A stretch of 64,000 nucleotides of DNA from Candidatus Woesearchaeota archaeon (lineage in GTDB: Archaea; Nanobdellota; Nanobdellia; Pacearchaeales; GW2011-AR1): positions 141,180 to 205,179 of the forward strand of contig CAYJQB010000001.1 of assembly GCA_964372205.1 (NCBI GenBank), in the 5' to 3' direction. A model generated the notes under the pieces. That model was not told the DNA's origin. It did no database searches and worked only from the letters and a program-made list of their open reading frames with translations. How positions within the stretch are numbered: position 1 is the first letter of the stretch; the number at the start of each line of letters is the position of its first letter. The translations under genes and the position numbers were made by a program. Below are positions 1 to 64,000 of this stretch, piece by piece.

Positions 1-692
1 AGTCTTTCTTTTTCATTAAATCTTTCAATAGAATACCTAAGAGTAGTTCTCGGAATATTATCATAGTTTTCTTTTAAGAATTTTTTCAAGACTTGTTCAT
101 CTCTCTTTCCAACCTCTCTTAACATCCAACCGATTGCCTTATGGATAAGGTCATGCTTATCAGATAGAAGCATTTTAGAAATCTTGAGAATCTCATCAAA
201 TTCATTTTGTCTTATGAATGCAAATGTAGATACTACTGCTATTCTCTTTTCCCATAAGTTTGTTGATTCAGCCAACTTTTTCAATAGTACTCTGTAAACT
301 GGATAATCTTTTCCAAAATGATACAAGAAATCTCCTATAATGTTTGGCGCAGATAAATCAACAAGATCCCAATTATTGATATATCTCGTATTATCGAGGT
401 AAAAATCAAATATTTTCTTTTTATCGTTTTCTTTTTTGTATTTTTCAACCAGAATAAGTAGGGCAATCAATCTTTCTTCATGAAACTCCGATGTCAGATG
501 TTTTCCTATCTCATCAAGATTAATATCCAAAAATTGTTTCGCTATTTTTCTGCTTTGAGGGACAGTAAGCCCAAGAAAAACATCTCCCTCTCCATACTGA
601 CCTTTTCCAGTCTTGAAGAATCTTTGATATATCTTGGCTTTTTCGGGATTAGAATACTTCAGTATCTCCGAGCTTAAATTTTTTTTGTTCAT
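1..692 (-). CDS. DNA alkylation repair enzyme (AlkD/AlkC-like helical-repeat glycosylase), C-terminus cut by window edge
   Basis: Open minus-strand frame missing from the ORF track because it runs off the window. ATG is the reverse complement of 690-692; translation begins MNKKNLSSEILKYSNPEKAKIYQRFFKTGKGQYGEGDVFLGLTVPQSRKIAKQF, typical of the DNA_alkylation repair family. The start overlaps the stop of 689..1219 as ATGA. Confidence 0.5.
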   Translation of the reverse strand, partial: MNKKNLSSEILKYSNPEKAKIYQRFFKTGKGQYGEGDVFLGLTVPQSRKIAKQFLDINLDEIGKHLTSEFHEERLIALLILVEKYKKENDKKKIFDFYLDNTRYINNWDLVDLSAPNIIGDFLYHFGKDYPVYRVLLKKLAESTNLWEKRIAVVSTFAFIRQNEFDEILKISKMLLSDKHDLIHKAIGWMLREVGKRDEQVLKKFLKENYDNIPRTTLRYSIERFNEKER

Positions 693-1219
693 TGTTTTAA
701 TTTGAGCTTAAGTCCCAGAACCTCAGCAGTTTTTCGGACGCTTCTTTCACCCTCCTTTGTTTGAGCCCAAGAAAATAGAATCGGTTTAATTTTTCTGTTT
801 CCAATTATTTTACTTATAGACTTCACTCTTCCTTGAACAGCCAAACCTCTTCCTCGATATTCTTCCTTTATGAAAGAAGAACATAAATATACAGTTTCAA
901 AATTTTCATAGTCTATTTTTGATTTTATTTCTTCACCCAGTTCTTTTTCAGTTATTTTTCCTGCCAAAAATCTATCCATAATATCTTTATTACATGGGAC
1001 AATAAAAGTGAATCCAATAATCTTTCCATCTGCACGGATTACATCATCACACTCCGGGAAACTTCTTAGAAAAAAGTTTTTATTTTCTTCAGAAGCAGGC
1101 ATTCCATCTGGCTTACTTTCCATCTTGAAGAATTCTTCAGCCATTTCAGAACTTTCATCTACATCCTTTCTAGTCAATCTTCCTAAATCCACAGAAAATG
1201 TGATTTTTTCCTTCATCAT
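689..1219 (-). CDS. GNAT-family N-acetyltransferase-like protein
   Basis: 176 aa with a motif-A-like segment EYRGRGLA. The fold assignment comes from that motif only. Confidence 0.4.
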   Translation of the reverse strand: MMKEKITFSVDLGRLTRKDVDESSEMAEEFFKMESKPDGMPASEENKNFFLRSFPECDDVIRADGKIIGFTFIVPCNKDIMDRFLAGKITEKELGEEIKSKIDYENFETVYLCSSFIKEEYRGRGLAVQGRVKSISKIIGNRKIKPILFSWAQTKEGERSVRKTAEVLGLKLKLKQ

Positions 1220-1246
1220 GAATTATCCAACTCTTTAATATTTTTA

Positions 1247-1603
1247 TCATCTTCCTTCTCTTGCCCTTTTCATTTCTTCGTATCTTTCGACAACCCTTTC
1301 ATAGGCTCCTGGAGAAAAACCTCTGCCCTCCCTTAACCTCTCCTGTTCAATTTCAGAGAATAATTCTCCCAACATTTTTGGTCTAACAATAAAATACCTA
1401 TCAGGATCACACCAAACACTTATTTTAACACTACCACCTTCCCGGGAGGTTATTCTCATAGGAAGTGCTGAAGAATCAGTAATATCAAAAATCCAAGCCT
1501 CGTTGTCATAGCTATCGGGAATACACTGGCTCAGTCTGAAAACCATTCCGAGATTCTCTTCTCCTATTCCCTCTCTCGCTTTTTTTCTTGACATAAAATT
1601 CAC
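1247..1603 (-). CDS. hypothetical protein (R/E-rich)
   Basis: 118-aa ORF, no recognisable motif. It lies directly upstream of, and is co-oriented with, the GNAT gene. Confidence 0.35.
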   Translation of the reverse strand: MNFMSRKKAREGIGEENLGMVFRLSQCIPDSYDNEAWIFDITDSSALPMRITSREGGSVKISVWCDPDRYFIVRPKMLGELFSEIEQERLREGRGFSPGAYERVVERYEEMKRAREGR

Positions 1604-1625
1604 TACAAAATATATTTTATAAAAC

Positions 1626-2156
1626 TTATTTCTTCAAAGCCATTCTATGGAACGATTCGCCCTTAGCCTTTGTAACATGCTTCTGAGTCTTAGCAGCAGT
1701 GTCTAGAGCCTTAGTTTGAGCGTCTTGAACAGATTTTTCCTTGGCAACTTCTTCCTTCTTCTCTTCTTCGGTTCTTTCGTCTTTCTTCTCTTCTGTCTTT
1801 ACTTCAACTTTCTTCTTATCAATCTTTTTGTGAAGTCTTTCTTCTCTTGCCTTAGCAAACTTGACTATTGCAGGCATCTCAGCCAACTGAACTCTTACAA
1901 TATCTCCTTCTTTTATTGCTCTAACTTTAATCTTCGAAGGAGGGCTTCTTGCTCCCCTAAACCAGATTTCATTATTGAGATATTTATCAAGCTTTACTTT
2001 ATCCAAGTCTCTATCAACAACTCTCATATGTTTTGCTATAAAACTCTTTATAGTCATCACACTCCTTCTTCCTCTCTTATAATTAGCTACTTTCATCCAC
2101 TCCCTTCTAAGAGGGATGATATATTCTCTTTCAGTTACTGTTTTTGTTTCTGCCAT
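1626..2156 (-). CDS. rpl31e: 50S ribosomal protein L31e (eL31) with C-terminal K/E-rich extension
   Basis: N-terminal 95 aa (EYIIPLRREWMKVANYKRGRRSVMTIKSF...) fits the eL31 family. It is followed by an extension of about 75 aa rich in K and E. Confidence 0.8.
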   Translation of the reverse strand: MAETKTVTEREYIIPLRREWMKVANYKRGRRSVMTIKSFIAKHMRVVDRDLDKVKLDKYLNNEIWFRGARSPPSKIKVRAIKEGDIVRVQLAEMPAIVKFAKAREERLHKKIDKKKVEVKTEEKKDERTEEEKKEEVAKEKSVQDAQTKALDTAAKTQKHVTKAKGESFHRMALKK

Positions 2157-2158
2157 TT

Positions 2159-2359
2159 TTAACCTAGATGATTCTTGTTAGCCATTCTTGGCTTTATTTT
2201 AAGTTTTGTCTTTCTCCACTGTCTTCTTATCTTAGTCATTTCTGACATATGTCTTTTCTTTCCAGGACCATATTTTTTGATTACTGCCCAAACAGGAGCC
2301 CATTTTGTTCTTCTTCCATGCACAGCAAGTTTAACCTGCTTTTGATATAGCTTAGTCAT
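2159..2359 (-). CDS. rpl39e: 50S ribosomal protein L39e (eL39)
   Basis: KQVKLAVHGRRTKWAPVWAVIKK...RRQWRKTKLKI matches the eL39 pattern (KKRLAK..NR.PVW..RRHWRR.KL). The start is taken at the internal Met to avoid overlap with eS19. Confidence 0.7.
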   Translation of the reverse strand: MTKLYQKQVKLAVHGRRTKWAPVWAVIKKYGPGKKRHMSEMTKIRRQWRKTKLKIKPRMANKNHLG

Positions 2360-2360
2360 C

Positions 2361-2777
2361 TTATTTAGCCTCCACAACACTTTCAAGAAATTCTATTCCC
2401 TTTGTTGTCAATTTTCTTCCAGATTTTTTCTCTTTAACTTTCTCAACAAGTCCTGCACTTTCTGCCTGCTGAAGAATCTTTCTCACAATGCTTCCAGAAC
2501 CCTTTACAAACTTCGAAGGCTGGCTCCCTCTATTTTTTCTTCCACCATATCTAGTTCTCAGTCTCTCAACACCAACAATCTTTCTAATATAAATCTGTCT
2601 TAGAATACTAGCAGCTCTCTTATACCAAAAATCTTCTTCATTAATAGGCCTTGCTTTACTAGCTCCACTCTTTACATAATTTATCCATTCAGGACCTTCA
2701 AAACTTCCCTCTTTCTTCAAAGCTTCTGCTAAAAGAGTATTATACTTTCCAGCTTCAGTCTGTCTAATGTCTGTCAT
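2361..2777 (-). CDS. rps19e: 30S ribosomal protein S19e (eS19)
   Basis: 138 aa; RLRTRYGGRKNRGSQPSKFVKGSGSIVRKILQQAESAGLV is the conserved eS19 core. Confidence 0.8.
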   Translation of the reverse strand: MTDIRQTEAGKYNTLLAEALKKEGSFEGPEWINYVKSGASKARPINEEDFWYKRAASILRQIYIRKIVGVERLRTRYGGRKNRGSQPSKFVKGSGSIVRKILQQAESAGLVEKVKEKKSGRKLTTKGIEFLESVVEAK

Positions 2778-2818
2778 CGTAATTAGTAGTCATACTTAAA
2801 AAATAGCCCTTATAAATC

Positions 2819-3052
2819 TTACTTCTCCTTTTTTCTAGATCTCCTCATGACTACTGTGAACCCAATAATAGTATATTTGTACTCTCCAGGGAGCTTGTCA
2901 GCTATTTCCTGAGCCATTTCTTTGATAATCTCTCTATCTCTTCCAGAGCCTTTCAGAAAAGCTATTCTTATAGACTTATGAGTTTTGAATGCCAAAGCAA
3001 GGCTATCGATTGCACCTTGAGTGACTCCAGCTTTTCCTATTTGAAATTTCAT
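2819..3052 (-). CDS. CRM-domain (YhbY-like) RNA-binding protein
   Basis: 77 aa; KFQIGKAGVTQGAIDSLALAFKTHKSIRIAFLKG fits the YhbY/CRS1 CRM domain. Confidence 0.6.
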   Translation of the reverse strand: MKFQIGKAGVTQGAIDSLALAFKTHKSIRIAFLKGSGRDREIIKEMAQEIADKLPGEYKYTIIGFTVVMRRSRKKEK

Positions 3053-3633
3053 TTGCAGATTTTTACCCCTCCTGCAGGTAGAGCAGCAAGAAGCTCTTCA
3101 GGATTAAAATCATCATCCAGCTCTATATTGAACTTTGCTATCATATCTCTCTTGTCAATTTTTCCAGGACAAATGTAGAGTAAAATATCTTTTTTCTTCA
3201 CGCTCGCTTCAGGTACAGCTCTCAAAACATTTTCCTGTCTTGTAAGTACTAGTTTCAAATCAACTTTAGCATGTTTTATCTTTCCTTTAACTCCCCAGGT
3301 TCCAACTTTCATACTCTTCTCTTTCATCACATCACCGCTCTTGAAAATGTGTATGTCAGTTTTTCTTTTTCCTTCTTTCCAAGCCCTACTAAAACACCCG
3401 CAGAATATAGCACATTCATCAATATCTTTTTTTGCAACATCCTCAATAGGGGAATCAATAACACAGAAAGGACTTCCAGGATGAGAGGTGTGCATAAGGA
3501 TTATTTCTTTCCCAGACCTTTTGACTTCTTTGACAAGTCTATCATTCTGTTCAGCACTCTTGCCTCCAATTACGAGCTTTCCACTAGATGTAAAGAACCA
3601 TTTATACTCCTTATAACTTTTATCAAATATCAT
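3049..3633 (-). CDS. NFACT-R (DUF814) domain protein, ribosome-quality-control related
   Basis: SGKLVIGGKSAEQNDRLVKE ... ILMHTSHPGSPFCVI matches the NFACT-R/DUF814 signature. The start overlaps the stop of the CRM gene. Confidence 0.5.
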   Translation of the reverse strand: MIFDKSYKEYKWFFTSSGKLVIGGKSAEQNDRLVKEVKRSGKEIILMHTSHPGSPFCVIDSPIEDVAKKDIDECAIFCGCFSRAWKEGKRKTDIHIFKSGDVMKEKSMKVGTWGVKGKIKHAKVDLKLVLTRQENVLRAVPEASVKKKDILLYICPGKIDKRDMIAKFNIELDDDFNPEELLAALPAGGVKICK

Positions 3634-3663
3634 AGAAAACAGAAAAGAATTCGCTTTTTAAGC

Positions 3664-4236
3664 TTACCTACCGACAATCTCAACTATGAAGAATTCAGTA
3701 TCGTATATCTGATTAGAAGCATCAAATACCTCAATCTTGTAAGACACTTCACATAGAGGAGCTTCATCACTCGGACTTATTTTTATCAAAAGCGTTTCGG
3801 GATCTCCTCCGGGAGTCAAAGTTACTGATCCTGCTCTTCCCAATGAAAGATAATTAGTTGCTCTCGTTATATCCAGCCCCTGACACCCAGTTTCAACTTC
3901 TGAGGCAGCCACCCTATATGTAAATGTTTCACTTGAGCTTGTGCCAGTCTTAGTATTCCTTATTCCAATTGCAATTCCAAAACTTTCTCCTTTCTGGATT
4001 TTAATCTGATTATCTGGAAGATTTACCACAAGTCTTTTAGTGCTATCACTAAACAACTTATTTATTTCAGCTCTCACATTCTCGTTTATGGTATCAACGC
4101 TTTCTGTTGCTCCAGTAAAAATAGTCCTAACAAGAACAATTCCGAGAATAAGCATAGTCATACCAATAACGAGAATAACAATTGTTCCTACAGAAAGTTC
4201 AAGTGCTCCCTCTTTATTTCTTATATTGAATCTCAT
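3664..4236 (-). CDS. secreted pilin-like protein with class III (type IV pilin-like) signal peptide
   Basis: N-terminus MRFNIRNKEGALELSVGTIVILVIGMT: a basic stretch, KEG then A, E at +5, and a hydrophobic helix. The rest of the protein is T/S-rich. Confidence 0.4.
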   Translation of the reverse strand: MRFNIRNKEGALELSVGTIVILVIGMTMLILGIVLVRTIFTGATESVDTINENVRAEINKLFSDSTKRLVVNLPDNQIKIQKGESFGIAIGIRNTKTGTSSSETFTYRVAASEVETGCQGLDITRATNYLSLGRAGSVTLTPGGDPETLLIKISPSDEAPLCEVSYKIEVFDASNQIYDTEFFIVEIVGR

Positions 4237-4508
4237 GCTCCCTGAAGACCTGGTAGAATTCCTGCAGCGTATTTAACTGCCCAGATCATTACAATAACTC
4301 CCAAGACAATTCCAATAACATTCAATATCAATCCAGCTTTAGACCATTTATTTTTCATTACCTTAATCTGTTTGAATGTAAAACCAAGTCCAACTAATCC
4401 TAAGATTATTCCGTTTATAGATGTGAATATAATACTAAGGACTCCAAGAACAACTGCAACAACGCCAAAATCATTATTCATTGACTTCATCTCCTCTCTT
4501 TTAACCAT
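4233..4508 (-). CDS. small membrane protein (two predicted transmembrane helices)
   Basis: ORF trimmed to an internal Met (MVKREEMKS...) because the longer frame would run through the tRNA-Phe gene. Hydrophobic helices are present. Confidence 0.3.
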   Translation of the reverse strand: MVKREEMKSMNNDFGVVAVVLGVLSIIFTSINGIILGLVGLGFTFKQIKVMKNKWSKAGLILNVIGIVLGVIVMIWAVKYAAGILPGLQGA

Positions 4509-4550
4509 TTTATAATTTAGACTTTTTGTTTTATAAATGTTTGTTAAAAA

Positions 4551-4622
4551 TGGGAGCGGAGGGAATCGAACCCCCGACACCACGAGCTTCAGTCGTGTGC
4601 TCTCCCACTGAGCTACGCTCCC
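4551..4622 (-). tRNA. tRNA-Phe (GAA)
   Basis: Reverse complement reads GGGAGCGUAGCUCAGUGGGAGAGCACACGACUGAAGCUCGUGGUGUCGGGGGUUCGAUUCCCUCCGCUCCCA. It folds as a cloverleaf with anticodon loop CUGAAGC (GAA) and a T-loop GGUUCGAUUCC. No CCA is encoded. Confidence 0.85.
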
Positions 4623-4644
4623 TATATGCTAAAAAGAGAATAAA

Positions 4645-4660
4645 GGGCTTTTAAAGTTTC
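4645..4660 (-). promoter_or_regulatory. putative archaeal BRE/TATA element for tRNA-Phe
   Basis: Minus strand reads GGAAACTTTAAAAGCCC, centred about 27-33 nt upstream of the tRNA 5' end (4622). Confidence 0.3.
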
Positions 4661-4727
4661 CTCAATAGATTTCTATATTGCATTCAAACGCTATAATGCT
4701 TAAAAAAAGAATTTAACTTAAAATAAC

Positions 4728-5336
4728 ATGAATGACAGAGCGATAGAGCCTTGGATGGCTCAAGTTCTAGAGCAGGCAAGACATTTGAGTGTATATTCTA
4801 TTAGTCCAGTACCTGTTACTGAAAAACCTCTGCCTATGAATGGAACTGTATTTACAGCGAGTTTTCCCGAAGGAGCTCGAGGAGGAATAGGTGCAGAGTT
4901 ACTAGTTCATCCATTAGATAATGTATTCAGAAGATATAAAGGGCACGTGAATCTAGGCCGTCCTAATGATTTCATAGAGGATAATAATCTACTCAGAGGA
5001 ATTCGACCAGGTAGTTTCGGGAGATTTGTTATTTCAGATTATGACTTAGGCACAGCTCATTCAGTTACAGATAGAAATTGGTATCATGCAAGATTATTAA
5101 GACTTGCAAACAGAAGTGATATAGGGAGACAAGTAGTAGTAAGCCCAAATGATTTTGAGATGTTAGTAACATCTGCTATAGCAGAAAATCAAAGCCAAAC
5201 AGGTTTCGAGAGAGCACGAATTTTTGATGGAGTTATCAGCGCAGACTATCAGGCATTATTAGAATTGCCCTTGGAAAGAGTATGCAGAGTTTACAAACTT
5301 CTAAAAGGAATTCCCACCGAAGAAGAAAATTTGTGA
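4728..5336 (+). CDS. hypothetical protein, compositionally atypical (R/G/A-rich, about 40% GC)
   Basis: 202-aa ORF between tRNA-Phe and the RNase P RNA. Amino-acid composition differs from the K/I/N/E-rich local norm. No motif recognised. Confidence 0.4.
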   Translation: MNDRAIEPWMAQVLEQARHLSVYSISPVPVTEKPLPMNGTVFTASFPEGARGGIGAELLVHPLDNVFRRYKGHVNLGRPNDFIEDNNLLRGIRPGSFGRFVISDYDLGTAHSVTDRNWYHARLLRLANRSDIGRQVVVSPNDFEMLVTSAIAENQSQTGFERARIFDGVISADYQALLELPLERVCRVYKLLKGIPTEEENL

Positions 5337-5340
5337 GTCA

Positions 5341-5660
5341 GGATTAGGCCAGGTTCTGTCAAACTCCGTTTCTTTAGAATCCAATTTTGGACTCTTAGGC
5401 GGACAGTTTGTGCTGACATCTTTCTAAGCGTGCGGCTTCGGCACTTGCATCAGCGAAGGTGCTCGTTTCATCAAATCCATTGCTTCTTAGCTCTCCTCAA
5501 GGTTCATAGCTCAGCAAAGGCTGTGGCGTTTCTGTAACAGAGCTCTGCCTCACGACAGGCCATTTTCATAGCTCGCCCGACGTTATCCTAAGATAACGGA
5601 TGCCCGGACCTTCCTCAGAATTTAGAACTCATGTTTCAGTTCTTGCCAATTCAATGGCCA
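5341..5660 (-). ncRNA. rnpB: RNase P RNA (archaeal type A-like)
   Basis: GC-rich non-coding region. On the minus strand P1 is GGAUUUGGCC (5651-5660) pairing with GGCCUAAUCC (5341-5350). A P3 hairpin AGAACUGAAACAUGAGUUCU is followed by the CR-I-like GAGGAAGGUCCGGGC. A GGCAG...AACGCC segment resembles bacterial GGGCAGGUAACGCC. The 3' side carries the CR-IV/V-like GACAGAACCUGGCC (compare ACAGAACCCGGCUUA). Confidence 0.65.
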
Positions 5661-5737
5661 AATCCCGAAGTCAGCTTCCCGACTCACTTAAAATCTTATA
5701 GAAAAGGGTTTTTAAATATAACTTTCTAAGCAACAAC

Positions 5738-6148
5738 ATGAAACAAGAGGTGCAACCAAAAAAAAGATTATGTAATCTCCTTACAATTGTAATCTTCTTA
5801 ATCTTCTTGGTGATACCTTTAGTTTTCTTTTACGCGCTTAATTTAGAGCAGAACACTGGATTCGGACTTAAAGAAATATCTTCTTCAGTCGCAATAGCTC
5901 TCTTAGTAACTGCTTTTCTTGTATGGATGAAAACTCTTCTAATAAAGAACTCTTATTTGGGACTGGCATCATCATTATTTGCATTGGGAATATTAACTTA
6001 CTCGTTCTGGACTCAATACAGGGGACCTAAAACAGCAATGTTCCTTCTCATTTTCTCAATAGTTTATTTGGTGTATGTAGGTTATTGTTTTTTACACTAC
6101 AGAAAGTTAGACAAGAAAAATGCTTACGATTATGAAGACAATTTATAA
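5738..6148 (+). CDS. integral membrane protein (four predicted TM helices), hypothetical
   Basis: 136-aa hydrophobic ORF. Confidence 0.4.
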   Translation: MKQEVQPKKRLCNLLTIVIFLIFLVIPLVFFYALNLEQNTGFGLKEISSSVAIALLVTAFLVWMKTLLIKNSYLGLASSLFALGILTYSFWTQYRGPKTAMFLLIFSIVYLVYVGYCFLHYRKLDKKNAYDYEDNL

Positions 6149-6583
6149 TTCTTCATCTTCATCTTCATCAAAATAGTCTTGTTCGTCAATACCTTTGTCT
6201 CCCCCTAACATTCTCCCAATAGTTTTAATCGCTGAATCTTCTGTACGACCTTCATAGCCACTTTCAAGCTCTACAATCACAATTCCACTACAAAGATGAG
6301 GAGTTATCTGAACAAAGGGGTATAATAAGTCTCCCCTAGATGCTAGGAGATGTCGAGAAAATATTCTTCCAGTATCTCTTGCAATCTGAATATCTCTATT
6401 TCTATTCGATTTATCTGGAGGAAAAAATCTGTCTTTCTCATGTCTCAATGGAGCTGCAAACTCTTCATAAACTCCGGAGGCTCTAATTTCATCAGAAGGC
6501 AAAAGACCTATAAGTCTTCCATCGTACCGATAGTAGGTTATTCTACCTCTTTCATCTACACTTAGGATTTCAACTTCGTCCAT
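6143..6583 (-). CDS. hypothetical protein with acidic C-terminal tail
   Basis: 146-aa ORF ending DEQDYFDEDEDEEL. R/G-rich atypical composition. Confidence 0.35.
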   Translation of the reverse strand: MDEVEILSVDERGRITYYRYDGRLIGLLPSDEIRASGVYEEFAAPLRHEKDRFFPPDKSNRNRDIQIARDTGRIFSRHLLASRGDLLYPFVQITPHLCSGIVIVELESGYEGRTEDSAIKTIGRMLGGDKGIDEQDYFDEDEDEEL

Positions 6584-6662
6584 AAAATTTACAATTTTAT
6601 CACGTTTTAAACCTATCTACTAGTTAATTTGTAAACATTTTTTATTAAAAAAAACAAATCAA

Positions 6663-6677
6663 CAAGTAGGCAGACAC
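6663..6677 (-). other. 3' half of the 23S pre-rRNA processing stem
   Basis: CAAGTAGGCAGACAC (6663-6677) is the perfect reverse complement of GTGTCTGCCTACTTG (9836-9850). The two sites bracket the 23S gene. Confidence 0.6.
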
Positions 6678-6704
6678 TTTTTATTTCTTAAGATTCTAAA
6701 TGTG

Positions 6705-9700
6705 GCTTTTAGTAGTTGCATGCTTAAACACTCGCCGAAGCTCGCGTCTTACACACCAACTCTATCAACGCAATCTTCTTTTGCGGCCTATGTTGTCTCG
6801 TCTTGCGGATGGCTTCGTGCTTAGATGCTTTCAGCACTTATCCATACAATGCGTAGCTGCGCGGCCTGCTCATAACAACCGCTCACCAGAGGCATCCAAG
6901 TCAGGTTCCTCTCGTACTACTGACTCGTTCCACTCAGACAACTGCGCGCCTAGTAGATATCATACAAACTGTCTCGCGACGTTCTTAACCCAGCTAACGA
7001 TCCCTTTTAATGCGTGAACTCCGACACCCTTGGCTGCCTATACACAGCCAGGATAGGAAGAGCCGACAGCGATGTACCAAACCGCGCCGTCAATATGGAC
7101 TATCGGGCGCGACAAGCCTGTTATCCTTGGAGTACCTTTTCTGTCACACACGAGCCCTATTAAAAAGCTACGTGGGGTCGCTAGGCCCGACTTTCATCTC
7201 TGCATCCCTTGCTGTTCAGAATACAGTCAGACAAGCTTTTGCCCTCGCACTCTACTCCAGATTTCCAACCTGGATGAGCTTGTCTTTAGGCCCTACAGAT
7301 ATCTTTTCTGCAGGGTGCCGCCCCAGCCAAACTGCCCGCCTGCTGCTGTCCCCATGTAGAGTTAGCAACCTCAAGAAAAATGAGTGGTATTACACCGTTG
7401 CTCCGCTTGCCCCAAAAGACAAGCATCGACGCTCCCACTTATTCTATGCACTCTCCTCGAGATCACAACAACAGGTTGCAGTAAAGGTTCACAAGGTCTC
7501 CGCTTCCCACTAGGCGACGATGGCATTTTCACCATCAAGTGTGTTCAGAAGGTCCTGGTTAGGGACAGTAACCACCTCGTTAAACCATTCATGCACGTCG
7601 CCATTCAGACGACAAGGCATTACGCTCATTTGTGTTAACTTTATATCGCTATAAAGATCGGAACATATCTTCACAAACTAATGTGTCGAGCGTATGTCCT
7701 CTGAGGATTCTTCTTTAGAAGTCTTTCCTGCTGATTGTCCGCAATTTTGGATTGTTACACTTTGGTACCAAAATATACTCGGATATTCCAGCATATAGCT
7801 CGATTTTCTCTATTTTGTTTATCTATTTATCAATTATCTATGAAGCCTAGAGCGTACAATTTTACAATTGTCCGTAAGGCAGTTTAGTTGTCTATTCAAC
7901 CTTAAGAGCCTCATAGTTAGGCCCGCCGTTTGGTGGGTCTTAGCTCCCTTGAAAAGAAGTTTGAAACACCACTACTGGGCAGGTCTCACTGAGTATACCA
8001 GTCCTTTCGGATTTGCACTCAGCTACGTTTTTGATAAACAGTCGGGCGGTCCTTGTCACTGCGATCTACAACCGCGCTCTTGCGAGACGGTTATAGACAC
8101 CCCTCATACCGAAGATACAGGGCTAACTTGCCGAGTTCCCTTAACCAGTTTGTCCTTTCACGCCTTAGCCTTCTCAGCTAGAGCACCAGTGTCGGTTCTG
8201 GGTACGGCTACTTACACACTATGCACAAACTTTTCACGGGCCCCCGGAATCAACAAATTTCTCCTGCAATATTCTTCTGCTTCTTATCATTACGATCCAC
8301 AGATTTCTACTGCAAAGCATCCTTTCGGATACCTGCTTATCCCGAAGCGATTTCGTGCACTAAACGTCTGTAAGTAGTTCCGGAATATTAACCGGATGTC
8401 CATTCGCCATGCTCAGTTAAGGCATGACTTAGGTGCCGACTAACCCTTGGTTAAACGATATAGCCAAGGAAACCTTACTCTTACGGCGCTACCCGTTCTC
8501 AGGGTAATCTGATCTTACTTTCGCCAAGATTTTCATTGGATCCCGCTCCACCCTTCCTCGCAGAAAAGCTTCTACGCAGAATCCACGCCTGCCTACCCGA
8601 ACACTCTTACGAGTGCCGGCAAAGTATCGGTAATATGCTTAGCCCCGTCCATTTTCGGGGCCTCAAACCTCAATAGGTGAGCTGTTACGCTTTCTTTAAA
8701 TGGTGGCTGCTTCTGAGCCTACATCCCCACTGTCTCAGGTTTAAGACACCCTTTGTTACACTTAGCATATATTTTGGGACCTTAACTTTGCTCTCCGTTG
8801 TTTCGGTCTTCGAACAGTACCTTACGCACTGCCCGCCACTCTTGTTTTACGCAATCCACAGGTTCAGAGTTGGAAGAGGTTCCGTAATCTTTCGATCCTG
8901 CGAACCCTATCCGTACTTTACCCCGCCAATCAACTAAACAAGGCTATACTGAGGCATATTTCGGCAGGAACCAGCCATCGCCGGACTAGATAGGCTTTTC
9001 ACCCCTAACCGTAAGTCATACAAGTACATGCATATAACACTGCTTCGGCCTTCCATTCTCCTTTCGGAAAACTTCAGCCTGCTCACGATTAGATCGTCCG
9101 GCTTCGGGTCATAACCAAGTGACTTGCGCCCTTTCAGACTCGCTTTCGCTACGGCTTCAATTTAACCTCGCCACTTAGTTATACTCCTTGGCTCATTTTT
9201 CGAAACGCACGTTGCAACACCGTAATGCCGCAACCATCGTGTAACTAGTAGATTTCAAGTCTTTTCAATCTCGTCTAAGAGTACTTTTCAGCTTTCCCTC
9301 GCGGTACTAAGTTCACTATCGGACTTGGATCAATATTTAGGGTTAGGTGTTAATCCACCCATATTCAGACTTCCAATCCAGGAAGCCCTACTCTCTCGAG
9401 CAGCGACATATTGTCTTAAGGTACGGGACTATCACCCTCTGTGATGTGCCGTTCCAGGCAACTTCCCCTCGACAACTTAGCCACTTTACTCACCACATCT
9501 CTGCCTTCTTTTCAAAAGGAGATTCGGTTTGCCCTGTTCCCTTTTCGCTCGCTGCTAATGGGGGAATCACAATTGTTTTCTTTTCCTACCGGTACTAAGA
9601 TGTTTCAATTCCCGGCGTATGCTTGCCTCTCGGCATTCTCTAAAGAGAACGTTCTCGTATTCGGAAATCTTTGGTTCAAAGCCCGCATGCGGCTCGCCAA

Positions 9701-9778
9701 AGCTTATCGCAGCTTGCCACGTCCTTCATCACGATCCAAACCAAGCTATCCATCTACTAGCTCAAATATAATCAGATT
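6705..9778 (-). rRNA. rrl: 23S ribosomal RNA
   Basis: Conserved 23S blocks appear as reverse complements: the sarcin-ricin loop GGTTCCTCTCGTACTA (6905-6920); GGATAACAGGCTTGTCG (revcomp at 7110-7127); GGATAAGTGCTGAAAGCATCTAAGCACGAAGCC (about 6815-6850); and the 5' domain GGATCGTGATGAAGGACGTGGCAAGC (revcomp at 9711-9736). Ends are approximate, within about 30 nt. Confidence 0.85.
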
Positions 9779-9835
9779 CCTAAGAAATAATGTAGTCCTA
9801 TTGTTACAAGGACTTCTGAATTTCACAATTCGCCA

Positions 9836-9850
9836 GTGTCTGCCTACTTG
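9836..9850 (-). other. 5' half of the 23S pre-rRNA processing stem
   Basis: Pairs with 6663-6677 (15 of 15). It lies about 58 nt upstream of the estimated 23S 5' end, the same spacing as the 16S stem. Confidence 0.6.
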
Positions 9851-10150
9851 CGTCATTGAATATTATCTCAGCGTGACAAAATACCATCGGTAAATCGCCA
9901 CTTCGATGATTTTTACTTCTTTTCTGAAGTTCACTGTTGTGAATATGATTTACGATTTTATCTCTCCAATATGGTTTTGTTAAATTTTATGATTCCGATG
10001 GCTTTTAAATGTTTTGCTAGCCAAGAGTAATCATTTCATTTTCTTTGGAAATAACTTCTAATTTTCTAGAAATCTTCTCATTTTCAATATACTCCCAATG
10101 GATTAACCCAAAGAAAGAGGACAGCTTCATTATTGCATTGTAAAATTTAA

Positions 10151-10408
10151 TTAATCAGAAACAGTAAAGTCAACGACTCCTCTGCCTAAATCTGTTTCAT
10201 AAAGAGGATTTACTTTTTGCATTTGCACACCCCTTATTCTAGACAAAGCTGTAACTTCTCCTTCAGTCCTGCCTATTACTAATCCAGACACAGAAGTAGA
10301 ATTTCCTCTCGCATCAACTTTAATTCCTTCTACTCTGTAAGCGTAATTGCGTCCATCATTCCCAGTAGGCATACTAGAATGTGCAGAGTATCTTTGCCTA
10401 TCAACCAT
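10151..10408 (-). CDS. hypothetical protein encoded in the tRNAAla-23S spacer (ITS ORF D)
   Basis: 85 aa, same strand as the rRNAs, protein-like non-repetitive sequence, about 40% GC. No family recognised. Confidence 0.4.
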   Translation of the reverse strand: MVDRQRYSAHSSMPTGNDGRNYAYRVEGIKVDARGNSTSVSGLVIGRTEGEVTALSRIRGVQMQKVNPLYETDLGRGVVDFTVSD

Positions 10409-10489
10409 ACACTAAAATTAAAACTCTCCTTTTTAAATTTTTATTTTCAAAAGATAACTAACCTTAAATCATATAACTAGTTATAACAT

Positions 10490-10849
10490 CTATTTAGATC
10501 TCGAAGGTTTCATGTTTCTTTGGTTAAGGATTTCAGCATGTTTTATAGAATCTTCCAAATTTTCTTCAGATACTCTAACAAAAGGCACAATTCTTTTTCT
10601 TAAGCTTTTTTCTACCAATGCAAGAAATACACTTTCAGGATTAGTTTCGTGAGCAACACGAGCAGGGAAAGGAACCCAAATATAATTCCCTTCATCATCT
10701 GTATATCTCAGAGCTCTTCCAGCAGTGGAATCTGATTCATTAAATTCAACTTGTGGCAATCCTCTCCAAACTTCCCAATAATTCACTCCTCTCATTGCAT
10801 TTCTTTCTGTTTCACCAGGAGAATAAACTAAATTATTTTCGTTATCCAT
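10490..10849 (-). CDS. hypothetical protein encoded in the tRNAAla-23S spacer (ITS ORF C)
   Basis: 119 aa, co-oriented with the rRNAs. Its start codon is 8 nt downstream of the tRNA-Ala 3' end. Confidence 0.4.
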   Translation of the reverse strand: MDNENNLVYSPGETERNAMRGVNYWEVWRGLPQVEFNESDSTAGRALRYTDDEGNYIWVPFPARVAHETNPESVFLALVEKSLRKRIVPFVRVSEENLEDSIKHAEILNQRNMKPSRSK

Positions 10850-10856
10850 AAAAAAA

Positions 10857-10927
10857 TGGACTCGCCGGGAATCGAACCCGGGGCCCCCCGGTGCAAGCGG
10901 GGCGTTTTACCACTAGACTACGAGCCC
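10857..10927 (-). tRNA. tRNA-Ala (UGC) in the rRNA spacer
   Basis: Reverse complement reads GGGCUCGUAGUCUAGUGGUAAAACGCCCCGCUUGCACCGGGGGGCCCCGGGUUCGAUUCCCGGCGAGUCCA. Anticodon loop is CUUGCAC (UGC). A G3:U70 wobble in the acceptor stem is the alanine identity element. The spacer position is typical of archaeal rRNA operons. Confidence 0.85.
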
Positions 10928-10970
10928 TTATCGTTTTATCAGAATGTTGGTTTTTAATGCTTTCGCAAGA

Positions 10971-11270
10971 CTACACAACTTCTAAAATTTGATAATGATA
11001 ACTAACAGACTTATCTCTCGTAACATAGAATCCTATCCTACAACCATTAACATCTTCTCTTTCTTCAGAGTCTATTCTCTCCAGAGCTGAAGCAAATATC
11101 TCTTCCGCAATTTTTATAAAACTATTATCACGTCCTGATAACACTCTTAAGCTTCCGTCAGATGAAATTTCTGCAATATATTTTACATCTTTAATAATTC
11201 TAGTTCCACTTTCAGGAGAGCGTCTAAAACGCACACTCCAAAAATAATCCTCAGTTTCTTTAGCCATCAA
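10971..11270 (-). CDS. hypothetical protein encoded in the 16S-tRNAAla spacer (ITS ORF B)
   Basis: 99 aa, co-oriented with the rRNAs. No family recognised. Confidence 0.4.
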   Translation of the reverse strand: MMAKETEDYFWSVRFRRSPESGTRIIKDVKYIAEISSDGSLRVLSGRDNSFIKIAEEIFASALERIDSEEREDVNGCRIGFYVTRDKSVSYHYQILEVV

Positions 11271-11299
11271 TTTTCTTGAAAATACTATTTTTTAAACTT

Positions 11300-11590
11300 T
11301 TACGCTTTATCAATTTCACTTCTTGAATAAGCTCTTCCTGATTCGAGAGAAGTTCTTCCTTCTTGAACTATATCTCCCTGGATTTGTATCCTATCTCTTT
11401 CAGCATACTCCTTAGCATCTCTTTCGGATTTTGCAGAATAAAACCAAGTTCTATACTCTCCATCAGTAGGTCTCTCTCCGTCTTGTGAAGGTTTGAATCC
11501 TTTCACTGTAAAAACAAAATTAGGCATCTCTCTTCTTCCGGCAGCTCTCTCTATAGGACAGCTTTTTGTAGGGTATGGATTAATTGCCAT
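11300..11590 (-). CDS. hypothetical protein encoded in the 16S-tRNAAla spacer (ITS ORF A)
   Basis: 96 aa, co-oriented with the rRNAs. Its start is about 34 nt downstream of the 16S 3' processing-stem half. Confidence 0.4.
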   Translation of the reverse strand: MAINPYPTKSCPIERAAGRREMPNFVFTVKGFKPSQDGERPTDGEYRTWFYSAKSERDAKEYAERDRIQIQGDIVQEGRTSLESGRAYSRSEIDKA

Positions 11591-11623
11591 TTTTTCTAGA
11601 TTTGAACATTTAATTTAAGATGA

Positions 11624-11643
11624 TGGTATGCGAGAAAACTAGT
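11624..11643 (-). other. 3' half of the 16S pre-rRNA processing stem
   Basis: GGTATGCGAGAAAACTAGTT (11624-11643) is the reverse complement of AACTAGTTTTTCTCGCATACC (13170-13190), with one extra T in the 5' half. Confidence 0.55.
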
Positions 11644-11669
11644 TGTAAACTTTGTTATCATAATTTTTT

Positions 11670-13112
<1,443 letters not shown>

Positions 13113-13169
13113 TGCTTGAGAAATTAAATTCTCTGGCACACGCCTCCAACTTAATTATGAATTGTATAA

Positions 13170-13190
13170 CAACTAGTTTTTCTCGCATAC
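13170..13190 (-). other. 5' half of the 16S pre-rRNA processing stem
   Basis: Pairs with 11624-11643. It lies about 59 nt upstream of the 16S 5' end. Confidence 0.55.
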
Positions 13191-13294
13191 CTCATACCTT
13201 AATGTGCGAGTATGTCGATAGAAAAATCTGAATCGACGTCAAGCATTAAGGCACTCATCAAAGTTACCATCTTAATGTTAAACCTAGGAGATAA

Positions 13295-13306
13295 TTAGTT
13301 TATAAA
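13295..13306 (-). promoter_or_regulatory. putative rRNA operon BRE/TATA box
   Basis: Minus strand reads AAAGCTTTATAAACT, about 105 nt upstream of the 16S processing stem. Position and sequence are plausible for an archaeal TATA, but assignment is by eye only. Confidence 0.3.
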
Positions 13307-13395
13307 GCTTTCCTTGAATTTTGATAGAATCATACTACATCAATGATATATGTAAGTGCAAGTTGATGTTCTTTAGAATAACTTCAAAAGATAAT

Positions 13396-15600
13396 TTAAA
13401 TAACGTAAATTCCAAAAGTTTCTCCATCTGGCTTTTTCAAAGTGACACCCTCATACGTTACAGAATCAACTTTCAAGAAGGAAACAAGAACATATTTAGT
13501 CTGGTCAGGAGCTCTTCTAGCACTTATCCAATAATCATCATTCGCAGTCAGAGACTCTGTTTCTATAGGAATTGAGTTTTCGGGAACAAGGTTTACAAAA
13601 GTTGCAAAAGCATTTTGAAGAGGGTTCATACTTTCAACTTTGAACGCTTCATTATCTCCAGCATTCCACGCAATGAAGCTTTCAGCTCCACTCATAAGGA
13701 AATGCAAATGGGCTTCCCAAATCTGCTGGTCATTTATCTCAGGTAGGTTAATGTTTGTCCCAGGACAATCTTGGTATCTTATAGCATTAGCAGGCTTTAC
13801 CCAGGGAATTATAAAGTGAGTTCCAAGGTAGTTGTTTCGCTGCATTATTTTTACGCTGTTTATCTCTAGTGCCATAATCTCATTCACGCTTTTTGGATTG
13901 TTCTGATCATTACAGAAATAAAGCGCAGGACTGAAAGCATTAGATGCATCAGGCTCAACACTAGGAGGGAGTTGTTGGTCTCTGTTGTTCTTGAAAGGAT
14001 CATCTTTCGGATAAATTGCATAATTATACTGAGTGAATATAACGTCTGAATAATGATTCTTCAAAGGAATAAAGAAAATGTCCCTCACCATTCGGTCCCA
14101 CTCTCCATATAGAACTCTAGTAATATTATATCTTTTTTCATAGTTTGCGTTGTTATCCCAGGCAGTGCTATCAAAAGTCACTCCCCTTTCTATTTTTGCT
14201 TGTGCAAATCTTGGGTCATTGTTGGTAGCTTCTTCTATCATCACAGGAACATTGAAAGCATCATCACTTCCATCCTGAGTATTGTTGTCAAAAGAGCAAA
14301 CACTAGGAGAGTAGATATTGAACCACTGATACTTGCATTCCCATCCGTCGTTAAACCCTATAAAATGCCTCCCTCCATGTGATTCCCAATCAAGTATTAC
14401 CTGATCAATCTTGAATCCAGAAGGTTTACCATTTCCATTATCTATCTGGTTAAGAACTCTATCTACCCAACCTGTAACCTCTGATGGCCCCTCAATAGCA
14501 AATGGGCTTTCCCAGTTGTTTATTTCAAATGAGTTTGAAGAGTCATAATTTGATTGAGAGCTTGAATTGTAGTCACTAGGATTAAACTGCCAGGGGTGAG
14601 GGAACCTAAAGAAGAAAAGGCAAACATCTTGGCCAGAATCGTAGCTGTCATACAAGTCCTGCAGAACAGCATCAGAAAGCATTGTAGTAGTAGCATCCTC
14701 GGCATACCAATCAAAATATCTGTCATTTCCAAACTTGTTAGGTCTTCCAGAAAAAACCATTCTACACATGTGATAATCTGCTAACTCGTCAAAACCTATT
14801 CCAATACTTTCATTCCAGAGAGATATCATAGGCATGTTGCTCTGTTCCATTACTTTTAGATAATCGGTGTCTTGAAGGACTACATTTATTTGAACAGTAT
14901 TATTCAATGTCTGACTATCATTAATAGCAGTCACATCAAAGGTATGAACTCCAGTTCGCAAAGGGGTGTAAAAGAATTTATTTCCATCTGGTTTTGGATA
15001 AGTTTCTCCATCCAACTTGAATTGAATAGAGGTGTAGCCTTCCTCAAATCTAAACTCTATAGGGTGCCCTATCCTAGGCTCATCCCCGGTATAACTTAAA
15101 AAAATGTTCAGACTTCCATCTTCAGTCCCATTATCTCCAGACATCACTCCATCACAAGTTTGGGGAAGTCCAGAAGGATTACAAACTTCTCCAGTATCCA
15201 GAATTGCTGCTACATCAATAGAATCCGTACTCAATGCAAAATCTTCTGTGAACTCAAAAATACTTGTTTCCAACTCTTTAGGAATTCCTTCAAATCTATC
15301 AATAATCTCGCTCTTTCCATTAGTTGTGAAAACAAATCTTATTCCCTTCACTGCTTGATCTCCCGCTTTCCTATTCACAGACACGAGCAAAGTGCTATCG
15401 CTGACTCCACAGCTGTTAACTTGGAATATAGCATCCAGACACTCAACAACCTGATTACCTATTCCACCTTCACTTCCTCCATCTCCAAGAGACCCAAAGA
15501 AATTGTTCTTCAATATCACGAAAACAGCACTAACAGCAATTATCGCAATTAATATTATTAATACGCTAGAAACTACTGTTGATAACCCTCTCTTTTCCAT
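13396..15600 (-). CDS. large secreted/cell-surface protein with archaeal class III (pilin-type) signal peptide
   Basis: 734 aa. N-terminus MEKRGLSTVVSSVLIILIAIIAVSAVFVIL carries the KRG-LS..V motif typical of archaeal pilin-like proteins. The remainder is a large extracellular domain rich in N, D, S and T. Confidence 0.55.
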   Translation of the reverse strand: MEKRGLSTVVSSVLIILIAIIAVSAVFVILKNNFFGSLGDGGSEGGIGNQVVECLDAIFQVNSCGVSDSTLLVSVNRKAGDQAVKGIRFVFTTNGKSEIIDRFEGIPKELETSIFEFTEDFALSTDSIDVAAILDTGEVCNPSGLPQTCDGVMSGDNGTEDGSLNIFLSYTGDEPRIGHPIEFRFEEGYTSIQFKLDGETYPKPDGNKFFYTPLRTGVHTFDVTAINDSQTLNNTVQINVVLQDTDYLKVMEQSNMPMISLWNESIGIGFDELADYHMCRMVFSGRPNKFGNDRYFDWYAEDATTTMLSDAVLQDLYDSYDSGQDVCLFFFRFPHPWQFNPSDYNSSSQSNYDSSNSFEINNWESPFAIEGPSEVTGWVDRVLNQIDNGNGKPSGFKIDQVILDWESHGGRHFIGFNDGWECKYQWFNIYSPSVCSFDNNTQDGSDDAFNVPVMIEEATNNDPRFAQAKIERGVTFDSTAWDNNANYEKRYNITRVLYGEWDRMVRDIFFIPLKNHYSDVIFTQYNYAIYPKDDPFKNNRDQQLPPSVEPDASNAFSPALYFCNDQNNPKSVNEIMALEINSVKIMQRNNYLGTHFIIPWVKPANAIRYQDCPGTNINLPEINDQQIWEAHLHFLMSGAESFIAWNAGDNEAFKVESMNPLQNAFATFVNLVPENSIPIETESLTANDDYWISARRAPDQTKYVLVSFLKVDSVTYEGVTLKKPDGETFGIYVI

Positions 15601-15640
15601 CCCGGTAATGTCTAATCTCTTCGTTATTTAAGTTATACGT

Positions 15641-16501
15641 TTAGGCAGGTATTTCTGCTGTAGCCCATTCTTCAATGAACTCTTCAATTGGTGGAATATC
15701 CAATTTTATTTTTCTTTTTTCAGAATACAACTTTGCCAACAAGTAGAATATCATCCCAAGACTTTTGGCACTCTTATTATTGCCAGGAGTAATAAAATCA
15801 ATTCCTTGCGTGAAGTTGTTAGTATCACATACAGCCATAACATCTATTTTTACATCATTGGCATCCTTAAGAGCATTTTTATCAAGCCAAGGATCACAAA
15901 TAAATACGAGGTTCGCTTCAAAGAAATCTGCAAGATTTGGATTTGTTAAACTCCCAGCAGGGTATTTTTTAGTAAATGTTCTAATGTTGAATAACTCTCC
16001 AAAGAGTTTAGCAGCTTTCCATCCAGCTTCTCTTTTACAAACAATGACTATATCTTCAGGAGCATATCGCGCAATATAATCTCCTGCCTCTCTTAATTTA
16101 TCATCTAGAACGTTTGTGTTAAAAACAGCCAATCCATCAGCTCTTCTCTTGTACACAAAAGACTTCATATCCGGAGTTATGACCCTGGTTCCTAGATGTA
16201 TAGAAGACTTAAGATAATCCTCAATAGGTACTAGCATGTCTTTCTTGTCTTCTTTCTCTCCTTTAACCTCTCCCTTAACATCAACTTTTTTCTCTTCTTG
16301 AATTTTACTTTCCAATGCTTTAGCCTTAGCCTTAAGTTCTTCTAATTTCCTTTTTTTAGAATCGGTTTTTTCAGCAACAGCGTCTTCAACAACTTTTTCA
16401 ATCTTTCCCACTACTTCTTTTATAACCTTTGGAGTAGCTTCCACTAGCTCTTGCATCTCTTCAGTGACTTTCTCCAAGATACTTTCCTTTTTCTTTGCCA
16501 T
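15641..16501 (-). CDS. rps2: 30S ribosomal protein S2 (uS2) with N-terminal K/E-rich extension of about 88 aa
   Basis: C-terminal 200 aa (LVPIEDYLKSSIHLGTRVITPDMKSFVYKRRADGLAVFN...) match archaeal uS2. The in-frame extension is stop-free; an alternative start lies at 16237. Confidence 0.8.
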   Translation of the reverse strand: MAKKKESILEKVTEEMQELVEATPKVIKEVVGKIEKVVEDAVAEKTDSKKRKLEELKAKAKALESKIQEEKKVDVKGEVKGEKEDKKDMLVPIEDYLKSSIHLGTRVITPDMKSFVYKRRADGLAVFNTNVLDDKLREAGDYIARYAPEDIVIVCKREAGWKAAKLFGELFNIRTFTKKYPAGSLTNPNLADFFEANLVFICDPWLDKNALKDANDVKIDVMAVCDTNNFTQGIDFITPGNNKSAKSLGMIFYLLAKLYSEKRKIKLDIPPIEEFIEEWATAEIPA

Positions 16502-16615
16502 TGTAATTTAGTATAACAAGCGCAGGGGTTAATCCGGGTTGTTTCAGCCGGTACCTGCCAATTGATTAGTTTAGATTTGAAGGGTTTTTAAACATTCGCC
16601 TCTTAAAAAAAAGCG

Positions 16616-17239
16616 ATGCTTGACGAACTAAAAATCATCACTTATTGGAAAAGAAAACTTTCACCCTACATTAAACTTGAAGATTCTAACATCCTTGAAA
16701 TAGGTTGTGGAGAGGGAATTTTTGGTAAGCTCCTGGCAAAAAACACTTCTAAGAGATATTTGGGAATCGATCCAAATAGGAAAGCTGTTCTTATCGCAAA
16801 AAAGAATTGTCCAAAAAATGCGGTTTTTAAAATTGGAAGAGCAGAAAAGATTCCATCAAAAAATAAATTTGAAGTAGTGTTTTTTACTTTCTCATGGCAT
16901 TTCATATCAGATTTCAATAAATCTATTTCAGAATTGCAAAGAGTTCTAAATCCAAAAGGAGTGATAGTGATTATCGAACCTACCAAGCATGCCTCAAACT
17001 GGAAAGATAGTAGACTGAACAAAAGAAGCACTGATTTTTCTAAAGAATTATTCTCTCAGAAACTCAGAGCTTTAGAACATGCTGAAACAAGAATAACCAA
17101 TCAAAAAACGTTTAGAGTAGTTCATCAAAAAATCAATAATAAAAAATATCCTTCTATCTGGATATTATCTAATCAACAAAATTATTGTTCTTCTTCACCA
17201 GAACTTTCATCGCCGAAGTCTTCAACGTCATCTTCTTGA
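16616..17239 (+). CDS. class I SAM-dependent methyltransferase
   Basis: Motif [18 protein letters not shown], acidic residue after beta-2 (LGIDPN), motif IV-like VVFF. The S-rich C-terminal tail overlaps the convergent RpoK gene by 58 nt. Confidence 0.55.
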
Positions 17240-17568
17240 GCAAACCCAATCTCTTCAGCTTTTTCAGCTATTTCACTTTCAACTTCCTTCTCTTTAGCGA
17301 TTATCTTCTCGTCATCAATTTTTTCCTCTCTCACAGCTTGTAGCTTTCCATCCCTCTTTTTTGGAGAAGGCCTTACAACTGTGATAGGCAAAGCACCTGC
17401 ATTGAACTCTTTTTCTGCAATTTTTATAGGATCATAGTTTATCTTATCAAGTTCTTCCTCAGATATTTTTATCAAAATTGGAGCGTCCATAGAAACTTGC
17501 AAAGCTCGAGCACCGACAATTCTTGCTACTTCATATCTTGTAAATTCTTCTTGTTTTTGAGCACTCAT
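17182..17568 (-). CDS. rpoK: DNA-directed RNA polymerase subunit K (Rpo6/RpoK) with acidic C-terminal extension
   Basis: [25 protein letters not shown] ... [11 protein letters not shown] closely matches archaeal RpoK (TRFEKARIIGARALQ...PITVIRP). An E/K-rich tail of about 55 aa follows. Confidence 0.8.
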
Positions 17569-17577
17569 CTTAAATTT

Positions 17578-18393
17578 TTATTGAAGAAGCTTATTAAGCT
17601 TTTTCATGACTTCCTCATACTTTTTAGGAAGTACGTCCATCATCATTTCAATTTCTTCTTTTTTAAATGTAACTGTCATCCCTTTTTGGCAGGAATGTAT
17701 CATATACTGTCCATTCCAATTAGATATTCCCCAAGTAACTTTTGCATCGCAAGCCTCTTCCTCCTCTCTAGTAGGATGTAGGATGATGCTATTTCCAAGT
17801 TTCTGGAATGTGAAAGACAAGGGCACTATTTCCCTGTTAATAGGCAAAGGAGTATCAGTTCTATTCTCATAGTCAGCTTTACCATTCTTTAATCCAGGGA
17901 ATTTAGCATTCCTTAAAGCTGCAACACAGGCTATGCTTGCTGCATCAATCAAAGAACCATCATCATTTATAGGATATATGTCAACAATAACAGTCCAGAC
18001 ATTTTCTCCTTCAGTTATAACAAGCTTGCTAAAGTCTATCATTCCACTTTCCCTTACCATTCTATCAATAAGTCTTGGCAATTCAATAGCCTCAAACTTT
18101 GGAGGGCCAGATTCAAATCGAGGAGATGCTAACGGAAGCAAGTCTCCAGACACCATCAAGTTTCCTTTGTTCAAAGAATCTGGATAAGGTGTGCCAGTTT
18201 CAAGCTTCACTCCAACAACCACTTCAGTCTTTCCAAGTTTTACTCTTGCGCTTCCCTCTGCTTTGTTTGAAACATCATATTCGAGCTCAAAATCCTTGAG
18301 GTCAAGTCCAGATCTCATATCAAACCTTTTGCCCTCTGCAAAAAGCCTCTGCATATATTCCTTTGTCAAATTCGTAACATCCATTGATCCCAT
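17578..18393 (-). CDS. rrp42: exosome complex component Rrp42 (RNase PH-like, non-catalytic)
   Basis: GKRFDMRSGLDLKDFELEYDVSNKAEGSARVKLGKTEVVVGVK matches Rrp42. It sits immediately downstream of Rrp41. Confidence 0.8.
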   Translation of the reverse strand: MGSMDVTNLTKEYMQRLFAEGKRFDMRSGLDLKDFELEYDVSNKAEGSARVKLGKTEVVVGVKLETGTPYPDSLNKGNLMVSGDLLPLASPRFESGPPKFEAIELPRLIDRMVRESGMIDFSKLVITEGENVWTVIVDIYPINDDGSLIDAASIACVAALRNAKFPGLKNGKADYENRTDTPLPINREIVPLSFTFQKLGNSIILHPTREEEEACDAKVTWGISNWNGQYMIHSCQKGMTVTFKKEEIEMMMDVLPKKYEEVMKKLNKLLQ

Positions 18394-19092
18394 CTAATTT
18401 CCTCCTCCTACTGAATCTTTCAAAGCTTTCTTTTGAATTTCATATATTTTCTTACACGCTTCATTAGCCATGTCAAGAGCTTTAACAATTAAATGGGGCT
18501 GTATTTTTCCATCCAGTTGCATTAAAGTATACTCATCCGAGTTAGATATTTTTGCAAGTGGGAAATCTGTAGCTCCCTCTCCTTCCCTAAAATCTTCCTC
18601 TTCTTTATCAACATCAACAATGAGTTCCTTGTCAAGTTTTCCTATTGAAACTGCAGAAACAAGGTCTTTCATAGGTATTCCTGCATGTGCAAGAGCCATA
18701 GCAGCAGCATTTATTCCAGCAACTCTCGTGCTAGCATCTGCCTGAAGAATATAAATCTCAACATCTACAACAGTGTTTGGAAATTCTTCAAGTTCCAACA
18801 CAGGAGCTAAAGCCCATTCAGTTACTTTCGAAATCTCTTTGCTTCTTCTGCTTGGTCCAGGTTTCTTTCTTTCTGAAACAGAAAAGCTAAGCAAGTCATA
18901 ATTAACTCTCAAGATTCCTGTTGCAGGATTTTGCATATGTTGTGGATGAAGTGTTCTAGGTCCATAGACTGCTGCGATTGCAACTGTTTTTCCAAATGAA
19001 AACATAGCGCTTCCGTCAGCGTTAGGGATGATTCCCACTTTAGCCTCTATGTGTCTCATTTCATCAACTTTTCTTCCGTCATTTCTCTTCAT
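18394..19092 (-). CDS. rrp41: exosome complex exonuclease Rrp41 (RNase PH)
   Basis: DGRKVDEMRHIEAKVGIIPNADGSAMFSFGKTVAIAAVYGPR fits the RNase PH domain. Confidence 0.85.
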   Translation of the reverse strand: MKRNDGRKVDEMRHIEAKVGIIPNADGSAMFSFGKTVAIAAVYGPRTLHPQHMQNPATGILRVNYDLLSFSVSERKKPGPSRRSKEISKVTEWALAPVLELEEFPNTVVDVEIYILQADASTRVAGINAAAMALAHAGIPMKDLVSAVSIGKLDKELIVDVDKEEEDFREGEGATDFPLAKISNSDEYTLMQLDGKIQPHLIVKALDMANEACKKIYEIQKKALKDSVGGGN

Positions 19093-19808
19093 TATCTATT
19101 CTCCTCAAACCAGGACTGCATCTGTTCTGTCAGTCCTCCAACGTTTACTTTTTCAGCAACAAACTCAATAGCTCTTCTTGCCTTAAGCTCTTTTTCGACA
19201 GTTTCTCCTTTAATCCAAATCCATCCGTTCTGTCCGACAGTGATGTTGCATCCAGTTTCTTCCTTAATCAGATTAATCATGCTTCCCTCTCTTCCTATAA
19301 CTCTTGGGACTCTACTTGGGTTGACTTTGAACATGAATCCCCCCTCAATCTTTCCTAAACCTCTCCCTTTCATAGCGAGGTCTATCCCTCTTCCCTTTAT
19401 TGACCATATCTTGGCAGCAACAACATCTCCAATTCCTAAGTATTGGCTCATTTCATGCTGATTTATGTATCTAGGAACTTCAGCTACAGGCAAAAACGCA
19501 GAGCCAGCAGAATCTACATCAATAAGCCATCCATTGAAAAGAACATCAGCTATTCTTCCAAGGATTACATTATTTCTTCTAGGAACATAACTTCCTGTCA
19601 ATGGAATTATTTTAATAACTCTTCCAGCTTTTTCAGCAAGTCCAAATCTTCCAGCAATAAGGTTGTCTCCATCTCTTCTAACACCCTCTCCAGGCAAGTA
19701 ATCATCTCCAGAAACAATAACTTCGCCAGGTATCACTACTTCTCTTTTAACGTTCTCGTTAGAAACGGTCTCCTCGGCCTCGTGAGCCTCATTAATCTCA
19801 TTCATCAT
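19092..19808 (-). CDS. rrp4: exosome RNA-binding subunit Rrp4 (N-terminal, S1 and KH domains)
   Basis: S1-like block GDVVAAKIWSIKGRGIDL and the KH motif VIGREGSMINLIKEETGCNI. The start overlaps the Rrp41 start region (ATGA-type junction). Confidence 0.85.
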   Translation of the reverse strand: MMNEINEAHEAEETVSNENVKREVVIPGEVIVSGDDYLPGEGVRRDGDNLIAGRFGLAEKAGRVIKIIPLTGSYVPRRNNVILGRIADVLFNGWLIDVDSAGSAFLPVAEVPRYINQHEMSQYLGIGDVVAAKIWSIKGRGIDLAMKGRGLGKIEGGFMFKVNPSRVPRVIGREGSMINLIKEETGCNITVGQNGWIWIKGETVEKELKARRAIEFVAEKVNVGGLTEQMQSWFEENR

Positions 19809-19913
19809 GTTAATCTTAATGGTAACATCCCAGGATAATCATAATTTCCCAAATGTTTCCTTTTTACAGAATTTAGAGATTTAATGTTCTTTTTAAATCT
19901 TTCTTCACTTGGA

Positions 19914-20372
19914 TTATTCTACTAGTCCTGTCTCCTTAAGGTATGCTTCTAAAAGCCTATGCGAAGTCTCTCCAAATCTTCTTGGGTTAAGCCATCTCCT
20001 CGCATTAAATGGAGTTGTGGTAGAATAAACGACTAAAGCGTCTCCGTTAGTCGGTTCCACTCTTTCCCCATTTTTGTCTCTGTTAGCTTCAGTATCTAAA
20101 ACACCATACAGCCTAGCAGCAGTTCTCTCAGACATATTAGGAATTTGATTAGCTATTCTTTTCAGCATATCAATGTCTACTTCTTCATCTTCAAGGAAAC
20201 CAATATCTTCCCCTTCCGACACGAGTCTTCTAACCATCAATTCTCTAAGAACCTTAAGGTGTTCTGCTTTGTACTCAAGTCCTCTTTCACCTAAGGCATG
20301 TTCATAAGCAGTAACAACCCTTTCAATTCTAGACCTTATTTCTCCAAGAGACATTCCATCATAGTTTCTCAT
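19914..20372 (-). CDS. hypothetical protein within the exosome superoperon
   Basis: 152 aa, no recognised motif. Co-oriented between SBDS and Rrp4. Confidence 0.35.
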   Translation of the reverse strand: MRNYDGMSLGEIRSRIERVVTAYEHALGERGLEYKAEHLKVLRELMVRRLVSEGEDIGFLEDEEVDIDMLKRIANQIPNMSERTAARLYGVLDTEANRDKNGERVEPTNGDALVVYSTTTPFNARRWLNPRRFGETSHRLLEAYLKETGLVE

Positions 20373-20413
20373 AAAAATTTTACCGAAGAAATACTTTTAA
20401 ATCTTTTTAAAAC

Positions 20414-21085
20414 TCACTCTTTAAGTTCTTCGCTCTGGATAGCTCCGTGAGTGATTCCATTTAGCTTGTCAAAGAAGTCAAGTTGCATTCCAGCAGGAAC
20501 ATTGACTATGACTGATAGATTCCCATTAGCCATCCATTCCTCGCTTTCCTTGTATTCATTCACTAGTCCATAGACTTGTCCCGTGAATTGAGCAGGAATC
20601 ACAAGCTTCACTCTTTTCATCTCAATCCTTATAGGAATCACTTCCTTTAGCTTATGTACGAGAGCTTGCATTTGGACTTCCGGAGGCCGGTTATCAAAGC
20701 TATAATGCACTTCATCAACAGCCCTCTTTATTCTTTCTTCAGTATATGGCCTACCATGCTGATCCACAGCATTTCTTAAAATCAAGTTTATGACTCTTTT
20801 CACTTTAGCTTCTCTTTCTGCATCTCTGACTTCTTGGGGCTTTTGCACCTCTCCATTTTTTATAATCTTCTTAGCTACCTCATAAATATCTGTGGTGCCG
20901 AAAGCATCCATAAGATCTTTTTGAGGCACGGCAGTTCCCTTGTCCACATCAAAATATATTCCATTAGAGTTTAGAGCGCTGGTTATATCTCCTTCATCTC
21001 TCTTGAATTTCATAGCTTCTTCGAAATCAACAGATATCTCAAAATTTTTCCCCTTAGCTTTAATTCTTGCCGTAACAATAACCAT
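20414..21085 (-). CDS. SBDS/Sdo1 family ribosome maturation protein
   Basis: VIVTARIKAKGKNFEISVDFEEAMKFKRDEGDITSAL fits the SBDS N-terminal (FYSH) domain. Start taken at the internal Met. Confidence 0.75.
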   Translation of the reverse strand: MVIVTARIKAKGKNFEISVDFEEAMKFKRDEGDITSALNSNGIYFDVDKGTAVPQKDLMDAFGTTDIYEVAKKIIKNGEVQKPQEVRDAEREAKVKRVINLILRNAVDQHGRPYTEERIKRAVDEVHYSFDNRPPEVQMQALVHKLKEVIPIRIEMKRVKLVIPAQFTGQVYGLVNEYKESEEWMANGNLSVIVNVPAGMQLDFFDKLNGITHGAIQSEELKE

Positions 21086-21138
21086 TTTAACTTCCAACCA
21101 GGTCAATTTTATAAAGATTTGCAATTATTTATGAATAG

Positions 21139-22197
21139 TCATTTATTCCTGTTAATGTTGTAATTCATCAATCCATGAAGAAACATCTTATAATATTCGG
21201 AAATATTTAGAATTTCAATAAGCTGTTCACCCTCTTCAAACAGTTTTTTAATTTTACCTTCTACAATTTCTTTCACATTTTTTTCGAGAATCATTTTTCT
21301 CACAAAGTCGATGTCATCTCTTTTTAAATTTGATTTTCCAAAGATATTTTCAAGCTTCACTCTTTCCTCATCAGAAGATTTTTCAAAAAGATAATTTCTC
21401 CACAAAGTTTTTTTATTTTCTGAAATGTCTGAACCTACTGGCTTCCCTATTTCTGATTCATCACCAAATATACCTATTTCATCATCTTTTATTTGAAAAA
21501 TTATTCCGATTTTCTCGCCTAGTTTATACAAAGTCTGTAAGTCATTTTCATGACTCTCTGCAAGAACTGCACCAGTAGTAAAAGGGACTGAAAAAGTGTA
21601 TATCGCAGTCTTGTATTTGTAAACATTCATTATTCTTTCTTCAGGAAATTCTTCTTTTGAAAAACTAATGTACACATCATCCATCTCAGCAAGACCTGCG
21701 CAGTTCAAACTATCACAGAATAGAGATATTATTCTTTTCTTTTTTTTATCGTCGACATTTAAGTTTGACAATATTTGGTAAGCATAGGAAATACACAAGT
21801 CTCCCGCACATATTGCAATACTATATCCAAAATGCCTTGCATCCGCAAAGTTTTCCTTTTTTCCAAGGTCTTCGTATTGAGCAAATATTGTTTTATTTCC
21901 CCTCCTCAACTCATCCCTATCAATTATATCATCATGTATAAGCAAAGCAGAATGCAACAGTTCTATAGCAGCCCCAACTTTAACTGCTTCATCATTTATC
22001 TCTTCTTTAAACATCTCATAGGCTAAAAGAACAAGGCAACCACGTATCATCTTTCCACCCAAGATAAATTTTTCCAATCTCTCGACAAGGTCTTTGCCAA
22101 GATTATTTACTTCCAAGGATTCAAATTTCTTCTCCTCAAGCAACTCAGAAAGAAAATGAGAAATTTTAGATCTATAAAGATCAAACTTTTCGTTCAT
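21139..22197 (-). CDS. trans-polyprenyl diphosphate synthase (GGPP synthase-like, IdsA family)
   Basis: First aspartate-rich motif LIHDDIIDRD and second motif KDDEIGIFGD. Confidence 0.75.
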   Translation of the reverse strand: MNEKFDLYRSKISHFLSELLEEKKFESLEVNNLGKDLVERLEKFILGGKMIRGCLVLLAYEMFKEEINDEAVKVGAAIELLHSALLIHDDIIDRDELRRGNKTIFAQYEDLGKKENFADARHFGYSIAICAGDLCISYAYQILSNLNVDDKKKKRIISLFCDSLNCAGLAEMDDVYISFSKEEFPEERIMNVYKYKTAIYTFSVPFTTGAVLAESHENDLQTLYKLGEKIGIIFQIKDDEIGIFGDESEIGKPVGSDISENKKTLWRNYLFEKSSDEERVKLENIFGKSNLKRDDIDFVRKMILEKNVKEIVEGKIKKLFEEGEQLIEILNISEYYKMFLHGLMNYNINRNK

Positions 22198-22240
22198 TAA
22201 AACTAGTCTAAATTTGCCTATTTATATTTATTCTTATTGT

Positions 22241-22966
22241 CTATTTAGAATACTTTTTCAAAGAATCACCTTCGATTCTTACTATCTCTGGAGAGCCAGT
22301 CTTTATATAAGCGACTTCAAATCTTTCTATTTCAAAGTTTTTAACAAGAATTTTTTTGAAGATTCTCAAAGCAAATTTTATTCCTTCCTCAACGTTCATT
22401 TCCTGGTTGAATTCAGCCCTTAGAGACTCTTTAATCTGTTCATCATTCTCTCCAATAGCATTTGCTTTGTAAGCGAAGTAGTTTCCAGTCACATCTGAAG
22501 TGTATAGATGAGCTTTTCCTTTGCTTATTCCCCCAACCATTATAGCTACACCATAAGGTCTTAATCCTCCATATTGAGTAGCCATCTGTTTTTTATCTGC
22601 AAGCATTCTTATAACGCTGACTGGTTCAACAGGGCTGTCAAAAGTTATCCTGTTCTGTTGAGCGTGTATTTGAGCATTTTCAATAAGTATTCTAGCGTCA
22701 GAAAGCATTCCAGCAGCGCTTGCCATAACGTGATTGTCAATCTCAAAAATCTTATTTGCTGATTCGGATGATATCAGATTATCTCTTATCCTCTTATCTG
22801 CAACAATCACAACTCCATCCTTACAGCTCAATCCAATGCTACTGCTTCCAAGTCTTACAGTCTTTTCAGCATACTCTACTTGTAAAAGGTGCCCATCGGG
22901 AGAGAACATAGTAGCGACTCTATCATAACCCATTGCCTGATGCTGCATTTCCATAGGAATTTCCAT
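22241..22966 (-). CDS. psmA: proteasome subunit alpha
   Basis: MGYDRVATMFSPDGHLLQVEYAEK is the canonical alpha-subunit N-terminus, followed by the Ntn-hydrolase fold. Confidence 0.85.
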   Translation of the reverse strand: MEIPMEMQHQAMGYDRVATMFSPDGHLLQVEYAEKTVRLGSSSIGLSCKDGVVIVADKRIRDNLISSESANKIFEIDNHVMASAAGMLSDARILIENAQIHAQQNRITFDSPVEPVSVIRMLADKKQMATQYGGLRPYGVAIMVGGISKGKAHLYTSDVTGNYFAYKANAIGENDEQIKESLRAEFNQEMNVEEGIKFALRIFKKILVKNFEIERFEVAYIKTGSPEIVRIEGDSLKKYSK

Positions 22967-23032
22967 ATTATCACTTAAAATTCTTTTTTAGATATAAACC
23001 TTTGTGCTATAGTATTTTTAAGTCTTGCGCTT

Positions 23033-23404
23033 TCATTCAGGACACTCTCCAGCCGTCCAAAATTCAATATCTTCATCAAGACAAGCCACACAGCTATTCT
23101 CAAATGTTTGCGCACAAGGGTACTTTATACACTGGACTTTTGTAGAACTAAACCACCCACAAACAGGAGAGTATATCTCATCACAAGCTTGTACATTCCT
23201 GCTTTCAGAACTGCAGTAAGTTTTATTTTCTATTTCAGGGCAAGTATCAAACTCACAATTATTACTAGCATTCCTTCCCACAGCACTTCCATCAGGACAT
23301 ATTTTTGCTTCCATAGTACACGCAATCTGAATGCCTTTCTGGAAAAAATAAGCTCCAATAAGGAATACAATCACAATCACTAGAATAATAATATCTTTTC
23401 TCAT
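23033..23404 (-). CDS. membrane-anchored secreted Cys-rich protein with Kazal-like (YSPVCG) domain
   Basis: N-terminal TM helix, then CDEIYSPVCG ... TFENSCVAC, which resembles the Kazal inhibitor core C-x3-Y-x-PVCG ... TY-x-N-x-C-x2-C with an insertion. Confidence 0.4.
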   Translation of the reverse strand: MRKDIIILVIVIVFLIGAYFFQKGIQIACTMEAKICPDGSAVGRNASNNCEFDTCPEIENKTYCSSESRNVQACDEIYSPVCGWFSSTKVQCIKYPCAQTFENSCVACLDEDIEFWTAGECPE

Positions 23405-23673
23405 TTCTTCTCTAGGCCTTTTAAAGTTCCTGAAACTTTAAGCACTTGAATCTTATCAGAAGCAATAGCAAAACTCCCTATAACCTTATCTATCTCACTT
23501 CGTTCTATCGCAAGAACAACAGTTCCTTCCTTCTTTTTCACAAATACAGGTGCTGATTTAGCATACCCTAATATTCCCACATATTCAAGAATAGCTCTCT
23601 TCACAGATTTTTCGTTACCTCTTATTAAGAGATATCTTTTTTTTGATCTGGCAGAAGGTTTTAATTTTGGCAT
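23401..23673 (-). CDS. RNase P protein subunit Pop5/Rpp14 (Rnp2)-like
   Basis: KKRYLLIRG near the N-terminus and the VSGTLKGL motif near the C-terminus, characteristic of Pop5. At 90 aa it is shorter than typical Pop5. Confidence 0.55.
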   Translation of the reverse strand: MPKLKPSARSKKRYLLIRGNEKSVKRAILEYVGILGYAKSAPVFVKKKEGTVVLAIERSEIDKVIGSFAIASDKIQVLKVSGTLKGLEKK

Positions 23674-23674
23674 T

Positions 23675-24520
23675 TTATTGTTCAGTCTGTGGATTTAGGA
23701 ATTCCTCAACTTTTTGTTTTACAACATTTCCCTCTAATGCAAAACCAAGGCTTTCAGCTCCCCCGATTTTAAAGTTATTGACTCCAACCACTTTTCCAGT
23801 CTTGTCTATTAAAGGTCCTCCTGAATTGCCTGGATTGAGAGTTACATCAGTCTGAATATAAGAGTCCAACCCATTTGGTCCCTCTCTATCGACAGCAGAA
23901 ACAATACCTTCGGTTACAGTGAAAGAAAGTCCAAGAGGATTCCCAATAGCAATGACTTTTGTTCCAGGCTGAACACCTTCAGGATCTGCGAACTCAAGAA
24001 AATCAAAAAATCCCGGAATCTTCAGTACAGCTATATCCATAAAAACATCACCACTAATCACAGTAGCATCAAACTCTTGCCCATCGTATAACGAGACTCT
24101 AACTTGATTAGCTCCATTAATCACATGATAATTTGTTACTACATATCCTCTTGGATCGACAATGAATCCACTTCCAACAGATCTGTCTGTCCTTATGCTC
24201 ACAACCCCTCTGACTACGTCCTCTATGACTCCCGAAAAATCATCTTGAGACGCTTTCAGAAGATTAATCTGTTTCTCAAGGTCAGTTTTTTGAGCTGACA
24301 ATGCTTCTATAATCTCATTAATAACTGCCTGATTCTCCACTTTCAACTCATTTACTTGAGAGTCAAAAGAGTTCTGCAGGTTTTCTTGTTGAGCTATTAT
24401 TTTAGAAGCCTGGGAACTCATGCTGGCAATGGATACTATCTGGAGGATTAAGAGAACAACTACAATCCCATATAAGGCATTTCTGTGCGCTTTCAACCTC
24501 TTTATGTGGCGATGCATCAA
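23675..24520 (-). CDS. membrane-anchored trypsin-like serine protease (HtrA/DegP-like S1C, no PDZ domain)
   Basis: N-terminal TM helix and coiled coil; catalytic His in TNYHVI, Asp in DIAVLK, Ser in GNSGGPL. Confidence 0.8.
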   Translation of the reverse strand: MMHRHIKRLKAHRNALYGIVVVLLILQIVSIASMSSQASKIIAQQENLQNSFDSQVNELKVENQAVINEIIEALSAQKTDLEKQINLLKASQDDFSGVIEDVVRGVVSIRTDRSVGSGFIVDPRGYVVTNYHVINGANQVRVSLYDGQEFDATVISGDVFMDIAVLKIPGFFDFLEFADPEGVQPGTKVIAIGNPLGLSFTVTEGIVSAVDREGPNGLDSYIQTDVTLNPGNSGGPLIDKTGKVVGVNNFKIGGAESLGFALEGNVVKQKVEEFLNPQTEQ

Positions 24521-24597
24521 TAATAAAATGAAATAATGTTTTTATAGCTTGCTAATCGCTTCACAATCATTATAAACCCCAACAACTTTTTATTAGC

Positions 24598-25935
24598 ATG
24601 CTTAAGATTCACACTATTGGAGGTTATAACGAAGTAGGAAAAAACATGACTGCCGTGGAATCGGGAGAAGATGTCATCGTTTTCGACGCAGGTCTTTATC
24701 TTCCAGCAGTAGTGAGCGTTCAGGAAAGAGAGAAAATTCCCACTGAAAAAGGGATGAGGACTCTTGGAGCTCTCCCAGATGATATATATCTTAGTAAAAA
24801 GGGTTTGGCAAATAAGGTTAGAGGTATTGCCATCTCACATGCTCATCTTGATCATGTTGGTGCAGTGCAGTACACAGTTCCCAAATACAATGCCCCCGTC
24901 ATTGGCACCCCATTCACAACAGAGGTGCTCAGAAGTCTTATGCGTGATAATAATCAAAGCATTCCAAATCCTATAGTCTCCGTTAATCCAAATTCTTCCT
25001 ACACAGTAAAAGGAAAAAAAGATTACAAAATAGAAATGGTAAACATAACTCACTCCACTATCCAAAGTGCAATGATAGCTCTCCACACTCCTGAAGGAGT
25101 CATCTTATATGCAAATGACTTCAAGTTCGATAACACTCCAATTTTAGGAGACAAGCCAAATTACAAAAGGCTGAAAGAGCTGTCAAAAATAGGCATAAGA
25201 GCTTTAGTAGTTGACTGTTTATATGCTCCAGAAGATAGGAAAACAGCGTCAGAAAAAATCGCAAGGGGCTTGCTTGAAGATGTCTTATTTACAACGGATA
25301 ATCATAATTCAGGTATAATCGTAACCACTTTTTCTTCCCATATAGCAAGGCTGAAATCTATAACTGAATTTGGCAGGAAACTGAACAGACAGGTAGTTTT
25401 TTTTGGAAGAAGTCTAAACAAATACGTTTCTGCAGCGGCGGCAATAAAACAAGCCCCATTCATAAAAGATGTCCAGATAGCCACATACAGGAATCAATTA
25501 GACAGGATGATAAAAAAGATAAATCAAAGAAAAAAAGATTTTCTTGTTGTTTGTACAGGCCATCAAGGTGAACCAGGATCGATATTGGATAGAATTGCGA
25601 GAGGAAATTTAAAATATAATCTTTCTTCAGATGATCATATAATATTCTCTTCAAAAACAATACCTACTCCTATAAATGAAGCTAACAGAGCAGACCTCGA
25701 AAAAAAGTTAAGAAAAAATCACGTCAGAATTTTCGATAACGTTCATGTTTCGGGGCACGGCGGGAGAGAAGACATAAGAGATTTGATAAAACTTACAAAT
25801 CCAGAGCATATAATTCCTTCGCACGGAGACTTATCAAAAAGAAAAGCCGGATTCGAGTTAGCCTTAGAGATGGGATATAAAAAGAACTATAATGTACATT
25901 TAATGTCAAACGGAGACAATTTATTTATAAAATGA
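24598..25935 (+). CDS. RNase J-like metallo-beta-lactamase/beta-CASP ribonuclease
   Basis: N-terminus KIHTIGGYNEVGKNMTAVESGEDVIVFDAGL matches RNase J; MBL motif HAHLDHVGA; about 445 aa as in archaeal RNase J. Confidence 0.75.
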   Translation: MLKIHTIGGYNEVGKNMTAVESGEDVIVFDAGLYLPAVVSVQEREKIPTEKGMRTLGALPDDIYLSKKGLANKVRGIAISHAHLDHVGAVQYTVPKYNAPVIGTPFTTEVLRSLMRDNNQSIPNPIVSVNPNSSYTVKGKKDYKIEMVNITHSTIQSAMIALHTPEGVILYANDFKFDNTPILGDKPNYKRLKELSKIGIRALVVDCLYAPEDRKTASEKIARGLLEDVLFTTDNHNSGIIVTTFSSHIARLKSITEFGRKLNRQVVFFGRSLNKYVSAAAAIKQAPFIKDVQIATYRNQLDRMIKKINQRKKDFLVVCTGHQGEPGSILDRIARGNLKYNLSSDDHIIFSSKTIPTPINEANRADLEKKLRKNHVRIFDNVHVSGHGGREDIRDLIKLTNPEHIIPSHGDLSKRKAGFELALEMGYKKNYNVHLMSNGDNLFIK

Positions 25936-26318
25936 GGATGGATTTAGAAGGGGGAATTAAAAATGCCTTGGAAAGAGGAAGTTCTATAGAAGACGCAGTC
26001 CAGAGTTTCCTCAATGCAGGCTATTCTGAGCAAGAGGTAAAAGAAGCGGCAGATAAAGTCAACCCAAGCGTTTTATCTCAGATATCTCCTTTGGAAAAAA
26101 AATCTCCCTCTCAAACTCTTACTCCTCCAAGGTATTCTCCTCCTCCAAGTCCAAAGCTCAAACCAGAACCTGCAATGATACAAAGTAATATCGTCCAAAA
26201 AAAGTCTTCAGGATTACTTATTTTTCTGATTTTTATCCTAATAATCTTGCTTGGAACTTTAGCAGTCTCGATAATCTTTCAAGACCAAATCACAGAATTT
26301 TTGAAAGGCGTGCTTTAA
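25932..26318 (+). CDS. hypothetical protein with C-terminal TM anchor
   Basis: 128 aa, a P/S-rich linker, then a hydrophobic C-terminus. Confidence 0.3.
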   Translation: MRMDLEGGIKNALERGSSIEDAVQSFLNAGYSEQEVKEAADKVNPSVLSQISPLEKKSPSQTLTPPRYSPPPSPKLKPEPAMIQSNIVQKKSSGLLIFLIFILIILLGTLAVSIIFQDQITEFLKGVL

Positions 26319-26319
26319 A

Positions 26320-26853
26320 ATGGTTTATACTCCTGCAGAAGACTCTTATCTTCTCGAAGAGCAAGTAAAAATTTTTTCTAAAAACAAAAAAGTTCTGGAT
26401 ATGGGTTCTGGTTCAGGAATCCAAGCCAAAAGAGCATCAGTCTCAGGAGCAAAATCGGTTCTTGCAGTGGACATAAACAAAAAAGCAATAGTTCAATTAA
26501 AAAATCAAAAAATACAAGCGATTCAATCAGACTTATTTAACAACGTATCAGGGAAATTTGACCTGATAATCTTCAACCCTCCGTATCTTCCAGAGGATGA
26601 GATGGAAGACAAAAAAAGTGCACTAGAGACTACTGGAGGAATAAATGGCGATGAAATAACTCTAAGATTTCTTACTCAATCTGTAAATCACTTAGAAGGG
26701 CATGGAACAATTCTTATTTTATTATCTTCCCTTACTCCTAAGGGTAAAATCAATAAGACTATAAAAAGATTAAAACTCAAGAAAACTAAGCTCTCCGAAA
26801 AGAAGCTGTTCATGGAGACTCTCGAAGTCTGGAAGCTTACAAAAGCACAATAA
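26320..26853 (+). CDS. HemK/Mtq2-like N5-glutamine (release factor) methyltransferase
   Basis: VLDMGSGSGIQ SAM-binding motif and the NPPY catalytic motif (IIFNPPYLPE). At 177 aa it matches the short archaeal/eukaryotic Mtq2 type. Confidence 0.65.
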   Translation: MVYTPAEDSYLLEEQVKIFSKNKKVLDMGSGSGIQAKRASVSGAKSVLAVDINKKAIVQLKNQKIQAIQSDLFNNVSGKFDLIIFNPPYLPEDEMEDKKSALETTGGINGDEITLRFLTQSVNHLEGHGTILILLSSLTPKGKINKTIKRLKLKKTKLSEKKLFMETLEVWKLTKAQ

Positions 26854-26885
26854 TCAATAAATACCTCACCCCTCTCGAATTTTCA

Positions 26886-28034
26886 ATGAGATTTACACAT
26901 ATGGGTGACTGTCATCTTGGAGGATGGAGACAGCCTGAACTTGCAAGGTTGACTATGGAAAGTTTTGCCTTTGCGATAAGCAAAAGCATAGAGAATAAGG
27001 TGGATTTTGTTCTCATTGCAGGAGACTTATTTGATACAGCTTATCCTCCAATAGAAGTCATAAAGCAAGCGTTTGAACAATTTAGGAAGCTTAAGGAAGC
27101 AAGAATCCCAGTCTTCTTGATAGCAGGAAGTCATGATTATTCAGCTGCGGGAAAGACTTTTTTAGATGTGCTTGAAAAAGCAGGCTTCGCAAAAAACGTG
27201 TTCCAACCAGAAGAAAGGAATGACAGTATAATACTTCACCCAACACTCTTTGAGAATGTCGCAATTTATGGTTATCCTGGAAAAAAATCGGGGCTCGAAG
27301 TAGACGAAATAGCCAGGATAAAATTACACGATGCTCCAGGTTTTTTCAAGATTCTCATGCTTCACACAACACTGAGAGATGCAGTAGGCAATCTGCCAAT
27401 ACCTACAGTAGACCACACCAAGCTTCCCAAAGTAGACTATCTTGCATTGGCGCATCTGCACATTAACTACAAAAAAGACAACATGGTCTATTGTGGGCCA
27501 ACTTTTCCAAACAACTCTTCAGAATTAGAAGAGCTGAAAGGTGGTTCATTTTACTTTGTAGATACATCTGGGACGTTAGAAAGAGTGCCCATCAATCTCA
27601 AAGAGGTTGTCACACTAAAGATGGAAATAAAAGAAACAATGAAAGCAACAGAGCAGATACTAGAAAAAATAAACGAACACGAGTTAAAAGACAAGGTAGT
27701 GATATTAAAGCTACACGGGATTATTTATTATGGTAAAAAATCTGACATCAATCTGAATTCCATAGAAGAACACGTTAGATTAAAGGGAGCATACGCTTTT
27801 TTGAAGAGCACTACAAAACTTTTTTCAAAAGAAGGAGAAATCAGTTTCGAAGCAGCCCCGGAAAACCTAGAAGACGAAATAATAAAAAAATTTCAGGAAG
27901 AGAATAGAAGTAGGTTCAACTCAAAGATACTAACTCTACTCACAGCATTGAACACCGAAAAAAAAGAAGGGGAAATAAGCAAAGTCTATGACGAAAGAAT
28001 ATTCGAAGAAGCGAGAAGGTCATTAGAAGTATGA
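26886..28034 (+). CDS. mre11: DNA double-strand break repair nuclease Mre11
   Basis: Phosphoesterase motifs HMGDCHLG, GDLFD, GSHD, HLH. Confidence 0.85.
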   Translation: MRFTHMGDCHLGGWRQPELARLTMESFAFAISKSIENKVDFVLIAGDLFDTAYPPIEVIKQAFEQFRKLKEARIPVFLIAGSHDYSAAGKTFLDVLEKAGFAKNVFQPEERNDSIILHPTLFENVAIYGYPGKKSGLEVDEIARIKLHDAPGFFKILMLHTTLRDAVGNLPIPTVDHTKLPKVDYLALAHLHINYKKDNMVYCGPTFPNNSSELEELKGGSFYFVDTSGTLERVPINLKEVVTLKMEIKETMKATEQILEKINEHELKDKVVILKLHGIIYYGKKSDINLNSIEEHVRLKGAYAFLKSTTKLFSKEGEISFEAAPENLEDEIIKKFQEENRSRFNSKILTLLTALNTEKKEGEISKVYDERIFEEARRSLEV

Positions 28035-30106
28035 AACTTAAAAAAATAAGCTTAAAGAACATAAGAAGTTACAGGGATGAGACTATAGAATTTCCTCCAG
28101 GTTCAACTCTCCTTTCAGGAGATATAGGCTCAGGAAAAACTTCAATACTCTTAGCAATAGAGTTTGCATTATTTGGTCTTCAGCCAGGGCAAAAAGGTTC
28201 ATCTTTATTGAGGAGCGATTCAAGTGAAGGCGAGGTGATTCTTGAATTTGAGATAGGGGAAGATAACTTCGAGATTAAACGCTCACTTAAGAGGGGCTCA
28301 AAATCAGTGAGCCAGGGCAGTGGTTTTCTTACAGTGAACGAGAAAAAAGAAGAGCTGTCTATAACAGAGTTAAAGACAAAAATTCTGACATTTCTTAATT
28401 ATCCTCAAGAATTTGTGAAGAAAACAAACATTCTTTACAGATACACAGTCTATTCTCCGCAAGAAGAGATGAAGCAGATAATACTTGAAGATCCTGAATC
28501 AAGACTGAATGTTATCAGACACATATTCGGAATGGATAAATACAAGAGAGTAAAGGAGAACATTCAGATAATAGCTCTTAAACTTAGGGAAAGGTCAAGA
28601 GTTCTACAAGGAGAGGTTAAGGACATAGACGAGTATAAAACTCTCGTTAGTCAGAACAATCAACGCATAAAAAAGATAGAACTCGATTTAAGGAAAAAAA
28701 AGGAGGACTTTAATCTTGCATCAGAAAATCGAAAGGGTTTTGAAAAAGATCTTGAGAAGATAGAATCTAAATTTGAGGAAAGAATTAGATTAGAAAAAGA
28801 AGTAGAAAAGGCGAAGATAATAGAATCTAACAAAACCGTTCAATTAGCAGAATCAAAAAAAGAATTAGAAAAAATACAGAATAGTCTAGCAAAAATTATA
28901 GAAAGATTCAATTTTGAAGACTATCAAAATTTGATAAACGAAATCGAGGCAAAAAGATTGTCAATAGAATCTTTAAGCCAGAAATATATTAACAGCCAGG
29001 CAGCGATAAACTCACTGAACATAAAGATAAGCGAAGACTCAAGAAAACGAGAAAGAATTTTTAGGATAGACATCTGCCCAACATGCCTTCAAAATGTCTC
29101 TGAAAATCACAAACACAACATAACAAATGACACTGAAGTTACAATTACTAAAGCTGAAAAAGAGATAAGTTCATTGAAGGAACAGATAGACTCCTTAACA
29201 AACAATCTTGAGAATGAAAAAAACTCTCTGAAAGAATTTGAAGCAAAAAAGTCTTATCTTGAGATTTTGAAATCGAAAGAAGAATCTTATGAAGCTTCTC
29301 AAAAAAGATTGGATGAGCTTACAAAGCAGATATCTTCATTGAACACTGATCTTGAAGTTCTTGCAAGTCATTCTTCTCTTCTAAGGGATTCAATATTTAA
29401 TTTAAGAAAATTTGAGAATATCTATATCGCAACAGAATCCAAACTAAAAGACGCATTCAGAAAAGAAAGAGATATCGAAATAGAAATAGCAGAGATAAAC
29501 AAGGAAGTCGAGCTTGTTCAAAGAGAGAATAAAAGAATTACAGATAAGATAAAGCAAAAACAGGACCTTGCAGACCAGCTCAGCACAATTTTAGAAGCAG
29601 AGAGCTGGATTTCTGAAGACTTCCTAAATTTGATATCTTTCATAGAAAGAAATATCATGTTCAAACTTCGACAAGAGTTCTCAAAGCTCTTCAATAAATG
29701 GTTCGAAATGCTCACAACTGACAACTTCAATGTTCAGATAGACGAGACTTTCTCTCCAATCATAATGCAAGGAGATTACGAGCTGGACTACTCTTTCCTT
29801 TCAGGAGGAGAAAGAACTGCAGTTGCTCTTGCATATCGTCTTGCTCTCAATCAGACAATAAACTCTGTTTTCAGTCACATCAGGACAAGAAGTCTCGTTA
29901 TTCTAGACGAACCAACAGACGGCTTCTCAGACCAACAGCTCACAAAAGTCCGGGACGTTTTACAAGAATTAGACACAGAACAATTGATAATGGTCTCTCA
30001 CGAGCCAAAGATAGAGAGTTTCGTAGACAACGTCATAAGACTTCGGAAGTCCCAAGGAGCTTCGGCAGTATTATCCGAAGCTACTCCCGAGAAATCAGTT
30101 AATTGA
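28031..30106 (+). CDS. rad50: DNA double-strand break repair ATPase Rad50 (short, 691 aa)
   Basis: Walker A GDIGSGKTS, zinc-hook CPTC, ABC signature LSGGERTAVALA, Walker B LVILDEP. Its start overlaps the stop of mre11. Confidence 0.85.
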   Translation: MKLKKISLKNIRSYRDETIEFPPGSTLLSGDIGSGKTSILLAIEFALFGLQPGQKGSSLLRSDSSEGEVILEFEIGEDNFEIKRSLKRGSKSVSQGSGFLTVNEKKEELSITELKTKILTFLNYPQEFVKKTNILYRYTVYSPQEEMKQIILEDPESRLNVIRHIFGMDKYKRVKENIQIIALKLRERSRVLQGEVKDIDEYKTLVSQNNQRIKKIELDLRKKKEDFNLASENRKGFEKDLEKIESKFEERIRLEKEVEKAKIIESNKTVQLAESKKELEKIQNSLAKIIERFNFEDYQNLINEIEAKRLSIESLSQKYINSQAAINSLNIKISEDSRKRERIFRIDICPTCLQNVSENHKHNITNDTEVTITKAEKEISSLKEQIDSLTNNLENEKNSLKEFEAKKSYLEILKSKEESYEASQKRLDELTKQISSLNTDLEVLASHSSLLRDSIFNLRKFENIYIATESKLKDAFRKERDIEIEIAEINKEVELVQRENKRITDKIKQKQDLADQLSTILEAESWISEDFLNLISFIERNIMFKLRQEFSKLFNKWFEMLTTDNFNVQIDETFSPIIMQGDYELDYSFLSGGERTAVALAYRLALNQTINSVFSHIRTRSLVILDEPTDGFSDQQLTKVRDVLQELDTEQLIMVSHEPKIESFVDNVIRLRKSQGASAVLSEATPEKSVN

Positions 30107-30141
30107 GATAGATTTTAATAGTAATTTAAATATAATATTCT

Positions 30142-30522
30142 ATGAAAAGAAGTGTCTTCCCGATAGTTCTTTTTGCATTATTATTCATCTTTTTGATTGC
30201 CAATTTTTCTATAAATGAAGATTTAGAAAGAAAATATCTTGAAATTGGAAATGAAAAAGTAGACATTTTCTGTGAAGTTGATGAAGATTGCACTTTAAGC
30301 GTGCCTTCAAAACTATTGGAATGTCTTCCCTGTGACTCCCTAGGCTGTAATCTTTATGACGTTAGCGATGCAGAAGTTATTGCAGTAAATAAAAACTGGA
30401 ATCCAGACTGCCCAGAGCCTGAAAATTCAGACGAACTTGTATGTGCCCATTGCGCTGGAGGAATATCTTCTGAAAAAACTTATACTTCACCTAGATGTAT
30501 CAACTGGATTTGTCAGAAGTAA
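30142..30522 (+). CDS. small secreted cysteine-rich protein
   Basis: Signal peptide MKRSVFPIVLFALLFIFLIANFS, then 12 Cys in about 95 aa. Confidence 0.4.
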   Translation: MKRSVFPIVLFALLFIFLIANFSINEDLERKYLEIGNEKVDIFCEVDEDCTLSVPSKLLECLPCDSLGCNLYDVSDAEVIAVNKNWNPDCPEPENSDELVCAHCAGGISSEKTYTSPRCINWICQK

Positions 30523-30595
30523 CATTATAAAAAAGAAGATTTATGATTCAATCTTTTGATTTTAGCACAGGAAATATTTTTGAATAAGGTTAACG

Positions 30596-31165
30596 TTGAT
30601 TTTCAAGGAAGTAAACAGATTTACAATGAATAATGATAGACATAAAGAATGGTTGAGTAACACAGGAGGAATATCCCAGATTGATATGATATTACTTAAC
30701 GATGCTTTGGGGCTTGGAGATTTAGATTCAGAATTGGTAAGAGAGTTTCCTGAACTAAAAATAAACTCAAATTTGGAGGAAGACCAGATAAGAGTTTTTA
30801 GACATATTACTATTTCTCGTCTTTGGGTTCTTGGAGCCTATGAATTGATAAGAACTATTAATGAGATAACTTCAAGAAAGAAAAATGAAATTAACCCTGA
30901 AGTTATAAGGAAGATTAAGGATAATTTAAGACTTTTTGGTAAGATTAGAGTTCCCCTAGTAAAGTTAGAGAAAGAAGGACAACATGGGCAACTTTTTTCT
31001 GGCGTTGCTAGCAAAAGAGAACTTGACGAGTTTAAAGGTTTAGGGTGGAGAATTGTCTCTAAAGGCAAGAAAAACTTAGAGGTCGAGACATTTTATCGTA
31101 AGGACTTGGGAGACTCTTTGCTAGATTTGTTCAAGACATTGAATAAAAATATTCGTACGAAATAG
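30596..31165 (+). CDS. hypothetical protein
   Basis: 189-aa ORF, no motif recognised. Confidence 0.35.
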   Translation: MIFKEVNRFTMNNDRHKEWLSNTGGISQIDMILLNDALGLGDLDSELVREFPELKINSNLEEDQIRVFRHITISRLWVLGAYELIRTINEITSRKKNEINPEVIRKIKDNLRLFGKIRVPLVKLEKEGQHGQLFSGVASKRELDEFKGLGWRIVSKGKKNLEVETFYRKDLGDSLLDLFKTLNKNIRTK

Positions 31166-31264
31166 GAGAATGCACGAAAGTAAGACTAATTCTCGTGCAA
31201 AGCCCACAGAACCAAAAAACTTATAAAGCTCTTAGATATCCTTTGATTAAGAACAAGAGGTTCT

Positions 31265-31927
31265 ATGGTTCTCATGGACTACAATATATCTAATTCAGTT
31301 TTGAAGACTGGTACTACAATAATAGGAATAAAGTGCAGAGACGGAGTTATAGTTGCTTCAGATAGACGAGTAACTGCTGGAGGAATGGTAGTTAATAAAG
31401 ACATAAAAAAAGTTCTTCCAGTTGGAGACAACGTTCTCATGGCTATTTCTGGAAATGCTTCAGATGCCAAATATCTAGCGAAAGTAGTTGCAGCAGAACT
31501 CAGACTATATCAATTAAAAACTAAGTCAAAGCCAACAGTCAGAGAAGCAGCAAATCTCATTGCTAATATGGCTTTCAGGAACATTAGAACACCTTCAATG
31601 ATTCCTAGCATAGTTGGTTCTATTGTTGGAGGGTACAACGAAGACGGAACGACAGAGCTTTTCACTATTGAACCTGCAGGAGGAATAGATTCTGTAGAAA
31701 CTTACGATGCAAACTTTTCATCAGGAATGCCCTTTGTGCTTGGATACTTAGAAAGACAATGGAAGAAAGATATATCTGTTGAAGAAGGAGTCCAATTAGC
31801 TCTGGAGTCTCTCAAATCTTCTACTCAAAGAGATACGGCGTCTGGTAACGGAATAGACATCTTTTCCATAACCTCTAAGGGAATTAAACACGCAGTTTCT
31901 CAAGAGATAACATCAACTTATAGTTAA
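31265..31927 (+). CDS. psmB: proteasome subunit beta (with propeptide)
   Basis: Propeptide followed by GTTIIGIKCRDGVIVASDRRVT, giving Thr1 after processing. Confidence 0.85.
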   Translation: MVLMDYNISNSVLKTGTTIIGIKCRDGVIVASDRRVTAGGMVVNKDIKKVLPVGDNVLMAISGNASDAKYLAKVVAAELRLYQLKTKSKPTVREAANLIANMAFRNIRTPSMIPSIVGSIVGGYNEDGTTELFTIEPAGGIDSVETYDANFSSGMPFVLGYLERQWKKDISVEEGVQLALESLKSSTQRDTASGNGIDIFSITSKGIKHAVSQEITSTYS

Positions 31928-31938
31928 TTTATTTTAAA

Positions 31939-33831
31939 ATGCCAGATATCTTAAAAAGTATTAAAGAAGAGTTACCGAGAGCTATAACTGACGCGATTTT
32001 TGAAGGAGCAAATATAGTTCTTTACACAGATGATAAAGAGTTTTTTAGGTCATCAGAATCAAAGATTAAAGAGATTGTTGACAAGATAAAGAAGCGTGTT
32101 GAATTAAGAGCCGATGAAAAGATTTTAATCTCTCCAGAAGAGACTGAAAAGACAATAAGAGCTTTAGTTCCTCAAGAAGCAGAAATAGAAAACATAATAT
32201 TTGATGTGCAGAGAAGTATTGTAATAATAGAGGCCAAGAAACCAGGACTTGTTATTGGAAAACAGGGCTCCATACTTAGTGACATAAAAAGCTCAACTCT
32301 CTGGACTCCAACAATCCAAAGAAGTCCTGCAATACCTTCCAAAATAACTGAGAAAATACGTTCTGTCCTTTATGCAAACAACTCCTACAGAAAAAAATTC
32401 CTGAATGATATTGGAAAGAAAATATATCAAGACTGGAATCCTGAAAAGATGGACATGTGGGTCAGGCTCACATATCTTGGAAGTGGTCGTCAAGTAGGCA
32501 GGTCTTGTTTGCTTCTCCAAACCCCAAACTCAAAAATTCTTTTAGACTGCGGGATAAATCCGGGAGTTTCAGATGGGCCAGAAAGATTCCCCTATCTTCA
32601 AGTTCCAGAAGTTGGAGATCTCAATTCTATAGATGCAGTAGTTCTTTCACACGCTCACACAGATCACTCTGCGATGATACCTTACCTTTACAAAATGGGT
32701 TACAGAGGCCCTGTTTACATGACTGCTCCAACGAGAGACGTAGCAGCACTTTCAGCTCTTGATTATATTGGAATTGCCTTCAAGCAAGCCGAATCACCCA
32801 TTTACAAGCCGGAAGACATAAAAGAAATGGTTAGACATTCTATCTGCTTGAATTATGGAGAAGTTTCAGATATAACTCCAGACATTAGAATAACATTCTA
32901 TAATGCAGGTCATGTTTTAGGTTCAGCCGTCGTGCACATCAATATTGGAAACGGCCTTCACAATCTTGTTTACACAGCAGACACAAATTATAGAAGAACA
33001 AGGCTCCTAGACCCTGCTGTAAATCAATTCCCAAGAGCAGAGACTGTAACAATAGAATCAACTTATGGTTCAAAGAACGATGTCCTTCCCCCAAGAAAGG
33101 AAACAGAGGAAAAATTCTTAGAGTTAGCAAGAGCAACAATCTCAAGAGGAGGAAAGATTCTTCTTCCTGAACTTGGATTCGGACACGCACAAGAAACAAT
33201 ATTGAGAGTTGAGGAAGCCGTGAGAAAAGGAGAGCTTCCAGAGATTCCAGTCTACTTAGACGGAATGCTTTGGGACATCACTGCAATTCATACAGCATAT
33301 CCTGATTTCTTAAGCTCACAAGTCAGGAATCAGATATTCCAGGATAATAATCCTTTCATGGCTCCATTCATGAAGAAAGTAGGCTCTCCTGCAGAAAGAA
33401 AGCAGATTATGGAGGGAGGACCATGCATAGTCATTGCAGGAAATGGAATGCTTAACGGAGGTCCCGCTGTTGAATACTTCAAATATTTTGCAGATAGTCC
33501 AAGTAATCTAATAGTGTTCAGTTCATACCAAGCTCCAACTTCATTAGGAAGAGCTGTTCAGGAAGGAAACAAAATAGTTCAGATAGATAAAAACTTTGGG
33601 GGAGAAACAGTAGCAGTCAAGATGCAGGTAGAGACTCTCAATGGTTTATCGGCTCACTCAGGAAGAAACGACCTTATGCAATATATCTCAAGAATGAATC
33701 CTCGTCCTAAGAAGATAATAATTAATCACGGAGAACAGTCGAAGTGTTTAGACCTTGCTTCAACTCTTTACAGGCAGAATCATGTAGAAACAATAGTCCC
33801 AAAAAATCTTGAAACTATCAGATTAAAGTGA
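31939..33831 (+). CDS. aCPSF1/FttA (KH-KH-MBL-beta-CASP RNase, transcription termination factor)
   Basis: Two N-terminal KH-like domains (VIGKQGSIL), MBL motif LSHAHTDHSAMIP, beta-CASP region. About 630 aa, adjacent to psmB as in most archaea. Confidence 0.85.
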   Translation: MPDILKSIKEELPRAITDAIFEGANIVLYTDDKEFFRSSESKIKEIVDKIKKRVELRADEKILISPEETEKTIRALVPQEAEIENIIFDVQRSIVIIEAKKPGLVIGKQGSILSDIKSSTLWTPTIQRSPAIPSKITEKIRSVLYANNSYRKKFLNDIGKKIYQDWNPEKMDMWVRLTYLGSGRQVGRSCLLLQTPNSKILLDCGINPGVSDGPERFPYLQVPEVGDLNSIDAVVLSHAHTDHSAMIPYLYKMGYRGPVYMTAPTRDVAALSALDYIGIAFKQAESPIYKPEDIKEMVRHSICLNYGEVSDITPDIRITFYNAGHVLGSAVVHINIGNGLHNLVYTADTNYRRTRLLDPAVNQFPRAETVTIESTYGSKNDVLPPRKETEEKFLELARATISRGGKILLPELGFGHAQETILRVEEAVRKGELPEIPVYLDGMLWDITAIHTAYPDFLSSQVRNQIFQDNNPFMAPFMKKVGSPAERKQIMEGGPCIVIAGNGMLNGGPAVEYFKYFADSPSNLIVFSSYQAPTSLGRAVQEGNKIVQIDKNFGGETVAVKMQVETLNGLSAHSGRNDLMQYISRMNPRPKKIIINHGEQSKCLDLASTLYRQNHVETIVPKNLETIRLK

Positions 33832-33885
33832 TTGCCAAGACTTAAAAACTCTCTTCGCTTATAAAAAAAGGTTCTTAAAAGTAGG

Positions 33886-34824
33886 ATGAAGCACACACTA
33901 AAGATAACGTTGATTTTGATTGCAATGTTTTTCATTGCCCAGACGATAGGAATATTTGTAGCAAACGCTTATACCCCTGAAACTATCTCAACTATAAATC
34001 AAACAACCGGGGAGCAGGTAAATATCACTGCATATGACATTCCCTACGGACTTGAACCTCCACAGGGTATAGAGCCAGTCAACGTCCTCTGGCAGATTTT
34101 GATTGCAATAGTCATTGTCGTAGTGCTTATGCTCATTCTCATGCGCATAAGAGCAGAGATATTCCTAAGAATCTGGTTCCTTGTTGTAGTCACATTAGGA
34201 CTTGCTCTTGCATTAAATGGGCTATTCATCAAAATTCCCAATTCAGCTCTTTTAGCAATAATAATAGCAATACCTCTAGCAATAATAAAAATATTCCAAA
34301 GAAACTTAGTAGTCCATAATCTTACAGAATTGCTTATCTATCCTGGAATAGCAATTGTTTTCATACCACTTCTAAACATCTGGACGGTCGTTCTCTTGCT
34401 TATATTGATATCAATCTATGACATTTATGCTGTCTGGCATGCAGGATTCATGCAGAAAATGGCAAAATATCAAATAGAAAAGCTTAGAATATTCTCAGGA
34501 TTCTTTGTCCCATATGCAGATAAAAAAACAAGAGCTAAAATAAAAATTATGAAGCAATCAAATTCCAAATCTAAGAAAGACCAAAAAATAGGAGTACATC
34601 TTGCAATCTTAGGAGGAGGAGACGTCGTATTCCCTATAATTCTCGCAGGCGTTGTTCTTTACACATTCGGAAGTCTACTTTCAGCATTCATAATTGCAAT
34701 AGGAGCAACAATAGCATTAGGACTTCTATTCTATTATTCAGAAAAAGGCAAGTTCTATCCTGCAATGCCTTTCATAACAACAGGATGTTTGATAGCTCTA
34801 GGGATAGTATATTTGATTAACTAG
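33886..34824 (+). CDS. presenilin/signal-peptide-peptidase-like GxGD intramembrane aspartyl protease
   Basis: About nine TM helices. YD in a helix (SIYDIYAV) and LGGGD about 56 residues later; a PAM (PAL-like) motif near the C-terminus. The N-terminal 170 aa with four TMs before the first Asp argues against a type IV prepilin peptidase. Confidence 0.45.
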   Translation: MKHTLKITLILIAMFFIAQTIGIFVANAYTPETISTINQTTGEQVNITAYDIPYGLEPPQGIEPVNVLWQILIAIVIVVVLMLILMRIRAEIFLRIWFLVVVTLGLALALNGLFIKIPNSALLAIIIAIPLAIIKIFQRNLVVHNLTELLIYPGIAIVFIPLLNIWTVVLLLILISIYDIYAVWHAGFMQKMAKYQIEKLRIFSGFFVPYADKKTRAKIKIMKQSNSKSKKDQKIGVHLAILGGGDVVFPIILAGVVLYTFGSLLSAFIIAIGATIALGLLFYYSEKGKFYPAMPFITTGCLIALGIVYLIN

Positions 34825-35269
34825 TTTCCTGTGTATCAGAATCAGATTTTTCGAGAGATTTTCCATTGTAGATTTTTCCTAAGTGAGCTACCTGGTCAAA
34901 ATTTGCAGCAGCATTTTCAAGGGTCTCTCGGGTTGAAGGTCTCCACCTTATTATCGGCTGTCTGAAAAAATCAGGCACATCTGTCCAAATAAATCTCGGA
35001 GGCACAGGACCTTCTTCATCTCTCCTTTTTTCTCTATAATCAGGATTAGTTGTAATAGTTGGCTGAAACAAATGGACTCCATCAGGAGTGGTTCCTCTAT
35101 AAACTGCAGCAGTGTGAGTTTCTCCAATAGTCAAGTCTAAAAAATATCCTATCCAGGGCTGCAATGCATCTGGAACTTTATCAGTAAACTCAATTCGATA
35201 TCTTACTTCCAAATCTGTTTTTTCTACTTTTCTCTCTCCAAATCCCATTCCTTGAAATTTCTTATTCAT
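34817..35269 (-). CDS. hypothetical protein (R/P/T-rich, atypical composition)
   Basis: 150-aa ORF convergent with the presenilin-like gene. Confidence 0.35.
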   Translation of the reverse strand: MNKKFQGMGFGERKVEKTDLEVRYRIEFTDKVPDALQPWIGYFLDLTIGETHTAAVYRGTTPDGVHLFQPTITTNPDYREKRRDEEGPVPPRFIWTDVPDFFRQPIIRWRPSTRETLENAAANFDQVAHLGKIYNGKSLEKSDSDTQETS

Positions 35270-35371
35270 TTACTTCCTACAAATTGATCTTTTTTAAATC
35301 TTTAGTTAAAACGTCACCCGGAAGTTACAACAAAGAGAAACATTTAAATACCTAATCTTTATCACTTTCAC

Positions 35372-36151
35372 ATGATAGTAAATCAGGAACTAGTAAGGAA
35401 GATAAGAGACCACTTTGATTTGAACATATACGAGACAAAAGTGTGGTTAGCTCTGCTTTCTAAGGGAATTGTGTCTGCAGGAGAAACTGCAGAGCTTTCT
35501 GGAGTTCCAAGGTCTAGAACTTATGATGTTCTTGAATCTCTAGCAAAAAGAGGATTTGCAATAATCAAGGTAGGAAAGCCTATCAAATACATTGCAGTAG
35601 ACCCTCAAACAGTTCTTGAGAAAATGAAATCTAATGTTTTCAATGAAGCACAAGAAAAAGTAAAGACTCTTGCAAAACTTAACCAGACTCAAGAATATAC
35701 AGAGCTTGAGCAGTTATACAAGACAGGAATATCCCCCATAAGATCAGAAGATATTTCAGGTTTCTTGAAAGGAAGATCAAACATTCTTTCAAAGCTTAGA
35801 GAACTTATGGAAAAAGCAGAGAAAGAAGTTTCTATTTTCACATCTGCAACAGACTTCGACGACAAATCCAGAGTATTACTTCCAGCTCTTGACACTCTTA
35901 GCAAGAAAGGAGTCAAGATTAGGATAGCTCTTTCAGGTGGAAATGAGTCTATAAAGAAACTGAATAATAAACACAATCTTAAGGCAAAACAAAGCGATCA
36001 TCAAGGAAGAGTATACATAGCAGATAAGAAAGAAGTCATCTTCATGATAAAACCCGAGAATTCAGACGAAGACATAGCAATCTGGTTAAACACACCTTTC
36101 TTTTCAACTTCTCTATCAGGAATCTACGAGAGAGCTCTAAAGGGGAACTAA
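35372..36151 (+). CDS. TrmB-family transcriptional regulator
   Basis: N-terminal winged HTH (YETKVWLALLSKGIVSAGETAELSGVPRSRTYDVLESLAKRGF) and a C-terminal TrmB-like domain. Confidence 0.7.
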   Translation: MIVNQELVRKIRDHFDLNIYETKVWLALLSKGIVSAGETAELSGVPRSRTYDVLESLAKRGFAIIKVGKPIKYIAVDPQTVLEKMKSNVFNEAQEKVKTLAKLNQTQEYTELEQLYKTGISPIRSEDISGFLKGRSNILSKLRELMEKAEKEVSIFTSATDFDDKSRVLLPALDTLSKKGVKIRIALSGGNESIKKLNNKHNLKAKQSDHQGRVYIADKKEVIFMIKPENSDEDIAIWLNTPFFSTSLSGIYERALKGN

Positions 36152-36514
36152 ATGAGCCCGAAAGAGCCTATAGAAAAAGAATTTAATTTTAGAGAAAGAA
36201 TCAGTGTTTATGCAGGGAGAATTTTAGGAATCATGGCTCCAATAATAGCCACAAGATATTTTTTTGATATGCCCCAGATGTCTGATAATCCAGTCTCTCA
36301 AGAAGCATTATCATGGGGAATTTCAGCTCTCGGAAACATTGTTTTGACAGGCATTACTCTTCCGTTTAAAGGTTTCCCTCTCGTCTATTTTGGTCATCTA
36401 GGAGCAACACTGGGATATCTCACAGCTGAAAACCTGAGGGATAGAAGGCTTGCAAGCAAATCAAAAGACATAACTGACGTGTTTGTAGCTACGCCCGATG
36501 ACATAATAGATTAA
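36152..36514 (+). CDS. hypothetical protein, likely co-transcribed with the TrmB gene
   Basis: Its start overlaps the TrmB stop. 120 aa with hydrophobic segments. Confidence 0.3.
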   Translation: MSPKEPIEKEFNFRERISVYAGRILGIMAPIIATRYFFDMPQMSDNPVSQEALSWGISALGNIVLTGITLPFKGFPLVYFGHLGATLGYLTAENLRDRRLASKSKDITDVFVATPDDIID

Positions 36515-36530
36515 TTAATTTTAATTAATA

Positions 36531-37850
36531 TTAATCAATTATCCTCATGTTCGTTATGCCCATTTCCTCAATTTTGCTTTTATTTTCCACGGACCACTTC
36601 TTGATATATTCCTTAGCTCTAAAATTAATCTTTATTCTAGCATGAAGGACTCCATTTTTCTCATAAGTTTCCCTGTGAGCTCTCTTGAAAGCCCCTATAT
36701 GCCCTTTCAATGATTTGTTCTGCTTCTTTCCTTCAAGTTTCAACGGAGGTCCAATTCTTACAATCTCTTTTTTAGACTTTAGTATCAAGTAAACATCAGC
36801 TTCCTGGCCTTTTTCAATATCATATTCAAATTCATGTCTCAATAAATAAAAAAACTTTCCTATTTCTTCTTCAAAGAAGTAATGGAACTTCTTCAGCTTA
36901 GTTCCTGCTATATCTCCAGATTGTCTATCAGTATGTATTTTCACATGAACAAACTCTGCATTTTTTTTCTTAGCAGACTCTTTCATCTTCTCCACATTAA
37001 GAGGCTTCACTTCGAAGAACTTTCTAGATGGATTTTTCAGGAAATCAGAAGCAGATTTTTGGAATATCTCAAAAGTTTCTCTGCTCAAGGAAGCAAGAGC
37101 ATTTCTCTCAGGATATGTCGGGTCTATTAAGATTACAGGGCTCTGTAGTTTGCTTTCATTCAACTCAAAAAGAGCATCATTTTTTCTTTTGTAATGCTTT
37201 TCTACGTCTATAACAATTCTATCTCCTGTTTTTATCTTTACAAGCTCTCTCAACATTTTCTCAAAGCTTTTGTAATGTATCACCAAACATTCAATAGCAT
37301 ATCCTGAAAACCCTTGCACATAGCTTTCAGCCCCATAAACTTTCTGTGCAGCCATAAATTTCTTGGCAATTCTAACTTCATTCTCAAGTTTCTTTATCCT
37401 CTTTTTTACATATGAGACATGGAAATAACTCAAGTCAGTAACATTTCTAGCCTCTCTTGGTTTCTTTATCTTAGTCACAGGAATAAGTTCTAAGTAGGCA
37501 TCATGATCTTTAGGATACACCCTGAAATAATCTCTGCTTCCATGTATCTTCTCAAACCTGGCTCCAATGTTTTTGCATACATTCACGACTGCTTTCTCAA
37601 GAAGCCCAGAGATATCGTCATATCTCCAATCAAATCTTACAAATGTATCTACATCGTATTTTTTCTTTTTCAAGAGAGTTCCTTTTGCAAAACTCCCTCC
37701 TACAAATACTTGCACATCCAGCCCCGCATTGTTTAATTCTTTTTCAAGAAGTTCATTGAAATTGTCAGACGTTTTTCTAACATGTTTCAATACGTTCTCA
37801 TCAGGCTGTATTTCTTTAAGTTCCTCTTTTAGAACACTCTTTATTGACAT
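36531..37850 (-). CDS. cca: CCA-adding enzyme (archaeal class I tRNA nucleotidyltransferase)
   Basis: VFVGGSFAKGTLLKKKKYDVDTFVRF (Pol-beta nucleotidyltransferase motif with two Asp) and YFRVYPKDHDAYLELIPVTKIKKP matching the archaeal Cca head domain. Confidence 0.75.
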   Translation of the reverse strand: MSIKSVLKEELKEIQPDENVLKHVRKTSDNFNELLEKELNNAGLDVQVFVGGSFAKGTLLKKKKYDVDTFVRFDWRYDDISGLLEKAVVNVCKNIGARFEKIHGSRDYFRVYPKDHDAYLELIPVTKIKKPREARNVTDLSYFHVSYVKKRIKKLENEVRIAKKFMAAQKVYGAESYVQGFSGYAIECLVIHYKSFEKMLRELVKIKTGDRIVIDVEKHYKRKNDALFELNESKLQSPVILIDPTYPERNALASLSRETFEIFQKSASDFLKNPSRKFFEVKPLNVEKMKESAKKKNAEFVHVKIHTDRQSGDIAGTKLKKFHYFFEEEIGKFFYLLRHEFEYDIEKGQEADVYLILKSKKEIVRIGPPLKLEGKKQNKSLKGHIGAFKRAHRETYEKNGVLHARIKINFRAKEYIKKWSVENKSKIEEMGITNMRIID

Positions 37851-37884
37851 ATACTCTAGAAGAATAGGATGTTTTTAAGGGTTG

Positions 37885-38634
37885 CTAACCAGTCACATTA
37901 AAATTATTCAAACATATAACTTTACAGAACACTACTTGATTATGGTCGTACCTAAATGCTTGCAGAATTGTAGCTCTATAAAATTCATCTTGAAATATCT
38001 GGCACCCTGCTTGTTGGTAAGTTGACCCTCCACCTATCTGCACATTTTGCAACGCACAAAAAGTCCCCAATCCTCCTACCTGTACAGCATCAACATCATT
38101 AACGCCATCGTTCCCATCAAGAGTGATTTGATATGTTTTCCCAGGAGAATACCAAGAATTTCTACATTCCCCATTAATACACGCTTTTCCAGCTTCAACA
38201 GTGCCTGCATTAACAACGCTAGAACCCAATGTGCTAGTAACGACTAACTTCTCGACTTCAACATCTCCATTAGCCTTCATCTGAATGCCTTTCTGGAGAA
38301 CCGTATTCCAAATTCTAAAGCTCCCGTCATTGTGCATCCCAACCCAGAACAATCTAGTGTCATCTTCACCTCTCCAGTCAATATAGCTGAAAAGACTAGT
38401 TGTATCTGTATCTTTTAAAATGAGCGCAGCGTCTCTGATAGTACTAATCTGAAGATTTCCTTTCATGAACCAATAAGAACTATCATCAGTGCCAAAAGTC
38501 CCCGGACCTATTTCAGCCGGGTCATGTCCCGGATTTGGAGCAGCAGCGATTACAAATGCAAGTCCTGCAATAAGTAGTATAGCCCCAAGAAACATAAATG
38601 TATTTTTCTTAGTTATGTTCACCTCTAATCTCAT
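37885..38634 (-). CDS. secreted protein with N-terminal anchor, hypothetical
   Basis: TM helix FMFLGAILLIAGLAFVIAAAP, then a G/T/S-rich domain. Confidence 0.4.
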   Translation of the reverse strand: MRLEVNITKKNTFMFLGAILLIAGLAFVIAAAPNPGHDPAEIGPGTFGTDDSSYWFMKGNLQISTIRDAALILKDTDTTSLFSYIDWRGEDDTRLFWVGMHNDGSFRIWNTVLQKGIQMKANGDVEVEKLVVTSTLGSSVVNAGTVEAGKACINGECRNSWYSPGKTYQITLDGNDGVNDVDAVQVGGLGTFCALQNVQIGGGSTYQQAGCQIFQDEFYRATILQAFRYDHNQVVFCKVICLNNFNVTG

Positions 38635-38656
38635 TCTCTAAAAAGAGAGATTTAAT

Positions 38657-39058
38657 TTATATATCTTTCTCTCCAGAATCGCTAAGGTCTATTATATATT
38701 TTCCATCCTCAAGTTTGTAGACAAGAGGTCTTTCTCCTCTGAAAAGCTTATGCAAATCAAGAAGATACTTTCCAGGTTTCAGGATTTTTATGCTTTCAAA
38801 ATCAAGAACAATTGGAGTCTCTTCCTCTTCATTCACACCAACAATATCTCTCACATCTTTCTCTATCTGTCTTAGTTCATTATTTGTAAGTTCAACTTCT
38901 TCATCTTTTGTCTGTTTTAACTTCTCAAGTTTTTCATTGCTTATATAGAAGAAGAATCTGCTTCCACACTTGCTACACCCTTTTAAGATTTCCTCTGAAC
39001 CATCGTCGTAAATCTCGGAGCAGTGAACACATTTATGTGGCATATAATTCCCACACAA
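38657..39058 (-). CDS. Zn-ribbon protein (C-x2-C ... C-x2-C)
   Basis: HKCVHCSEIYDDGSEEILKGCSKCGSRFFF at the N-terminus. It is the last gene of the GTPase triad. Confidence 0.4.
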   Translation of the reverse strand: MCGNYMPHKCVHCSEIYDDGSEEILKGCSKCGSRFFFYISNEKLEKLKQTKDEEVELTNNELRQIEKDVRDIVGVNEEEETPIVLDFESIKILKPGKYLLDLHKLFRGERPLVYKLEDGKYIIDLSDSGEKDI

Positions 39059-39080
39059 AGAAGATTAATAAATTTAGTTA

Positions 39081-39485
39081 TCATCCAAGCATTACTTCAA
39101 GCTTGCTAGGGTCTTTCTTAATCTCCCTTACTATAGAAGCAGGTCCTATGACTGTAAGGGAATTATGATATCCAACAAGTGATTTCGCTATGCCCTTTTT
39201 CAATTTATGTATTAAACCTTGATCTCTCATATCTGGCTCAATGACTGCAAGCTCTATACCCCTAAAGTTCTTTACATGATCTACCATAGCCATTGTGTCT
39301 TCAATAAGTCTTATCTCTTCTTCAACTCTTAATCTACCTTGAAGAATTATGACTCTATTGCTCAAGATAATCTTCAAGATTTTTTTCACTCTCTCATTTA
39401 TTGACAAATCTCTCACTTCAGAAAATGGAATTATCTGTAGACTAAGTCCTTTTATTTTCGATATCTTTCCGTTCTTTTTCACCAT
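39081..39485 (-). CDS. conserved hypothetical protein (middle gene of GTPase/Zn-ribbon triad)
   Basis: 134 aa. The gene order resembles a conserved archaeal GTPase-DUF-Zn-ribbon operon, but that is recalled from memory and unverified. Confidence 0.35.
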   Translation of the reverse strand: MVKKNGKISKIKGLSLQIIPFSEVRDLSINERVKKILKIILSNRVIILQGRLRVEEEIRLIEDTMAMVDHVKNFRGIELAVIEPDMRDQGLIHKLKKGIAKSLVGYHNSLTVIGPASIVREIKKDPSKLEVMLG

Positions 39486-39513
39486 CTTTTTTGTTCCTTA
39501 TTCATCCTATCTT

Positions 39514-40152
39514 TTAAACTTTTTTAGCTAAGTTGAAAAGAGACTCATAAAATTCTTCCATATTCTTTCCCTTTCTTGCAGAGATTCCCACAACTTCGTA
39601 CTCTGGAAATGCTGCCTCAACTTTCTTTACATCAGCCTTCCTCAAATCAATCTTATTGGCAACTATAAGCACAGGAATCTTTCTTGCGACAAGATTTCCA
39701 ACAATAGTGATATTCACCTGCGAGTAAGGATTCTGCGATGCATCAAGGACGATAACAACAGCATCCATGTCATCCAACCATTTTATGCTTTCAATAATTC
39801 CTTGTGTTGCTTCCTTAGCCCTTTTCTTAGCATCATTTTTCTTGAGACCATGTTTTAGGAAATCTTCGTAATCAATCTTAGTAGCTATTCCAGGAGTGTC
39901 TACAATCTTAAATGTCAATGTTTTTCCTTTGTGTTTTATCTCAACTTTTTCTTTGAATTGCACTTTTCTAGTTTCATGAGGTATCTCACTAACGGGCCCT
40001 ATCTCCTCCCCAGTCCAATCTTTACATATTACATTAGCAAGGCTAGTCTTTCCTGCATTTGGGGGCCCATAAAATCCAATCTTTAGATTATCCCTCTTTT
40101 TAAAAAGCGCCCCAAGCAACCTCTTTGAAATATCTCTGATTATTTTCAACAT
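39514..40152 (-). CDS. small P-loop GTPase
   Basis: G1 GPPNAGKTS, G3 DTPG, G4 NKID. 212 aa. Confidence 0.6.
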   Translation of the reverse strand: MLKIIRDISKRLLGALFKKRDNLKIGFYGPPNAGKTSLANVICKDWTGEEIGPVSEIPHETRKVQFKEKVEIKHKGKTLTFKIVDTPGIATKIDYEDFLKHGLKKNDAKKRAKEATQGIIESIKWLDDMDAVVIVLDASQNPYSQVNITIVGNLVARKIPVLIVANKIDLRKADVKKVEAAFPEYEVVGISARKGKNMEEFYESLFNLAKKV

Positions 40153-40195
40153 TATATGAATAAGAGAAACGGACTTTTAATAAATCTTGCGCCCT

Positions 40196-42772
40196 TTACC
40201 ATTTCACCTTTTTGAAGGCATAACTTATCTGTTCTCCCTTCCAGCCAGCCTTCTTAAGATGAGCTCTTATTTTAAGGCCGTTCAATCCTTTCTCTTTAGC
40301 ATTTCTGACAAAATTTGTAATATTGAAAAGGTCAACTCTTTTAGGAAACAGCTTGTTTTCATAATGCCTCTTATACCACAATCGCCCCAAAACGAAGGCT
40401 AATATCCCTCCAAGAACAATTACAATTATTACAAAAACAGCAGCCCCATAAGGTCGGCAGTCAGTCGGGCAGTTATTCCTATTCTCACCTCTATCTTCCT
40501 CACATACTCTATCGAAATCACATGAAATAATAGGCTCATAACCACCAAAAGTGTCTGTGAACGGAGATACGTAAGTTGCAAGGTCATTAGGTTTCACAGA
40601 GCCGGATATTGCAAACTCAATGCTACTCAACCCAGATGCTGGAATTTTTGTAGCGCCCAATACATCTTCCTGCCCGTAATCTCTTGTAAATGTTATCTGG
40701 TCTATAGGGAAGTCGATAATCAAGAAAGTATTGCTCAAGCTCCCTTTTGGAGTTATTTGCATATGAAATTTTGTGAGTACTGGCTCATTACCATTGTCAT
40801 ATTTTGCAAACACTTCCTCAAAATTTATTGTAGCAGCAACGTTTGCACTCATCCAGGTGATTATATCGTTTTTTAAGGAATCTCTTGCATCAGCGCCAGT
40901 CACATTAGCATTGCTCAATGCAGATATATATTCAACATCCAGCGAGTTCAATCCGATTTCAATTGGAACAGTTCCTCTAATGCTTGAATTGACTCCTGAA
41001 GGAACATCAAGCTCCATCAAGTCAAGCATTATATCTTCAAACTGTTCATCCGTAGTCGAGTTCTTGAATCTGCTGTCCAAATTTTTTACATTTGTATCTA
41101 ACGAATCCAACTGAATCAAATCCTTAATTTCAGTTTGAATCCATAAGGGGTAAGCATTCAAACTATCTTTAGTAAGCTGTATTTCTTTTTTGTAATCCTC
41201 CAAAGTCATATTAGCAGATTCTCTTGCATCTCCAACAATTACCTTGAAAACGCTCGTAGCAGTCTGTCTATTGATATCAGTGATTGTAACGCTGACATTG
41301 AATTCTCCCTGTTCAGTGTAAGTGTAATCAAGAGTTTTAGAATTTGAAGTCTTTATGTTCCCGTCCCCAAAATTCCATCTTACATTAGTTACATTCCTAA
41401 AAGTAATAACACTGAATGTCGCTTTTTTTCCAAATGAAACAAACTTGGGAGAGATATCAAAACCGAATCCTCCGGAAATATTTATGTCCACATTTATCAA
41501 AGATTCATCATCAATCATTAACTCAATATAGTCTGCTTCACTTCCTCTTGGTATGACAAATCCAGCCTTTTCAATATCCAACTCTAATTCATCTGTTGAA
41601 AGCGTAGACGGCGTGATAGAAACATCATATAAATTATTATTCTCTAAAGTTCCTGACCCAGATGCCTGATATTTGACGGATACCTCACTAATAGTCAAAA
41701 TCTGATTAGCTCCTATGAATTCAATTGGAACAATACACTTCGGATTGCAAGAATTTCCGTAATTCTCTTGAATATACCTCTCAACATCGTTCAATAAGTT
41801 TTCATTGGTTAATGAGTTATATTTTTGCGGATCAATAGAAATATCTGTGCTTCCGTACATGAGGTTTTTTGCAAAGATTTCATAATCTATTGAGTTGCTT
41901 CCAGCTCCAGGATTATTCGTCCCACAGGGTTCAACAAATTCCACTCTTATCTTGTAGTCAGAAGTATCTGTAGCGCTTATACATGCATAATAATCTCTGT
42001 TGACTGCTGAAGAGAACTCAACTACACACTCTAAATCTTGTGTTGACGAAGAGTGCCTTGGAAGGGTACAACTTCCAAGAGGATATCCTTCCATATCAAT
42101 AAGACTCATATTCAGCCGTGCATTTCCAGAAGTGCCGTTGATAACTCTCGCTCCAAGCTTGAAAGCAGGTCCTTCAGGAAGAGTCATCTTCTCACAGAAC
42201 TTATTAGGAAAAACAGGAATTTGAGTTTCTTGATAATCAGAGTTCTCAAGATAATCTTCAAAACATCCGTATTTAGTAGAAAAACATTGCGTATCTAAAT
42301 AAGCGCCTCCAGAGATAAGGTCAAGCCCATCTCCAAGAACATCAATCTTTACAGGACTTGTACAACTTGAGCTTTTATCACTTCTAATTCTAAACTTAAG
42401 GTTTTCCATTTGCGCAAAAGGATTTCCTTGGACTTTAAATCCAACCAGGCTTTCATCAACGGAGAGTTCAAAGGAGTTTGCTATCTCTCCTTCCTGGAAT
42501 CCAGGAATACATCCTGTTCTGCTACAAGTGAATCCAGAACCTTCAGAATAGTTATTAGATTCCAAAAGATCCTTTAGAGTTATTTCTCCATCAAAGTTGC
42601 TAGAAACAAGGGCATCAACAGAAATATCTTCCAGAGTAATATTTATTGTCCCAGATATCATATCCCCTCCAGCATAATTCCTTACAAGGTTCTCACTCTG
42701 CAACTCAACTCCTGCAATCACAATGCTTGCAAGGATAATCGTGCACAAAACAAGTCCAACAAATCTTCGCAT
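40196..42772 (-). CDS. giant cell-surface protein with PKD domain, signal peptide and C-terminal TM anchor
   Basis: Signal peptide MRRFVGLVLCTIILASIVIAG. PKD-like block WNFGDGNIKTSNSKTLDYTYTEQGEFNVSVTITD. A C-terminal TM helix and a basic tail. Confidence 0.55.
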   Translation of the reverse strand: MRRFVGLVLCTIILASIVIAGVELQSENLVRNYAGGDMISGTINITLEDISVDALVSSNFDGEITLKDLLESNNYSEGSGFTCSRTGCIPGFQEGEIANSFELSVDESLVGFKVQGNPFAQMENLKFRIRSDKSSSCTSPVKIDVLGDGLDLISGGAYLDTQCFSTKYGCFEDYLENSDYQETQIPVFPNKFCEKMTLPEGPAFKLGARVINGTSGNARLNMSLIDMEGYPLGSCTLPRHSSSTQDLECVVEFSSAVNRDYYACISATDTSDYKIRVEFVEPCGTNNPGAGSNSIDYEIFAKNLMYGSTDISIDPQKYNSLTNENLLNDVERYIQENYGNSCNPKCIVPIEFIGANQILTISEVSVKYQASGSGTLENNNLYDVSITPSTLSTDELELDIEKAGFVIPRGSEADYIELMIDDESLINVDINISGGFGFDISPKFVSFGKKATFSVITFRNVTNVRWNFGDGNIKTSNSKTLDYTYTEQGEFNVSVTITDINRQTATSVFKVIVGDARESANMTLEDYKKEIQLTKDSLNAYPLWIQTEIKDLIQLDSLDTNVKNLDSRFKNSTTDEQFEDIMLDLMELDVPSGVNSSIRGTVPIEIGLNSLDVEYISALSNANVTGADARDSLKNDIITWMSANVAATINFEEVFAKYDNGNEPVLTKFHMQITPKGSLSNTFLIIDFPIDQITFTRDYGQEDVLGATKIPASGLSSIEFAISGSVKPNDLATYVSPFTDTFGGYEPIISCDFDRVCEEDRGENRNNCPTDCRPYGAAVFVIIVIVLGGILAFVLGRLWYKRHYENKLFPKRVDLFNITNFVRNAKEKGLNGLKIRAHLKKAGWKGEQISYAFKKVKW

Positions 42773-42773
42773 G

Positions 42774-45107
42774 CTATTCCTCTTTTTGTCTCATTAAAAA
42801 GTATATCATTACGACAATTATTCCTGCAACAATAAACTGATTGAAGTCAAAGAATCCTAAATCAACAGAGGGGGAACCGCAAAGAACGACTATAGATTCA
42901 TTCACACATAGAACATCATTAGGATTCCCAATTCCACTATATTCTGCAGTCACTTCAACATCTCTATATCCATCTATACACTCACCCATTTCGTAGGTGT
43001 ATATACAACTGTCGTCATCATCGTCTGAATGTCCAGTTCCAGAGCCAGTATAAGTTTTGTTGAAATAACATTGTTCATTATCTGTTCTCCAAGAACAACT
43101 ACACTCAACTATATCTCCATTGTAATAACTGCCACATTCAGGTTCTTCATTCCAGCCAGGAAGGTCCTCATCAAGGATGTTAGCAGCATCATTCACACAA
43201 TCATTTTGATTTTGATAATCCTGACAAAGTTCTATCTCAGTGTCTTCTCCGAGGCATCTGACTACTCCAGTGCCGTCATCAGCACAAACAAAATCATCTC
43301 TACAACAATCGTCTGCAGTTCTTGCTTGTCCATCAACTCCAACACAAGCTCTATTGACTGTTTGAGTATCTTGAGGGATTCCAGCTTTTCCATTATCATT
43401 CAATGGCAACCAGGAATTGCCTCCATCGACACACTGTCCTAAGTCAAATGTCCTTTCAGTTTCCTTTGTCAGAGAGAAGAAGCTATTTGCGAATTCATAC
43501 TTGAATATTATAATTCTCCTTCCTGCAAAATTATCTCCAAATAACTTGCTTCCAGAAACATAATCTCCTCCAGAGCCTGCATCAAAGTCTCCGTCTTCAA
43601 AATTCCATGTGAAGTTACTTTCAGTGGTGAATCCCTTATCTGGCGTGATGATTGGCAAATCGCTCAGAAGACAACCAACAGGGACGTTTTCTGTTCTATC
43701 AGGGCAATATCCTGCAACACAATTTACAGTTGGACAACCACTTCCGAAGCTGTTCACAACAAAACTATCACTTGCATTGTATTTTACCACAAGCCTAGGA
43801 TTATTATTAGGTCCAGATACTTGAGGCACTAGTTCAAGATGGAAAGGTTCATTGACATAAGCCATGATTCCAGGAGATGCTAAGACTACTATCCCTACTT
43901 GATCCTCATCATAAAGTCCTGTATTTATATCACTTACCTTTAATGTAACTGTTTTCTGTCCAGTTGTTGCAAAGGTATATTCAAAAGTCTCCAGGTTGCT
44001 TGTAAAATCATCTTCCTCTATCGTCCACTCAAATTCTAAATGTGATGTGTCATCAGTTCCAGGATCTTGCGTGAACCACACTCTAGTGTTCTGGAAATAA
44101 ACTCCCTTATGTTCCGGAGCAGTTATATTTGCTTTTGGAGGTTCTGGTGGTGCAGCTTCGCAATGTACATTTAATTTATAGCTTATCCTACTGCTCCCAG
44201 GTATGCTGGCATTAAAGAAAAATTCTAATCCTCCATTTTCACAATCAGTTCCGTCGTCTGCACTATCTATCAACTGCTGTGTCAATAGAAGGTTTGCTGT
44301 AGCAAGTCCATTGTTTATACTTCCCGTAAAGGTTCCTATATTATCATCTCCAGAGTCCTTTCTTCCATTGGCATTATCATCATCCCAAGCATCAAAATTG
44401 ACTGTCCCACTCCCAAGATTTGTTTGAGCAACCAAAGTCACAGTCTGATCAATGTATGCTTCTGTTATTCTCTGTCCGGACTTTCTCCACTCAACACTTG
44501 TTATATCTCCACTTTGCTGACAATCTCCGCATAGTTGGTCTTCTCCTACCTCACATATTCCATCATTATCACAAGTTCCACTTCCTCCAGCTGCCGCAGA
44601 ACTACAACACACTTTTGTAGGATATGTTCCTGGCTGTCCTAAATGAGAGTTAGTTCCTGCCCCCTGATACGAATCTGACAAAGTAACAATCTCTTTCTCA
44701 CCAGGCAAATTACAGCTGTATATTGTCGTTCTACAGACTAAATCTCCGTAACATACATAACTATATGCAGAATTTATACCATAAGGCCATTGTGCATGCG
44801 CATTATTCAAAGGATATCCATTGTTCTTTGCAAGTCTTATAACCGCGTTCTCTGGAACCCCATCCCCATTACCATCTATACAATTGTGAGGGTTAGCTCC
44901 AGTGTAAGACTCCCCGTATAGAGAATCATAACATATCTCAAAGCTATAAGGCACCGCTGTGAAGTTCCATTCAGCTCCATGAGAATTACTACTACTGAAC
45001 ATCCTGAAAAGAGTCTGCCCATCAACACAACTTGCTGCGAAAACACCTGAAGACAAGAAAGCTAAACTGACAGCAAAAAATACTCCTAAACCAAGCCACC
45101 TCTTCAT
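42774..45107 (-). CDS. giant Cys-rich cell-surface protein with PKD-like domain, signal peptide and C-terminal TM anchor
   Basis: Signal peptide MKRWLGLGVFFAVSLAFLSSGVFA. More than 45 Cys. PKD-like block EYTFATTGQKTVTLKVSD. C-terminal helix IVAGIIVVMIYFLM. Confidence 0.55.
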   Translation of the reverse strand: MKRWLGLGVFFAVSLAFLSSGVFAASCVDGQTLFRMFSSSNSHGAEWNFTAVPYSFEICYDSLYGESYTGANPHNCIDGNGDGVPENAVIRLAKNNGYPLNNAHAQWPYGINSAYSYVCYGDLVCRTTIYSCNLPGEKEIVTLSDSYQGAGTNSHLGQPGTYPTKVCCSSAAAGGSGTCDNDGICEVGEDQLCGDCQQSGDITSVEWRKSGQRITEAYIDQTVTLVAQTNLGSGTVNFDAWDDDNANGRKDSGDDNIGTFTGSINNGLATANLLLTQQLIDSADDGTDCENGGLEFFFNASIPGSSRISYKLNVHCEAAPPEPPKANITAPEHKGVYFQNTRVWFTQDPGTDDTSHLEFEWTIEEDDFTSNLETFEYTFATTGQKTVTLKVSDINTGLYDEDQVGIVVLASPGIMAYVNEPFHLELVPQVSGPNNNPRLVVKYNASDSFVVNSFGSGCPTVNCVAGYCPDRTENVPVGCLLSDLPIITPDKGFTTESNFTWNFEDGDFDAGSGGDYVSGSKLFGDNFAGRRIIIFKYEFANSFFSLTKETERTFDLGQCVDGGNSWLPLNDNGKAGIPQDTQTVNRACVGVDGQARTADDCCRDDFVCADDGTGVVRCLGEDTEIELCQDYQNQNDCVNDAANILDEDLPGWNEEPECGSYYNGDIVECSCSWRTDNEQCYFNKTYTGSGTGHSDDDDDSCIYTYEMGECIDGYRDVEVTAEYSGIGNPNDVLCVNESIVVLCGSPSVDLGFFDFNQFIVAGIIVVMIYFLMRQKEE

Positions 45108-45154
45108 GAAGTTTTTAGTTTATCCATCTTTATAAATATTGCCGGGAATTCGCT

Positions 45155-46573
45155 TTAACCCTTAACGACAGCAAGAGGTTTTAGTCTTACAACAAGTTTT
45201 CCAATACCCAGCTCATCACTCACTTTTACAACTTCATTCACATCTTTATAGGCTTCAGGAGCTTCCTCAAGAATCCCTTTCATGCTCCCTGCTTCAGTAT
45301 AAATGTCTCTATCAGCTAAGTCTTTTTTGATACTCTCGAGGTTTAAGTTCTTTATAGCATAACTTCTCGAAAGAACTCTCCCAGCTCCATGAGCTGTACT
45401 TGCAAAACTAATCTTTGAAGCTTCATTAGTTCCGCAAAGAACATAAGAATAAGTCCCCATACTTCCCGGTATAAATATTGGCTGTCCAACTTTTCTATAC
45501 ATTGCCGGAAGTTCCTTTCTACCCTTTCCAAAACTCCTAGTAGCACCCTTCCTATGTATGCATAGTTCTTTCTTCTTCCCATCAATCTCAAAAGTTTCAA
45601 ATTTTGCAATATTATGGGCTACATCATACACCAATTCCAGATTACTTTTTGGAAAATACTTCTTGAACGCATTTCTTATCTGGTACATTATCAATGTCCT
45701 ATTCACAAAAGCAAAATTAGCAGCAGCTCTCATCGCTCCTAAATAGTCCCTACCTAATTTGCTGTTTATTGGAGCACATGCAAGCTCTCTATCAGGGAGT
45801 TGTTTAAACCCATACTCTTTTTCCATATCTCTTATGTAGTCTGATGCAGTCTGATGTCCAAGCCCCCTGCTCCCAGAATGTATCAGTACACATATCTGTC
45901 CCTTCTTTTTCAATCCAAAAGCCTTCGCAGTTTTTTCATCATATATTTCATCAATCTCCTGTATCTCAAGAAAATGGTTTCCAGCTCCTAGTGTACCTAG
46001 TTGATTTCTTCCCCTTCCTTTCGCCTTTGCACTTACTTTTTCAGGCTCTGCCCCAAGAATACATCCTCCATCTTCACACTTTTCAGCATCTTCTTTCATA
46101 GCATAACCATTTTCAACAGCCCAAACAACACCACGTTTCATCACATCATCAAGTTCTTTCTCCTTAAAACTAAACTCTCCTTTCACACCAACTCCTGAAG
46201 GCACGTCTCTCTTTATTTGATGAGTTATCTCCTTTCTTTTTTTAAGAAACTCTTCCTTTGTCAAATTAGAAGCAAGAAGTCTAACTCCGCAATTTATATC
46301 GTAACCAATTCCTCCAGGAGAGACGATTCCTTTCTGAATATCAAAAGCAGCAACACCTCCAACAGAAAATCCATACCCTTGATGAGCATCCGGCATAGCA
46401 AGTGAATATCCAACAATTCCAGGTAGTTGAGCAACATTTCTTAATTGTTCAAGAGTCTTATCTTCCTTTATCTTCTCAATAAGCTTCTCAGAGGCGAATA
46501 CTCTTCCAGGAACTAGCATTTTTCCTTCTTTTTTCAACTCGTAAACATTCTCAGATATCTTCTTTATTTCCAT
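45155..46573 (-). CDS. rtcB: RNA-splicing ligase RtcB
   Basis: GYSLAMPDAHQGYGFSVGGVAAFD and the His-rich metal site CVLIHSGSRGLGHQ. Start taken at the internal Met MEIKKIS. Confidence 0.85.
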   Translation of the reverse strand: MEIKKISENVYELKKEGKMLVPGRVFASEKLIEKIKEDKTLEQLRNVAQLPGIVGYSLAMPDAHQGYGFSVGGVAAFDIQKGIVSPGGIGYDINCGVRLLASNLTKEEFLKKRKEITHQIKRDVPSGVGVKGEFSFKEKELDDVMKRGVVWAVENGYAMKEDAEKCEDGGCILGAEPEKVSAKAKGRGRNQLGTLGAGNHFLEIQEIDEIYDEKTAKAFGLKKKGQICVLIHSGSRGLGHQTASDYIRDMEKEYGFKQLPDRELACAPINSKLGRDYLGAMRAAANFAFVNRTLIMYQIRNAFKKYFPKSNLELVYDVAHNIAKFETFEIDGKKKELCIHRKGATRSFGKGRKELPAMYRKVGQPIFIPGSMGTYSYVLCGTNEASKISFASTAHGAGRVLSRSYAIKNLNLESIKKDLADRDIYTEAGSMKGILEEAPEAYKDVNEVVKVSDELGIGKLVVRLKPLAVVKG

Positions 46574-46611
46574 ACAGAGAAAGGTCAAAACAGGTTTATT
46601 AATGTTTCAAA

Positions 46612-47430
46612 TCAATTAAACTTCCGCCTCAAATGAGGAGGTTTATTCTTTTCATGTCTAACAATAAGAAATATAACAATCACCAATACAATAAACCCTC
46701 CCACAAAGAGATACCAATAATCTTTCACAAAACCATAAGCCGAACCAACTACCCTAGTATCCCTTTCTCCGATTATTTTTCCCAATCCTTCATCATCTTC
46801 TGAATTAGTATCACTAGGTTCAGCATCAGAAATTTTTTCGTGTATAGAACTTATTAATATACTTGCATAGCCCCCTGTGATATTTAGTAATGTGACTGAA
46901 AGGTCATAAAAGTTATCATTATTAACTTCAAATATACCTGACTCACCAATTATCAGTATTTTCTGCTGTGGCTTAGAGGATACATTGATTGTTACATTTA
47001 AATCTGTAAGTTCTATAATTCCAATATGATGTGTTTCTCCACTAACATTTAGCCTTATTCTTTGTCTCTTTTTCAGTGTTTTTTCTATTAATCCTATCTC
47101 TTCAAATGGTTTGTCGTCTTCTGCAAAAGTACCTCCTGTCCAAAAATCAGAATTCCCAGAACCTCCTCCGCCACCACCTCCAGTGTCTCCGTCTCCATCA
47201 CCTGTTGCCCCACAATAAGTTTGAATGTCTGTTGTAGAGTCAATTGTAATCAAAAATATGTCTGAGGGACTGCTTTCGTCATTACCACAAGTAATTCCAT
47301 TAATCGTAATGTTTGTATTATAAACTCCTATTTCATCAGCATCAATAAAAGTAAAATCAAAAGTTAAAGTAGTGTTAGAACCAGTAGCGGTTAAATTTGT
47401 ATATTGATTTATCCTAACAGCAGAAGCCAC
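46612..47430 (-). CDS. surface protein with Gly-rich linker and C-terminal TM anchor
   Basis: The tracked ORF begins with GTG. The in-frame upstream sequence encodes a signal-peptide-like KKKILISILLIFLVLPVASA with no ATG (see findings). A run of G follows; the C-terminal helix is LFVGGFIVLVIVIFLIV. Confidence 0.4.
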   Translation of the reverse strand: MASAVRINQYTNLTATGSNTTLTFDFTFIDADEIGVYNTNITINGITCGNDESSPSDIFLITIDSTTDIQTYCGATGDGDGDTGGGGGGGSGNSDFWTGGTFAEDDKPFEEIGLIEKTLKKRQRIRLNVSGETHHIGIIELTDLNVTINVSSKPQQKILIIGESGIFEVNNDNFYDLSVTLLNITGGYASILISSIHEKISDAEPSDTNSEDDEGLGKIIGERDTRVVGSAYGFVKDYWYLFVGGFIVLVIVIFLIVRHEKNKPPHLRRKFN

Positions 47431-47476
47431 AGGTAAGACTAAAAAAATCAGTAAAATACTAATTAAAATTTTTTTT

Positions 47477-48796
47477 TTAAATCCATGTTATCCCAACAAT
47501 CCCAGTAGCAGTTCCATTATATATGAAAATATTATCAGTATCGTTTATCCAATACATATCTCCTTCTCTCTTGCTTAATGATTGATAAGTCGCATTTGTG
47601 ACATGAGGTAGGGAGAAGAATCCTATTCTATCTCTATATGGAGAATTTGCAGTCTGTTGATTATACTTGCTCAAGGAGTAACTATTGGATGAACCTATAA
47701 CTAAAGGAGTGTTAGGATTATCTATTCTTACGTCAATATCCCAAGCAGTTCCTCCACCAGTAGAAGATGTCTTAAAAATATTCCCATAATATTTCTTTTC
47801 ATCTGAAGCTGATTGAGGATGTATGTAAGCTCCTGTTGCGTTTGCTCCTCCAGATGAAGTAACCTCAAATAGATTACCTATCACGCTAGAGCCATGATTA
47901 GATAAGAATGTCCCAGAATCGTGAATACCTCTAACATTTGCTCCTCCAGTTCCAATCGCATAAATATGGTTAGAAATTATAGTAGTTTCTCCAGTTCCAA
48001 ATATACCTATTCCTGCATTTGGATTTGTTGAAAATGAAGTGTTTGTTTGAAGGAAAATATTGTTTGCAATTATGTCCCCCCTTCCTTCCGCTGTATGTCC
48101 TTCTTTTCTAATCCCAATAGTAATCTGAGTTCCAGCAGTTCGGTTCATGATAATATCATTTCCCGTGATAAACATAGACTTTTCTCCTGAACCACCAAAT
48201 GAAATTCCACAAGCTGCCTGCGACGAAATAGTATCTATCTGAATCCTATTGTCAGATACTATGGTATTTGAAGAATAGACTAGATTTGGAATGTATAATC
48301 CCATTAAAGTAGCTTTAATATTTGAGTCCTGTAATCTGAACCTATCAAGCTTTGCGGAAGCATTAATTGCGATAGATTCATTACCCGTAGCAAAAATAGA
48401 ACAATCCCTTATGGATGAATTTGAGTAAACTGTTATGAAAACAGAAGCAGTGTTATTTTGGATTGTTGTCGAATCTACCCCTGAACATTTTAAATCGACA
48501 TTCGCTGGAAGCTCCAAGTGTGACTCATTGTAAATTCCAGGAGCAACAAATATAGTCTGTCCTGGAGAAACCGCAGAGATAGCAGCAGATACGCTAGGAT
48601 AATTTCCAAATCCATGAGAATTAACAACAAGGACATCATTAGAAATAGTATTCAAAAAGAGATTTCCACTTATATTAATACTGTCTGTGAAAGAACTTGC
48701 CGAGTTGCTTATAGTCGTGGCATAACTAACCGCTAAGAATCCAATTACGAAAATAAAACCCCAGAGGGTTAGGTAAAATCCTTTACTTTTTTTCAT
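47477..48796 (-). CDS. secreted right-handed beta-helix (pectin-lyase-fold) protein
   Basis: Signal peptide MKKSKGFYLTLWGFIFVIGFLAVSYA. Repeated units of about 22 aa (N.S, I.N.I, SDN) typical of parallel beta-helix repeats. Confidence 0.5.
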   Translation of the reverse strand: MKKSKGFYLTLWGFIFVIGFLAVSYATTISNSASSFTDSINISGNLFLNTISNDVLVVNSHGFGNYPSVSAAISAVSPGQTIFVAPGIYNESHLELPANVDLKCSGVDSTTIQNNTASVFITVYSNSSIRDCSIFATGNESIAINASAKLDRFRLQDSNIKATLMGLYIPNLVYSSNTIVSDNRIQIDTISSQAACGISFGGSGEKSMFITGNDIIMNRTAGTQITIGIRKEGHTAEGRGDIIANNIFLQTNTSFSTNPNAGIGIFGTGETTIISNHIYAIGTGGANVRGIHDSGTFLSNHGSSVIGNLFEVTSSGGANATGAYIHPQSASDEKKYYGNIFKTSSTGGGTAWDIDVRIDNPNTPLVIGSSNSYSLSKYNQQTANSPYRDRIGFFSLPHVTNATYQSLSKREGDMYWINDTDNIFIYNGTATGIVGITWI

Positions 48797-48860
48797 AATT
48801 ATATCAACATTTTTATCTTTTATATATATCTTCCTTTCAGACTATTTTTCCCAATTATTC

Positions 48861-49271
48861 TCAAACATCCAGCACAAAAACAGCTTCCCAGGAATCTTTA
48901 TTTTTCTTCACGTACATTTCAGAATAAGTAGGAGCTTTCACATGGTCAAGATAGGGATAATTAGAGGTTTTATCTCCTTGCAGTTCAGCTTCCAGTTTAT
49001 TATCTCTTAATTTCACTTTTGCTTTTGAAACAATAAATCCTTTCGCATCACTCAAATAAATAAGCTCGTCAATGAAATTGTAGAGTAATGATTCACTATC
49101 TTCTCCCTCAATTTTTATTTTGACTTTCTTTAAAGGTTTTATTTTTTCCCCTCTAGAAACAAAATTAGAGAATGCTAAAGCAGAATTCTCAAATATCTTC
49201 TCAAGGCTCATCCCCCTGATTTTGAACTTCACTTCAGAAGTATGCTCCAGCATTTCTATGTCTTTATTCAT
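48861..49271 (-). CDS. archease (RtcB activator)
   Basis: MLEHTSEVKFKIRG at the N-terminus and DHVKAPTYSEMYV near the C-terminus (archease KAVTYH motif). Start taken at Met6, which forms an ATGA overlap with the upstream gene. Confidence 0.75.
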   Translation of the reverse strand: MNKDIEMLEHTSEVKFKIRGMSLEKIFENSALAFSNFVSRGEKIKPLKKVKIKIEGEDSESLLYNFIDELIYLSDAKGFIVSKAKVKLRDNKLEAELQGDKTSNYPYLDHVKAPTYSEMYVKKNKDSWEAVFVLDV

Positions 49272-49672
49272 TGTGCATTTTTCCACATGAAAAGTCTTAT
49301 CTTTTTTGGAGAATATCCTAAATAAGAAATATCAGAACTTATAACTCTCTCTTGCGCAAAAACCTCTCCAGAAACGTAATTTTCCATACCACATACTTCG
49401 TTGACTTCGCATATTGTGAAAGTGTGGTTAAACGTTCCAGCAGGTATTCTTTTTTCCAAAAAGCGTTCTATCTTTTCTCCATCATCGCTTAGAACAGCCT
49501 TTCTCAATTCGGTGTTCCTAGACATTTCTTCTAATATATCTCTTCCAAGCTCGTCATAGTCAAGTCCGCTAAAATCCGGTCTTGTTTCCACAAAAAGAAA
49601 ATATATGACTCCTATAAGTAGCATAATAGACACACTAGCTTCAATTATTCTTATAATTCCTTTCGAGTTCAT
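49268..49672 (-). CDS. pilin-like protein (class III signal peptide)
   Basis: MNSKGIIRIIEASVSIMLLIGVIYFLF: KG, then hydrophobic residues, with E at +5 after the predicted cleavage. Confidence 0.45.
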   Translation of the reverse strand: MNSKGIIRIIEASVSIMLLIGVIYFLFVETRPDFSGLDYDELGRDILEEMSRNTELRKAVLSDDGEKIERFLEKRIPAGTFNHTFTICEVNEVCGMENYVSGEVFAQERVISSDISYLGYSPKKIRLFMWKNAQ

Positions 49673-49673
49673 T

Positions 49674-50366
49674 TTACCAAACTTTAACAGTAAGATCTGA
49701 AAAAACAGATTCTCCGTCAACATTAATAGATTCTTTTCTTTCTGATTCGCTCCAAACTTCTAAGTCTGCAGGTATTTCCATCTCAGAAATAAAACTACTC
49801 CCTTCCAATATATTGAATGAAAATCCAAACTCAACCCTCCCGGGAAGATTAAATTCTTCTTTCACAGAACTATAAGATTCGTAATAGCTATTGTTAAGTT
49901 CCAATGCAGCTGCCTCACTCCATACTTCTTTTGTATCAGAGCTCGATACAGTAAATTGCCCCTCTTCTAGATTTGTTCCTTGAGAAACGCTTCCAGCATT
50001 ATAAGTTTTTGAAAATTTAACAACAATAAATTTTTCAGAGCCCCTATCTATTACTGCATATCCTCCTTCATACTTAGACGGAAGAAAGTCTCCTGCATTG
50101 TTTTCAGCTCTGACGTTGTATCCTTTAGGATTTTCTAAAGGAATTCCTACAACTCCCTCATTTACCTGATTATCGATGACTACAGAGTAAGTTATCAGTT
50201 CAACACTTATGTTTTGAGATATTTCATCCATAGCATAATCTATTGAAGATTCAACAACCCTATCAACATCCAAAGGATTGAAAAAGTATAACGCGAAGAC
50301 TAAAAATCCCATAAAAAGCACAAAAGCCAGAATGACTTCAACATGCCCCATCCCTCTTTTTTCCAT
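49674..50366 (-). CDS. pilin-like protein (class III signal peptide)
   Basis: MEKRGMGHVEVILAFVLFMGFLVFALYF. Confidence 0.45.
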   Translation of the reverse strand: MEKRGMGHVEVILAFVLFMGFLVFALYFFNPLDVDRVVESSIDYAMDEISQNISVELITYSVVIDNQVNEGVVGIPLENPKGYNVRAENNAGDFLPSKYEGGYAVIDRGSEKFIVVKFSKTYNAGSVSQGTNLEEGQFTVSSSDTKEVWSEAAALELNNSYYESYSSVKEEFNLPGRVEFGFSFNILEGSSFISEMEIPADLEVWSESERKESINVDGESVFSDLTVKVW

Positions 50367-50407
50367 TATCGATAAAACGTAATATTATTTAAATACCTTG
50401 CCTATAA

Positions 50408-51178
50408 GTGTCTATGTTAAATAATCTGGTTGAAGAAATAAAAAAGAAAAAGGAGTTTAGGGGCATTTCTTCAGAGTTTGTTTCGGGAGTTCTTCAAAGT
50501 TTTTTAAAGAAAAATAACATTTCCTTTCCTCAAGGAAAAAGAGAAGAAAAACTTATAGTAAAATCAGTCAGAGCAGAACTCAGAAGATTCACAGGGCAGT
50601 ACCAGACTTCATCAAATGGTAAACAAAGAGAAGAGCTCTTAAAACAAGGAAAAATGAATGAGTTACTTTCAACACACGTTTCCACAAAAGAAAGATTGTC
50701 TTTCTATGACGAACTTATATCAGAGATAAACAAGTTAAATCCCTCATCTATTTTGGACTTGGGCTGTGGGCTAAACCCCTTAGCCATTGCAACAAAAAAG
50801 GTCAAATATTATGCTTGTGATATCCAGGAAGATGAGTTAAAACTAGTCTCCGAATTTTTCAAGTTAAATCACATACCTGGAAAATCTTTCTACTGCGACC
50901 TAAGAAATGAAATAAATCTTCCAAAAGCAGATCTTTGTCTAATATTCAAAGTCTTTGACCTTCTAGACAAAAAGGGCCATGCAGTTTCAAAAAGAATTCT
51001 CTCAAATCTAACTTGTAGGAATATAATAGTCAGTTTCTCAACAAAAAAATTATCAGGCAGAGCTATGAACAATCCCAGAAGATACTGGTTCGAAAAGATG
51101 CTGGACTCTTTAGAATATTCTTTCGAAACAAAAAGTTCAGACAATGAAATATTTTATTTTATCCTAAAAAGACTCTAG
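50408..51178 (+). CDS. ArmA/RmtB/Sgm (FmrO)-family 16S rRNA (guanine1405-N7)-methyltransferase homolog
   Basis: STHVSTKERLSFYDEL ... SSILDLGCGLNPLAI ... VKYYACDIQ ... NIIVSFSTKKLSGRAMNNPRRYWFEKM aligns block-for-block with ArmA as I recall it (IHSSTNERVATLNDFY ... SSILDFGCGFNPLAL ... IIYHAYDID ... NFVISFPIKSLSGKE..ENY..WFE). Same length, about 256 aa. Confidence 0.55.
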   Translation: MSMLNNLVEEIKKKKEFRGISSEFVSGVLQSFLKKNNISFPQGKREEKLIVKSVRAELRRFTGQYQTSSNGKQREELLKQGKMNELLSTHVSTKERLSFYDELISEINKLNPSSILDLGCGLNPLAIATKKVKYYACDIQEDELKLVSEFFKLNHIPGKSFYCDLRNEINLPKADLCLIFKVFDLLDKKGHAVSKRILSNLTCRNIIVSFSTKKLSGRAMNNPRRYWFEKMLDSLEYSFETKSSDNEIFYFILKRL

Positions 51179-52019
51179 TCCCAGAAGATATCAGGAATGC
51201 TAAGATTATCATAACAATAGAATGTTTGAAACCAGATTTAACAGTCCCTTCAGAAAGTTTCCCTATCACCAGTCCTGCAAAAAATCCCTGCGTGAGTAGC
51301 AGATAGAGAAAAGGCCTCGCGAGCGCTTCTGGAGAGTAAGTCGAAGTGTTTACATCAGCAAAATTCCCAGAAGCAAGAGTATCAACATTATTGAAAGAGC
51401 CTATAGAATTTATTCCAGAAGTCAAAGGCAGTATCTTGAATTCCATAATAAGCATTATTCCTATGAATATCAAGAATATTATATATCCCTGCACAACTAA
51501 AGTGGACACAGCATTTTTTCTTTCCTTTCTCAACTTCTCTATCTCATAGATGGAATTCGCAACAGAATCTAATATGTGGTCTATTTCTCCTCCAGCATTT
51601 TCCGCTTCCCTTATCAAGCTTATAGCTCTTTTGACAACCTCGCTATCTGCTTCATTAGCAAAGTTTACAAAAGCTCTGCTTATCGGTATCCCTACAGATA
51701 TTTGGTTTGCAAGCTTTTTAACAGCAGGACTTAAGGGCCCAAATCCCTTATCTTTCATGTTCAGTATACTCTTCCCAATAGGTGTTCCTGACTTCACGCT
51801 CTCAGCCAGATTTCTCGAAAATTCCAAAAATTGCTGGTTGATTTCCTGTTCTTTTTTGCTTTCAAGAACCAACCCTGCTAAGATTGGAAGAAGCACCGCA
51901 GTAAAACCTATTCCCAAAAGAAATATGAAAAGCTTGTCACCTAAAAAGAAAGAAATGTCTACGATAACGATAAGCAGACCAAAAATACCTCCAATCCAAT
52001 GCATCTTTCTTATTCTCAT
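51159..52019 (-). CDS. TadC/FlaJ-like pilus-assembly membrane protein (single T2SSF domain)
   Basis: T2SSF-type region VKRAISLIREAENAGGEIDHILDSVANSIYEIEKLRKERKNAVS flanked by TM helices. Confidence 0.55.
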   Translation of the reverse strand: MRIRKMHWIGGIFGLLIVIVDISFFLGDKLFIFLLGIGFTAVLLPILAGLVLESKKEQEINQQFLEFSRNLAESVKSGTPIGKSILNMKDKGFGPLSPAVKKLANQISVGIPISRAFVNFANEADSEVVKRAISLIREAENAGGEIDHILDSVANSIYEIEKLRKERKNAVSTLVVQGYIIFLIFIGIMLIMEFKILPLTSGINSIGSFNNVDTLASGNFADVNTSTYSPEALARPFLYLLLTQGFFAGLVIGKLSEGTVKSGFKHSIVMIILAFLISSGTRVFLG

Positions 52020-52285
52020 CTTTTCCCCCTCATCATCTTATACACTAAATACACGAACGAAGTTAGTATAAATATGTATGATATCCAATAAAACCCAGGG
52101 AATGCTGTTTCTGTAAACACCTGAGCACATAAGTTGTCTACAGGATAGCTTCCAAGTGGGTTGAAGAAGCTGGGGGTGCAAGAGTTGTGCCACTCAAAAG
52201 GCATCAGCAAAAATGCAGTCATCAAAATAAGCTCTGCTATAATCAGTTTTCTGAACCATCCCTCATAATTTTTTCTTTTTTTCAT
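52016..52285 (-). CDS. small membrane protein
   Basis: 89 aa with two hydrophobic helices, lying between the two T2SSF-domain genes. Confidence 0.35.
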   Translation of the reverse strand: MKKRKNYEGWFRKLIIAELILMTAFLLMPFEWHNSCTPSFFNPLGSYPVDNLCAQVFTETAFPGFYWISYIFILTSFVYLVYKMMRGKR

Positions 52286-52286
52286 T

Positions 52287-53615
52287 TTAATATCCTGGTT
52301 GCTTTAATCCCAACAATACTATAAACAATATGTTAACAAGAGCAACGATTAGGATTATTGCTAAAGTCATAGAACTTGTTCCAATACCTATACTGATTCC
52401 TGAGACAGAAATCATTACTAAAAGCAAGAGAAGTATCATCGGAGCAGCTATAACAACGCTGATGTAAATATCCATAAATGTCTCCGCAGTCTTTGTGAAT
52501 TTCTCTCTTTCAAGGCGATAATTAAGAAGCAGTGTCTCAGCCCTTTTTTCCAGGAAAGATTTTAAATCTCCTCCAGTCATTATTGCCGTAGCAAGTCCTT
52601 TCATCAAGTCAGAAAGTTTCTTACTTGGTGTAGACTGAGCGATATTTTTTAAGGCAGTAACGAGGTCATATCCATAAACATTTATTTGATTGAGAAGCTT
52701 TCTTATCTCGCTTCCAGTGTTCCTATATTCCTTACTTGTTCCGATTATTTTGAATATCTGTGTAGGTTCAATGCCACTTCCAGAGATTGAAGCCATATGT
52801 ATTGCTACAAAAGGAAGTTCTCTGTCTATTTTACTTCCAAGTGATTTCTTTTCTGTATAAGGGTAGAAATAAAATGCTGCGAACATAAGTAATGGGGCTG
52901 CTAAGATTATCCAAGACACTTTCAGAATCCGCATTCCAATACTCCCTGCATATGATGTAAGGTATGGAGAGCTGAATTCAACATTGAAGAACAACAAGAA
53001 TACAGTGAAACCTATTCCAATTATTCCTGCAACAATCATCATGACAAACATCATCGACAGATAAGTGGTTGGGAGAATGTTCATATTGCTCTTCCTAAGA
53101 TCAAGTCTTAAGCCTGCAAATTTTCCCTTTTCCAAAAGCTCTTCAGAGAAATTTCTGAAAAGAGAATTAGAAAATTTAGCGAATCCGGCAGATTTTTTAT
53201 ACTCTTTTATTTTATCTTCTTTTACAGAATCTTTTCTCTTTAGTTTTCTCAAAAGCTCTTCACTTATACTCAATTCTTCCAAAAATTTATCTTTGTCCTG
53301 TCCGCGCAAAGACACCTTGATATACCCATTGTTTCTCAGTTTAACTTTAGAATCCGGACCTGCTTCATTCACTTCCAAGGTGAAGATATTCGCCGAAGAT
53401 TTCTTTCCAGGAATTTTCCTGATAAGTGATACGTCCTTCAATATCTCAACAACAGAATCATTTATCAATTTTATTCTTCTTTTATAAGAACCTATCATAG
53501 ACTCTAGAAGTTTTTTTTCATCAACAGATGAGAATTCAGTTCTCTCAATAAATCCGGAGAGTTCCCTGACCATTTTTATTTCATTTTCAATGTTCTCTAT
53601 CAGTTCATCTATCAT
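52287..53615 (-). CDS. TadB/FlaJ-like pilus-assembly membrane protein (cytoplasmic N-domain plus T2SSF domain)
   Basis: 442 aa. A cytoplasmic N-terminus of about 170 aa, TM helices, and a T2SSF-like region (LLNQINVYGYDLVTALKNIAQSTPSKKLSDLMKGLATAIMTGGDLKSFLEKRAETLL). Confidence 0.55.
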   Translation of the reverse strand: MIDELIENIENEIKMVRELSGFIERTEFSSVDEKKLLESMIGSYKRRIKLINDSVVEILKDVSLIRKIPGKKSSANIFTLEVNEAGPDSKVKLRNNGYIKVSLRGQDKDKFLEELSISEELLRKLKRKDSVKEDKIKEYKKSAGFAKFSNSLFRNFSEELLEKGKFAGLRLDLRKSNMNILPTTYLSMMFVMMIVAGIIGIGFTVFLLFFNVEFSSPYLTSYAGSIGMRILKVSWIILAAPLLMFAAFYFYPYTEKKSLGSKIDRELPFVAIHMASISGSGIEPTQIFKIIGTSKEYRNTGSEIRKLLNQINVYGYDLVTALKNIAQSTPSKKLSDLMKGLATAIMTGGDLKSFLEKRAETLLLNYRLEREKFTKTAETFMDIYISVVIAAPMILLLLLVMISVSGISIGIGTSSMTLAIILIVALVNILFIVLLGLKQPGY

Positions 53616-53619
53616 GTCA

Positions 53620-53802
53620 TTACCTCTTTACTATAATATCGATTTTTTTCTGAATATCCAATATCTCTTTTTTTGTTTTTTCTAGCTCTTCAAAATCTTT
53701 CTTCTCATAAGAACTATCTAACTTTTTAGCCGCAATCAGCATAGAATCCAACAATTGTGCCAGAGCTACCACCTCTTGTTTATCCATAATTCTAGAAGCC
53801 AA
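53620..53802 (-). CDS. small coiled-coil protein
   Basis: 60-aa ORF between the ATPase and the membrane component. Confidence 0.3.
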   Translation of the reverse strand: MASRIMDKQEVVALAQLLDSMLIAAKKLDSSYEKKDFEELEKTKKEILDIQKKIDIIVKR

Positions 53803-53819
53803 ACTGCGTTTAAATAACT

Positions 53820-55379
53820 TTATTTAGACACGTTCTGTTCAGGGCTCTTAGCGGGTTCCACTACCCCATACTTTCTAAGTACCGCCGCAGGATTTCTATA
53901 GTATTCGTTCACAATCTTCTGCATATCTGCAAAGCCGAAAATACCTGCTTTGTATAGGTTGTAGAGCAACCTTGCTCTTCTAGAAAACTCTACCTGAAGC
54001 TCTTCGAGGCTTGTTCCATACCTTGCAGAAATTTTTTCAAATACTTTACTTTGTTTCTTGAAGAAGAAAGAATCTTTTCCGGCATCCCACACAAGAGGAG
54101 TATTTATCAAAGTGGACCCATTCTTATCAACATTGACAACTTCGACAATCTCTCTTAACCTTCTCGTATGCTTATTTTTTAAGATTGCATGAGTCATAAC
54201 TGCTATACAATCTAAAGTGTTTACCAACGTTGGTGAAAGGTTGATTGGAGGAGTCTGTAATCTTCTTACAACTGTCTCCAAAGAGTCTGCGTGCAGAGTG
54301 CTTATAGAAGGATGACCGGAAGCCATTCCCTGGAAAAGAACAGACGCCTCTTTACCCCTTACCTCTCCAACAATCACATAGTCTGGATTTTGTCTGAAAG
54401 AGTTTTTCAGAAGGTCAAAAAGGTCGACTTGTCCCACCTTTCCAATACCTACAGAGGTTCTAGCTACAGCCGGAAGCCAGTTCTCTCTCGGAAGATTAAG
54501 TTCTCTAGTGTCTTCAATAGAGATGACTCTTGCTTCAGGAGGAATAAAAAATGCAAGAGCGTTCAGGAGAGTTGTTTTTCCAGAAGATGTTCCTCCAGTT
54601 ATCAATATGTTAGACTTGAACTGTATCAACAGCCAAAAGTATGCGAGCATCTCCGGACTTAAAGTATGCAGAGCAATCAATTGCGTTGGAGTCCAAGGGA
54701 CTTTTGTGAACTTTCTTATCGTGAATGTAGGTCCTCGAGAGGTGACATCTTTAGTATAAGTAGCATTTACTCTGCTTCCATCAGGAAGCGAACCATCTAA
54801 CAAGGGATTAGCGTAAGATATGTATTTTCCACTTCTTTGCGAAAGTTTTTCAACAAAACTTGCAAGTTCGTCAACGTTCCTGAATATGATGTTAGTCTTA
54901 AGATTTCTGAACATTCTGTGAACGATGTAAGTAGGAGTATCAACTCCATTACACTCTATATCTTCAATAAAGTAGTCTTTCAATAAAGGGTCTATCTGAT
55001 TCATCCCTATAAAATCTCTATAAAGATAGTAGAACAACCTCTCATAACTTGATTCGCTAATCTTCAGATTAAGCTCCCCTATAAGCAATCTCGCAGTTTT
55101 GTCTATGTACTCAACAAGGCTTTGTAGAGTTTTATCAACAGCAAGATTGACATTTATCATCTCAAGCATAGCTTCCTCTATTTTTTTGAGAGCTATTTTT
55201 TCCTCATCGCTAAGAAGTGGCTCTTCAACATCGTAGACAAGCTCACCTGCATTCTCATCCCAATAGATGTGCGCATTCGCATAAGGAGCTATCAAAGAAT
55301 ACCTAATATCTATCTGAGTTTTATCATCAAATTTCTTAAGTGGAGGGATGCTAGGCCGAACATTTATTTTAATCACCAT
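53820..55379 (-). CDS. FlaI/TadA/VirB11-family type IV pilus assembly ATPase
   Basis: Walker A LITGGTSSGKTTLLNAL; Asp box VISIEDTRELNL; Walker B DYVIVGEVRGKEA; His box LHADSLE. 519 aa. Confidence 0.85.
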   Translation of the reverse strand: MVIKINVRPSIPPLKKFDDKTQIDIRYSLIAPYANAHIYWDENAGELVYDVEEPLLSDEEKIALKKIEEAMLEMINVNLAVDKTLQSLVEYIDKTARLLIGELNLKISESSYERLFYYLYRDFIGMNQIDPLLKDYFIEDIECNGVDTPTYIVHRMFRNLKTNIIFRNVDELASFVEKLSQRSGKYISYANPLLDGSLPDGSRVNATYTKDVTSRGPTFTIRKFTKVPWTPTQLIALHTLSPEMLAYFWLLIQFKSNILITGGTSSGKTTLLNALAFFIPPEARVISIEDTRELNLPRENWLPAVARTSVGIGKVGQVDLFDLLKNSFRQNPDYVIVGEVRGKEASVLFQGMASGHPSISTLHADSLETVVRRLQTPPINLSPTLVNTLDCIAVMTHAILKNKHTRRLREIVEVVNVDKNGSTLINTPLVWDAGKDSFFFKKQSKVFEKISARYGTSLEELQVEFSRRARLLYNLYKAGIFGFADMQKIVNEYYRNPAAVLRKYGVVEPAKSPEQNVSK

Positions 55380-55418
55380 CTTGCAATAACTACTTTGTAG
55401 GAATTTATATACTTAATG

Positions 55419-55940
55419 CTAAACTTGTTCAAAACTTACTATTTGTATGCCCTCATCTGTAAATCCGTCGTTCTGGAACCTGAATTTATAGGGAACACTG
55501 CTCGATTGGAATATCAAAATCTCATCTGTTCCTTCAAAAGTCAGATTGAACTGATACTCTAATGAAAGCTCAACCTTGTGTTTTTTTGCACCTTCTGTAG
55601 TTAGCACTTTTACTCTTCCTATCTCCGTCTCAACACCAGGTTCAGAGAATAGCAAATCACTATCTTCTAGCACAAAATTTATCTTGTCATTCGCTCTATC
55701 AAATCTAAGTTGCCCTCTTTTCATCCCAAACTCAACAGTCCTAGCATTTCCAACTCCTCCAGATGTTGTTTCAGACAATTTAGAATCCAATGCGTTCATA
55801 GAAGATATAGTTTGTTCAAGAATAGACTTATCCCTGAATTCATTTATTCTAGGTGTGACTATAGCCAATACCACTGCTAACAGAGCAAGCCCTATCAAAG
55901 TGTAAATAACTGTCTCTACCCAAATCTGGCCTTTTTCCAT
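55419..55940 (-). CDS. pilin-like protein
   Basis: MEKGQIWVETVIYTLIGLALLAVVLAIV, with the pilin-type hydrophobic N-terminus. Confidence 0.45.
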   Translation of the reverse strand: MEKGQIWVETVIYTLIGLALLAVVLAIVTPRINEFRDKSILEQTISSMNALDSKLSETTSGGVGNARTVEFGMKRGQLRFDRANDKINFVLEDSDLLFSEPGVETEIGRVKVLTTEGAKKHKVELSLEYQFNLTFEGTDEILIFQSSSVPYKFRFQNDGFTDEGIQIVSFEQV

Positions 55941-55941
55941 T

Positions 55942-56478
55942 TTAATAAGCTAGCAAACTCTGTCTGGCATCATTATCCAAGCAGGTGTTAACTCTTATAG
56001 AATCACTAACATCACAAAGCTTTCCAGACTTCAATATTGCATTGACTTCAAGCTCATCAAATAATCCATCCGCGACATAAGTTCTTACTCCCCCCTTACT
56101 AGGCACATTTAGCTTCGTATCAAATCCTGAACTAAGCATTCTTATCTTTATTCCTAAAGAATTTCCATCAGTTCCATTCATTATCTCCATGACTTCAGAA
56201 GTCCCGTCCTTGAAAAGCGAGACTTTTATTCCAGCGACTTCCTCCCCATTGACTCTCACAGAGAATCCTGTTCTGTTCTTATCTCCTCCATCAACATAAC
56301 AGTTGTAAGGAGTTTCATCAAATTTCACATCTCCAAGAGTGTTTATACATTCTTCACTTCCTTCAAGATTTTCGCTTACAAAAGGAATTACAAAAACAGC
56401 CAGAATGCTTATAGCAACAAAAGTTATTATTAAAATCAGAACAGTAGCGATTATAGGACTTATACCTCGTTTATTCAT
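55942..56478 (-). CDS. archaeal type IV pilin
   Basis: MNKRGISPIIATVLILIITFVAISILA has the canonical KRG-ISP..ATVL class III signal. Confidence 0.6.
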   Translation of the reverse strand: MNKRGISPIIATVLILIITFVAISILAVFVIPFVSENLEGSEECINTLGDVKFDETPYNCYVDGGDKNRTGFSVRVNGEEVAGIKVSLFKDGTSEVMEIMNGTDGNSLGIKIRMLSSGFDTKLNVPSKGGVRTYVADGLFDELEVNAILKSGKLCDVSDSIRVNTCLDNDARQSLLAY

Positions 56479-56527
56479 CACACTCCTCTCCATCTCGTTA
56501 AATGTAGAAATCTCTTTTTATATGTTT

Positions 56528-56989
56528 CTAAATAGTCACTCCAACGCCATATTGGTCAGCGCAAGTATAAGCCACTTTTCCCGCATCAGTCTCTCCAAGG
56601 ATTATAGGAACGACTAGTATTTCGTCATTATCATCAAAATCACTTCCAAGAAGTTTTTTGGTTAAGGTTATAGATTCTCCAGTCCCTACGCTCTCACTAG
56701 TATACTCTGTCACAACAACCTCTCCTTTACCAAATCTCTTTATGTCAAATCCGTATAACGGAGCTTCACCCTGATTGTTTATTTCAAGAACATAATCTTC
56801 TCCAGAAGGAAATATTCCAGCTTGGAATTTAACTTTTCCAGCACATGCATTTTCGGCAGGCTCTCCAAATTTGGAAACTCCTTCTTTGACAAACCCTCTT
56901 GCCCATAAGAAAACTATTGAAGCAAGGATAATAACAATCATTATTAACAATACTGAAGCAATTACCGGACTCAATCCCCTCTTATTCAT
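56528..56989 (-). CDS. archaeal type IV pilin
   Basis: MNKRGLSPVIASVLLIMIVIILASIVFLWA. Confidence 0.6.
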   Translation of the reverse strand: MNKRGLSPVIASVLLIMIVIILASIVFLWARGFVKEGVSKFGEPAENACAGKVKFQAGIFPSGEDYVLEINNQGEAPLYGFDIKRFGKGEVVVTEYTSESVGTGESITLTKKLLGSDFDDNDEILVVPIILGETDAGKVAYTCADQYGVGVTI

Positions 56990-57029
56990 TTTAATAGATG
57001 TTCTGTTTTATTTTTATATCTTTGTAACA

Positions 57030-58646
57030 CTAAGGGTTAGCTATGCATTCACCCCATCCACATTGGGAAGTACATGTTTGCGTTCCTCCACCGATTTCTC
57101 CACCGCTTCCAGAATCTCCACCATAACTAATAGCGAATCCACCCACTCCACCCCCACCAGTTTGATCTCCCGGAGTGCAATCTCGTATATCTCCTACTTC
57201 ACATATTTCATATCCTTCATCCCATACTCCATTTCCACAATACCCTGCACATCCACCTATATTGAATTTACACTCATTCTGGTTTCCAGGAACATAACAA
57301 CTCAATGTTCCATAGTAATAGTTTCCGTATCCAGGAGAAGGAATGTTTGTACAGTCTTTTCCATTCAGATTGTTTCCGTCACACTCTTCCCATATTTGGT
57401 CAATAAGTCCATTTCCACAGACAGGATTATTTGAATCACATCCATCAGGAACTCCATCACCATCACTATCCTGGTTATCATCAAATCCATCACAAGTATC
57501 GTCTGTGTCACAAACTCCATCTCCATCTGTGTCATCTGGATTGTCAAATGGACACATATCTGCATCATCGCAAATTCCATCTTCATCAGTATCGAAGTTA
57601 GATTGTCCGTAACAATCACATGCATCACCTAATCCATCTCCATCACTATCCTGCTGATTACTATTTGAGTCATAAACACAGTTGTCATCGCTGTCACGTA
57701 CTCCATCCCCATCAGAATCTCTTGGAGTAACTTTCAGTTCATTTGAAGAGTCAATAAACTCATTACCATTTTCTACTAAAAATGCTCTAAAAATATATTC
57801 TGGATTGTCGTTTATTCCATCATCCTGTTCCCACACAGCTGTCCATGTGACTGACGCTACAGCTCCAGAGAACATTACATTCCCAGGCATATTAAAACTG
57901 ACAGCATCTCCATCATCCCAGTTTCCGCTTCCAAATAGGGAATCATCCTCTCTTATCTCAAATCTCACCTCTTTTCCGTCGCAGTACGAATCTCCTCCAA
58001 TAATAAGGTTTACATTTTCTCCCTCTTCTACTTGCGTTGTGCTCCATGATGCGCTAGTCAATCCACACTCCTGCTGATTGTTCCCACCACCATTTCCATT
58101 GTCAGAATCATCAAGCAAGTTGTTCTGAACATCAAAGTTTATACATTGGATTATCTCAAGAGATTTACTAGCCTCACCACATACATGACCATCACTCAAT
58201 ATTGGAAATATATCAACTCTGTCATAAGCACCATTTGCAACATAAATTCTCACTCCTCCCTCGTTATTCGCTTCCAAAGGCAGTCCGAATGACTGCTGAT
58301 AAGACATCCTTAATAGGTTAGAAGTTACACCATCTTCAACATCAACAATTTCTGTGCTTCCACTTTGCAATAATCCTACTCTAAATCCTCTGATGTTCTC
58401 GCTTTCAATTTTTATAGAAAATCCAGTTCTTTGTTTATCTGTATCACTATACCAGCAATTGTAATCAGAGCTTTTATCAAAATTAATTTCATTCAGCGCA
58501 TCAAAACAATCTTCTCTCCCGAATATATCTTTCACAAAAGGAATAGCATATTTTGCAAGCAACCCTCCAAGAACAATCACTACCAATATAATAAGAATAG
58601 TAGCCATAACAGGGCTTATACCCTTTTTATTCAACCCTCTTTTCAT
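57030..58646 (-). CDS. large pilin-like adhesin with thrombospondin type-3 (calcium-binding) repeats and a Cys-rich C-terminal domain
   Basis: N-terminus MKRGLNKKGISPVMATILIILVVIVLG. Central D-x-D-x-D-G-x-x-D-x-x-D-x-C repeats (DSDGDGVRDSDDNC, DSDGDGLGDACDC, DTDEDGICDDADMC, DTDGDGVCDTDDTC, DSDGDGVPDGCD). The C-terminus is rich in G and C. Confidence 0.6.
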   Translation of the reverse strand: MKRGLNKKGISPVMATILIILVVIVLGGLLAKYAIPFVKDIFGREDCFDALNEINFDKSSDYNCWYSDTDKQRTGFSIKIESENIRGFRVGLLQSGSTEIVDVEDGVTSNLLRMSYQQSFGLPLEANNEGGVRIYVANGAYDRVDIFPILSDGHVCGEASKSLEIIQCINFDVQNNLLDDSDNGNGGGNNQQECGLTSASWSTTQVEEGENVNLIIGGDSYCDGKEVRFEIREDDSLFGSGNWDDGDAVSFNMPGNVMFSGAVASVTWTAVWEQDDGINDNPEYIFRAFLVENGNEFIDSSNELKVTPRDSDGDGVRDSDDNCVYDSNSNQQDSDGDGLGDACDCYGQSNFDTDEDGICDDADMCPFDNPDDTDGDGVCDTDDTCDGFDDNQDSDGDGVPDGCDSNNPVCGNGLIDQIWEECDGNNLNGKDCTNIPSPGYGNYYYGTLSCYVPGNQNECKFNIGGCAGYCGNGVWDEGYEICEVGDIRDCTPGDQTGGGGVGGFAISYGGDSGSGGEIGGGTQTCTSQCGWGECIANP

Positions 58647-58681
58647 AATCTTAATTAGAAGATTTAGTTTTTAATTATTTG

Positions 58682-59200
58682 CTAAATACAATTAACAGTC
58701 CTCGTTTGAATAGCATCTGTGCATATAGCAGGGTAATTATCAACAAAGACTACTGGTCCTACTTCCAGTTCCTGTTCACCTAAGTTAGTGTAATTGAAAG
58801 ATTTCATTATCATCTCTCCTGGCTTAAGTCCTTCATCGAGAACTTTTCTTCCATCAGTAGTAGTCTCCTGATTAAAGTAAACATTACATTCATTCCCTCT
58901 TGAGCCTTCAAAGCACAACGTTTCTCTCGCAATCCTGCTAGAGTTTCCTATTTTGACAAAGGCACCATCAACACTGAAAAGTCCTCGATTTTCTAAAGTG
59001 ATATTCAGATAACCTCCAACACATTTTACTTCTCTCACATTCACACTAACATCAGTAGGACATTTAGGATTATCCTTTGGAACATAAAAGTTCAAAAAAG
59101 CATAGACTCCAGCAGCAATCCCTACAGCTATCACAATCAAAAGCACATAACCTACCATCTCACTAAGTCCTTTTCTATCCTTCTGCAACCAAAACTTCAT
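58682..59200 (-). CDS. pilin-like protein
   Basis: KDRKGLSEMVGYVLLIVIAVGIAAGVYAFLNF, with E at +3 after KG. Confidence 0.45.
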   Translation of the reverse strand: MKFWLQKDRKGLSEMVGYVLLIVIAVGIAAGVYAFLNFYVPKDNPKCPTDVSVNVREVKCVGGYLNITLENRGLFSVDGAFVKIGNSSRIARETLCFEGSRGNECNVYFNQETTTDGRKVLDEGLKPGEMIMKSFNYTNLGEQELEVGPVVFVDNYPAICTDAIQTRTVNCI

Positions 59201-59693
59201 CCTCATCCTCCTTGATAACTATGTAAAAGAAGTTATAACCTTTTTTCATTTCAAAGGTATGAGTGGAATTGTCTATAATTACTTTTATCTCTTCTCCTTG
59301 AAGTGAAACATTAGCTTCTTTTCCAGTCTTCCTTTGCACAGGCACAGTAACCCACTCTCCTCCTGTGTCTATCCCTACAACTCCAAGACTTTCTTCTTTA
59401 AAATGCATACCATACAGGTCAGAACTGTTCCCATAGACTGATATGAACTGATCAGAGCCTATATAATCAGAGTAATTGAAAAGGAAGTCAGACGTAAGGT
59501 CTAGGACATTTTCTTCACTGTATGCGCTGTAGTCCATGAGTTCTTTGTTCTCATCCCCAACTTCCTTGGCTAAATCATAGAAATACTCCTTGCTTTCTTT
59601 TACATTCACATAATTGACTATGGTGGTAAGCCCCAAGAGCACCCCTATTATTATGAATGTAGCTACTAAAAAAAACTGCCCTCTTTCGTTCAT
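59175..59693 (-). CDS. pilin-like protein
   Basis: MNERGQFFLVATFIIIGVLLGLTTIV. Confidence 0.4.
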   Translation of the reverse strand: MNERGQFFLVATFIIIGVLLGLTTIVNYVNVKESKEYFYDLAKEVGDENKELMDYSAYSEENVLDLTSDFLFNYSDYIGSDQFISVYGNSSDLYGMHFKEESLGVVGIDTGGEWVTVPVQRKTGKEANVSLQGEEIKVIIDNSTHTFEMKKGYNFFYIVIKEDEDEVLVAEG

Positions 59694-59723
59694 AAGATAC
59701 TCAAAACACTTTTATTTTTAATG

Positions 59724-60197
59724 TTATGCTTTGATATCTTCTCTGAACTCGTAGCGAACTATCTTATCACTTCCAATTGAATCAAAAAAGAATCTCCCAA
59801 AAATGTTGTTTCCTTTCAAGACAGAGGGTAACCAAATAATATCATCTTCCCACATTTTTTCATAAGGCACTTCTTCATGGTTGAACCATTTAGGAATCAT
59901 CTCTTCAGACTCTTTAATTTCTCCTTCAAATTTTTTAGCGCTAAAAAGGTGAACTTCCCAAATTTCTGAGTCTTTTTCATAAATAAACTCTAACTTTCCT
60001 CTTTTCTCAAATTCTTTAATCTCTATTCCTGCTTCTTCCTTAAACTCTCGAAGCATGGCATTTTCAATAGACTCTCCTTCCTCAACTTTCCCTCCAAAGC
60101 TATTCCATTTTCCAGCACCGAAACCACGCTTTTTCATACCTAATAGGATTCTTTCAGAATCATGCAACATACAAAGAGTTAGTATCTTTCTCCTCAT
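59724..60197 (-). CDS. Nudix hydrolase
   Basis: Nudix box GGKVEEGESIENAMLREFKEEAGIEI. Confidence 0.75.
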   Translation of the reverse strand: MRRKILTLCMLHDSERILLGMKKRGFGAGKWNSFGGKVEEGESIENAMLREFKEEAGIEIKEFEKRGKLEFIYEKDSEIWEVHLFSAKKFEGEIKESEEMIPKWFNHEEVPYEKMWEDDIIWLPSVLKGNNIFGRFFFDSIGSDKIVRYEFREDIKA

Positions 60198-60231
60198 TAA
60201 AATTTCACAAATCTAAACTTTATAAGAATAG

Positions 60232-60490
60232 TGTAGGCGGGGAGATTGCTCAGCTTCAGCTTGCTGGCTACCTTCCAGCCTTCCTCAACTTTGCACCCCT
60301 ATAAGCACCGAAACTTCTGTTTAGGGCTGCTCCGATCAAGGCCTGACCCTTTTCACAGGAGTACGGTCGAACAGGACAAAGCGTCAACGTCCGGCGGAAG
60401 ACCAAAAAGCCTCCACATCACGCACTCCTTTAAGCCTGCCATAAAGCCCATTTGCAGATAGCGCAGGGCTAGCGCGCCAGCTTGCCTACA
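60232..60490 (-). ncRNA. GC-rich structured RNA candidate, most consistent with SRP (7S) RNA; strand uncertain
   Basis: About 52% GC and non-coding, between divergent genes. Terminal pairing UGUAGGC (60232-60238) with GCCUACA (60484-60490). The minus strand has GGUCAGGCC-UUGAUC-GGAGCAGCC, which resembles the SRP RNA domain IV motif GGUCAGGUCC-GGAA-GGAAGCAGCC. It also has two 5' hairpins (GCGC-UAGCCCU-GCGC and CUUUA-UGGCAGGCU-UAAAG) whose loops are complementary (AGCC/GGCU), like Alu-domain helices 3 and 4. Confidence 0.35.
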
Positions 60491-60567
60491 TAGTTCTCAT
60501 TCCCTCAGACTTTTTAAAGCCTTTCATACAACAAAGGGCTTAAATAACCAAATTTGTCAGTTGGGAA

Positions 60568-61290
60568 ATGACCACCGCATCTTATCCAGGCAGAAGAGAG
60601 ACTACTATAGATGAAAGAGAAGCTCCTGCAACGATGCGTGGAATTCTAGAAAAATATGCCTCTGAGAATTCAAATGTTCCAATTGGGAGACTGATAAATA
60701 GTTTTGTCCAAAACGGGCAAAAAAGACTAGATTCAGAAGGAAATTATGATGAAAATGCAAATCTTCGTGCTCTAGAAACAAGAATTTTAGGAGAAACTGG
60801 AATGTTTTCAGACATTGGAAGAGCACAAGAGTATATAGTATTTGCAGAGTATCTGAAAAATCAGGCTTCAACTTTGGAAAATGGAGAATCTGAAAGAATG
60901 ATGCATCTGGCAAGAGATATAGAGAGACATTCCACCAAGTTCATGGATTCTTATAATGAACTTTCTAGTTATTCTACAAACAAAAAGAAAAACGCCTTGG
61001 AGAGACTAAAAGGCGTCAATGACGCTATAGGATTTATAGCAGAAGATAAGGGAATAAATAGTCGTTATATAAGCCTTTCACATATTACAAACAAAATGTA
61101 CGATATGTTAAATCTTTCAGACAGGCTAGGCATCAAGCTGGATAAAAAAGTGAAGAAAAAGATGAAAGAGACTGCAAGCCGTGCAGGTGATGAAAGAGAT
61201 TATGCTTCAGGTTCTAGGAAAAAACCAAGCAATTTCAAAAAATTCACAAGCTTTATGTGGACAAACACTTTTGGATTACTTGTAAGGTAA
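60568..61290 (+). CDS. hypothetical protein
   Basis: 240-aa ORF. The first 22 codons lie in the GC-rich RNA-like region, so the true start may be the internal Met at 60634. Confidence 0.4.
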   Translation: MTTASYPGRRETTIDEREAPATMRGILEKYASENSNVPIGRLINSFVQNGQKRLDSEGNYDENANLRALETRILGETGMFSDIGRAQEYIVFAEYLKNQASTLENGESERMMHLARDIERHSTKFMDSYNELSSYSTNKKKNALERLKGVNDAIGFIAEDKGINSRYISLSHITNKMYDMLNLSDRLGIKLDKKVKKKMKETASRAGDERDYASGSRKKPSNFKKFTSFMWTNTFGLLVR

Positions 61291-61325
61291 TTTCAATACT
61301 AAAGGTTTCACAAGATTTGATTTAT

Positions 61326-61598
61326 TCAATCTTCAACAATAACACGATAGTCATTCCAAGTCAAACCCTGACATACTTCTGCCAGTTCTCTTCCCAAAGG
61401 AATATCCTTTTCCCGCTGTACCCTCACAGCTCCTTCAGATATAATTGCAGGGCCATATCCTTGCCTTGAAACTATTACATCCGATCCATCAAAAATAACA
61501 CTTCCAGGGCTATAATGCTGTTTCAATCCAGAAATCAATATATTTCTTCTTTCAGCATGTTCAGCCAATTCTTGAGTTCTCGTAATGACTTCTACCAC
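61326..61598 (-). CDS. hypothetical protein
   Basis: 90-aa ORF. Confidence 0.3.
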   Translation of the reverse strand: MVEVITRTQELAEHAERRNILISGLKQHYSPGSVIFDGSDVIVSRQGYGPAIISEGAVRVQREKDIPLGRELAEVCQGLTWNDYRVIVED

Positions 61599-61774
61599 TG
61601 CTCTTCCTCTCCATTAATCTGTTCTTTTATTTGATTCAACTCCTGAATAGTCTTTCTGTCATCTCTCTCAATATTACTCCTAGGAGTCCTGAATGCAAGC
61701 ATTAGAAGCAAAATCAAGAAAATGAATACTAATACAACAGTGCTTATTCCCATCATTATCACCAAATTTTCCAT
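61592..61774 (-). CDS. small membrane protein
   Basis: 60 aa with one TM helix, STVVLVFIFLILLLMLAF. Confidence 0.3.
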   Translation of the reverse strand: MENLVIMMGISTVVLVFIFLILLLMLAFRTPRSNIERDDRKTIQELNQIKEQINGEEEQW

Positions 61775-61814
61775 GACAGATTAACGCAAATCCGTGTTTT
61801 TAAAATTTGTGGCG

Positions 61815-63476
61815 CTACATCTCTTCCATAACTTCTATGCCAAGTAAATTCAAGGCATTCTTCAAAACTTGAGAAAATGCGTTCACAAGCCCTAATCTGA
61901 AGGATTCTTTTTCGCTTCCAATTACCTGTGCTTTATGATAGAACTCATTGAATTCTCTTGCTAACTCGTAAGAATAATTTGCAATAAGGTTTGGGGCAAG
62001 GCTTTCATAGGCATTCTTCACAATTCCAGGGAATTGCCCCAACATAGAGATTAGTTTTTTTTCGTCATTATCTATTTCAAGGATACTAGTCTTTTCTCCT
62101 TTATAATCAGCTTTCCTCAATATGCTTCTTGCCCTCGCATAGCTATACAGCAAATAAGGTCCTGTATTTCCTTCGAAACTTAAGAATTTCTTTATGTCAA
62201 ATATCGCATCAACTCCCCTGTAGTTCTTCATGTCTCCGTAGAATATGGCTGCGATAGCTATCTTTCTCGCGCGCGCTTCAAGCTCCTTCTCATCGAGCTC
62301 TTCTCTTTTACTTATCTCTTTTTTTGCAAGATTCAGTGTATCGGAAAGAACATCTTCCATGAATATTACCTTACCTTTCCTAGTGGCAAACTTTTTTCTA
62401 TCCTTATCAAGATAAAGTCCATGCTCAACATGCACACACTTTCCAGCCCAGGAGTGCCCGAGAAGTTCAAGTATTTTGAAAAGCTGCTTAAAGTGTAACC
62501 TCTGCTCACTACCGACTTCATATATCATCTTCTCAAATTTGTACTTCTCATACCTTTCAATAGCAGCTGCAAGATCTCTTGTGATATAAAGGGTTGCTCC
62601 ATCTTTTTTCTTTATCAAGGCAACTCCAAGACCGTATCTCTCAAGGTCGACTATCATAGCACCCTCGCTCTCTTTCAGTAGCTTTTTTTTCTCAAGCTCT
62701 TTCACAACATTTTCCATTTTCTTATTGTACAAAGATTCTCCAGAGATGACATCGAAATCTATCCCAATTTCATCATATATTTTCTCGAACTCTTTTAAGC
62801 TAAGTTCTCTGAATCTTTTCCAAAGACGCATCGATTCTTCATCACCGGTCTCTAATTTCCTGAACCAATCTCTTGCCTCTTCTTCATAATCTTCTTTATT
62901 TGATTTAATATAGATGTCTAGCAAATGTTTTATCGCATCTTTCTTCAATTCACTCTCCTTACCAAATCTTTTATATCCTACAATAAGTTTCCCAAATTGA
63001 GTTCCCCAATCTCCAAGGTAGTTTATCTTGATGGCCTTATATCCATTATACTCAGAAATTCTTGAAAGAGAATTACCGATTATAGTAGACCTCAAGTGCC
63101 CTATTCCAAATGGCTTTGCTATGTTCGGAGAGGACATTTCTATTATTACTTTCTTTCTTTTGCCCGAATCTTTGCTCCCATACTTGTCTTTCATCTTCTC
63201 TATATCCTTCAAGATATTCACAGCAAGCTCGCCCTTTTCGACAAAGAAGTTAACATAAGCCCCAGAAGCAACAACTCTCTCGAACTTATTTTTTTTTACT
63301 TTAGAGGCAATTTCCTTTGCTATATCAGCAGGATTTCTTTTCATGCTCTTTGCAAGAACAAAGCATGGAAACGCGTAATCTCCCATATCAGAATCTTTAG
63401 GTATTTCTATAAGACTTTCAATCTCACGTTTTGTTAGCTCAAGAAAACTCAAACTTTTTACAACCTCTGACTTCAT
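61815..63476 (-). CDS. argS: arginine--tRNA ligase
   Basis: Class I HIGH-region variant SSPNIAKPFGIGHLRSTIIGNSL. 553 aa with a C-terminal anticodon-binding (DALR-type) domain. Confidence 0.85.
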   Translation of the reverse strand: MKSEVVKSLSFLELTKREIESLIEIPKDSDMGDYAFPCFVLAKSMKRNPADIAKEIASKVKKNKFERVVASGAYVNFFVEKGELAVNILKDIEKMKDKYGSKDSGKRKKVIIEMSSPNIAKPFGIGHLRSTIIGNSLSRISEYNGYKAIKINYLGDWGTQFGKLIVGYKRFGKESELKKDAIKHLLDIYIKSNKEDYEEEARDWFRKLETGDEESMRLWKRFRELSLKEFEKIYDEIGIDFDVISGESLYNKKMENVVKELEKKKLLKESEGAMIVDLERYGLGVALIKKKDGATLYITRDLAAAIERYEKYKFEKMIYEVGSEQRLHFKQLFKILELLGHSWAGKCVHVEHGLYLDKDRKKFATRKGKVIFMEDVLSDTLNLAKKEISKREELDEKELEARARKIAIAAIFYGDMKNYRGVDAIFDIKKFLSFEGNTGPYLLYSYARARSILRKADYKGEKTSILEIDNDEKKLISMLGQFPGIVKNAYESLAPNLIANYSYELAREFNEFYHKAQVIGSEKESFRLGLVNAFSQVLKNALNLLGIEVMEEM

Positions 63477-63508
63477 ACCACTAATCCGAATATAGAATTA
63501 ATAAAACT

Positions 63509-63979
63509 TCACATTCCAATACATTTTCTGTATTTGAACATGCCTGCATATTTCAGAGCAAGTTTTGCAGAGGATGATTTAATCTCAACGATAACTTTTC
63601 CACTATTCAAACCTTGTTGCATAGCCGAGCAGAAGCTATTTGTTCCAATACTATTCACATATTCATCATCCATATAGATTATCAAATCAGGATTTTCTGC
63701 AGTTCCCAATTCAACACTATTTCTCCCAACAACATAATTCACATCTCCAAGTACTAAACCTATATTTGCACTTCTAGGTAAATCTGAAACAAAGTTGCTA
63801 TTTTCAAGAACATGTGGAAAGTTCTCTAAAGTAATTACTTGATTTCCTCCAGTGTTCACATTTCCTTCAAAGTCTTTATTAGTATACCATGTACCAAATG
63901 CGATTATCAAGACAGTAGCCAAAATCAAAAGTATAATCAAATACGTCCGGGACATCGATTTCTTAGGTTTCTTTTTCAT
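63509..63979 (-). CDS. membrane-anchored hypothetical protein
   Basis: N-terminal basic stretch and TM helix (YLIILLILATVLIIAFGTWY), then a soluble domain. Confidence 0.35.
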   Translation of the reverse strand: MKKKPKKSMSRTYLIILLILATVLIIAFGTWYTNKDFEGNVNTGGNQVITLENFPHVLENSNFVSDLPRSANIGLVLGDVNYVVGRNSVELGTAENPDLIIYMDDEYVNSIGTNSFCSAMQQGLNSGKVIVEIKSSSAKLALKYAGMFKYRKCIGM

Positions 63980-64000
63980 CTTTTTCCTTAATACCCTAAC

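Follow-up and report, generated by a model that had tools for sequence, protein, structure and literature searches.

A methyltransferase gene antisense to a type IV pilus cluster

We analysed a 64,000-nt stretch of DNA from Candidatus Woesearchaeota archaeon (GCA_964372205.1, CAYJQB010000001.1:141180-205179; hereafter the window). Its RNAs include an archaeal 16S rRNA, a 23S rRNA and an RNase P RNA. The initial annotation had placed the gene studied here in an archaeon, and both this 16S rRNA and the archaeal labels of the gene's relatives bear that out; the host is a DPANN archaeon of the Nanoarchaeota, Pacearchaeota/Woesearchaeota in type. The window also gave a match to 'Bacteria_small_SRP', odd for an archaeon, which is explained by an archaeal SRP RNA of reduced length that does not reach the Rfam gathering score.

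Between about 42.7 and 58.6 kb the window contains a single substantial plus-strand open reading frame (ORF), which encodes a SAM-dependent methyltransferase (MT). It is flanked by minus-strand genes of a type IV pilus (Tad-like) cluster, and its first description as the sole plus-strand gene within a minus-strand pilus operon was accurate. The ORF at 50408-51178 (+) translates into 256 aa and contains all of the motifs originally quoted for it (LDLGCGLNPL, YYACDI, VSFSTKKLSGR and WFEKM). Its mechanical start is a GTG at 50408, and an alternative ATG at 50414 yields 254 aa. We prefer the ATG because a database protein 99% identical to MT (P0001) is 254 aa long, and because just 12 nt separate the GTG from a conserved TATA box. 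The MT coding sequence therefore probably spans 50414..51178 (+).

Divergent from MT lies p230 (49674..50366, −), a conserved pilin-like gene whose product has a class III signal-like N-terminus by eye and no Pfam match. A second conserved pilin-like gene, p151 (49268..49723, −), is located downstream of p230. On the other side, the convergent gene for a T2SSF-domain membrane protein that is TadB/C-like (T2SSF-286; 51159..52019, −; PF00482, 61 bits) overlaps the 3′ end of MT by 20 nt with its own 3′ end. Beyond it are a second T2SSF membrane protein, single-domain like the first and recognized by Pfam and by its conserved order (T2SSF-442; 52287..53615, −), and a T2SSE (PilB/FlaI-like) assembly ATPase of type II/IV secretion (53820..55379, −; PF00437, 108 bits; PilB3_C). 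The upstream part of the cluster holds the pilin or pilin-like genes p173, p183, p153 and p538 (55419..58646, −), whose order is conserved. Pilin_N (PF07790) matched p183 and p153 only, and p173 and p538 appear pilin-like from their N-termini by eye.

MT is a full-length member of the Arm/FmrO family

The initial annotation had assigned MT to the ArmA/Rmt/FmrO family from its motifs, and profile searches, structure prediction and structural comparison all agree with it. Pfam FmrO (PF07091), the model proposed at the outset as a check, matched MT at 70.1 bits (E 2.6e-19; gathering score 27). No other Pfam family scored above its own cut-off: PrmA, MTS and Methyltransf_25 all fell below theirs, and we rejected membership of another methyltransferase family on these scores and on the TM of ~0.5 to unrelated class I folds. 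The NCBIfam model Rmt_gen aligned with residues 6-252, that is over the full length, at 143.4 bits, and all eight of the top NCBIfam matches (8/8) were Rmt models. This score is below the 250-bit equivalog cut-off of NF000466, by which NCBI names Rmt resistance alleles, and that name is therefore unsuitable for MT. The eight best sequence matches in the PDB were all Arm/FmrO family members, led by RmtB, RmtF, RmtC, Sgm and ArmA (E 3e-21 to 8e-13), and in a tblastn search against plasmids rmtB, rmtF, rmtC and armA covered 93-100% of MT at 25-29% identity.

An AlphaFold2 model of MT, built from 22 homologues, reached a mean pLDDT of 92.9. In the model, helices extend over residues 3-110 and are followed by an alternating beta/alpha domain, the two-domain layout of the Arm/FmrO family with its N-terminal helical part (N1 and N2) and its C-terminal class I Rossmann fold. 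Foldseek placed RmtB, Sgm and RmtF first, at a TM of 0.80-0.85 across both domains (259-272 aligned columns), with RmtC and ArmA next and then a clear gap to the unrelated class I methyltransferases. MT is thus securely identified as a genuine, full-length member of the Arm/FmrO family.

MT belongs to a large archaeal branch

Relatives of MT are numerous in archaea. A database clustered at 90% identity contained 683 of them; the best 120 of these are about 250-260 aa long and 46-56% identical to MT, and those with names come from Nanoarchaeota, Pacearchaeota and uncultured archaea. A relative is encoded in at least 267 genomes of a collection in which each species is represented once. The best 80 of these all carry archaeal labels, nearly all of them DPANN (Pacearchaeota, Woesearchaeota, Nanoarchaeota and one Parvarchaeum), and a few are labelled Methanosarcinales. 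We suspect that the loci labelled 'uncultured Methanosarcinales', which come from TPA assemblies, are mislabelled DPANN bins. An exact look-up of 10 distant cluster representatives returned one name, 'Nanoarchaeota archaeon'.

A profile of the archaeal MT sequences matched 1651 clusters at 50% identity with E≤1e-3, of which 395 reached E≤1e-30, whereas RmtB, ArmA, RmtF and RmtC gave E values of only 1e-15 to 1e-23. Those 395 clusters thus outscore all four of the clinical enzymes tested with the archaeal profile. A phylogeny had been suggested as a further check, and in a midpoint-rooted neighbour-joining tree RmtB, RmtF, RmtC and ArmA fell outside all 218 archaeal-type sequences; the tree is effectively unrooted and gives no direction of transfer between bacteria and archaea. 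Judging from its wide distribution, the profile scores and the tree placement, MT belongs to a large and deep archaeal branch rather than being an isolated copy of a bacterial resistance gene.

The antisense position of MT is conserved

We searched the proteins encoded beside MT in the window by tblastn against the best 80 MT loci. In 67-69 of these species-level loci, at 40-55% protein identity, MT lies antisense between the same two pilus-cluster genes, and the order is p151, p230, MT, T2SSF-286, T2SSF-442, [p60], ATPase and pilins, with MT on the plus strand and all others on the minus strand. The divergent p230 adjoins MT in 69/80 loci and the convergent T2SSF gene in 67/80 (median stop-to-stop overlap −6 nt), and p151 is present in 62/80. 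Farther out, RtcB and archease are kept in only 18-19 of the 80; MT is therefore embedded in the part of the pilus cluster that is conserved most strongly.

The pilus context is absent from 9 of the 80 loci, most of which are among the most distant (37-40% identity). We examined two of these. In one (L078), a MiaB-like radical-SAM/TRAM gene overlaps MT upstream, and genes for a tRNA-binding protein and eIF2-gamma lie downstream; in the other (L074), the neighbours are an RNase D-like exonuclease, archease and UDG.

A single TATA box may serve MT and a pilin-like gene

The 47-bp divergent spacer between p230 and MT in the window contains a single TATA box, TTTAAATA (50388..50395, not assigned to a strand); 21 nt separate it from the p230 start (50366) and 18 nt from the MT ATG (50414). 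Across the orthologous loci the start-to-start gap between MT and p230 is tightly grouped at 48-52 bp. When the divergent spacers were aligned, one conserved element emerged, TTTA[AT]ATA, and the rest of the spacer was not conserved. This element was present exactly in 47 of 69 loci; in 44 of the 47 it lay 21 nt from the p230 start, and in 38 it lay 19-21 nt from the MT start. Where the spacer is longer, the box on the p230 side is retained and is joined by another TATA-like box, about 16-25 nt ahead of the MT ATG.

The centre of an archaeal TATA box lies about 26 nt upstream of the transcription start, and the spacing found here therefore fits one box driving two divergent leaderless mRNAs. 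This geometry suggests that the box is a shared bidirectional, leaderless promoter for MT and p230, with both transcription start sites predicted from the spacing. MT would then be expressed from a TATA box in common with p230, probably as a leaderless mRNA, and the box would divide the pilus genes between two transcription units. Sharing the box with p230 would also explain why the antisense position of MT has been frozen across the lineage. Held at fixed spacing beside a pilin-like gene, the element is a candidate example of a bidirectional leaderless archaeal promoter.

Catalytic residues are conserved and part of the docking surface has changed

Cryo-EM of RmtC on the 30S subunit, together with mutagenesis, has identified residues for docking, for distortion of helix 44 (h44) and for handling of the flipped G1405 (PMC10288597). 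We aligned RmtB, RmtF, RmtC and ArmA, taken from plasmid records, with MT and its homologues, transferred the RmtC positions to MT by sequence alignment alone, and counted the residues at each position in 218 archaeal-type sequences. The SAM site of MT, with its HxSTxER motif, comprises H90, S92, E95, R96, D117 and D138, kept in 197-218 of the 218 sequences. Among these, S92 corresponds to RmtC S107 (S in 215), R96 to Sgm R108 (R in 217), D117 to the motif I Asp (D in 218), and D138 to the ribose-binding Asp, RmtC D160 or Sgm D156 (D/E in 218). The contacts to the flipped G1405 are matched as well: RmtC K204 by K181 (K in 214/218), K236 by K213 (K/R in 156/218) and the aromatic Y60 by Y65 (F/Y in 217/218). 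In the h44-distorting loop, R218 matches RmtC R241 (K/R in 204/218) and M220 matches M245 (M in 195/218), and the loop itself, which corresponds to RmtC 237-246, has two residues fewer in MT than in the bacterial enzymes. D184 of MT (D in 203/218) takes the place of T207 in RmtC, a position that is P in RmtB, RmtF and ArmA.

The near-universal N1 residues that dock on helix 45 (h45), RmtC K20, Y21 and H54, are changed in MT and across the archaeal clade. K20 is replaced by E16 (E in 189/218), Y21 by F17 (L/F in 199/218) and H54 by R59 (R in 190/218, H in only 19). In RmtC, K20 and H54 contact G1515 and G1516 of h45 and substituting either abolishes activity, and substitution of Y21 strongly reduces it (PMC10288597). 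Since residues that are essential or important in RmtC have been replaced clade-wide, docking on h45 must differ, and the target could have shifted. Basic residues near the changed N1 sites are conserved (K14/K15, K35, K52 and R55), among them the equivalents of RmtC R50 (R55; R/K in 218/218) and K47 (K52; K in 207/218), and a one-residue shift in the alignment that would place K15 at the position of RmtC K20 is possible. Taken at the level of sequence, the catalytic and base-flipping machinery is under strong purifying selection and part of the docking interface is redesigned.

The predicted substrate is the host 16S rRNA, which an rRNA search and base mapping located at 11670..13112 (−). Its 1392-1409 region reads GCACACACCGCCCGUCAA and the opposite h44 strand AAGUCGUCACAAGG. 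The G1405 equivalent, which the initial annotation had proposed to look for in h44, is present at window base 11786 and pairs with C1496 at 11714. A1408 is at 11783 and A1492/A1493 at 11718/11717; U1406, C1407 and U1495 are also present, and 1409-1491 form an A-U pair. Because G1405-C1496 and the docking surface are conserved universally, their presence in the host is a weak test, able only to refute, and it did not do so. In RmtC the N-terminal domain docks on surfaces of h24, h27 and h45 (PMC10288597), and the host 16S rRNA offers an h24 loop GGAUUAGAUACCC, an h27 GCAA loop and an h45 GGGGAA loop.

Proposed function and alternatives

We consider it most likely (probability roughly 0.6) that MT is a chromosomal, vertically inherited enzyme that constitutively methylates N7 of the G1405 equivalent in the host's own small subunit. 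By homology with RmtC, its substrate would be h44 of the assembled subunit. The N-terminal helical domain would dock on the h24/h27/h44/h45 surface, and the loop 213-220 (K213, R218 and M220) would pry h44 open and flip G1405 out. The aromatic ring of Y65 would stack between the flipped base and SAM, which is predicted to be held by H90-x-S92-T-x-E95-R96, D117 and D138, and K181 would position N7 for methyl transfer. The expected outcome is a decoding centre permanently modified to m7G1405. A housekeeping role is supported by the RNA and translation genes that surround MT at the two examined loci where the pilus context is absent. Beyond reports from 2010 and 2013, our literature search found nothing on the activity of archaeal family members, on m7G1405 in archaea or on DPANN distribution.

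From the antisense placement the initial annotation had argued for an insertion, a conclusion that the conserved locus overturns. A recently inserted, horizontally acquired aminoglycoside-resistance gene would account for the only plus-strand gene in a minus-strand cluster, and for a local change in AT skew at 50-52 kb, which the strand switch alone would give. We find this scarcely credible, given the identical antisense position in 67-69 of 80 genomes at 40-55% identity and the conserved geometry of the shared TATA box. GC (0.331) and GC3 (0.314) of MT are like those of its neighbours, no mobile-element genes were seen next to it among the neighbouring ORFs and their Pfam matches, and identity to the clinical enzymes is only 25-29%. 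Synteny, promoter conservation and composition together rule out a recent insertion or horizontal transfer, and MT is an old, conserved, chromosomal and vertically inherited gene. The three options first offered for MT thus divide: an archaeal homologue it is, as N. equitans NEQ545 has been since 2010; a horizontally acquired resistance gene it is not; and a housekeeping modification is best supported. A different version of the resistance argument keeps the m7G1405 chemistry and supposes an ancient transfer from bacteria into the ancestor of the Nanoarchaeota, with the gene kept because it shields these surface-attached archaea from aminoglycosides produced within their communities; this would be intrinsic resistance and not a role in ribosome function. 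All family members characterised so far are bacterial and serve resistance or self-protection, and the host 16S rRNA has the bacterial-type A1408, which in bacteria is part of the h44 aminoglycoside site (PMC10288597). NEQ545, moreover, was placed nearer to the pathogen than to the producer enzymes (Husain et al. 2010, PMC2896518). Yet several hundred species with reduced genomes, from many habitats, have kept the gene, and the literature reports it in the hyperthermophilic N. equitans and Nst1 (PMC2896518, PMC3655853), where producers are not expected; neither the conserved loci nor the two examined loci away from pilus genes link it to mobile elements or biosynthetic clusters, and an effectively unrooted tree supplies no transfer direction. 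We therefore regard environmental protection as credible but unlikely.

The changed docking residues raise the question of whether MT methylates mature-subunit G1405 at all, rather than another guanine in rRNA or tRNA, or an assembly intermediate. Besides the clade-wide replacement of K20, Y21 and H54 by E, L/F and R, D184 in place of P/T and the shorter h44-distorting loop would fit such a retargeting, as would the tRNA-related genes (MiaB-like, tRNA-binding protein and archease) that adjoin distant relatives. Nonetheless, MT keeps the contacts to the flipped G, to U1495 and to the A1408 pocket (K181, K213, R218, M220 and Y65), as well as basic docking residues of the R50, K47 and R39 type, and its two-domain fold can be overlaid on those of RmtB, Sgm and RmtF at a TM of 0.8 or above, which makes a different target distinctly improbable. 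The surroundings of MT, embedded in the conserved cluster core with a promoter region in common with a pilin-like gene, could also hint at a function in the pilus itself, for example methylation of pilins or of another cluster component. This is very hard to reconcile with a protein that matches rRNA methyltransferases throughout, including the rRNA-docking N-terminal domain and the base-flipping loop. MT is moreover encoded on the other strand from the cluster and hence not transcribed together with it, and 9 of 80 loci are away from pilus genes, the two examined being among RNA and translation genes.

Methylation of G1405 in the host's own subunit can be extended, tentatively, to a fuller picture. 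In it, constitutive m7G1405 would be lineage-wide in Pacearchaeota, Woesearchaeota and Nanoarchaeota, with h45 contacts re-engineered (E16/R59 for K20/H54) and expression hard-wired to the genes of a host-attachment pilus through one TATA box; we hold this as possible, a little short of an even chance. To our knowledge, nearly all m7G1405 methyltransferases on record serve resistance or self-protection. The retention of MT in very small genomes argues for a native ribosomal role of m7G1405, and if the proposed function is correct, this modification would have a native physiological role outside antibiotic producers, and archaeal ribosome biology would gain a lineage-specific modification of the decoding centre. 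In bacteria m7G1405 blocks 4,6-disubstituted deoxystreptamine (4,6-DOS) aminoglycosides; by the same token a DPANN archaeal lineage would be intrinsically insensitive to them, a phenotype predicted from the chemistry. MT and its relatives would also offer natural variants (E16, R59, D184 and the shorter loop) for studying how the family recognizes the 30S subunit.

Comparison with known systems

NpmA and KamB, which produce m1A1408, dock on the same surface of the mature 30S subunit, and the resistance that results is of the same kind (PMC10288597). They are members of another family, lack the N-terminal helical domain seen in MT and act on a different base by a different chemistry, and neither appeared among the Pfam, NCBIfam, PDB sequence or Foldseek matches of MT. 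The acquired enzymes of Gram-negative pathogens, RmtB, RmtF, ArmA and RmtC, are closer: they align with MT over its full length at 25-29% identity, RmtB and RmtF have the same two-domain fold (TM 0.80-0.85), and MT shares with Rmt/ArmA the SAM-binding residues, the equivalents of K204, K236 and Y60, and the loop residues R241 and M245. MT differs from them in being chromosomal, vertically inherited and archaeal, with no mobile element and a separate deep clade, and from RmtC in the N1 residues K20, Y21 and H54 (E, L/F and R) and in an equivalent of the 237-246 loop that is two residues shorter.

Sgm, KgmB, GrmA and FmrO, which protect producer actinomycetes from their own products, share the Pfam family and fold of MT; for Sgm (3lcu) Foldseek gave a TM of 0.83 and an E of 1.1e-16, with a sequence E of 2.7e-13. 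Like MT, these are intrinsic chromosomal genes and not acquired ones. Their setting is different: the host of MT is a reduced-genome archaeon, and the ORFs and Pfam matches of the window include no aminoglycoside biosynthetic cluster near MT. The features that mark acquired or self-protection genes, namely a mobile element or biosynthetic cluster and a patchy distribution, are thus not those of MT.

There are archaeal precedents as well. Husain et al. (2010) described NEQ545 of N. equitans as the 'first archaeal ortholog' of the Arm family, with perfect catalytic motifs, a diverged N-terminal domain and a function that they called unclear (PMC2896518). Podar et al. (2013) included the Nst1 homologue in a list of 15 Nanoarchaeota signature genes, the only one of them with a functional annotation (PMC3655853). 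Compared by description, NEQ545 is, like MT, an Arm-family protein of the Nanoarchaeota sensu lato with conserved catalytic motifs; its N-terminal domain is diverged, whereas that of MT fits Rmt_gen over the full length. With an archaeal homologue known since 2010, the surprise of finding another is limited. The NEQ545 and Nst1 papers do not cover distribution in Pacearchaeota and Woesearchaeota, pilus-cluster synteny or a shared TATA box, and the modest advance made here lies in the distribution of the gene across Pacearchaeota, Woesearchaeota and Nanoarchaeota with its synteny in the pilus cluster, and in the TATA box that it shares with p230.

Gene neighbourhood of the methyltransferase

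Within the minus-strand pilus cluster that surrounds the predicted m7G1405 methyltransferase gene, the platform protein is split between two genes, each coding for a separate protein with a single T2SSF domain, one of 286 aa (window 51159-52019, minus strand) and one of 442 aa (52287-53615, minus strand), with an 89-aa membrane ORF between the two genes (52016-52285). This two-gene split of the platform protein is kept in 65-67 of 80 DPANN loci. The pilus cluster is flanked by two large predicted surface proteins, both Cys-rich and Asp-rich and both on the minus strand, of 777 aa (42774-45107) and 538 aa (57030-58646). By eye, the N-terminus of the 538-aa protein is pilin-like, and thrombospondin-type-3-like Asp repeats come after it. 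The two proteins may be pilus-associated and of adhesin type.

Just outside the pilus-cluster genes we found RtcB RNA ligase (45155-46588, minus strand), a name that comes from the initial reading of the sequence alone, and archease (48861-49286, minus strand), which is named for its match by tblastn to an archease confirmed with Pfam at L074, one of the loci with a relative of the methyltransferase. Two genes without known identity lie between them (46612-47430 and 47477-48796). At L074 and L072, both distant DPANN loci without pilus context, archease follows the methyltransferase in the same orientation, and at L074 it is two genes away. The methyltransferase-archease neighbourhood recurs, which may or may not be meaningful. 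Several TPA assemblies carrying a DPANN-type methyltransferase (L013, L069, L072, L073, L077 and L080) are titled 'uncultured Methanosarcinales archaeon'; these could be mislabelled DPANN bins, or could reflect a true occurrence of the methyltransferase outside DPANN.

16S rRNA and SRP RNA

Near the predicted target of the methyltransferase, the host 16S rRNA has a C at E. coli position 1499 (window 11711, minus strand) in place of the conserved A1499, which the Rfam consensus for archaeal SSU rRNA gives in upper case. The host sequence around this position reads AAGUCGUCACAAGG, where AAGUCGUAACAAGG is expected. This C lies three nucleotides away from C1496, which pairs with G1405, the predicted target, and the 1409-1491 pair in the host is A-U.

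The window also encodes an archaeal SRP RNA of ~261 nt (60231-60491, minus strand), which scored 77.8 bits, below the Rfam gathering score of 96.5. In Rfam gathering mode it is visible by its S-domain only, mislabelled 'Bacteria_small_SRP' at 41.1 bits. A stretch of ~40 nt is deleted at a helix tip; the RNA is a shortened SRP RNA, and this shortening plausibly fits a reduced DPANN genome.

Follow-up and report, generated by a model that had tools for sequence, protein, structure and literature searches.

Modular pilins, in which a small pilin is joined to bulky additional domains, are exemplified in bacteria by PilB (pilin plus vWA) and PilC (pilin plus lectin) of Streptococcus sanguinis, which have been proposed to be tip-exposed adhesins of low abundance (Raynaud et al. 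2021, PMC8179133). The published catalogue of such proteins was built on the bacterial motif IPR012902, and archaea are unmentioned in it (PMC8179133); according to references cited there, the PilY1 and PilC tip adhesins are calcium-regulated (PMC8179133). Among archaea, TFF system 1 has been reported in DPANN lineages (preprint 10.64898/2026.04.22.720090; Makarova et al. 2016, PMC4858521), and it has been suggested that some Ig-fold proteins encoded at pilus loci may prime the cell wall for passage of the filament (preprint 10.64898/2026.04.22.720090), a preprint in which the word "thrombospondin" has 0 occurrences. In Myxococcus, the Cys-rich repeats of TraA have been read as a presentation stalk and the thrombospondin type-3 (TSP3) repeats of TraB as a calcium-binding linker (PMC12045341), the TSP3 repeats of both TraB and MtsC being predicted to bind calcium.

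The gene considered here lies in a stretch of 64,000 nucleotides (the window) and encodes a 538-aa protein with five modules, namely a pilin (residues 1-180), an Ig-like domain (193-309), a TSP3 array (310-408) and two Cys-rich units (409-538). With its pilin, its linker at 181-192 and four further modules, the protein falls within the definition of a modular pilin (Raynaud et al. 2021). The reading that we favour, with moderate confidence, is that it is a modular type IV pilin of a DPANN (Pacearchaeota-like) archaeon, whose 346-residue extension beyond the pilin would be displayed on a pilus, stiffened by calcium, and would carry putative contact surfaces.

The pilus locus

The 538-aa open reading frame at 57030-58646 that had been noted in a preliminary description is present, and its strand, unstated there, is minus (Table 1). 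It is the third of six prepilin genes, which are followed downstream on the same strand by genes for a pilus ATPase and for a FlaJ/TadC platform split in two. This order recurs in five other fetched loci, and includes the ATPase and both platform genes in L003, reaches the ATPase in L006 and L007, and comprises the prepilin order only in L004 and L005; a locus search with a 4-sequence pilin alignment returned only two GTDB loci. An ArgRS gene stands upstream of the cluster in the window, L003 and L004, with the window and L004 copies being 62% identical. The Pacearchaeota-like placement is taken from relatives, the window's ArgRS sharing 62% identity with that of a Ca. Pacearchaeota MAG. Of the neighbouring pilin genes, gene 4 has a dN/dS of 0.03 and gene 6 has no Pfam or NCBIfam family match.

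Table 1. Features of the modular prepilin gene and the surrounding pilus locus, in window coordinates.
Feature	Position	Strand	Basis
Whole gene, 538-aa modular prepilin	57030..58646	minus	ATG-to-stop ORF; stop codon 57030-57032
Class III signal (residues 1-9, predicted cut after Gly9) and hydrophobic helix (~10-37)	58536..58646	minus	TIGR02537, FlaFind-like rule, Gly9 conservation, solved-filament matches
Pilin globular domain, residues 38-180, conserved Cys47/Cys64 and Cys156/Cys168	58107..58535	minus	Paralogy and alignment
Gly/Asn-rich linker, residues 181-192, SDNGNGGGNNQQ	58071..58106	minus	Read from sequence; starts where stand-alone paralogues end
Ig-like beta-sandwich, residues 193-309, invariant Cys pair C194/C222	57720..58070	minus	AlphaFold2, Foldseek
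Five TSP3 calcium-binding-type motifs, residues 310-408	57423..57719	minus	Pfam TSP_3, phmmer, motif scan
First DUF4215-like Cys-rich unit, residues 409-469, CGNG...EECDG..., 6 Cys	57240..57422	minus	Motif and weak DUF4215
Terminal Cys-rich unit, residues 470-538, CGNG..E.C..C, loop, then GTQTC..C.W..C-IANP	57033..57239	minus	Family conservation
Operon gene 1, 172-aa prepilin-like, MNERG then QFFLVATFIIIG...	59175..59693	minus	FlaFind-like analysis; slot kept in L003, L004, L005, L006
Operon gene 2, 174-aa prepilin-like	58682..59206	minus	Pilin_N 18.7 bits; UpsA 22.6 bits
Operon gene 4, 153-aa pilin, the cluster's best pilin N-terminal model match	56528..56989	minus	Pilin_N 26.0 bits (cutoff 25.2); TIGR02537 36.3 bits
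Operon gene 5, 183-aa stand-alone pilin, paralogue of the target's pilin module	55942..56493	minus	Family models and paralogy
Operon gene 6, 173-aa prepilin-like, MEKG then QIWVE...	55419..55940	minus	Read from sequence
Type IV pilus assembly ATPase (T2SSE / VirB11-FlaI class)	53820..55379	minus	Pfam T2SSE E 4.5e-31
Platform protein, first half (FlaJ/TadC-like)	52287..53615	minus	T2SSF 58.9 bits; ArlJ/FlaJ and UpsF models
Platform protein, second half (FlaJ/TadC-like)	51159..52019	minus	T2SSF 61.2 bits; ArlJ/FlaJ C-terminal half

With one ATPase, a two-gene platform and multiple diverse prepilins, the locus has the composition of archaeal TFF system 1 (Epd-like). The assignment is by gene content and provisional; subsystem 4A of some DPANN archaea also has two platform genes (preprint 10.64898/2026.04.22.720090). 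Scanning of the window's ORFs gave no Peptidase_A24 prepilin peptidase gene, which says little because the genome has at least 660 kb, of which the window covers only some 10%. The sole polytopic protease found in the window was a presenilin-type SPP (33886-34824).

An archaeal pilin module

The protein begins MKRGLNKKG followed by ISPVMATILIILVVIVLGGLL, which has the form expected of a class III signal, a short charged leader ending in [KR]-G/A and directly after it a hydrophobic helix of about 20 residues. It scored 22.6 bits against the NCBIfam archaellin/type IV pilin N-terminal domain (TIGR02537, cutoff 20) and 10.8 bits against Pfam Pilin_N, far below the 25.2 cutoff, while an in-house FlaFind-like rule applied to 121 ORFs of at least 80 aa picked it out along with four of the five neighbouring prepilins of the operon. 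Within NCBIfam, the N-terminus fits archaeal models, not bacterial ones.

The similarity runs well past the helix: over residues 1-178 the target shares 36% identity (E 2e-37) with the neighbouring stand-alone pilin of 183 aa, and the region has dozens of further stand-alone homologues, each about 175 aa long, so that its globular domain is homologous to that of pilins consisting of nothing else. In a 26-sequence family alignment (A1), Gly9, C47 and C64 are invariant and C156 and C168 are at least 90% conserved; stand-alone homologues stop about 10 residues past C168, and it is there that the modular members run on. A profile of the pilin family matched subunits of solved archaeal pilin filaments, namely 8fk7 (E 2e-5), 9myg, 8fj5 and 8gi2. 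Judged by this homology, residues 1-180 are a complete archaeal type IV pilin module. The archaeal pilin signal and N-terminal helix of the preliminary description are thus upheld by the TIGR02537 score, the paralogy, the invariant Gly9 and the filament-subunit matches; the complete module and its paralogy to a neighbouring gene had been missed there.

Class III signals of archaea are also found on surface proteins that form no filament, such as the sugar-binding proteins of the Sulfolobus bindosome. We therefore weighed a reading in which the signal and the pilin-like module serve only for export and anchoring (bindosome-like or pseudopilus), the protein is never polymerised into an extended pilus, and the extension acts at the cell surface, e.g., in cell-cell cohesion at the level of the S-layer. 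Several observations lean that way: the bindosome models BasA and BasF are among the weak NCBIfam matches of the neighbouring genes; a second large protein with a class III signal (13396-15600) is encoded far from any pilus genes; and the NCBIfam MtsC model gave the target a weak match (28.8 bits, far under the cutoff of 350, covering the TSP3 motifs only) that recalls the TSP3 arrays of surface-anchored Myxococcus cohesion proteins. We nevertheless consider an anchor of this kind unlikely, as the module is complete, with stand-alone pilin homologues both within the operon and across many genomes, the gene occupies the same place among the five other prepilin genes, beside those for the ATPase and platform, in the five other fetched loci, and the family profile matches subunits that are polymerised in solved filaments. 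A subunit of a pilus is the reading with which we continue.

The extension

The first module beyond the linker was absent from the preliminary description. When modelled by AlphaFold2 with a 60-sequence alignment, residues 193-309 gave an all-beta structure of high confidence (pLDDT 92.3), for which Foldseek against the PDB returned only generic Ig-like folds at TM 0.4-0.5. No Pfam match was obtained with the single sequence or across the 60 members, and a PDB profile search yielded chance-level matches only. On the strength of the model, the segment is a predicted separate Ig-like domain without a Pfam family. It occurs in 91 of 273 fetched proteins, in one to five copies each, the largest of these proteins having 5231 aa. 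A single-sequence AlphaFold2 model of the full-length protein was poor (pLDDT 42.7, confident for no more than the N-terminal helix and some of the pilin domain) and so was not used for claims about folds.

The Ig-like domain is followed by an Asp-rich region (33 Asp and 8 Cys in the 98 residues 311-408), in which cores of the form D-x-[DN]-x-[DN]-G-x-x-[DN] begin at residues 310, 333, 352, 372 and 393, a spacing of 19-23 residues. At least five repeats of the longer string D-x-D-x-D-G-x-x-D-x-x-D-x-C had been claimed, of which the five cores hold, the full string being present only at 310, 352 and 372. Composition does not account for the cores: shuffling of the whole protein gave a mean of 0.09 against the 5 observed, and shuffling within the Asp-rich region gave a mean of 0.29, with five or more in a fraction of 5e-5 of 20,000 shuffles. 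Pfam TSP_3 (PF02412) scored 25.2 bits on the whole protein, marginal to the cutoff of 25, and 35.6 bits on the isolated region. In phmmer searches of the PDB, the region matched COMP (3fby, E 4e-24), thrombospondin-2 (2rhp/1yo8, 2e-16) and thrombospondin-1 (1ux6, 5.5e-10), and weakly a bacterial OmpA TSP3 protein (5wtl, E 0.27). The alignments with COMP and thrombospondin-2 proceed motif for motif, with Asp, Gly, Cys, Asn and Gln positions in register. The target therefore carries tandem DxDxDGxxDxxD motifs with interspersed Cys that are homologous to calcium-loaded structures, and the TSP3 identity proposed for them in the preliminary description was borne out. In thrombospondin structures, each TSP3 motif holds two Ca2+ ions.

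All five motifs are kept in a 90%-identical ortholog. A recent horizontal gain of the segment was considered and found to be unsupported, its Asp and Gly codon usage being that of the rest of the gene and its GC3 of 0.19 being inside the range of the other modules (0.19-0.31).

Of the last 130 residues, 12 are Cys and 32 are Gly, and a motif of the type CG[DN]..E.C[DE] begins at residues 410 and 470. The Cys/Gly-rich C-terminal module described earlier is hence present, though as two DUF4215-like units and not as a single new domain. Pfam DUF4215 (PF13948) scored 14.6 bits on this region (E 0.043), short of its cutoff of 27, and the units are for this reason called DUF4215-like only; the Myxococcus cysteine-rich repeat model TIGR02232 gave no match at E<=1. 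The CG[DN]G...GE.CD units are homologous to units of relatives that do pass the model, and the region aligns with residues 588-700 of the relative P0002 (E 2.5e-11), while a PDB sequence search with the module found no relative. The terminal unit contains a loop of 30 residues, 57% of them Gly or Ser. Units with such a loop end within 7 residues of the C-terminus in the target and in 8 other family representatives, in which together the loop has 22-41 aa with 37-71% Gly+Ser; the internal copies have a 6-aa loop.

A family of modular archaeal pilins

About 16 further representatives of 50%-identity clusters combine the pilin module with cysteine-repeat extensions, so that the target belongs to a larger family of modular pilins in archaea, which is apparently undescribed. 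The relatives range from 279 to 940 aa, and the number and order of their modules vary greatly. DUF4215 was matched at E<=0.01 in 9 of 10 scanned relatives, in five of them above the Pfam cutoff. The pilin module and the cysteine repeats persist across the relatives, mostly together with the Ig-like domain and in many cases with the Gly/Ser-loop end. The Ig-like domain and the terminal loop unit are the two non-pilin modules most often retained; most relatives are without TSP3 repeats.

Repeats of the TSP3 type were found in only four protein clusters built on the target's pilin module, and no paper describing them on archaeal pilins was found in the literature searched, in agreement with the earlier remark that they are rarely reported there. 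Most members, among them P0125, the nearest relative as judged by the pilin module, lack them; they are therefore not essential to the function of the family, and on this sequence comparison the array looks like an optional or exchangeable calcium-stiffened spacer, not the core binding or adhesive element of the family.

The extension could also be no adhesin but a structural or priming element of a pilus subunit, such as a bulky capping initiator or a device for S-layer passage or length control, in which the TSP3 and Cys arrays form a rigid body stabilised by calcium and disulfides. TSP3 repeats are linkers in bacterial OmpA-family proteins and in TraB, the repeats of TraA are likewise read as a stalk, and the cell-wall priming suggested for some Ig-fold proteins of pilus loci would be of this kind; moreover, Pfam searches that included the isolated regions recognised no lectin, vWA or other ligand-binding domain in the target. 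To these points we oppose the variation in module number and order across the family's range of lengths, which is more characteristic of proteins that recognise surfaces than of a conserved mechanical component, and the recurrence of the Ig-like domain in giant, presumably surface, proteins, and we judge a purely structural extension to be quite improbable. PilY1-like and other known adhesin domains were also looked for and rejected, there being no such Pfam or NCBIfam matches.

Conservation of the gene

The identical 538-aa protein is encoded on 4 independent contigs from NCBI and ENA assemblies. The ortholog of 90% identity, from GCA_053534795.1, has an intact frame in two further assemblies, and comparison with it over the full frame gave a dN/dS of 0.10 (pilin module 0.055, Ig-like domain 0.14, TSP3 array 0.06, Cys units 0.11), from which it follows that all modules of the prepilin are under purifying selection. 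That a pilin gene and a gene for a secreted repeat protein were fused by an assembly or frameshift error, or that the gene is decaying, is an explanation with next to no probability left, for although the extension, being rich in Asp, Cys and Gly, is unlike the pilin module in composition and the precomputed Pfam annotation shows only a faint TSP_3 match, it is effectively refuted by the four contigs, the intact ortholog and the dN/dS, and more distant relatives carry the same fusion architecture and codon usage is even throughout the gene. The gene, which belongs to a tiny DPANN (Pacearchaeota-like) archaeon, is real and conserved.

Proposed role

As a modular pilin, the protein would be cut after Gly9 by a prepilin peptidase encoded elsewhere in the genome, and its hydrophobic helix and pilin domain would then join the pilus built by the adjacent machinery. 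Because the extension starts precisely at the point where stand-alone pilins stop, and makes the subunit about three times as large, the protein is probably of low abundance, situated at the pilus tip or jutting from the shaft, in line with the proposal made for the modular pilins of bacteria. Outside the cell, the five TSP3 motifs would bind Ca2+ and, with four predicted disulfides, form a rigid, calcium-dependent spacer, on which the disulfide-knotted end and its Gly/Ser-rich loop would be held outward. This end and the Ig-like domain would be the surfaces most likely to touch a host cell or substrate.

A putative role as a pilus-borne attachment protein is thus plausible. For the more specific calcium-binding tip adhesin of the preliminary description, we infer each of the steps, i.e., cleavage, incorporation into the pilus, location at the tip, binding of calcium and adhesion. 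A bolder proposal, which we offer tentatively and as possible more than probable, is that the third gene of the conserved six-prepilin operon is a host-recognition cassette of Pacearchaeota-like DPANN archaea, in which a constant pilin carries a shuffled array of Ig-like, DUF4215-like and, in a few lineages only, TSP3 modules that sets the host or surface for the tip, with the expanded Gly/Ser loop of the terminal unit as the contact site and the TSP3 motifs, where present, making presentation calcium-dependent.

Significance

Those DPANN archaea that have been cultivated are attached to host cells, and pili have been observed where the two meet. For the molecules of this contact, the modular pilin family supplies specific candidates, pilus subunits bearing variable surface modules of their own that would be stabilised by disulfides and calcium, and their fixed operon position makes them easy to recover from metagenomes. 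If the extensions bind host surfaces, then the variation in modules could be set against host range, and recombinant extensions might serve to probe for the hosts of uncultured lineages. Should the host-recognition reading be true, the family would give archaea a so far undescribed equivalent of the modular pilins of bacteria, and would offer a concrete molecular way into the host specificity of DPANN archaea. The idea of the modular pilin is extended from bacteria to archaea, and an Ig-like domain of about 115 residues, recurrent in giant proteins too, is newly defined.

Comparison with known systems

The TSP3 array shares the DxDxDGxxDxxD(N)C pattern with the wire of thrombospondin and COMP (3fby, 1yo8, 2rhp, 1ux6) and with the OmpA TSP3 protein (5wtl). 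Its long-plus-short motif pair DSDGDGVRDSDDNCVYDSNSNQQDSDGDGLGDACD is canonical and aligns column by column with COMP, while motifs 3-5 are in the bacterial "CPxDNPDDTDGDGVCD" style, as in P0003 and P0063. It differs from thrombospondin and COMP in having five motifs only and neither flanking EGF domains nor lectin-like C-terminal domains, and in being borne by an archaeal pilin, whereas the known cases are extracellular-matrix or outer-membrane proteins.

With TraA, TraB and MtsC of Myxococcus xanthus, the target has in common the same two building blocks, Cys-rich repeats and TSP3, on surface proteins of cell-cell contact. Those proteins are bacterial, outer-membrane or MYXO-CTERM-anchored, and not pilins, and the target is without a PA14-like variable domain. 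The tip adhesins PilY1 and PilC and the archaeal DUF2341 "PilY-like" proteins (Makarova 2016) resemble it as proposed large adhesive components of the pilus tip, but are separate non-pilins with a beta-propeller or DUF2341, neither of which Pfam detected in the target, which is itself a pilin.

At the level of the locus, the likeness is to TFF system 1 and the Epd-like pili, with their single ATPase, two-gene platform and many different prepilins, and the difference is that a dedicated EpdA-like peptidase is not encoded at the locus. At the level of the protein, it is to the modular pilins of Raynaud and colleagues, which share with it a class III signal and small pilin, a short linker, bulky C-terminal modules and a gene set among those of ordinary pilins. 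The target is distinguished from them by an archaeal-type signal and module (TIGR02537 / Pilin_N class) and by its grafts, which are Ig-like, TSP3 and DUF4215-like modules in place of vWA or lectin. Known here through its sequence, the protein would work like the modular pilins of bacteria while standing outside their published catalogue.

Architecture of the Long Prepilin

A single open reading frame fills the interval for which a 538-aa protein had been claimed, and its N-terminus (MKRGLNKKG followed by ISPVMATILIILVVIVLGGLL) bears the pilin signal that the preliminary description had read there: TIGR02537, the NCBIfam archaellin/type IV pilin N-terminal model, matched at 22.6 bits (cutoff 20), and our own FlaFind-like rule ([KR][GA] within 25 residues, then an uncharged hydrophobic stretch), run over the 121 window ORFs of at least 80 aa, flagged it together with four of its five operon neighbours. 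Pfam Pilin_N gave a weak match (10.8 bits vs 25.2). Judged by alignment, residues 1-180 are a whole pilin and more than a signal; they align end-to-end with the adjacent 183-aa product (36% identity, E 2e-37). In an alignment of 26 stand-alone and extended relatives, Gly9, Cys47 and Cys64 were invariant and Cys156 and Cys168 nearly so, and the stand-alone pilins ended about 10 residues past Cys168, the point from which the extended ones run on. The profile of these 26 sequences matched subunits of archaeal pilin filaments of solved structure (8fk7, E 2e-5; also 9myg, 8fj5, 8gi2 and the Iho670 filament). The cysteine count is even in each module (4, 2, 8 and 12), as would be expected of independently disulfide-bonded extracellular domains.

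Features of the prepilin and of the surrounding window
Feature	Window position	Strand	Remarks
16S and 23S rRNA and one tRNA gene	6690-9777, 10857-10927, 11670-13112	-	
734-aa protein	13396-15600	-	class III signal
312-aa membrane protein	33886-34824	+	polytopic
858-aa protein	40196-42772	-	
777-aa protein	42774-45107	-	
Small ORF	49268-49723		class III-like signal
Prepilin-like gene, MEKRG start	49674-50366	-	
T2SSF / FlaJ-TadC genes (two)	52287..53615 and 51159..52019		follow prepilin-like cluster
T2SSE-family ATPase	53820..55379	-	after six prepilin-like genes
Prepilin-like gene, MEKG start	55419-55940	-	
183-aa pilin	55942..56493	-	
153-aa pilin	56528-56989	-	
538-aa prepilin	57030..58646	-	
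Linker			residues 181-192, Gly/Asn-rich, after pilin module
Ig-like domain	57720-58070	-	residues 193-309, AlphaFold2 all-beta model
TSP3 segment			residues 310-408
Cysteine-rich end			residues 409-538
SRP RNA match	60287-60383	-	

The stretch between linker and repeats, which had been left unseparated as a domain, was modelled by AlphaFold2 from a 60-sequence alignment with a pLDDT of 92.3. Both of its cysteines are invariant in that alignment, and its consensus of about 115 residues reads C.LTSA.WS...EG..V.L.V.G.NC.G..V.F.V.EDD...W.AEWQ.D...PEYYF. Foldseek against the PDB returned generic Ig-like sandwiches only (TM 0.4-0.5), Pfam gave no match to the single sequence or to the 60 members, and no sequence relative was found in the PDB. 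The domain is present in 91 of the 273 retrieved proteins, in one to five copies each, and some of these proteins are as long as 5231 aa; it resembles a mobile domain of surface proteins that has so far gone undescribed. P0130, P0131, P0140 and P0198 are among its carriers that are large proteins.

The at least five TSP3-type repeats announced for the next segment were found as five D-x-[DN]-x-[DN]-G-x-x-[DN] cores (starting at 310, 333, 352, 372 and 393), the longer string by which they had been described fitting only three. Shuffling of the whole protein gave 0.09 cores on average, and shuffling of the Asp-rich segment alone a mean of 0.29, with five or more cores in 5e-5 of 20,000 shuffles. 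Pfam TSP_3 was passed marginally by the whole protein (25.2 vs a cutoff of 25) and clearly by the isolated segment (35.6 bits), in keeping with the TSP3 assignment. The segment aligned motif by motif with the calcium-loaded COMP structure 3fby (E 4e-24), with calcium-loaded thrombospondin-2 (1yo8 and 2rhp, 2e-16) and thrombospondin-1 (1ux6, 5.5e-10), and weakly with a bacterial OmpA-family TSP3 protein (5wtl, E 0.27). Motifs 1 and 2 form a canonical long-plus-short thrombospondin pair, and motifs 3 to 5 have the 'CPxDNPDDTDGDGVCD' style common among bacterial matches.

Of the final 130 residues, 12 are Cys and 32 Gly, which makes them as Cys/Gly-rich as had been stated. They consist of two CG[DN]G...E.C[DE] units (starting at 410 and 470), on which DUF4215, the 'Myxococcus cysteine-rich repeat', matched weakly (14.6 bits, E 0.043, cutoff 27). 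The units are homologous to residues 588-700 of the relative P0002, in its C-terminal region (E 2.5e-11); other cysteine-repeat units of P0002 pass the DUF4215 model. The last unit, CGxG..E.C..C-[loop]-G.Q.C..C.W..C, has a loop of 30 residues (57% Gly+Ser), and such a unit lies at the C-terminus, or at most 7 residues from it, in eight other family representatives; the loop across these nine spans 22-41 residues (37-71% Gly+Ser), as against 6 residues in internal copies.

The Pilus Locus and Its Surroundings

Six prepilin-like genes (172, 174, 538, 153, 183 and 173 aa) stand in a row on one strand, overlapping or 1-40 nt apart, and that of the 538-aa protein is the third. A JGI contig repeats the order: two ~171-aa proteins, a long pilin (the 708-aa relative P0005), three prepilin-like proteins (157, 177 and 175 aa, the first two matching Pfam Pilin_N), the ATPase and two T2SSF genes. 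The order of the prepilin genes was found again in a Ca. Pacearchaeota MAG, where the long pilin is called at 496 aa with TTG as its start codon (P0125 has 494 aa), and in a 'Nanoarchaeota archaeon' MAG (311 aa), and the order as far as the ATPase in two assemblies with a 90%-identical ortholog. Upstream of the cluster, the window, the JGI contig and the Ca. Pacearchaeota MAG each have an ArgRS gene, the window ArgRS being 62% identical to that of the MAG.

On the ENA contig with the identical protein (L001), no gene was called at 7618-8153, opposite the 153-aa pilin; L002 and L006 (the latter an assembly with the 90%-identical ortholog) have the gene, and its absence is probably a gene-calling gap and no real difference. 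Two prepilin-like products of the window have Glu at +5 past the predicted cleavage (MEKG/QIWVE... and MEKRG/MGHVE...), the position by which type IV pilins of bacteria are typified. The gene for the second is found past those for the platform and for an FmrO methyltransferase, and adjoins the small ORF that has a class III-like signal.

A gene for a class III signal peptidase was not found within the window. The 312-aa protein, with about nine segments by a crude hydropathy count, matches the presenilin-type SPP family (PF06550, 37.7 bits) and was rejected for this role.

The window bears archaeal 16S rRNA, 23S rRNA and RNase P RNA, which together with the ArgRS identity suggest a DPANN archaeon with Pacearchaeota-like affinity. 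The 16S-23S spacer of about 1.9 kb, with a tRNA gene inside, is rather long for a compact genome. Despite these archaeal RNAs, the best Rfam SRP-clan match was Bacteria_small_SRP (41.1 bits, gathering score 40) and not the archaeal model, and the locus may encode a reduced or divergent SRP RNA. The 858-aa and 777-aa proteins, encoded side by side and with hydrophobic N-terminal segments (MRRFVGLVLCTIILASIVIAG... and MKRWLGLGVFFAVSLAFLSSG...), match PKD domains above the Pfam cutoff and more weakly, below it, respectively, and are probably further surface proteins.

Family and Selection

With residues 1-312 as query, HMMER was run exhaustively against 1.84 billion representatives and yielded 987 matches at E<=0.001 (258 at E<=1e-10). 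Among the best 150 of the 987, the same module makes up many stand-alone pilins of ~175 aa and is the base of about 16 extended proteins (279-940 aa), nearly all of the latter with cysteine-rich arrays and most with one or two Ig-like copies; DUF4215 matched nine of ten extended relatives scanned, five above the cutoff. TSP3 motifs occur in only four clusters among the matches listed (those of the 538-aa protein and of P0002, and P0005 and P0134), which agrees with the rarity claimed for them on archaeal pilins, and always between the Ig-like domain and the terminal cysteine units. P0125, the nearest relative by pilin module among the matches listed (50% identity), has cysteine-rich units in their place, and the array is thus best read as an optional insert. 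The pilin module, the cysteine-rich repeats and the Ig-like domain recur most across the family, together with the Gly/Ser-loop end, which about half of the representatives have.

The 734-aa protein (MEKRG followed by LSTVVSSVLIILIAIIAVSAVF) joins a pilin-like Cys..Cys / Cys..Cys module to an extension of ~580 aa in which no Pfam match was found. Its gene adjoins that for 16S rRNA, at a distance from the pilus operon, and its N-terminal style is common to several Ig-like-domain proteins of 692-2538 aa.

The 538-aa protein is the product of a real gene under selection. Against the 90%-identical ortholog (GCA_053534795.1), which keeps all five TSP3 cores and all cysteines, Nei-Gojobori dN/dS was 0.10 (dS 0.49), with module values of 0.055 (pilin), 0.14 (Ig-like domain), 0.06 (TSP3) and 0.11 (cysteine units). 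The codon usage of the TSP3 segment is in line with that of the rest of the gene, and so gives no hint that the segment was imported recently. An assembly or fusion artefact is rejected by this ratio, by the modules conserved in the ortholog and by the identical protein on four contigs from different assemblies.

Proposed Function and Known Systems

Architecture, operon linkage, conservation and the homology of each module are demonstrated, and the protein is very probably a modular type IV pilin. A class III peptidase encoded elsewhere would cut it after Gly9, and its helix and pilin domain would enter a filament built by the adjacent ATPase and platform. It is possible that it is instead a surface-anchored protein that never polymerises, as class III signals in archaea also occur on non-filament proteins, but this is made less likely by the completeness of the pilin module and by the gene's fixed place in the operon. 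For a modular pilin, the exact start of the 346-residue extension at the ordinary pilin end suggests a subunit that is probably rare, and either tip-exposed or projecting; the same reasoning has been applied to modular pilins of bacteria, S. sanguinis PilB among them (PMC8179133).

Extracellular Ca2+ would be taken up by the TSP3 motifs, which with four predicted disulfides would form a stiff spacer. Thrombospondin repeats reportedly bind two ions per motif, as is said of 1yo8 and 1ux6. The best candidates for a contact surface are the Ig-like domain and the distal Gly/Ser loop, since these are the parts most retained once pilin module and generic cysteine repeats are set aside. That the protein is a putative adhesin at or near the pilus tip stands at about an even chance. 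In a rival reading, the extension is a non-adhesive cap with a structural or priming role. In its favour, a search of the protein for a recognisable ligand-binding domain found none, but module number varies strongly among relatives, more like a recognition protein. In the putative adhesin role, the family provides concrete candidates for DPANN host attachment in an uncultured organism.

Archaeal TFF system 1, reported in DPANN, combines an ATPase and numerous prepilins with a platform encoded by two genes (2026 preprint, 10.64898/2026.04.22.720090), a layout like that of the window locus when the two are compared by gene content. A limited literature search found no description of TSP3 or DUF4215-type repeats on archaeal pilins; the archaeal family appears undescribed, as do its set of modules and the conserved terminus with the Gly/Ser loop. 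The combination of cysteine repeats and TSP3 is that of Myxococcus TraA and TraB, in which the former are a presentation stalk and the latter a calcium-binding linker (PMC12045341), read much as proposed here. In proposed function and in design, the bacterial modular pilins, whose catalogue rests on the bacterial IPR012902 signature and leaves archaea unmentioned (PMC8179133), come closest; the modular principle is already known from them, and nothing in the archaeal protein is mechanistically unexpected.
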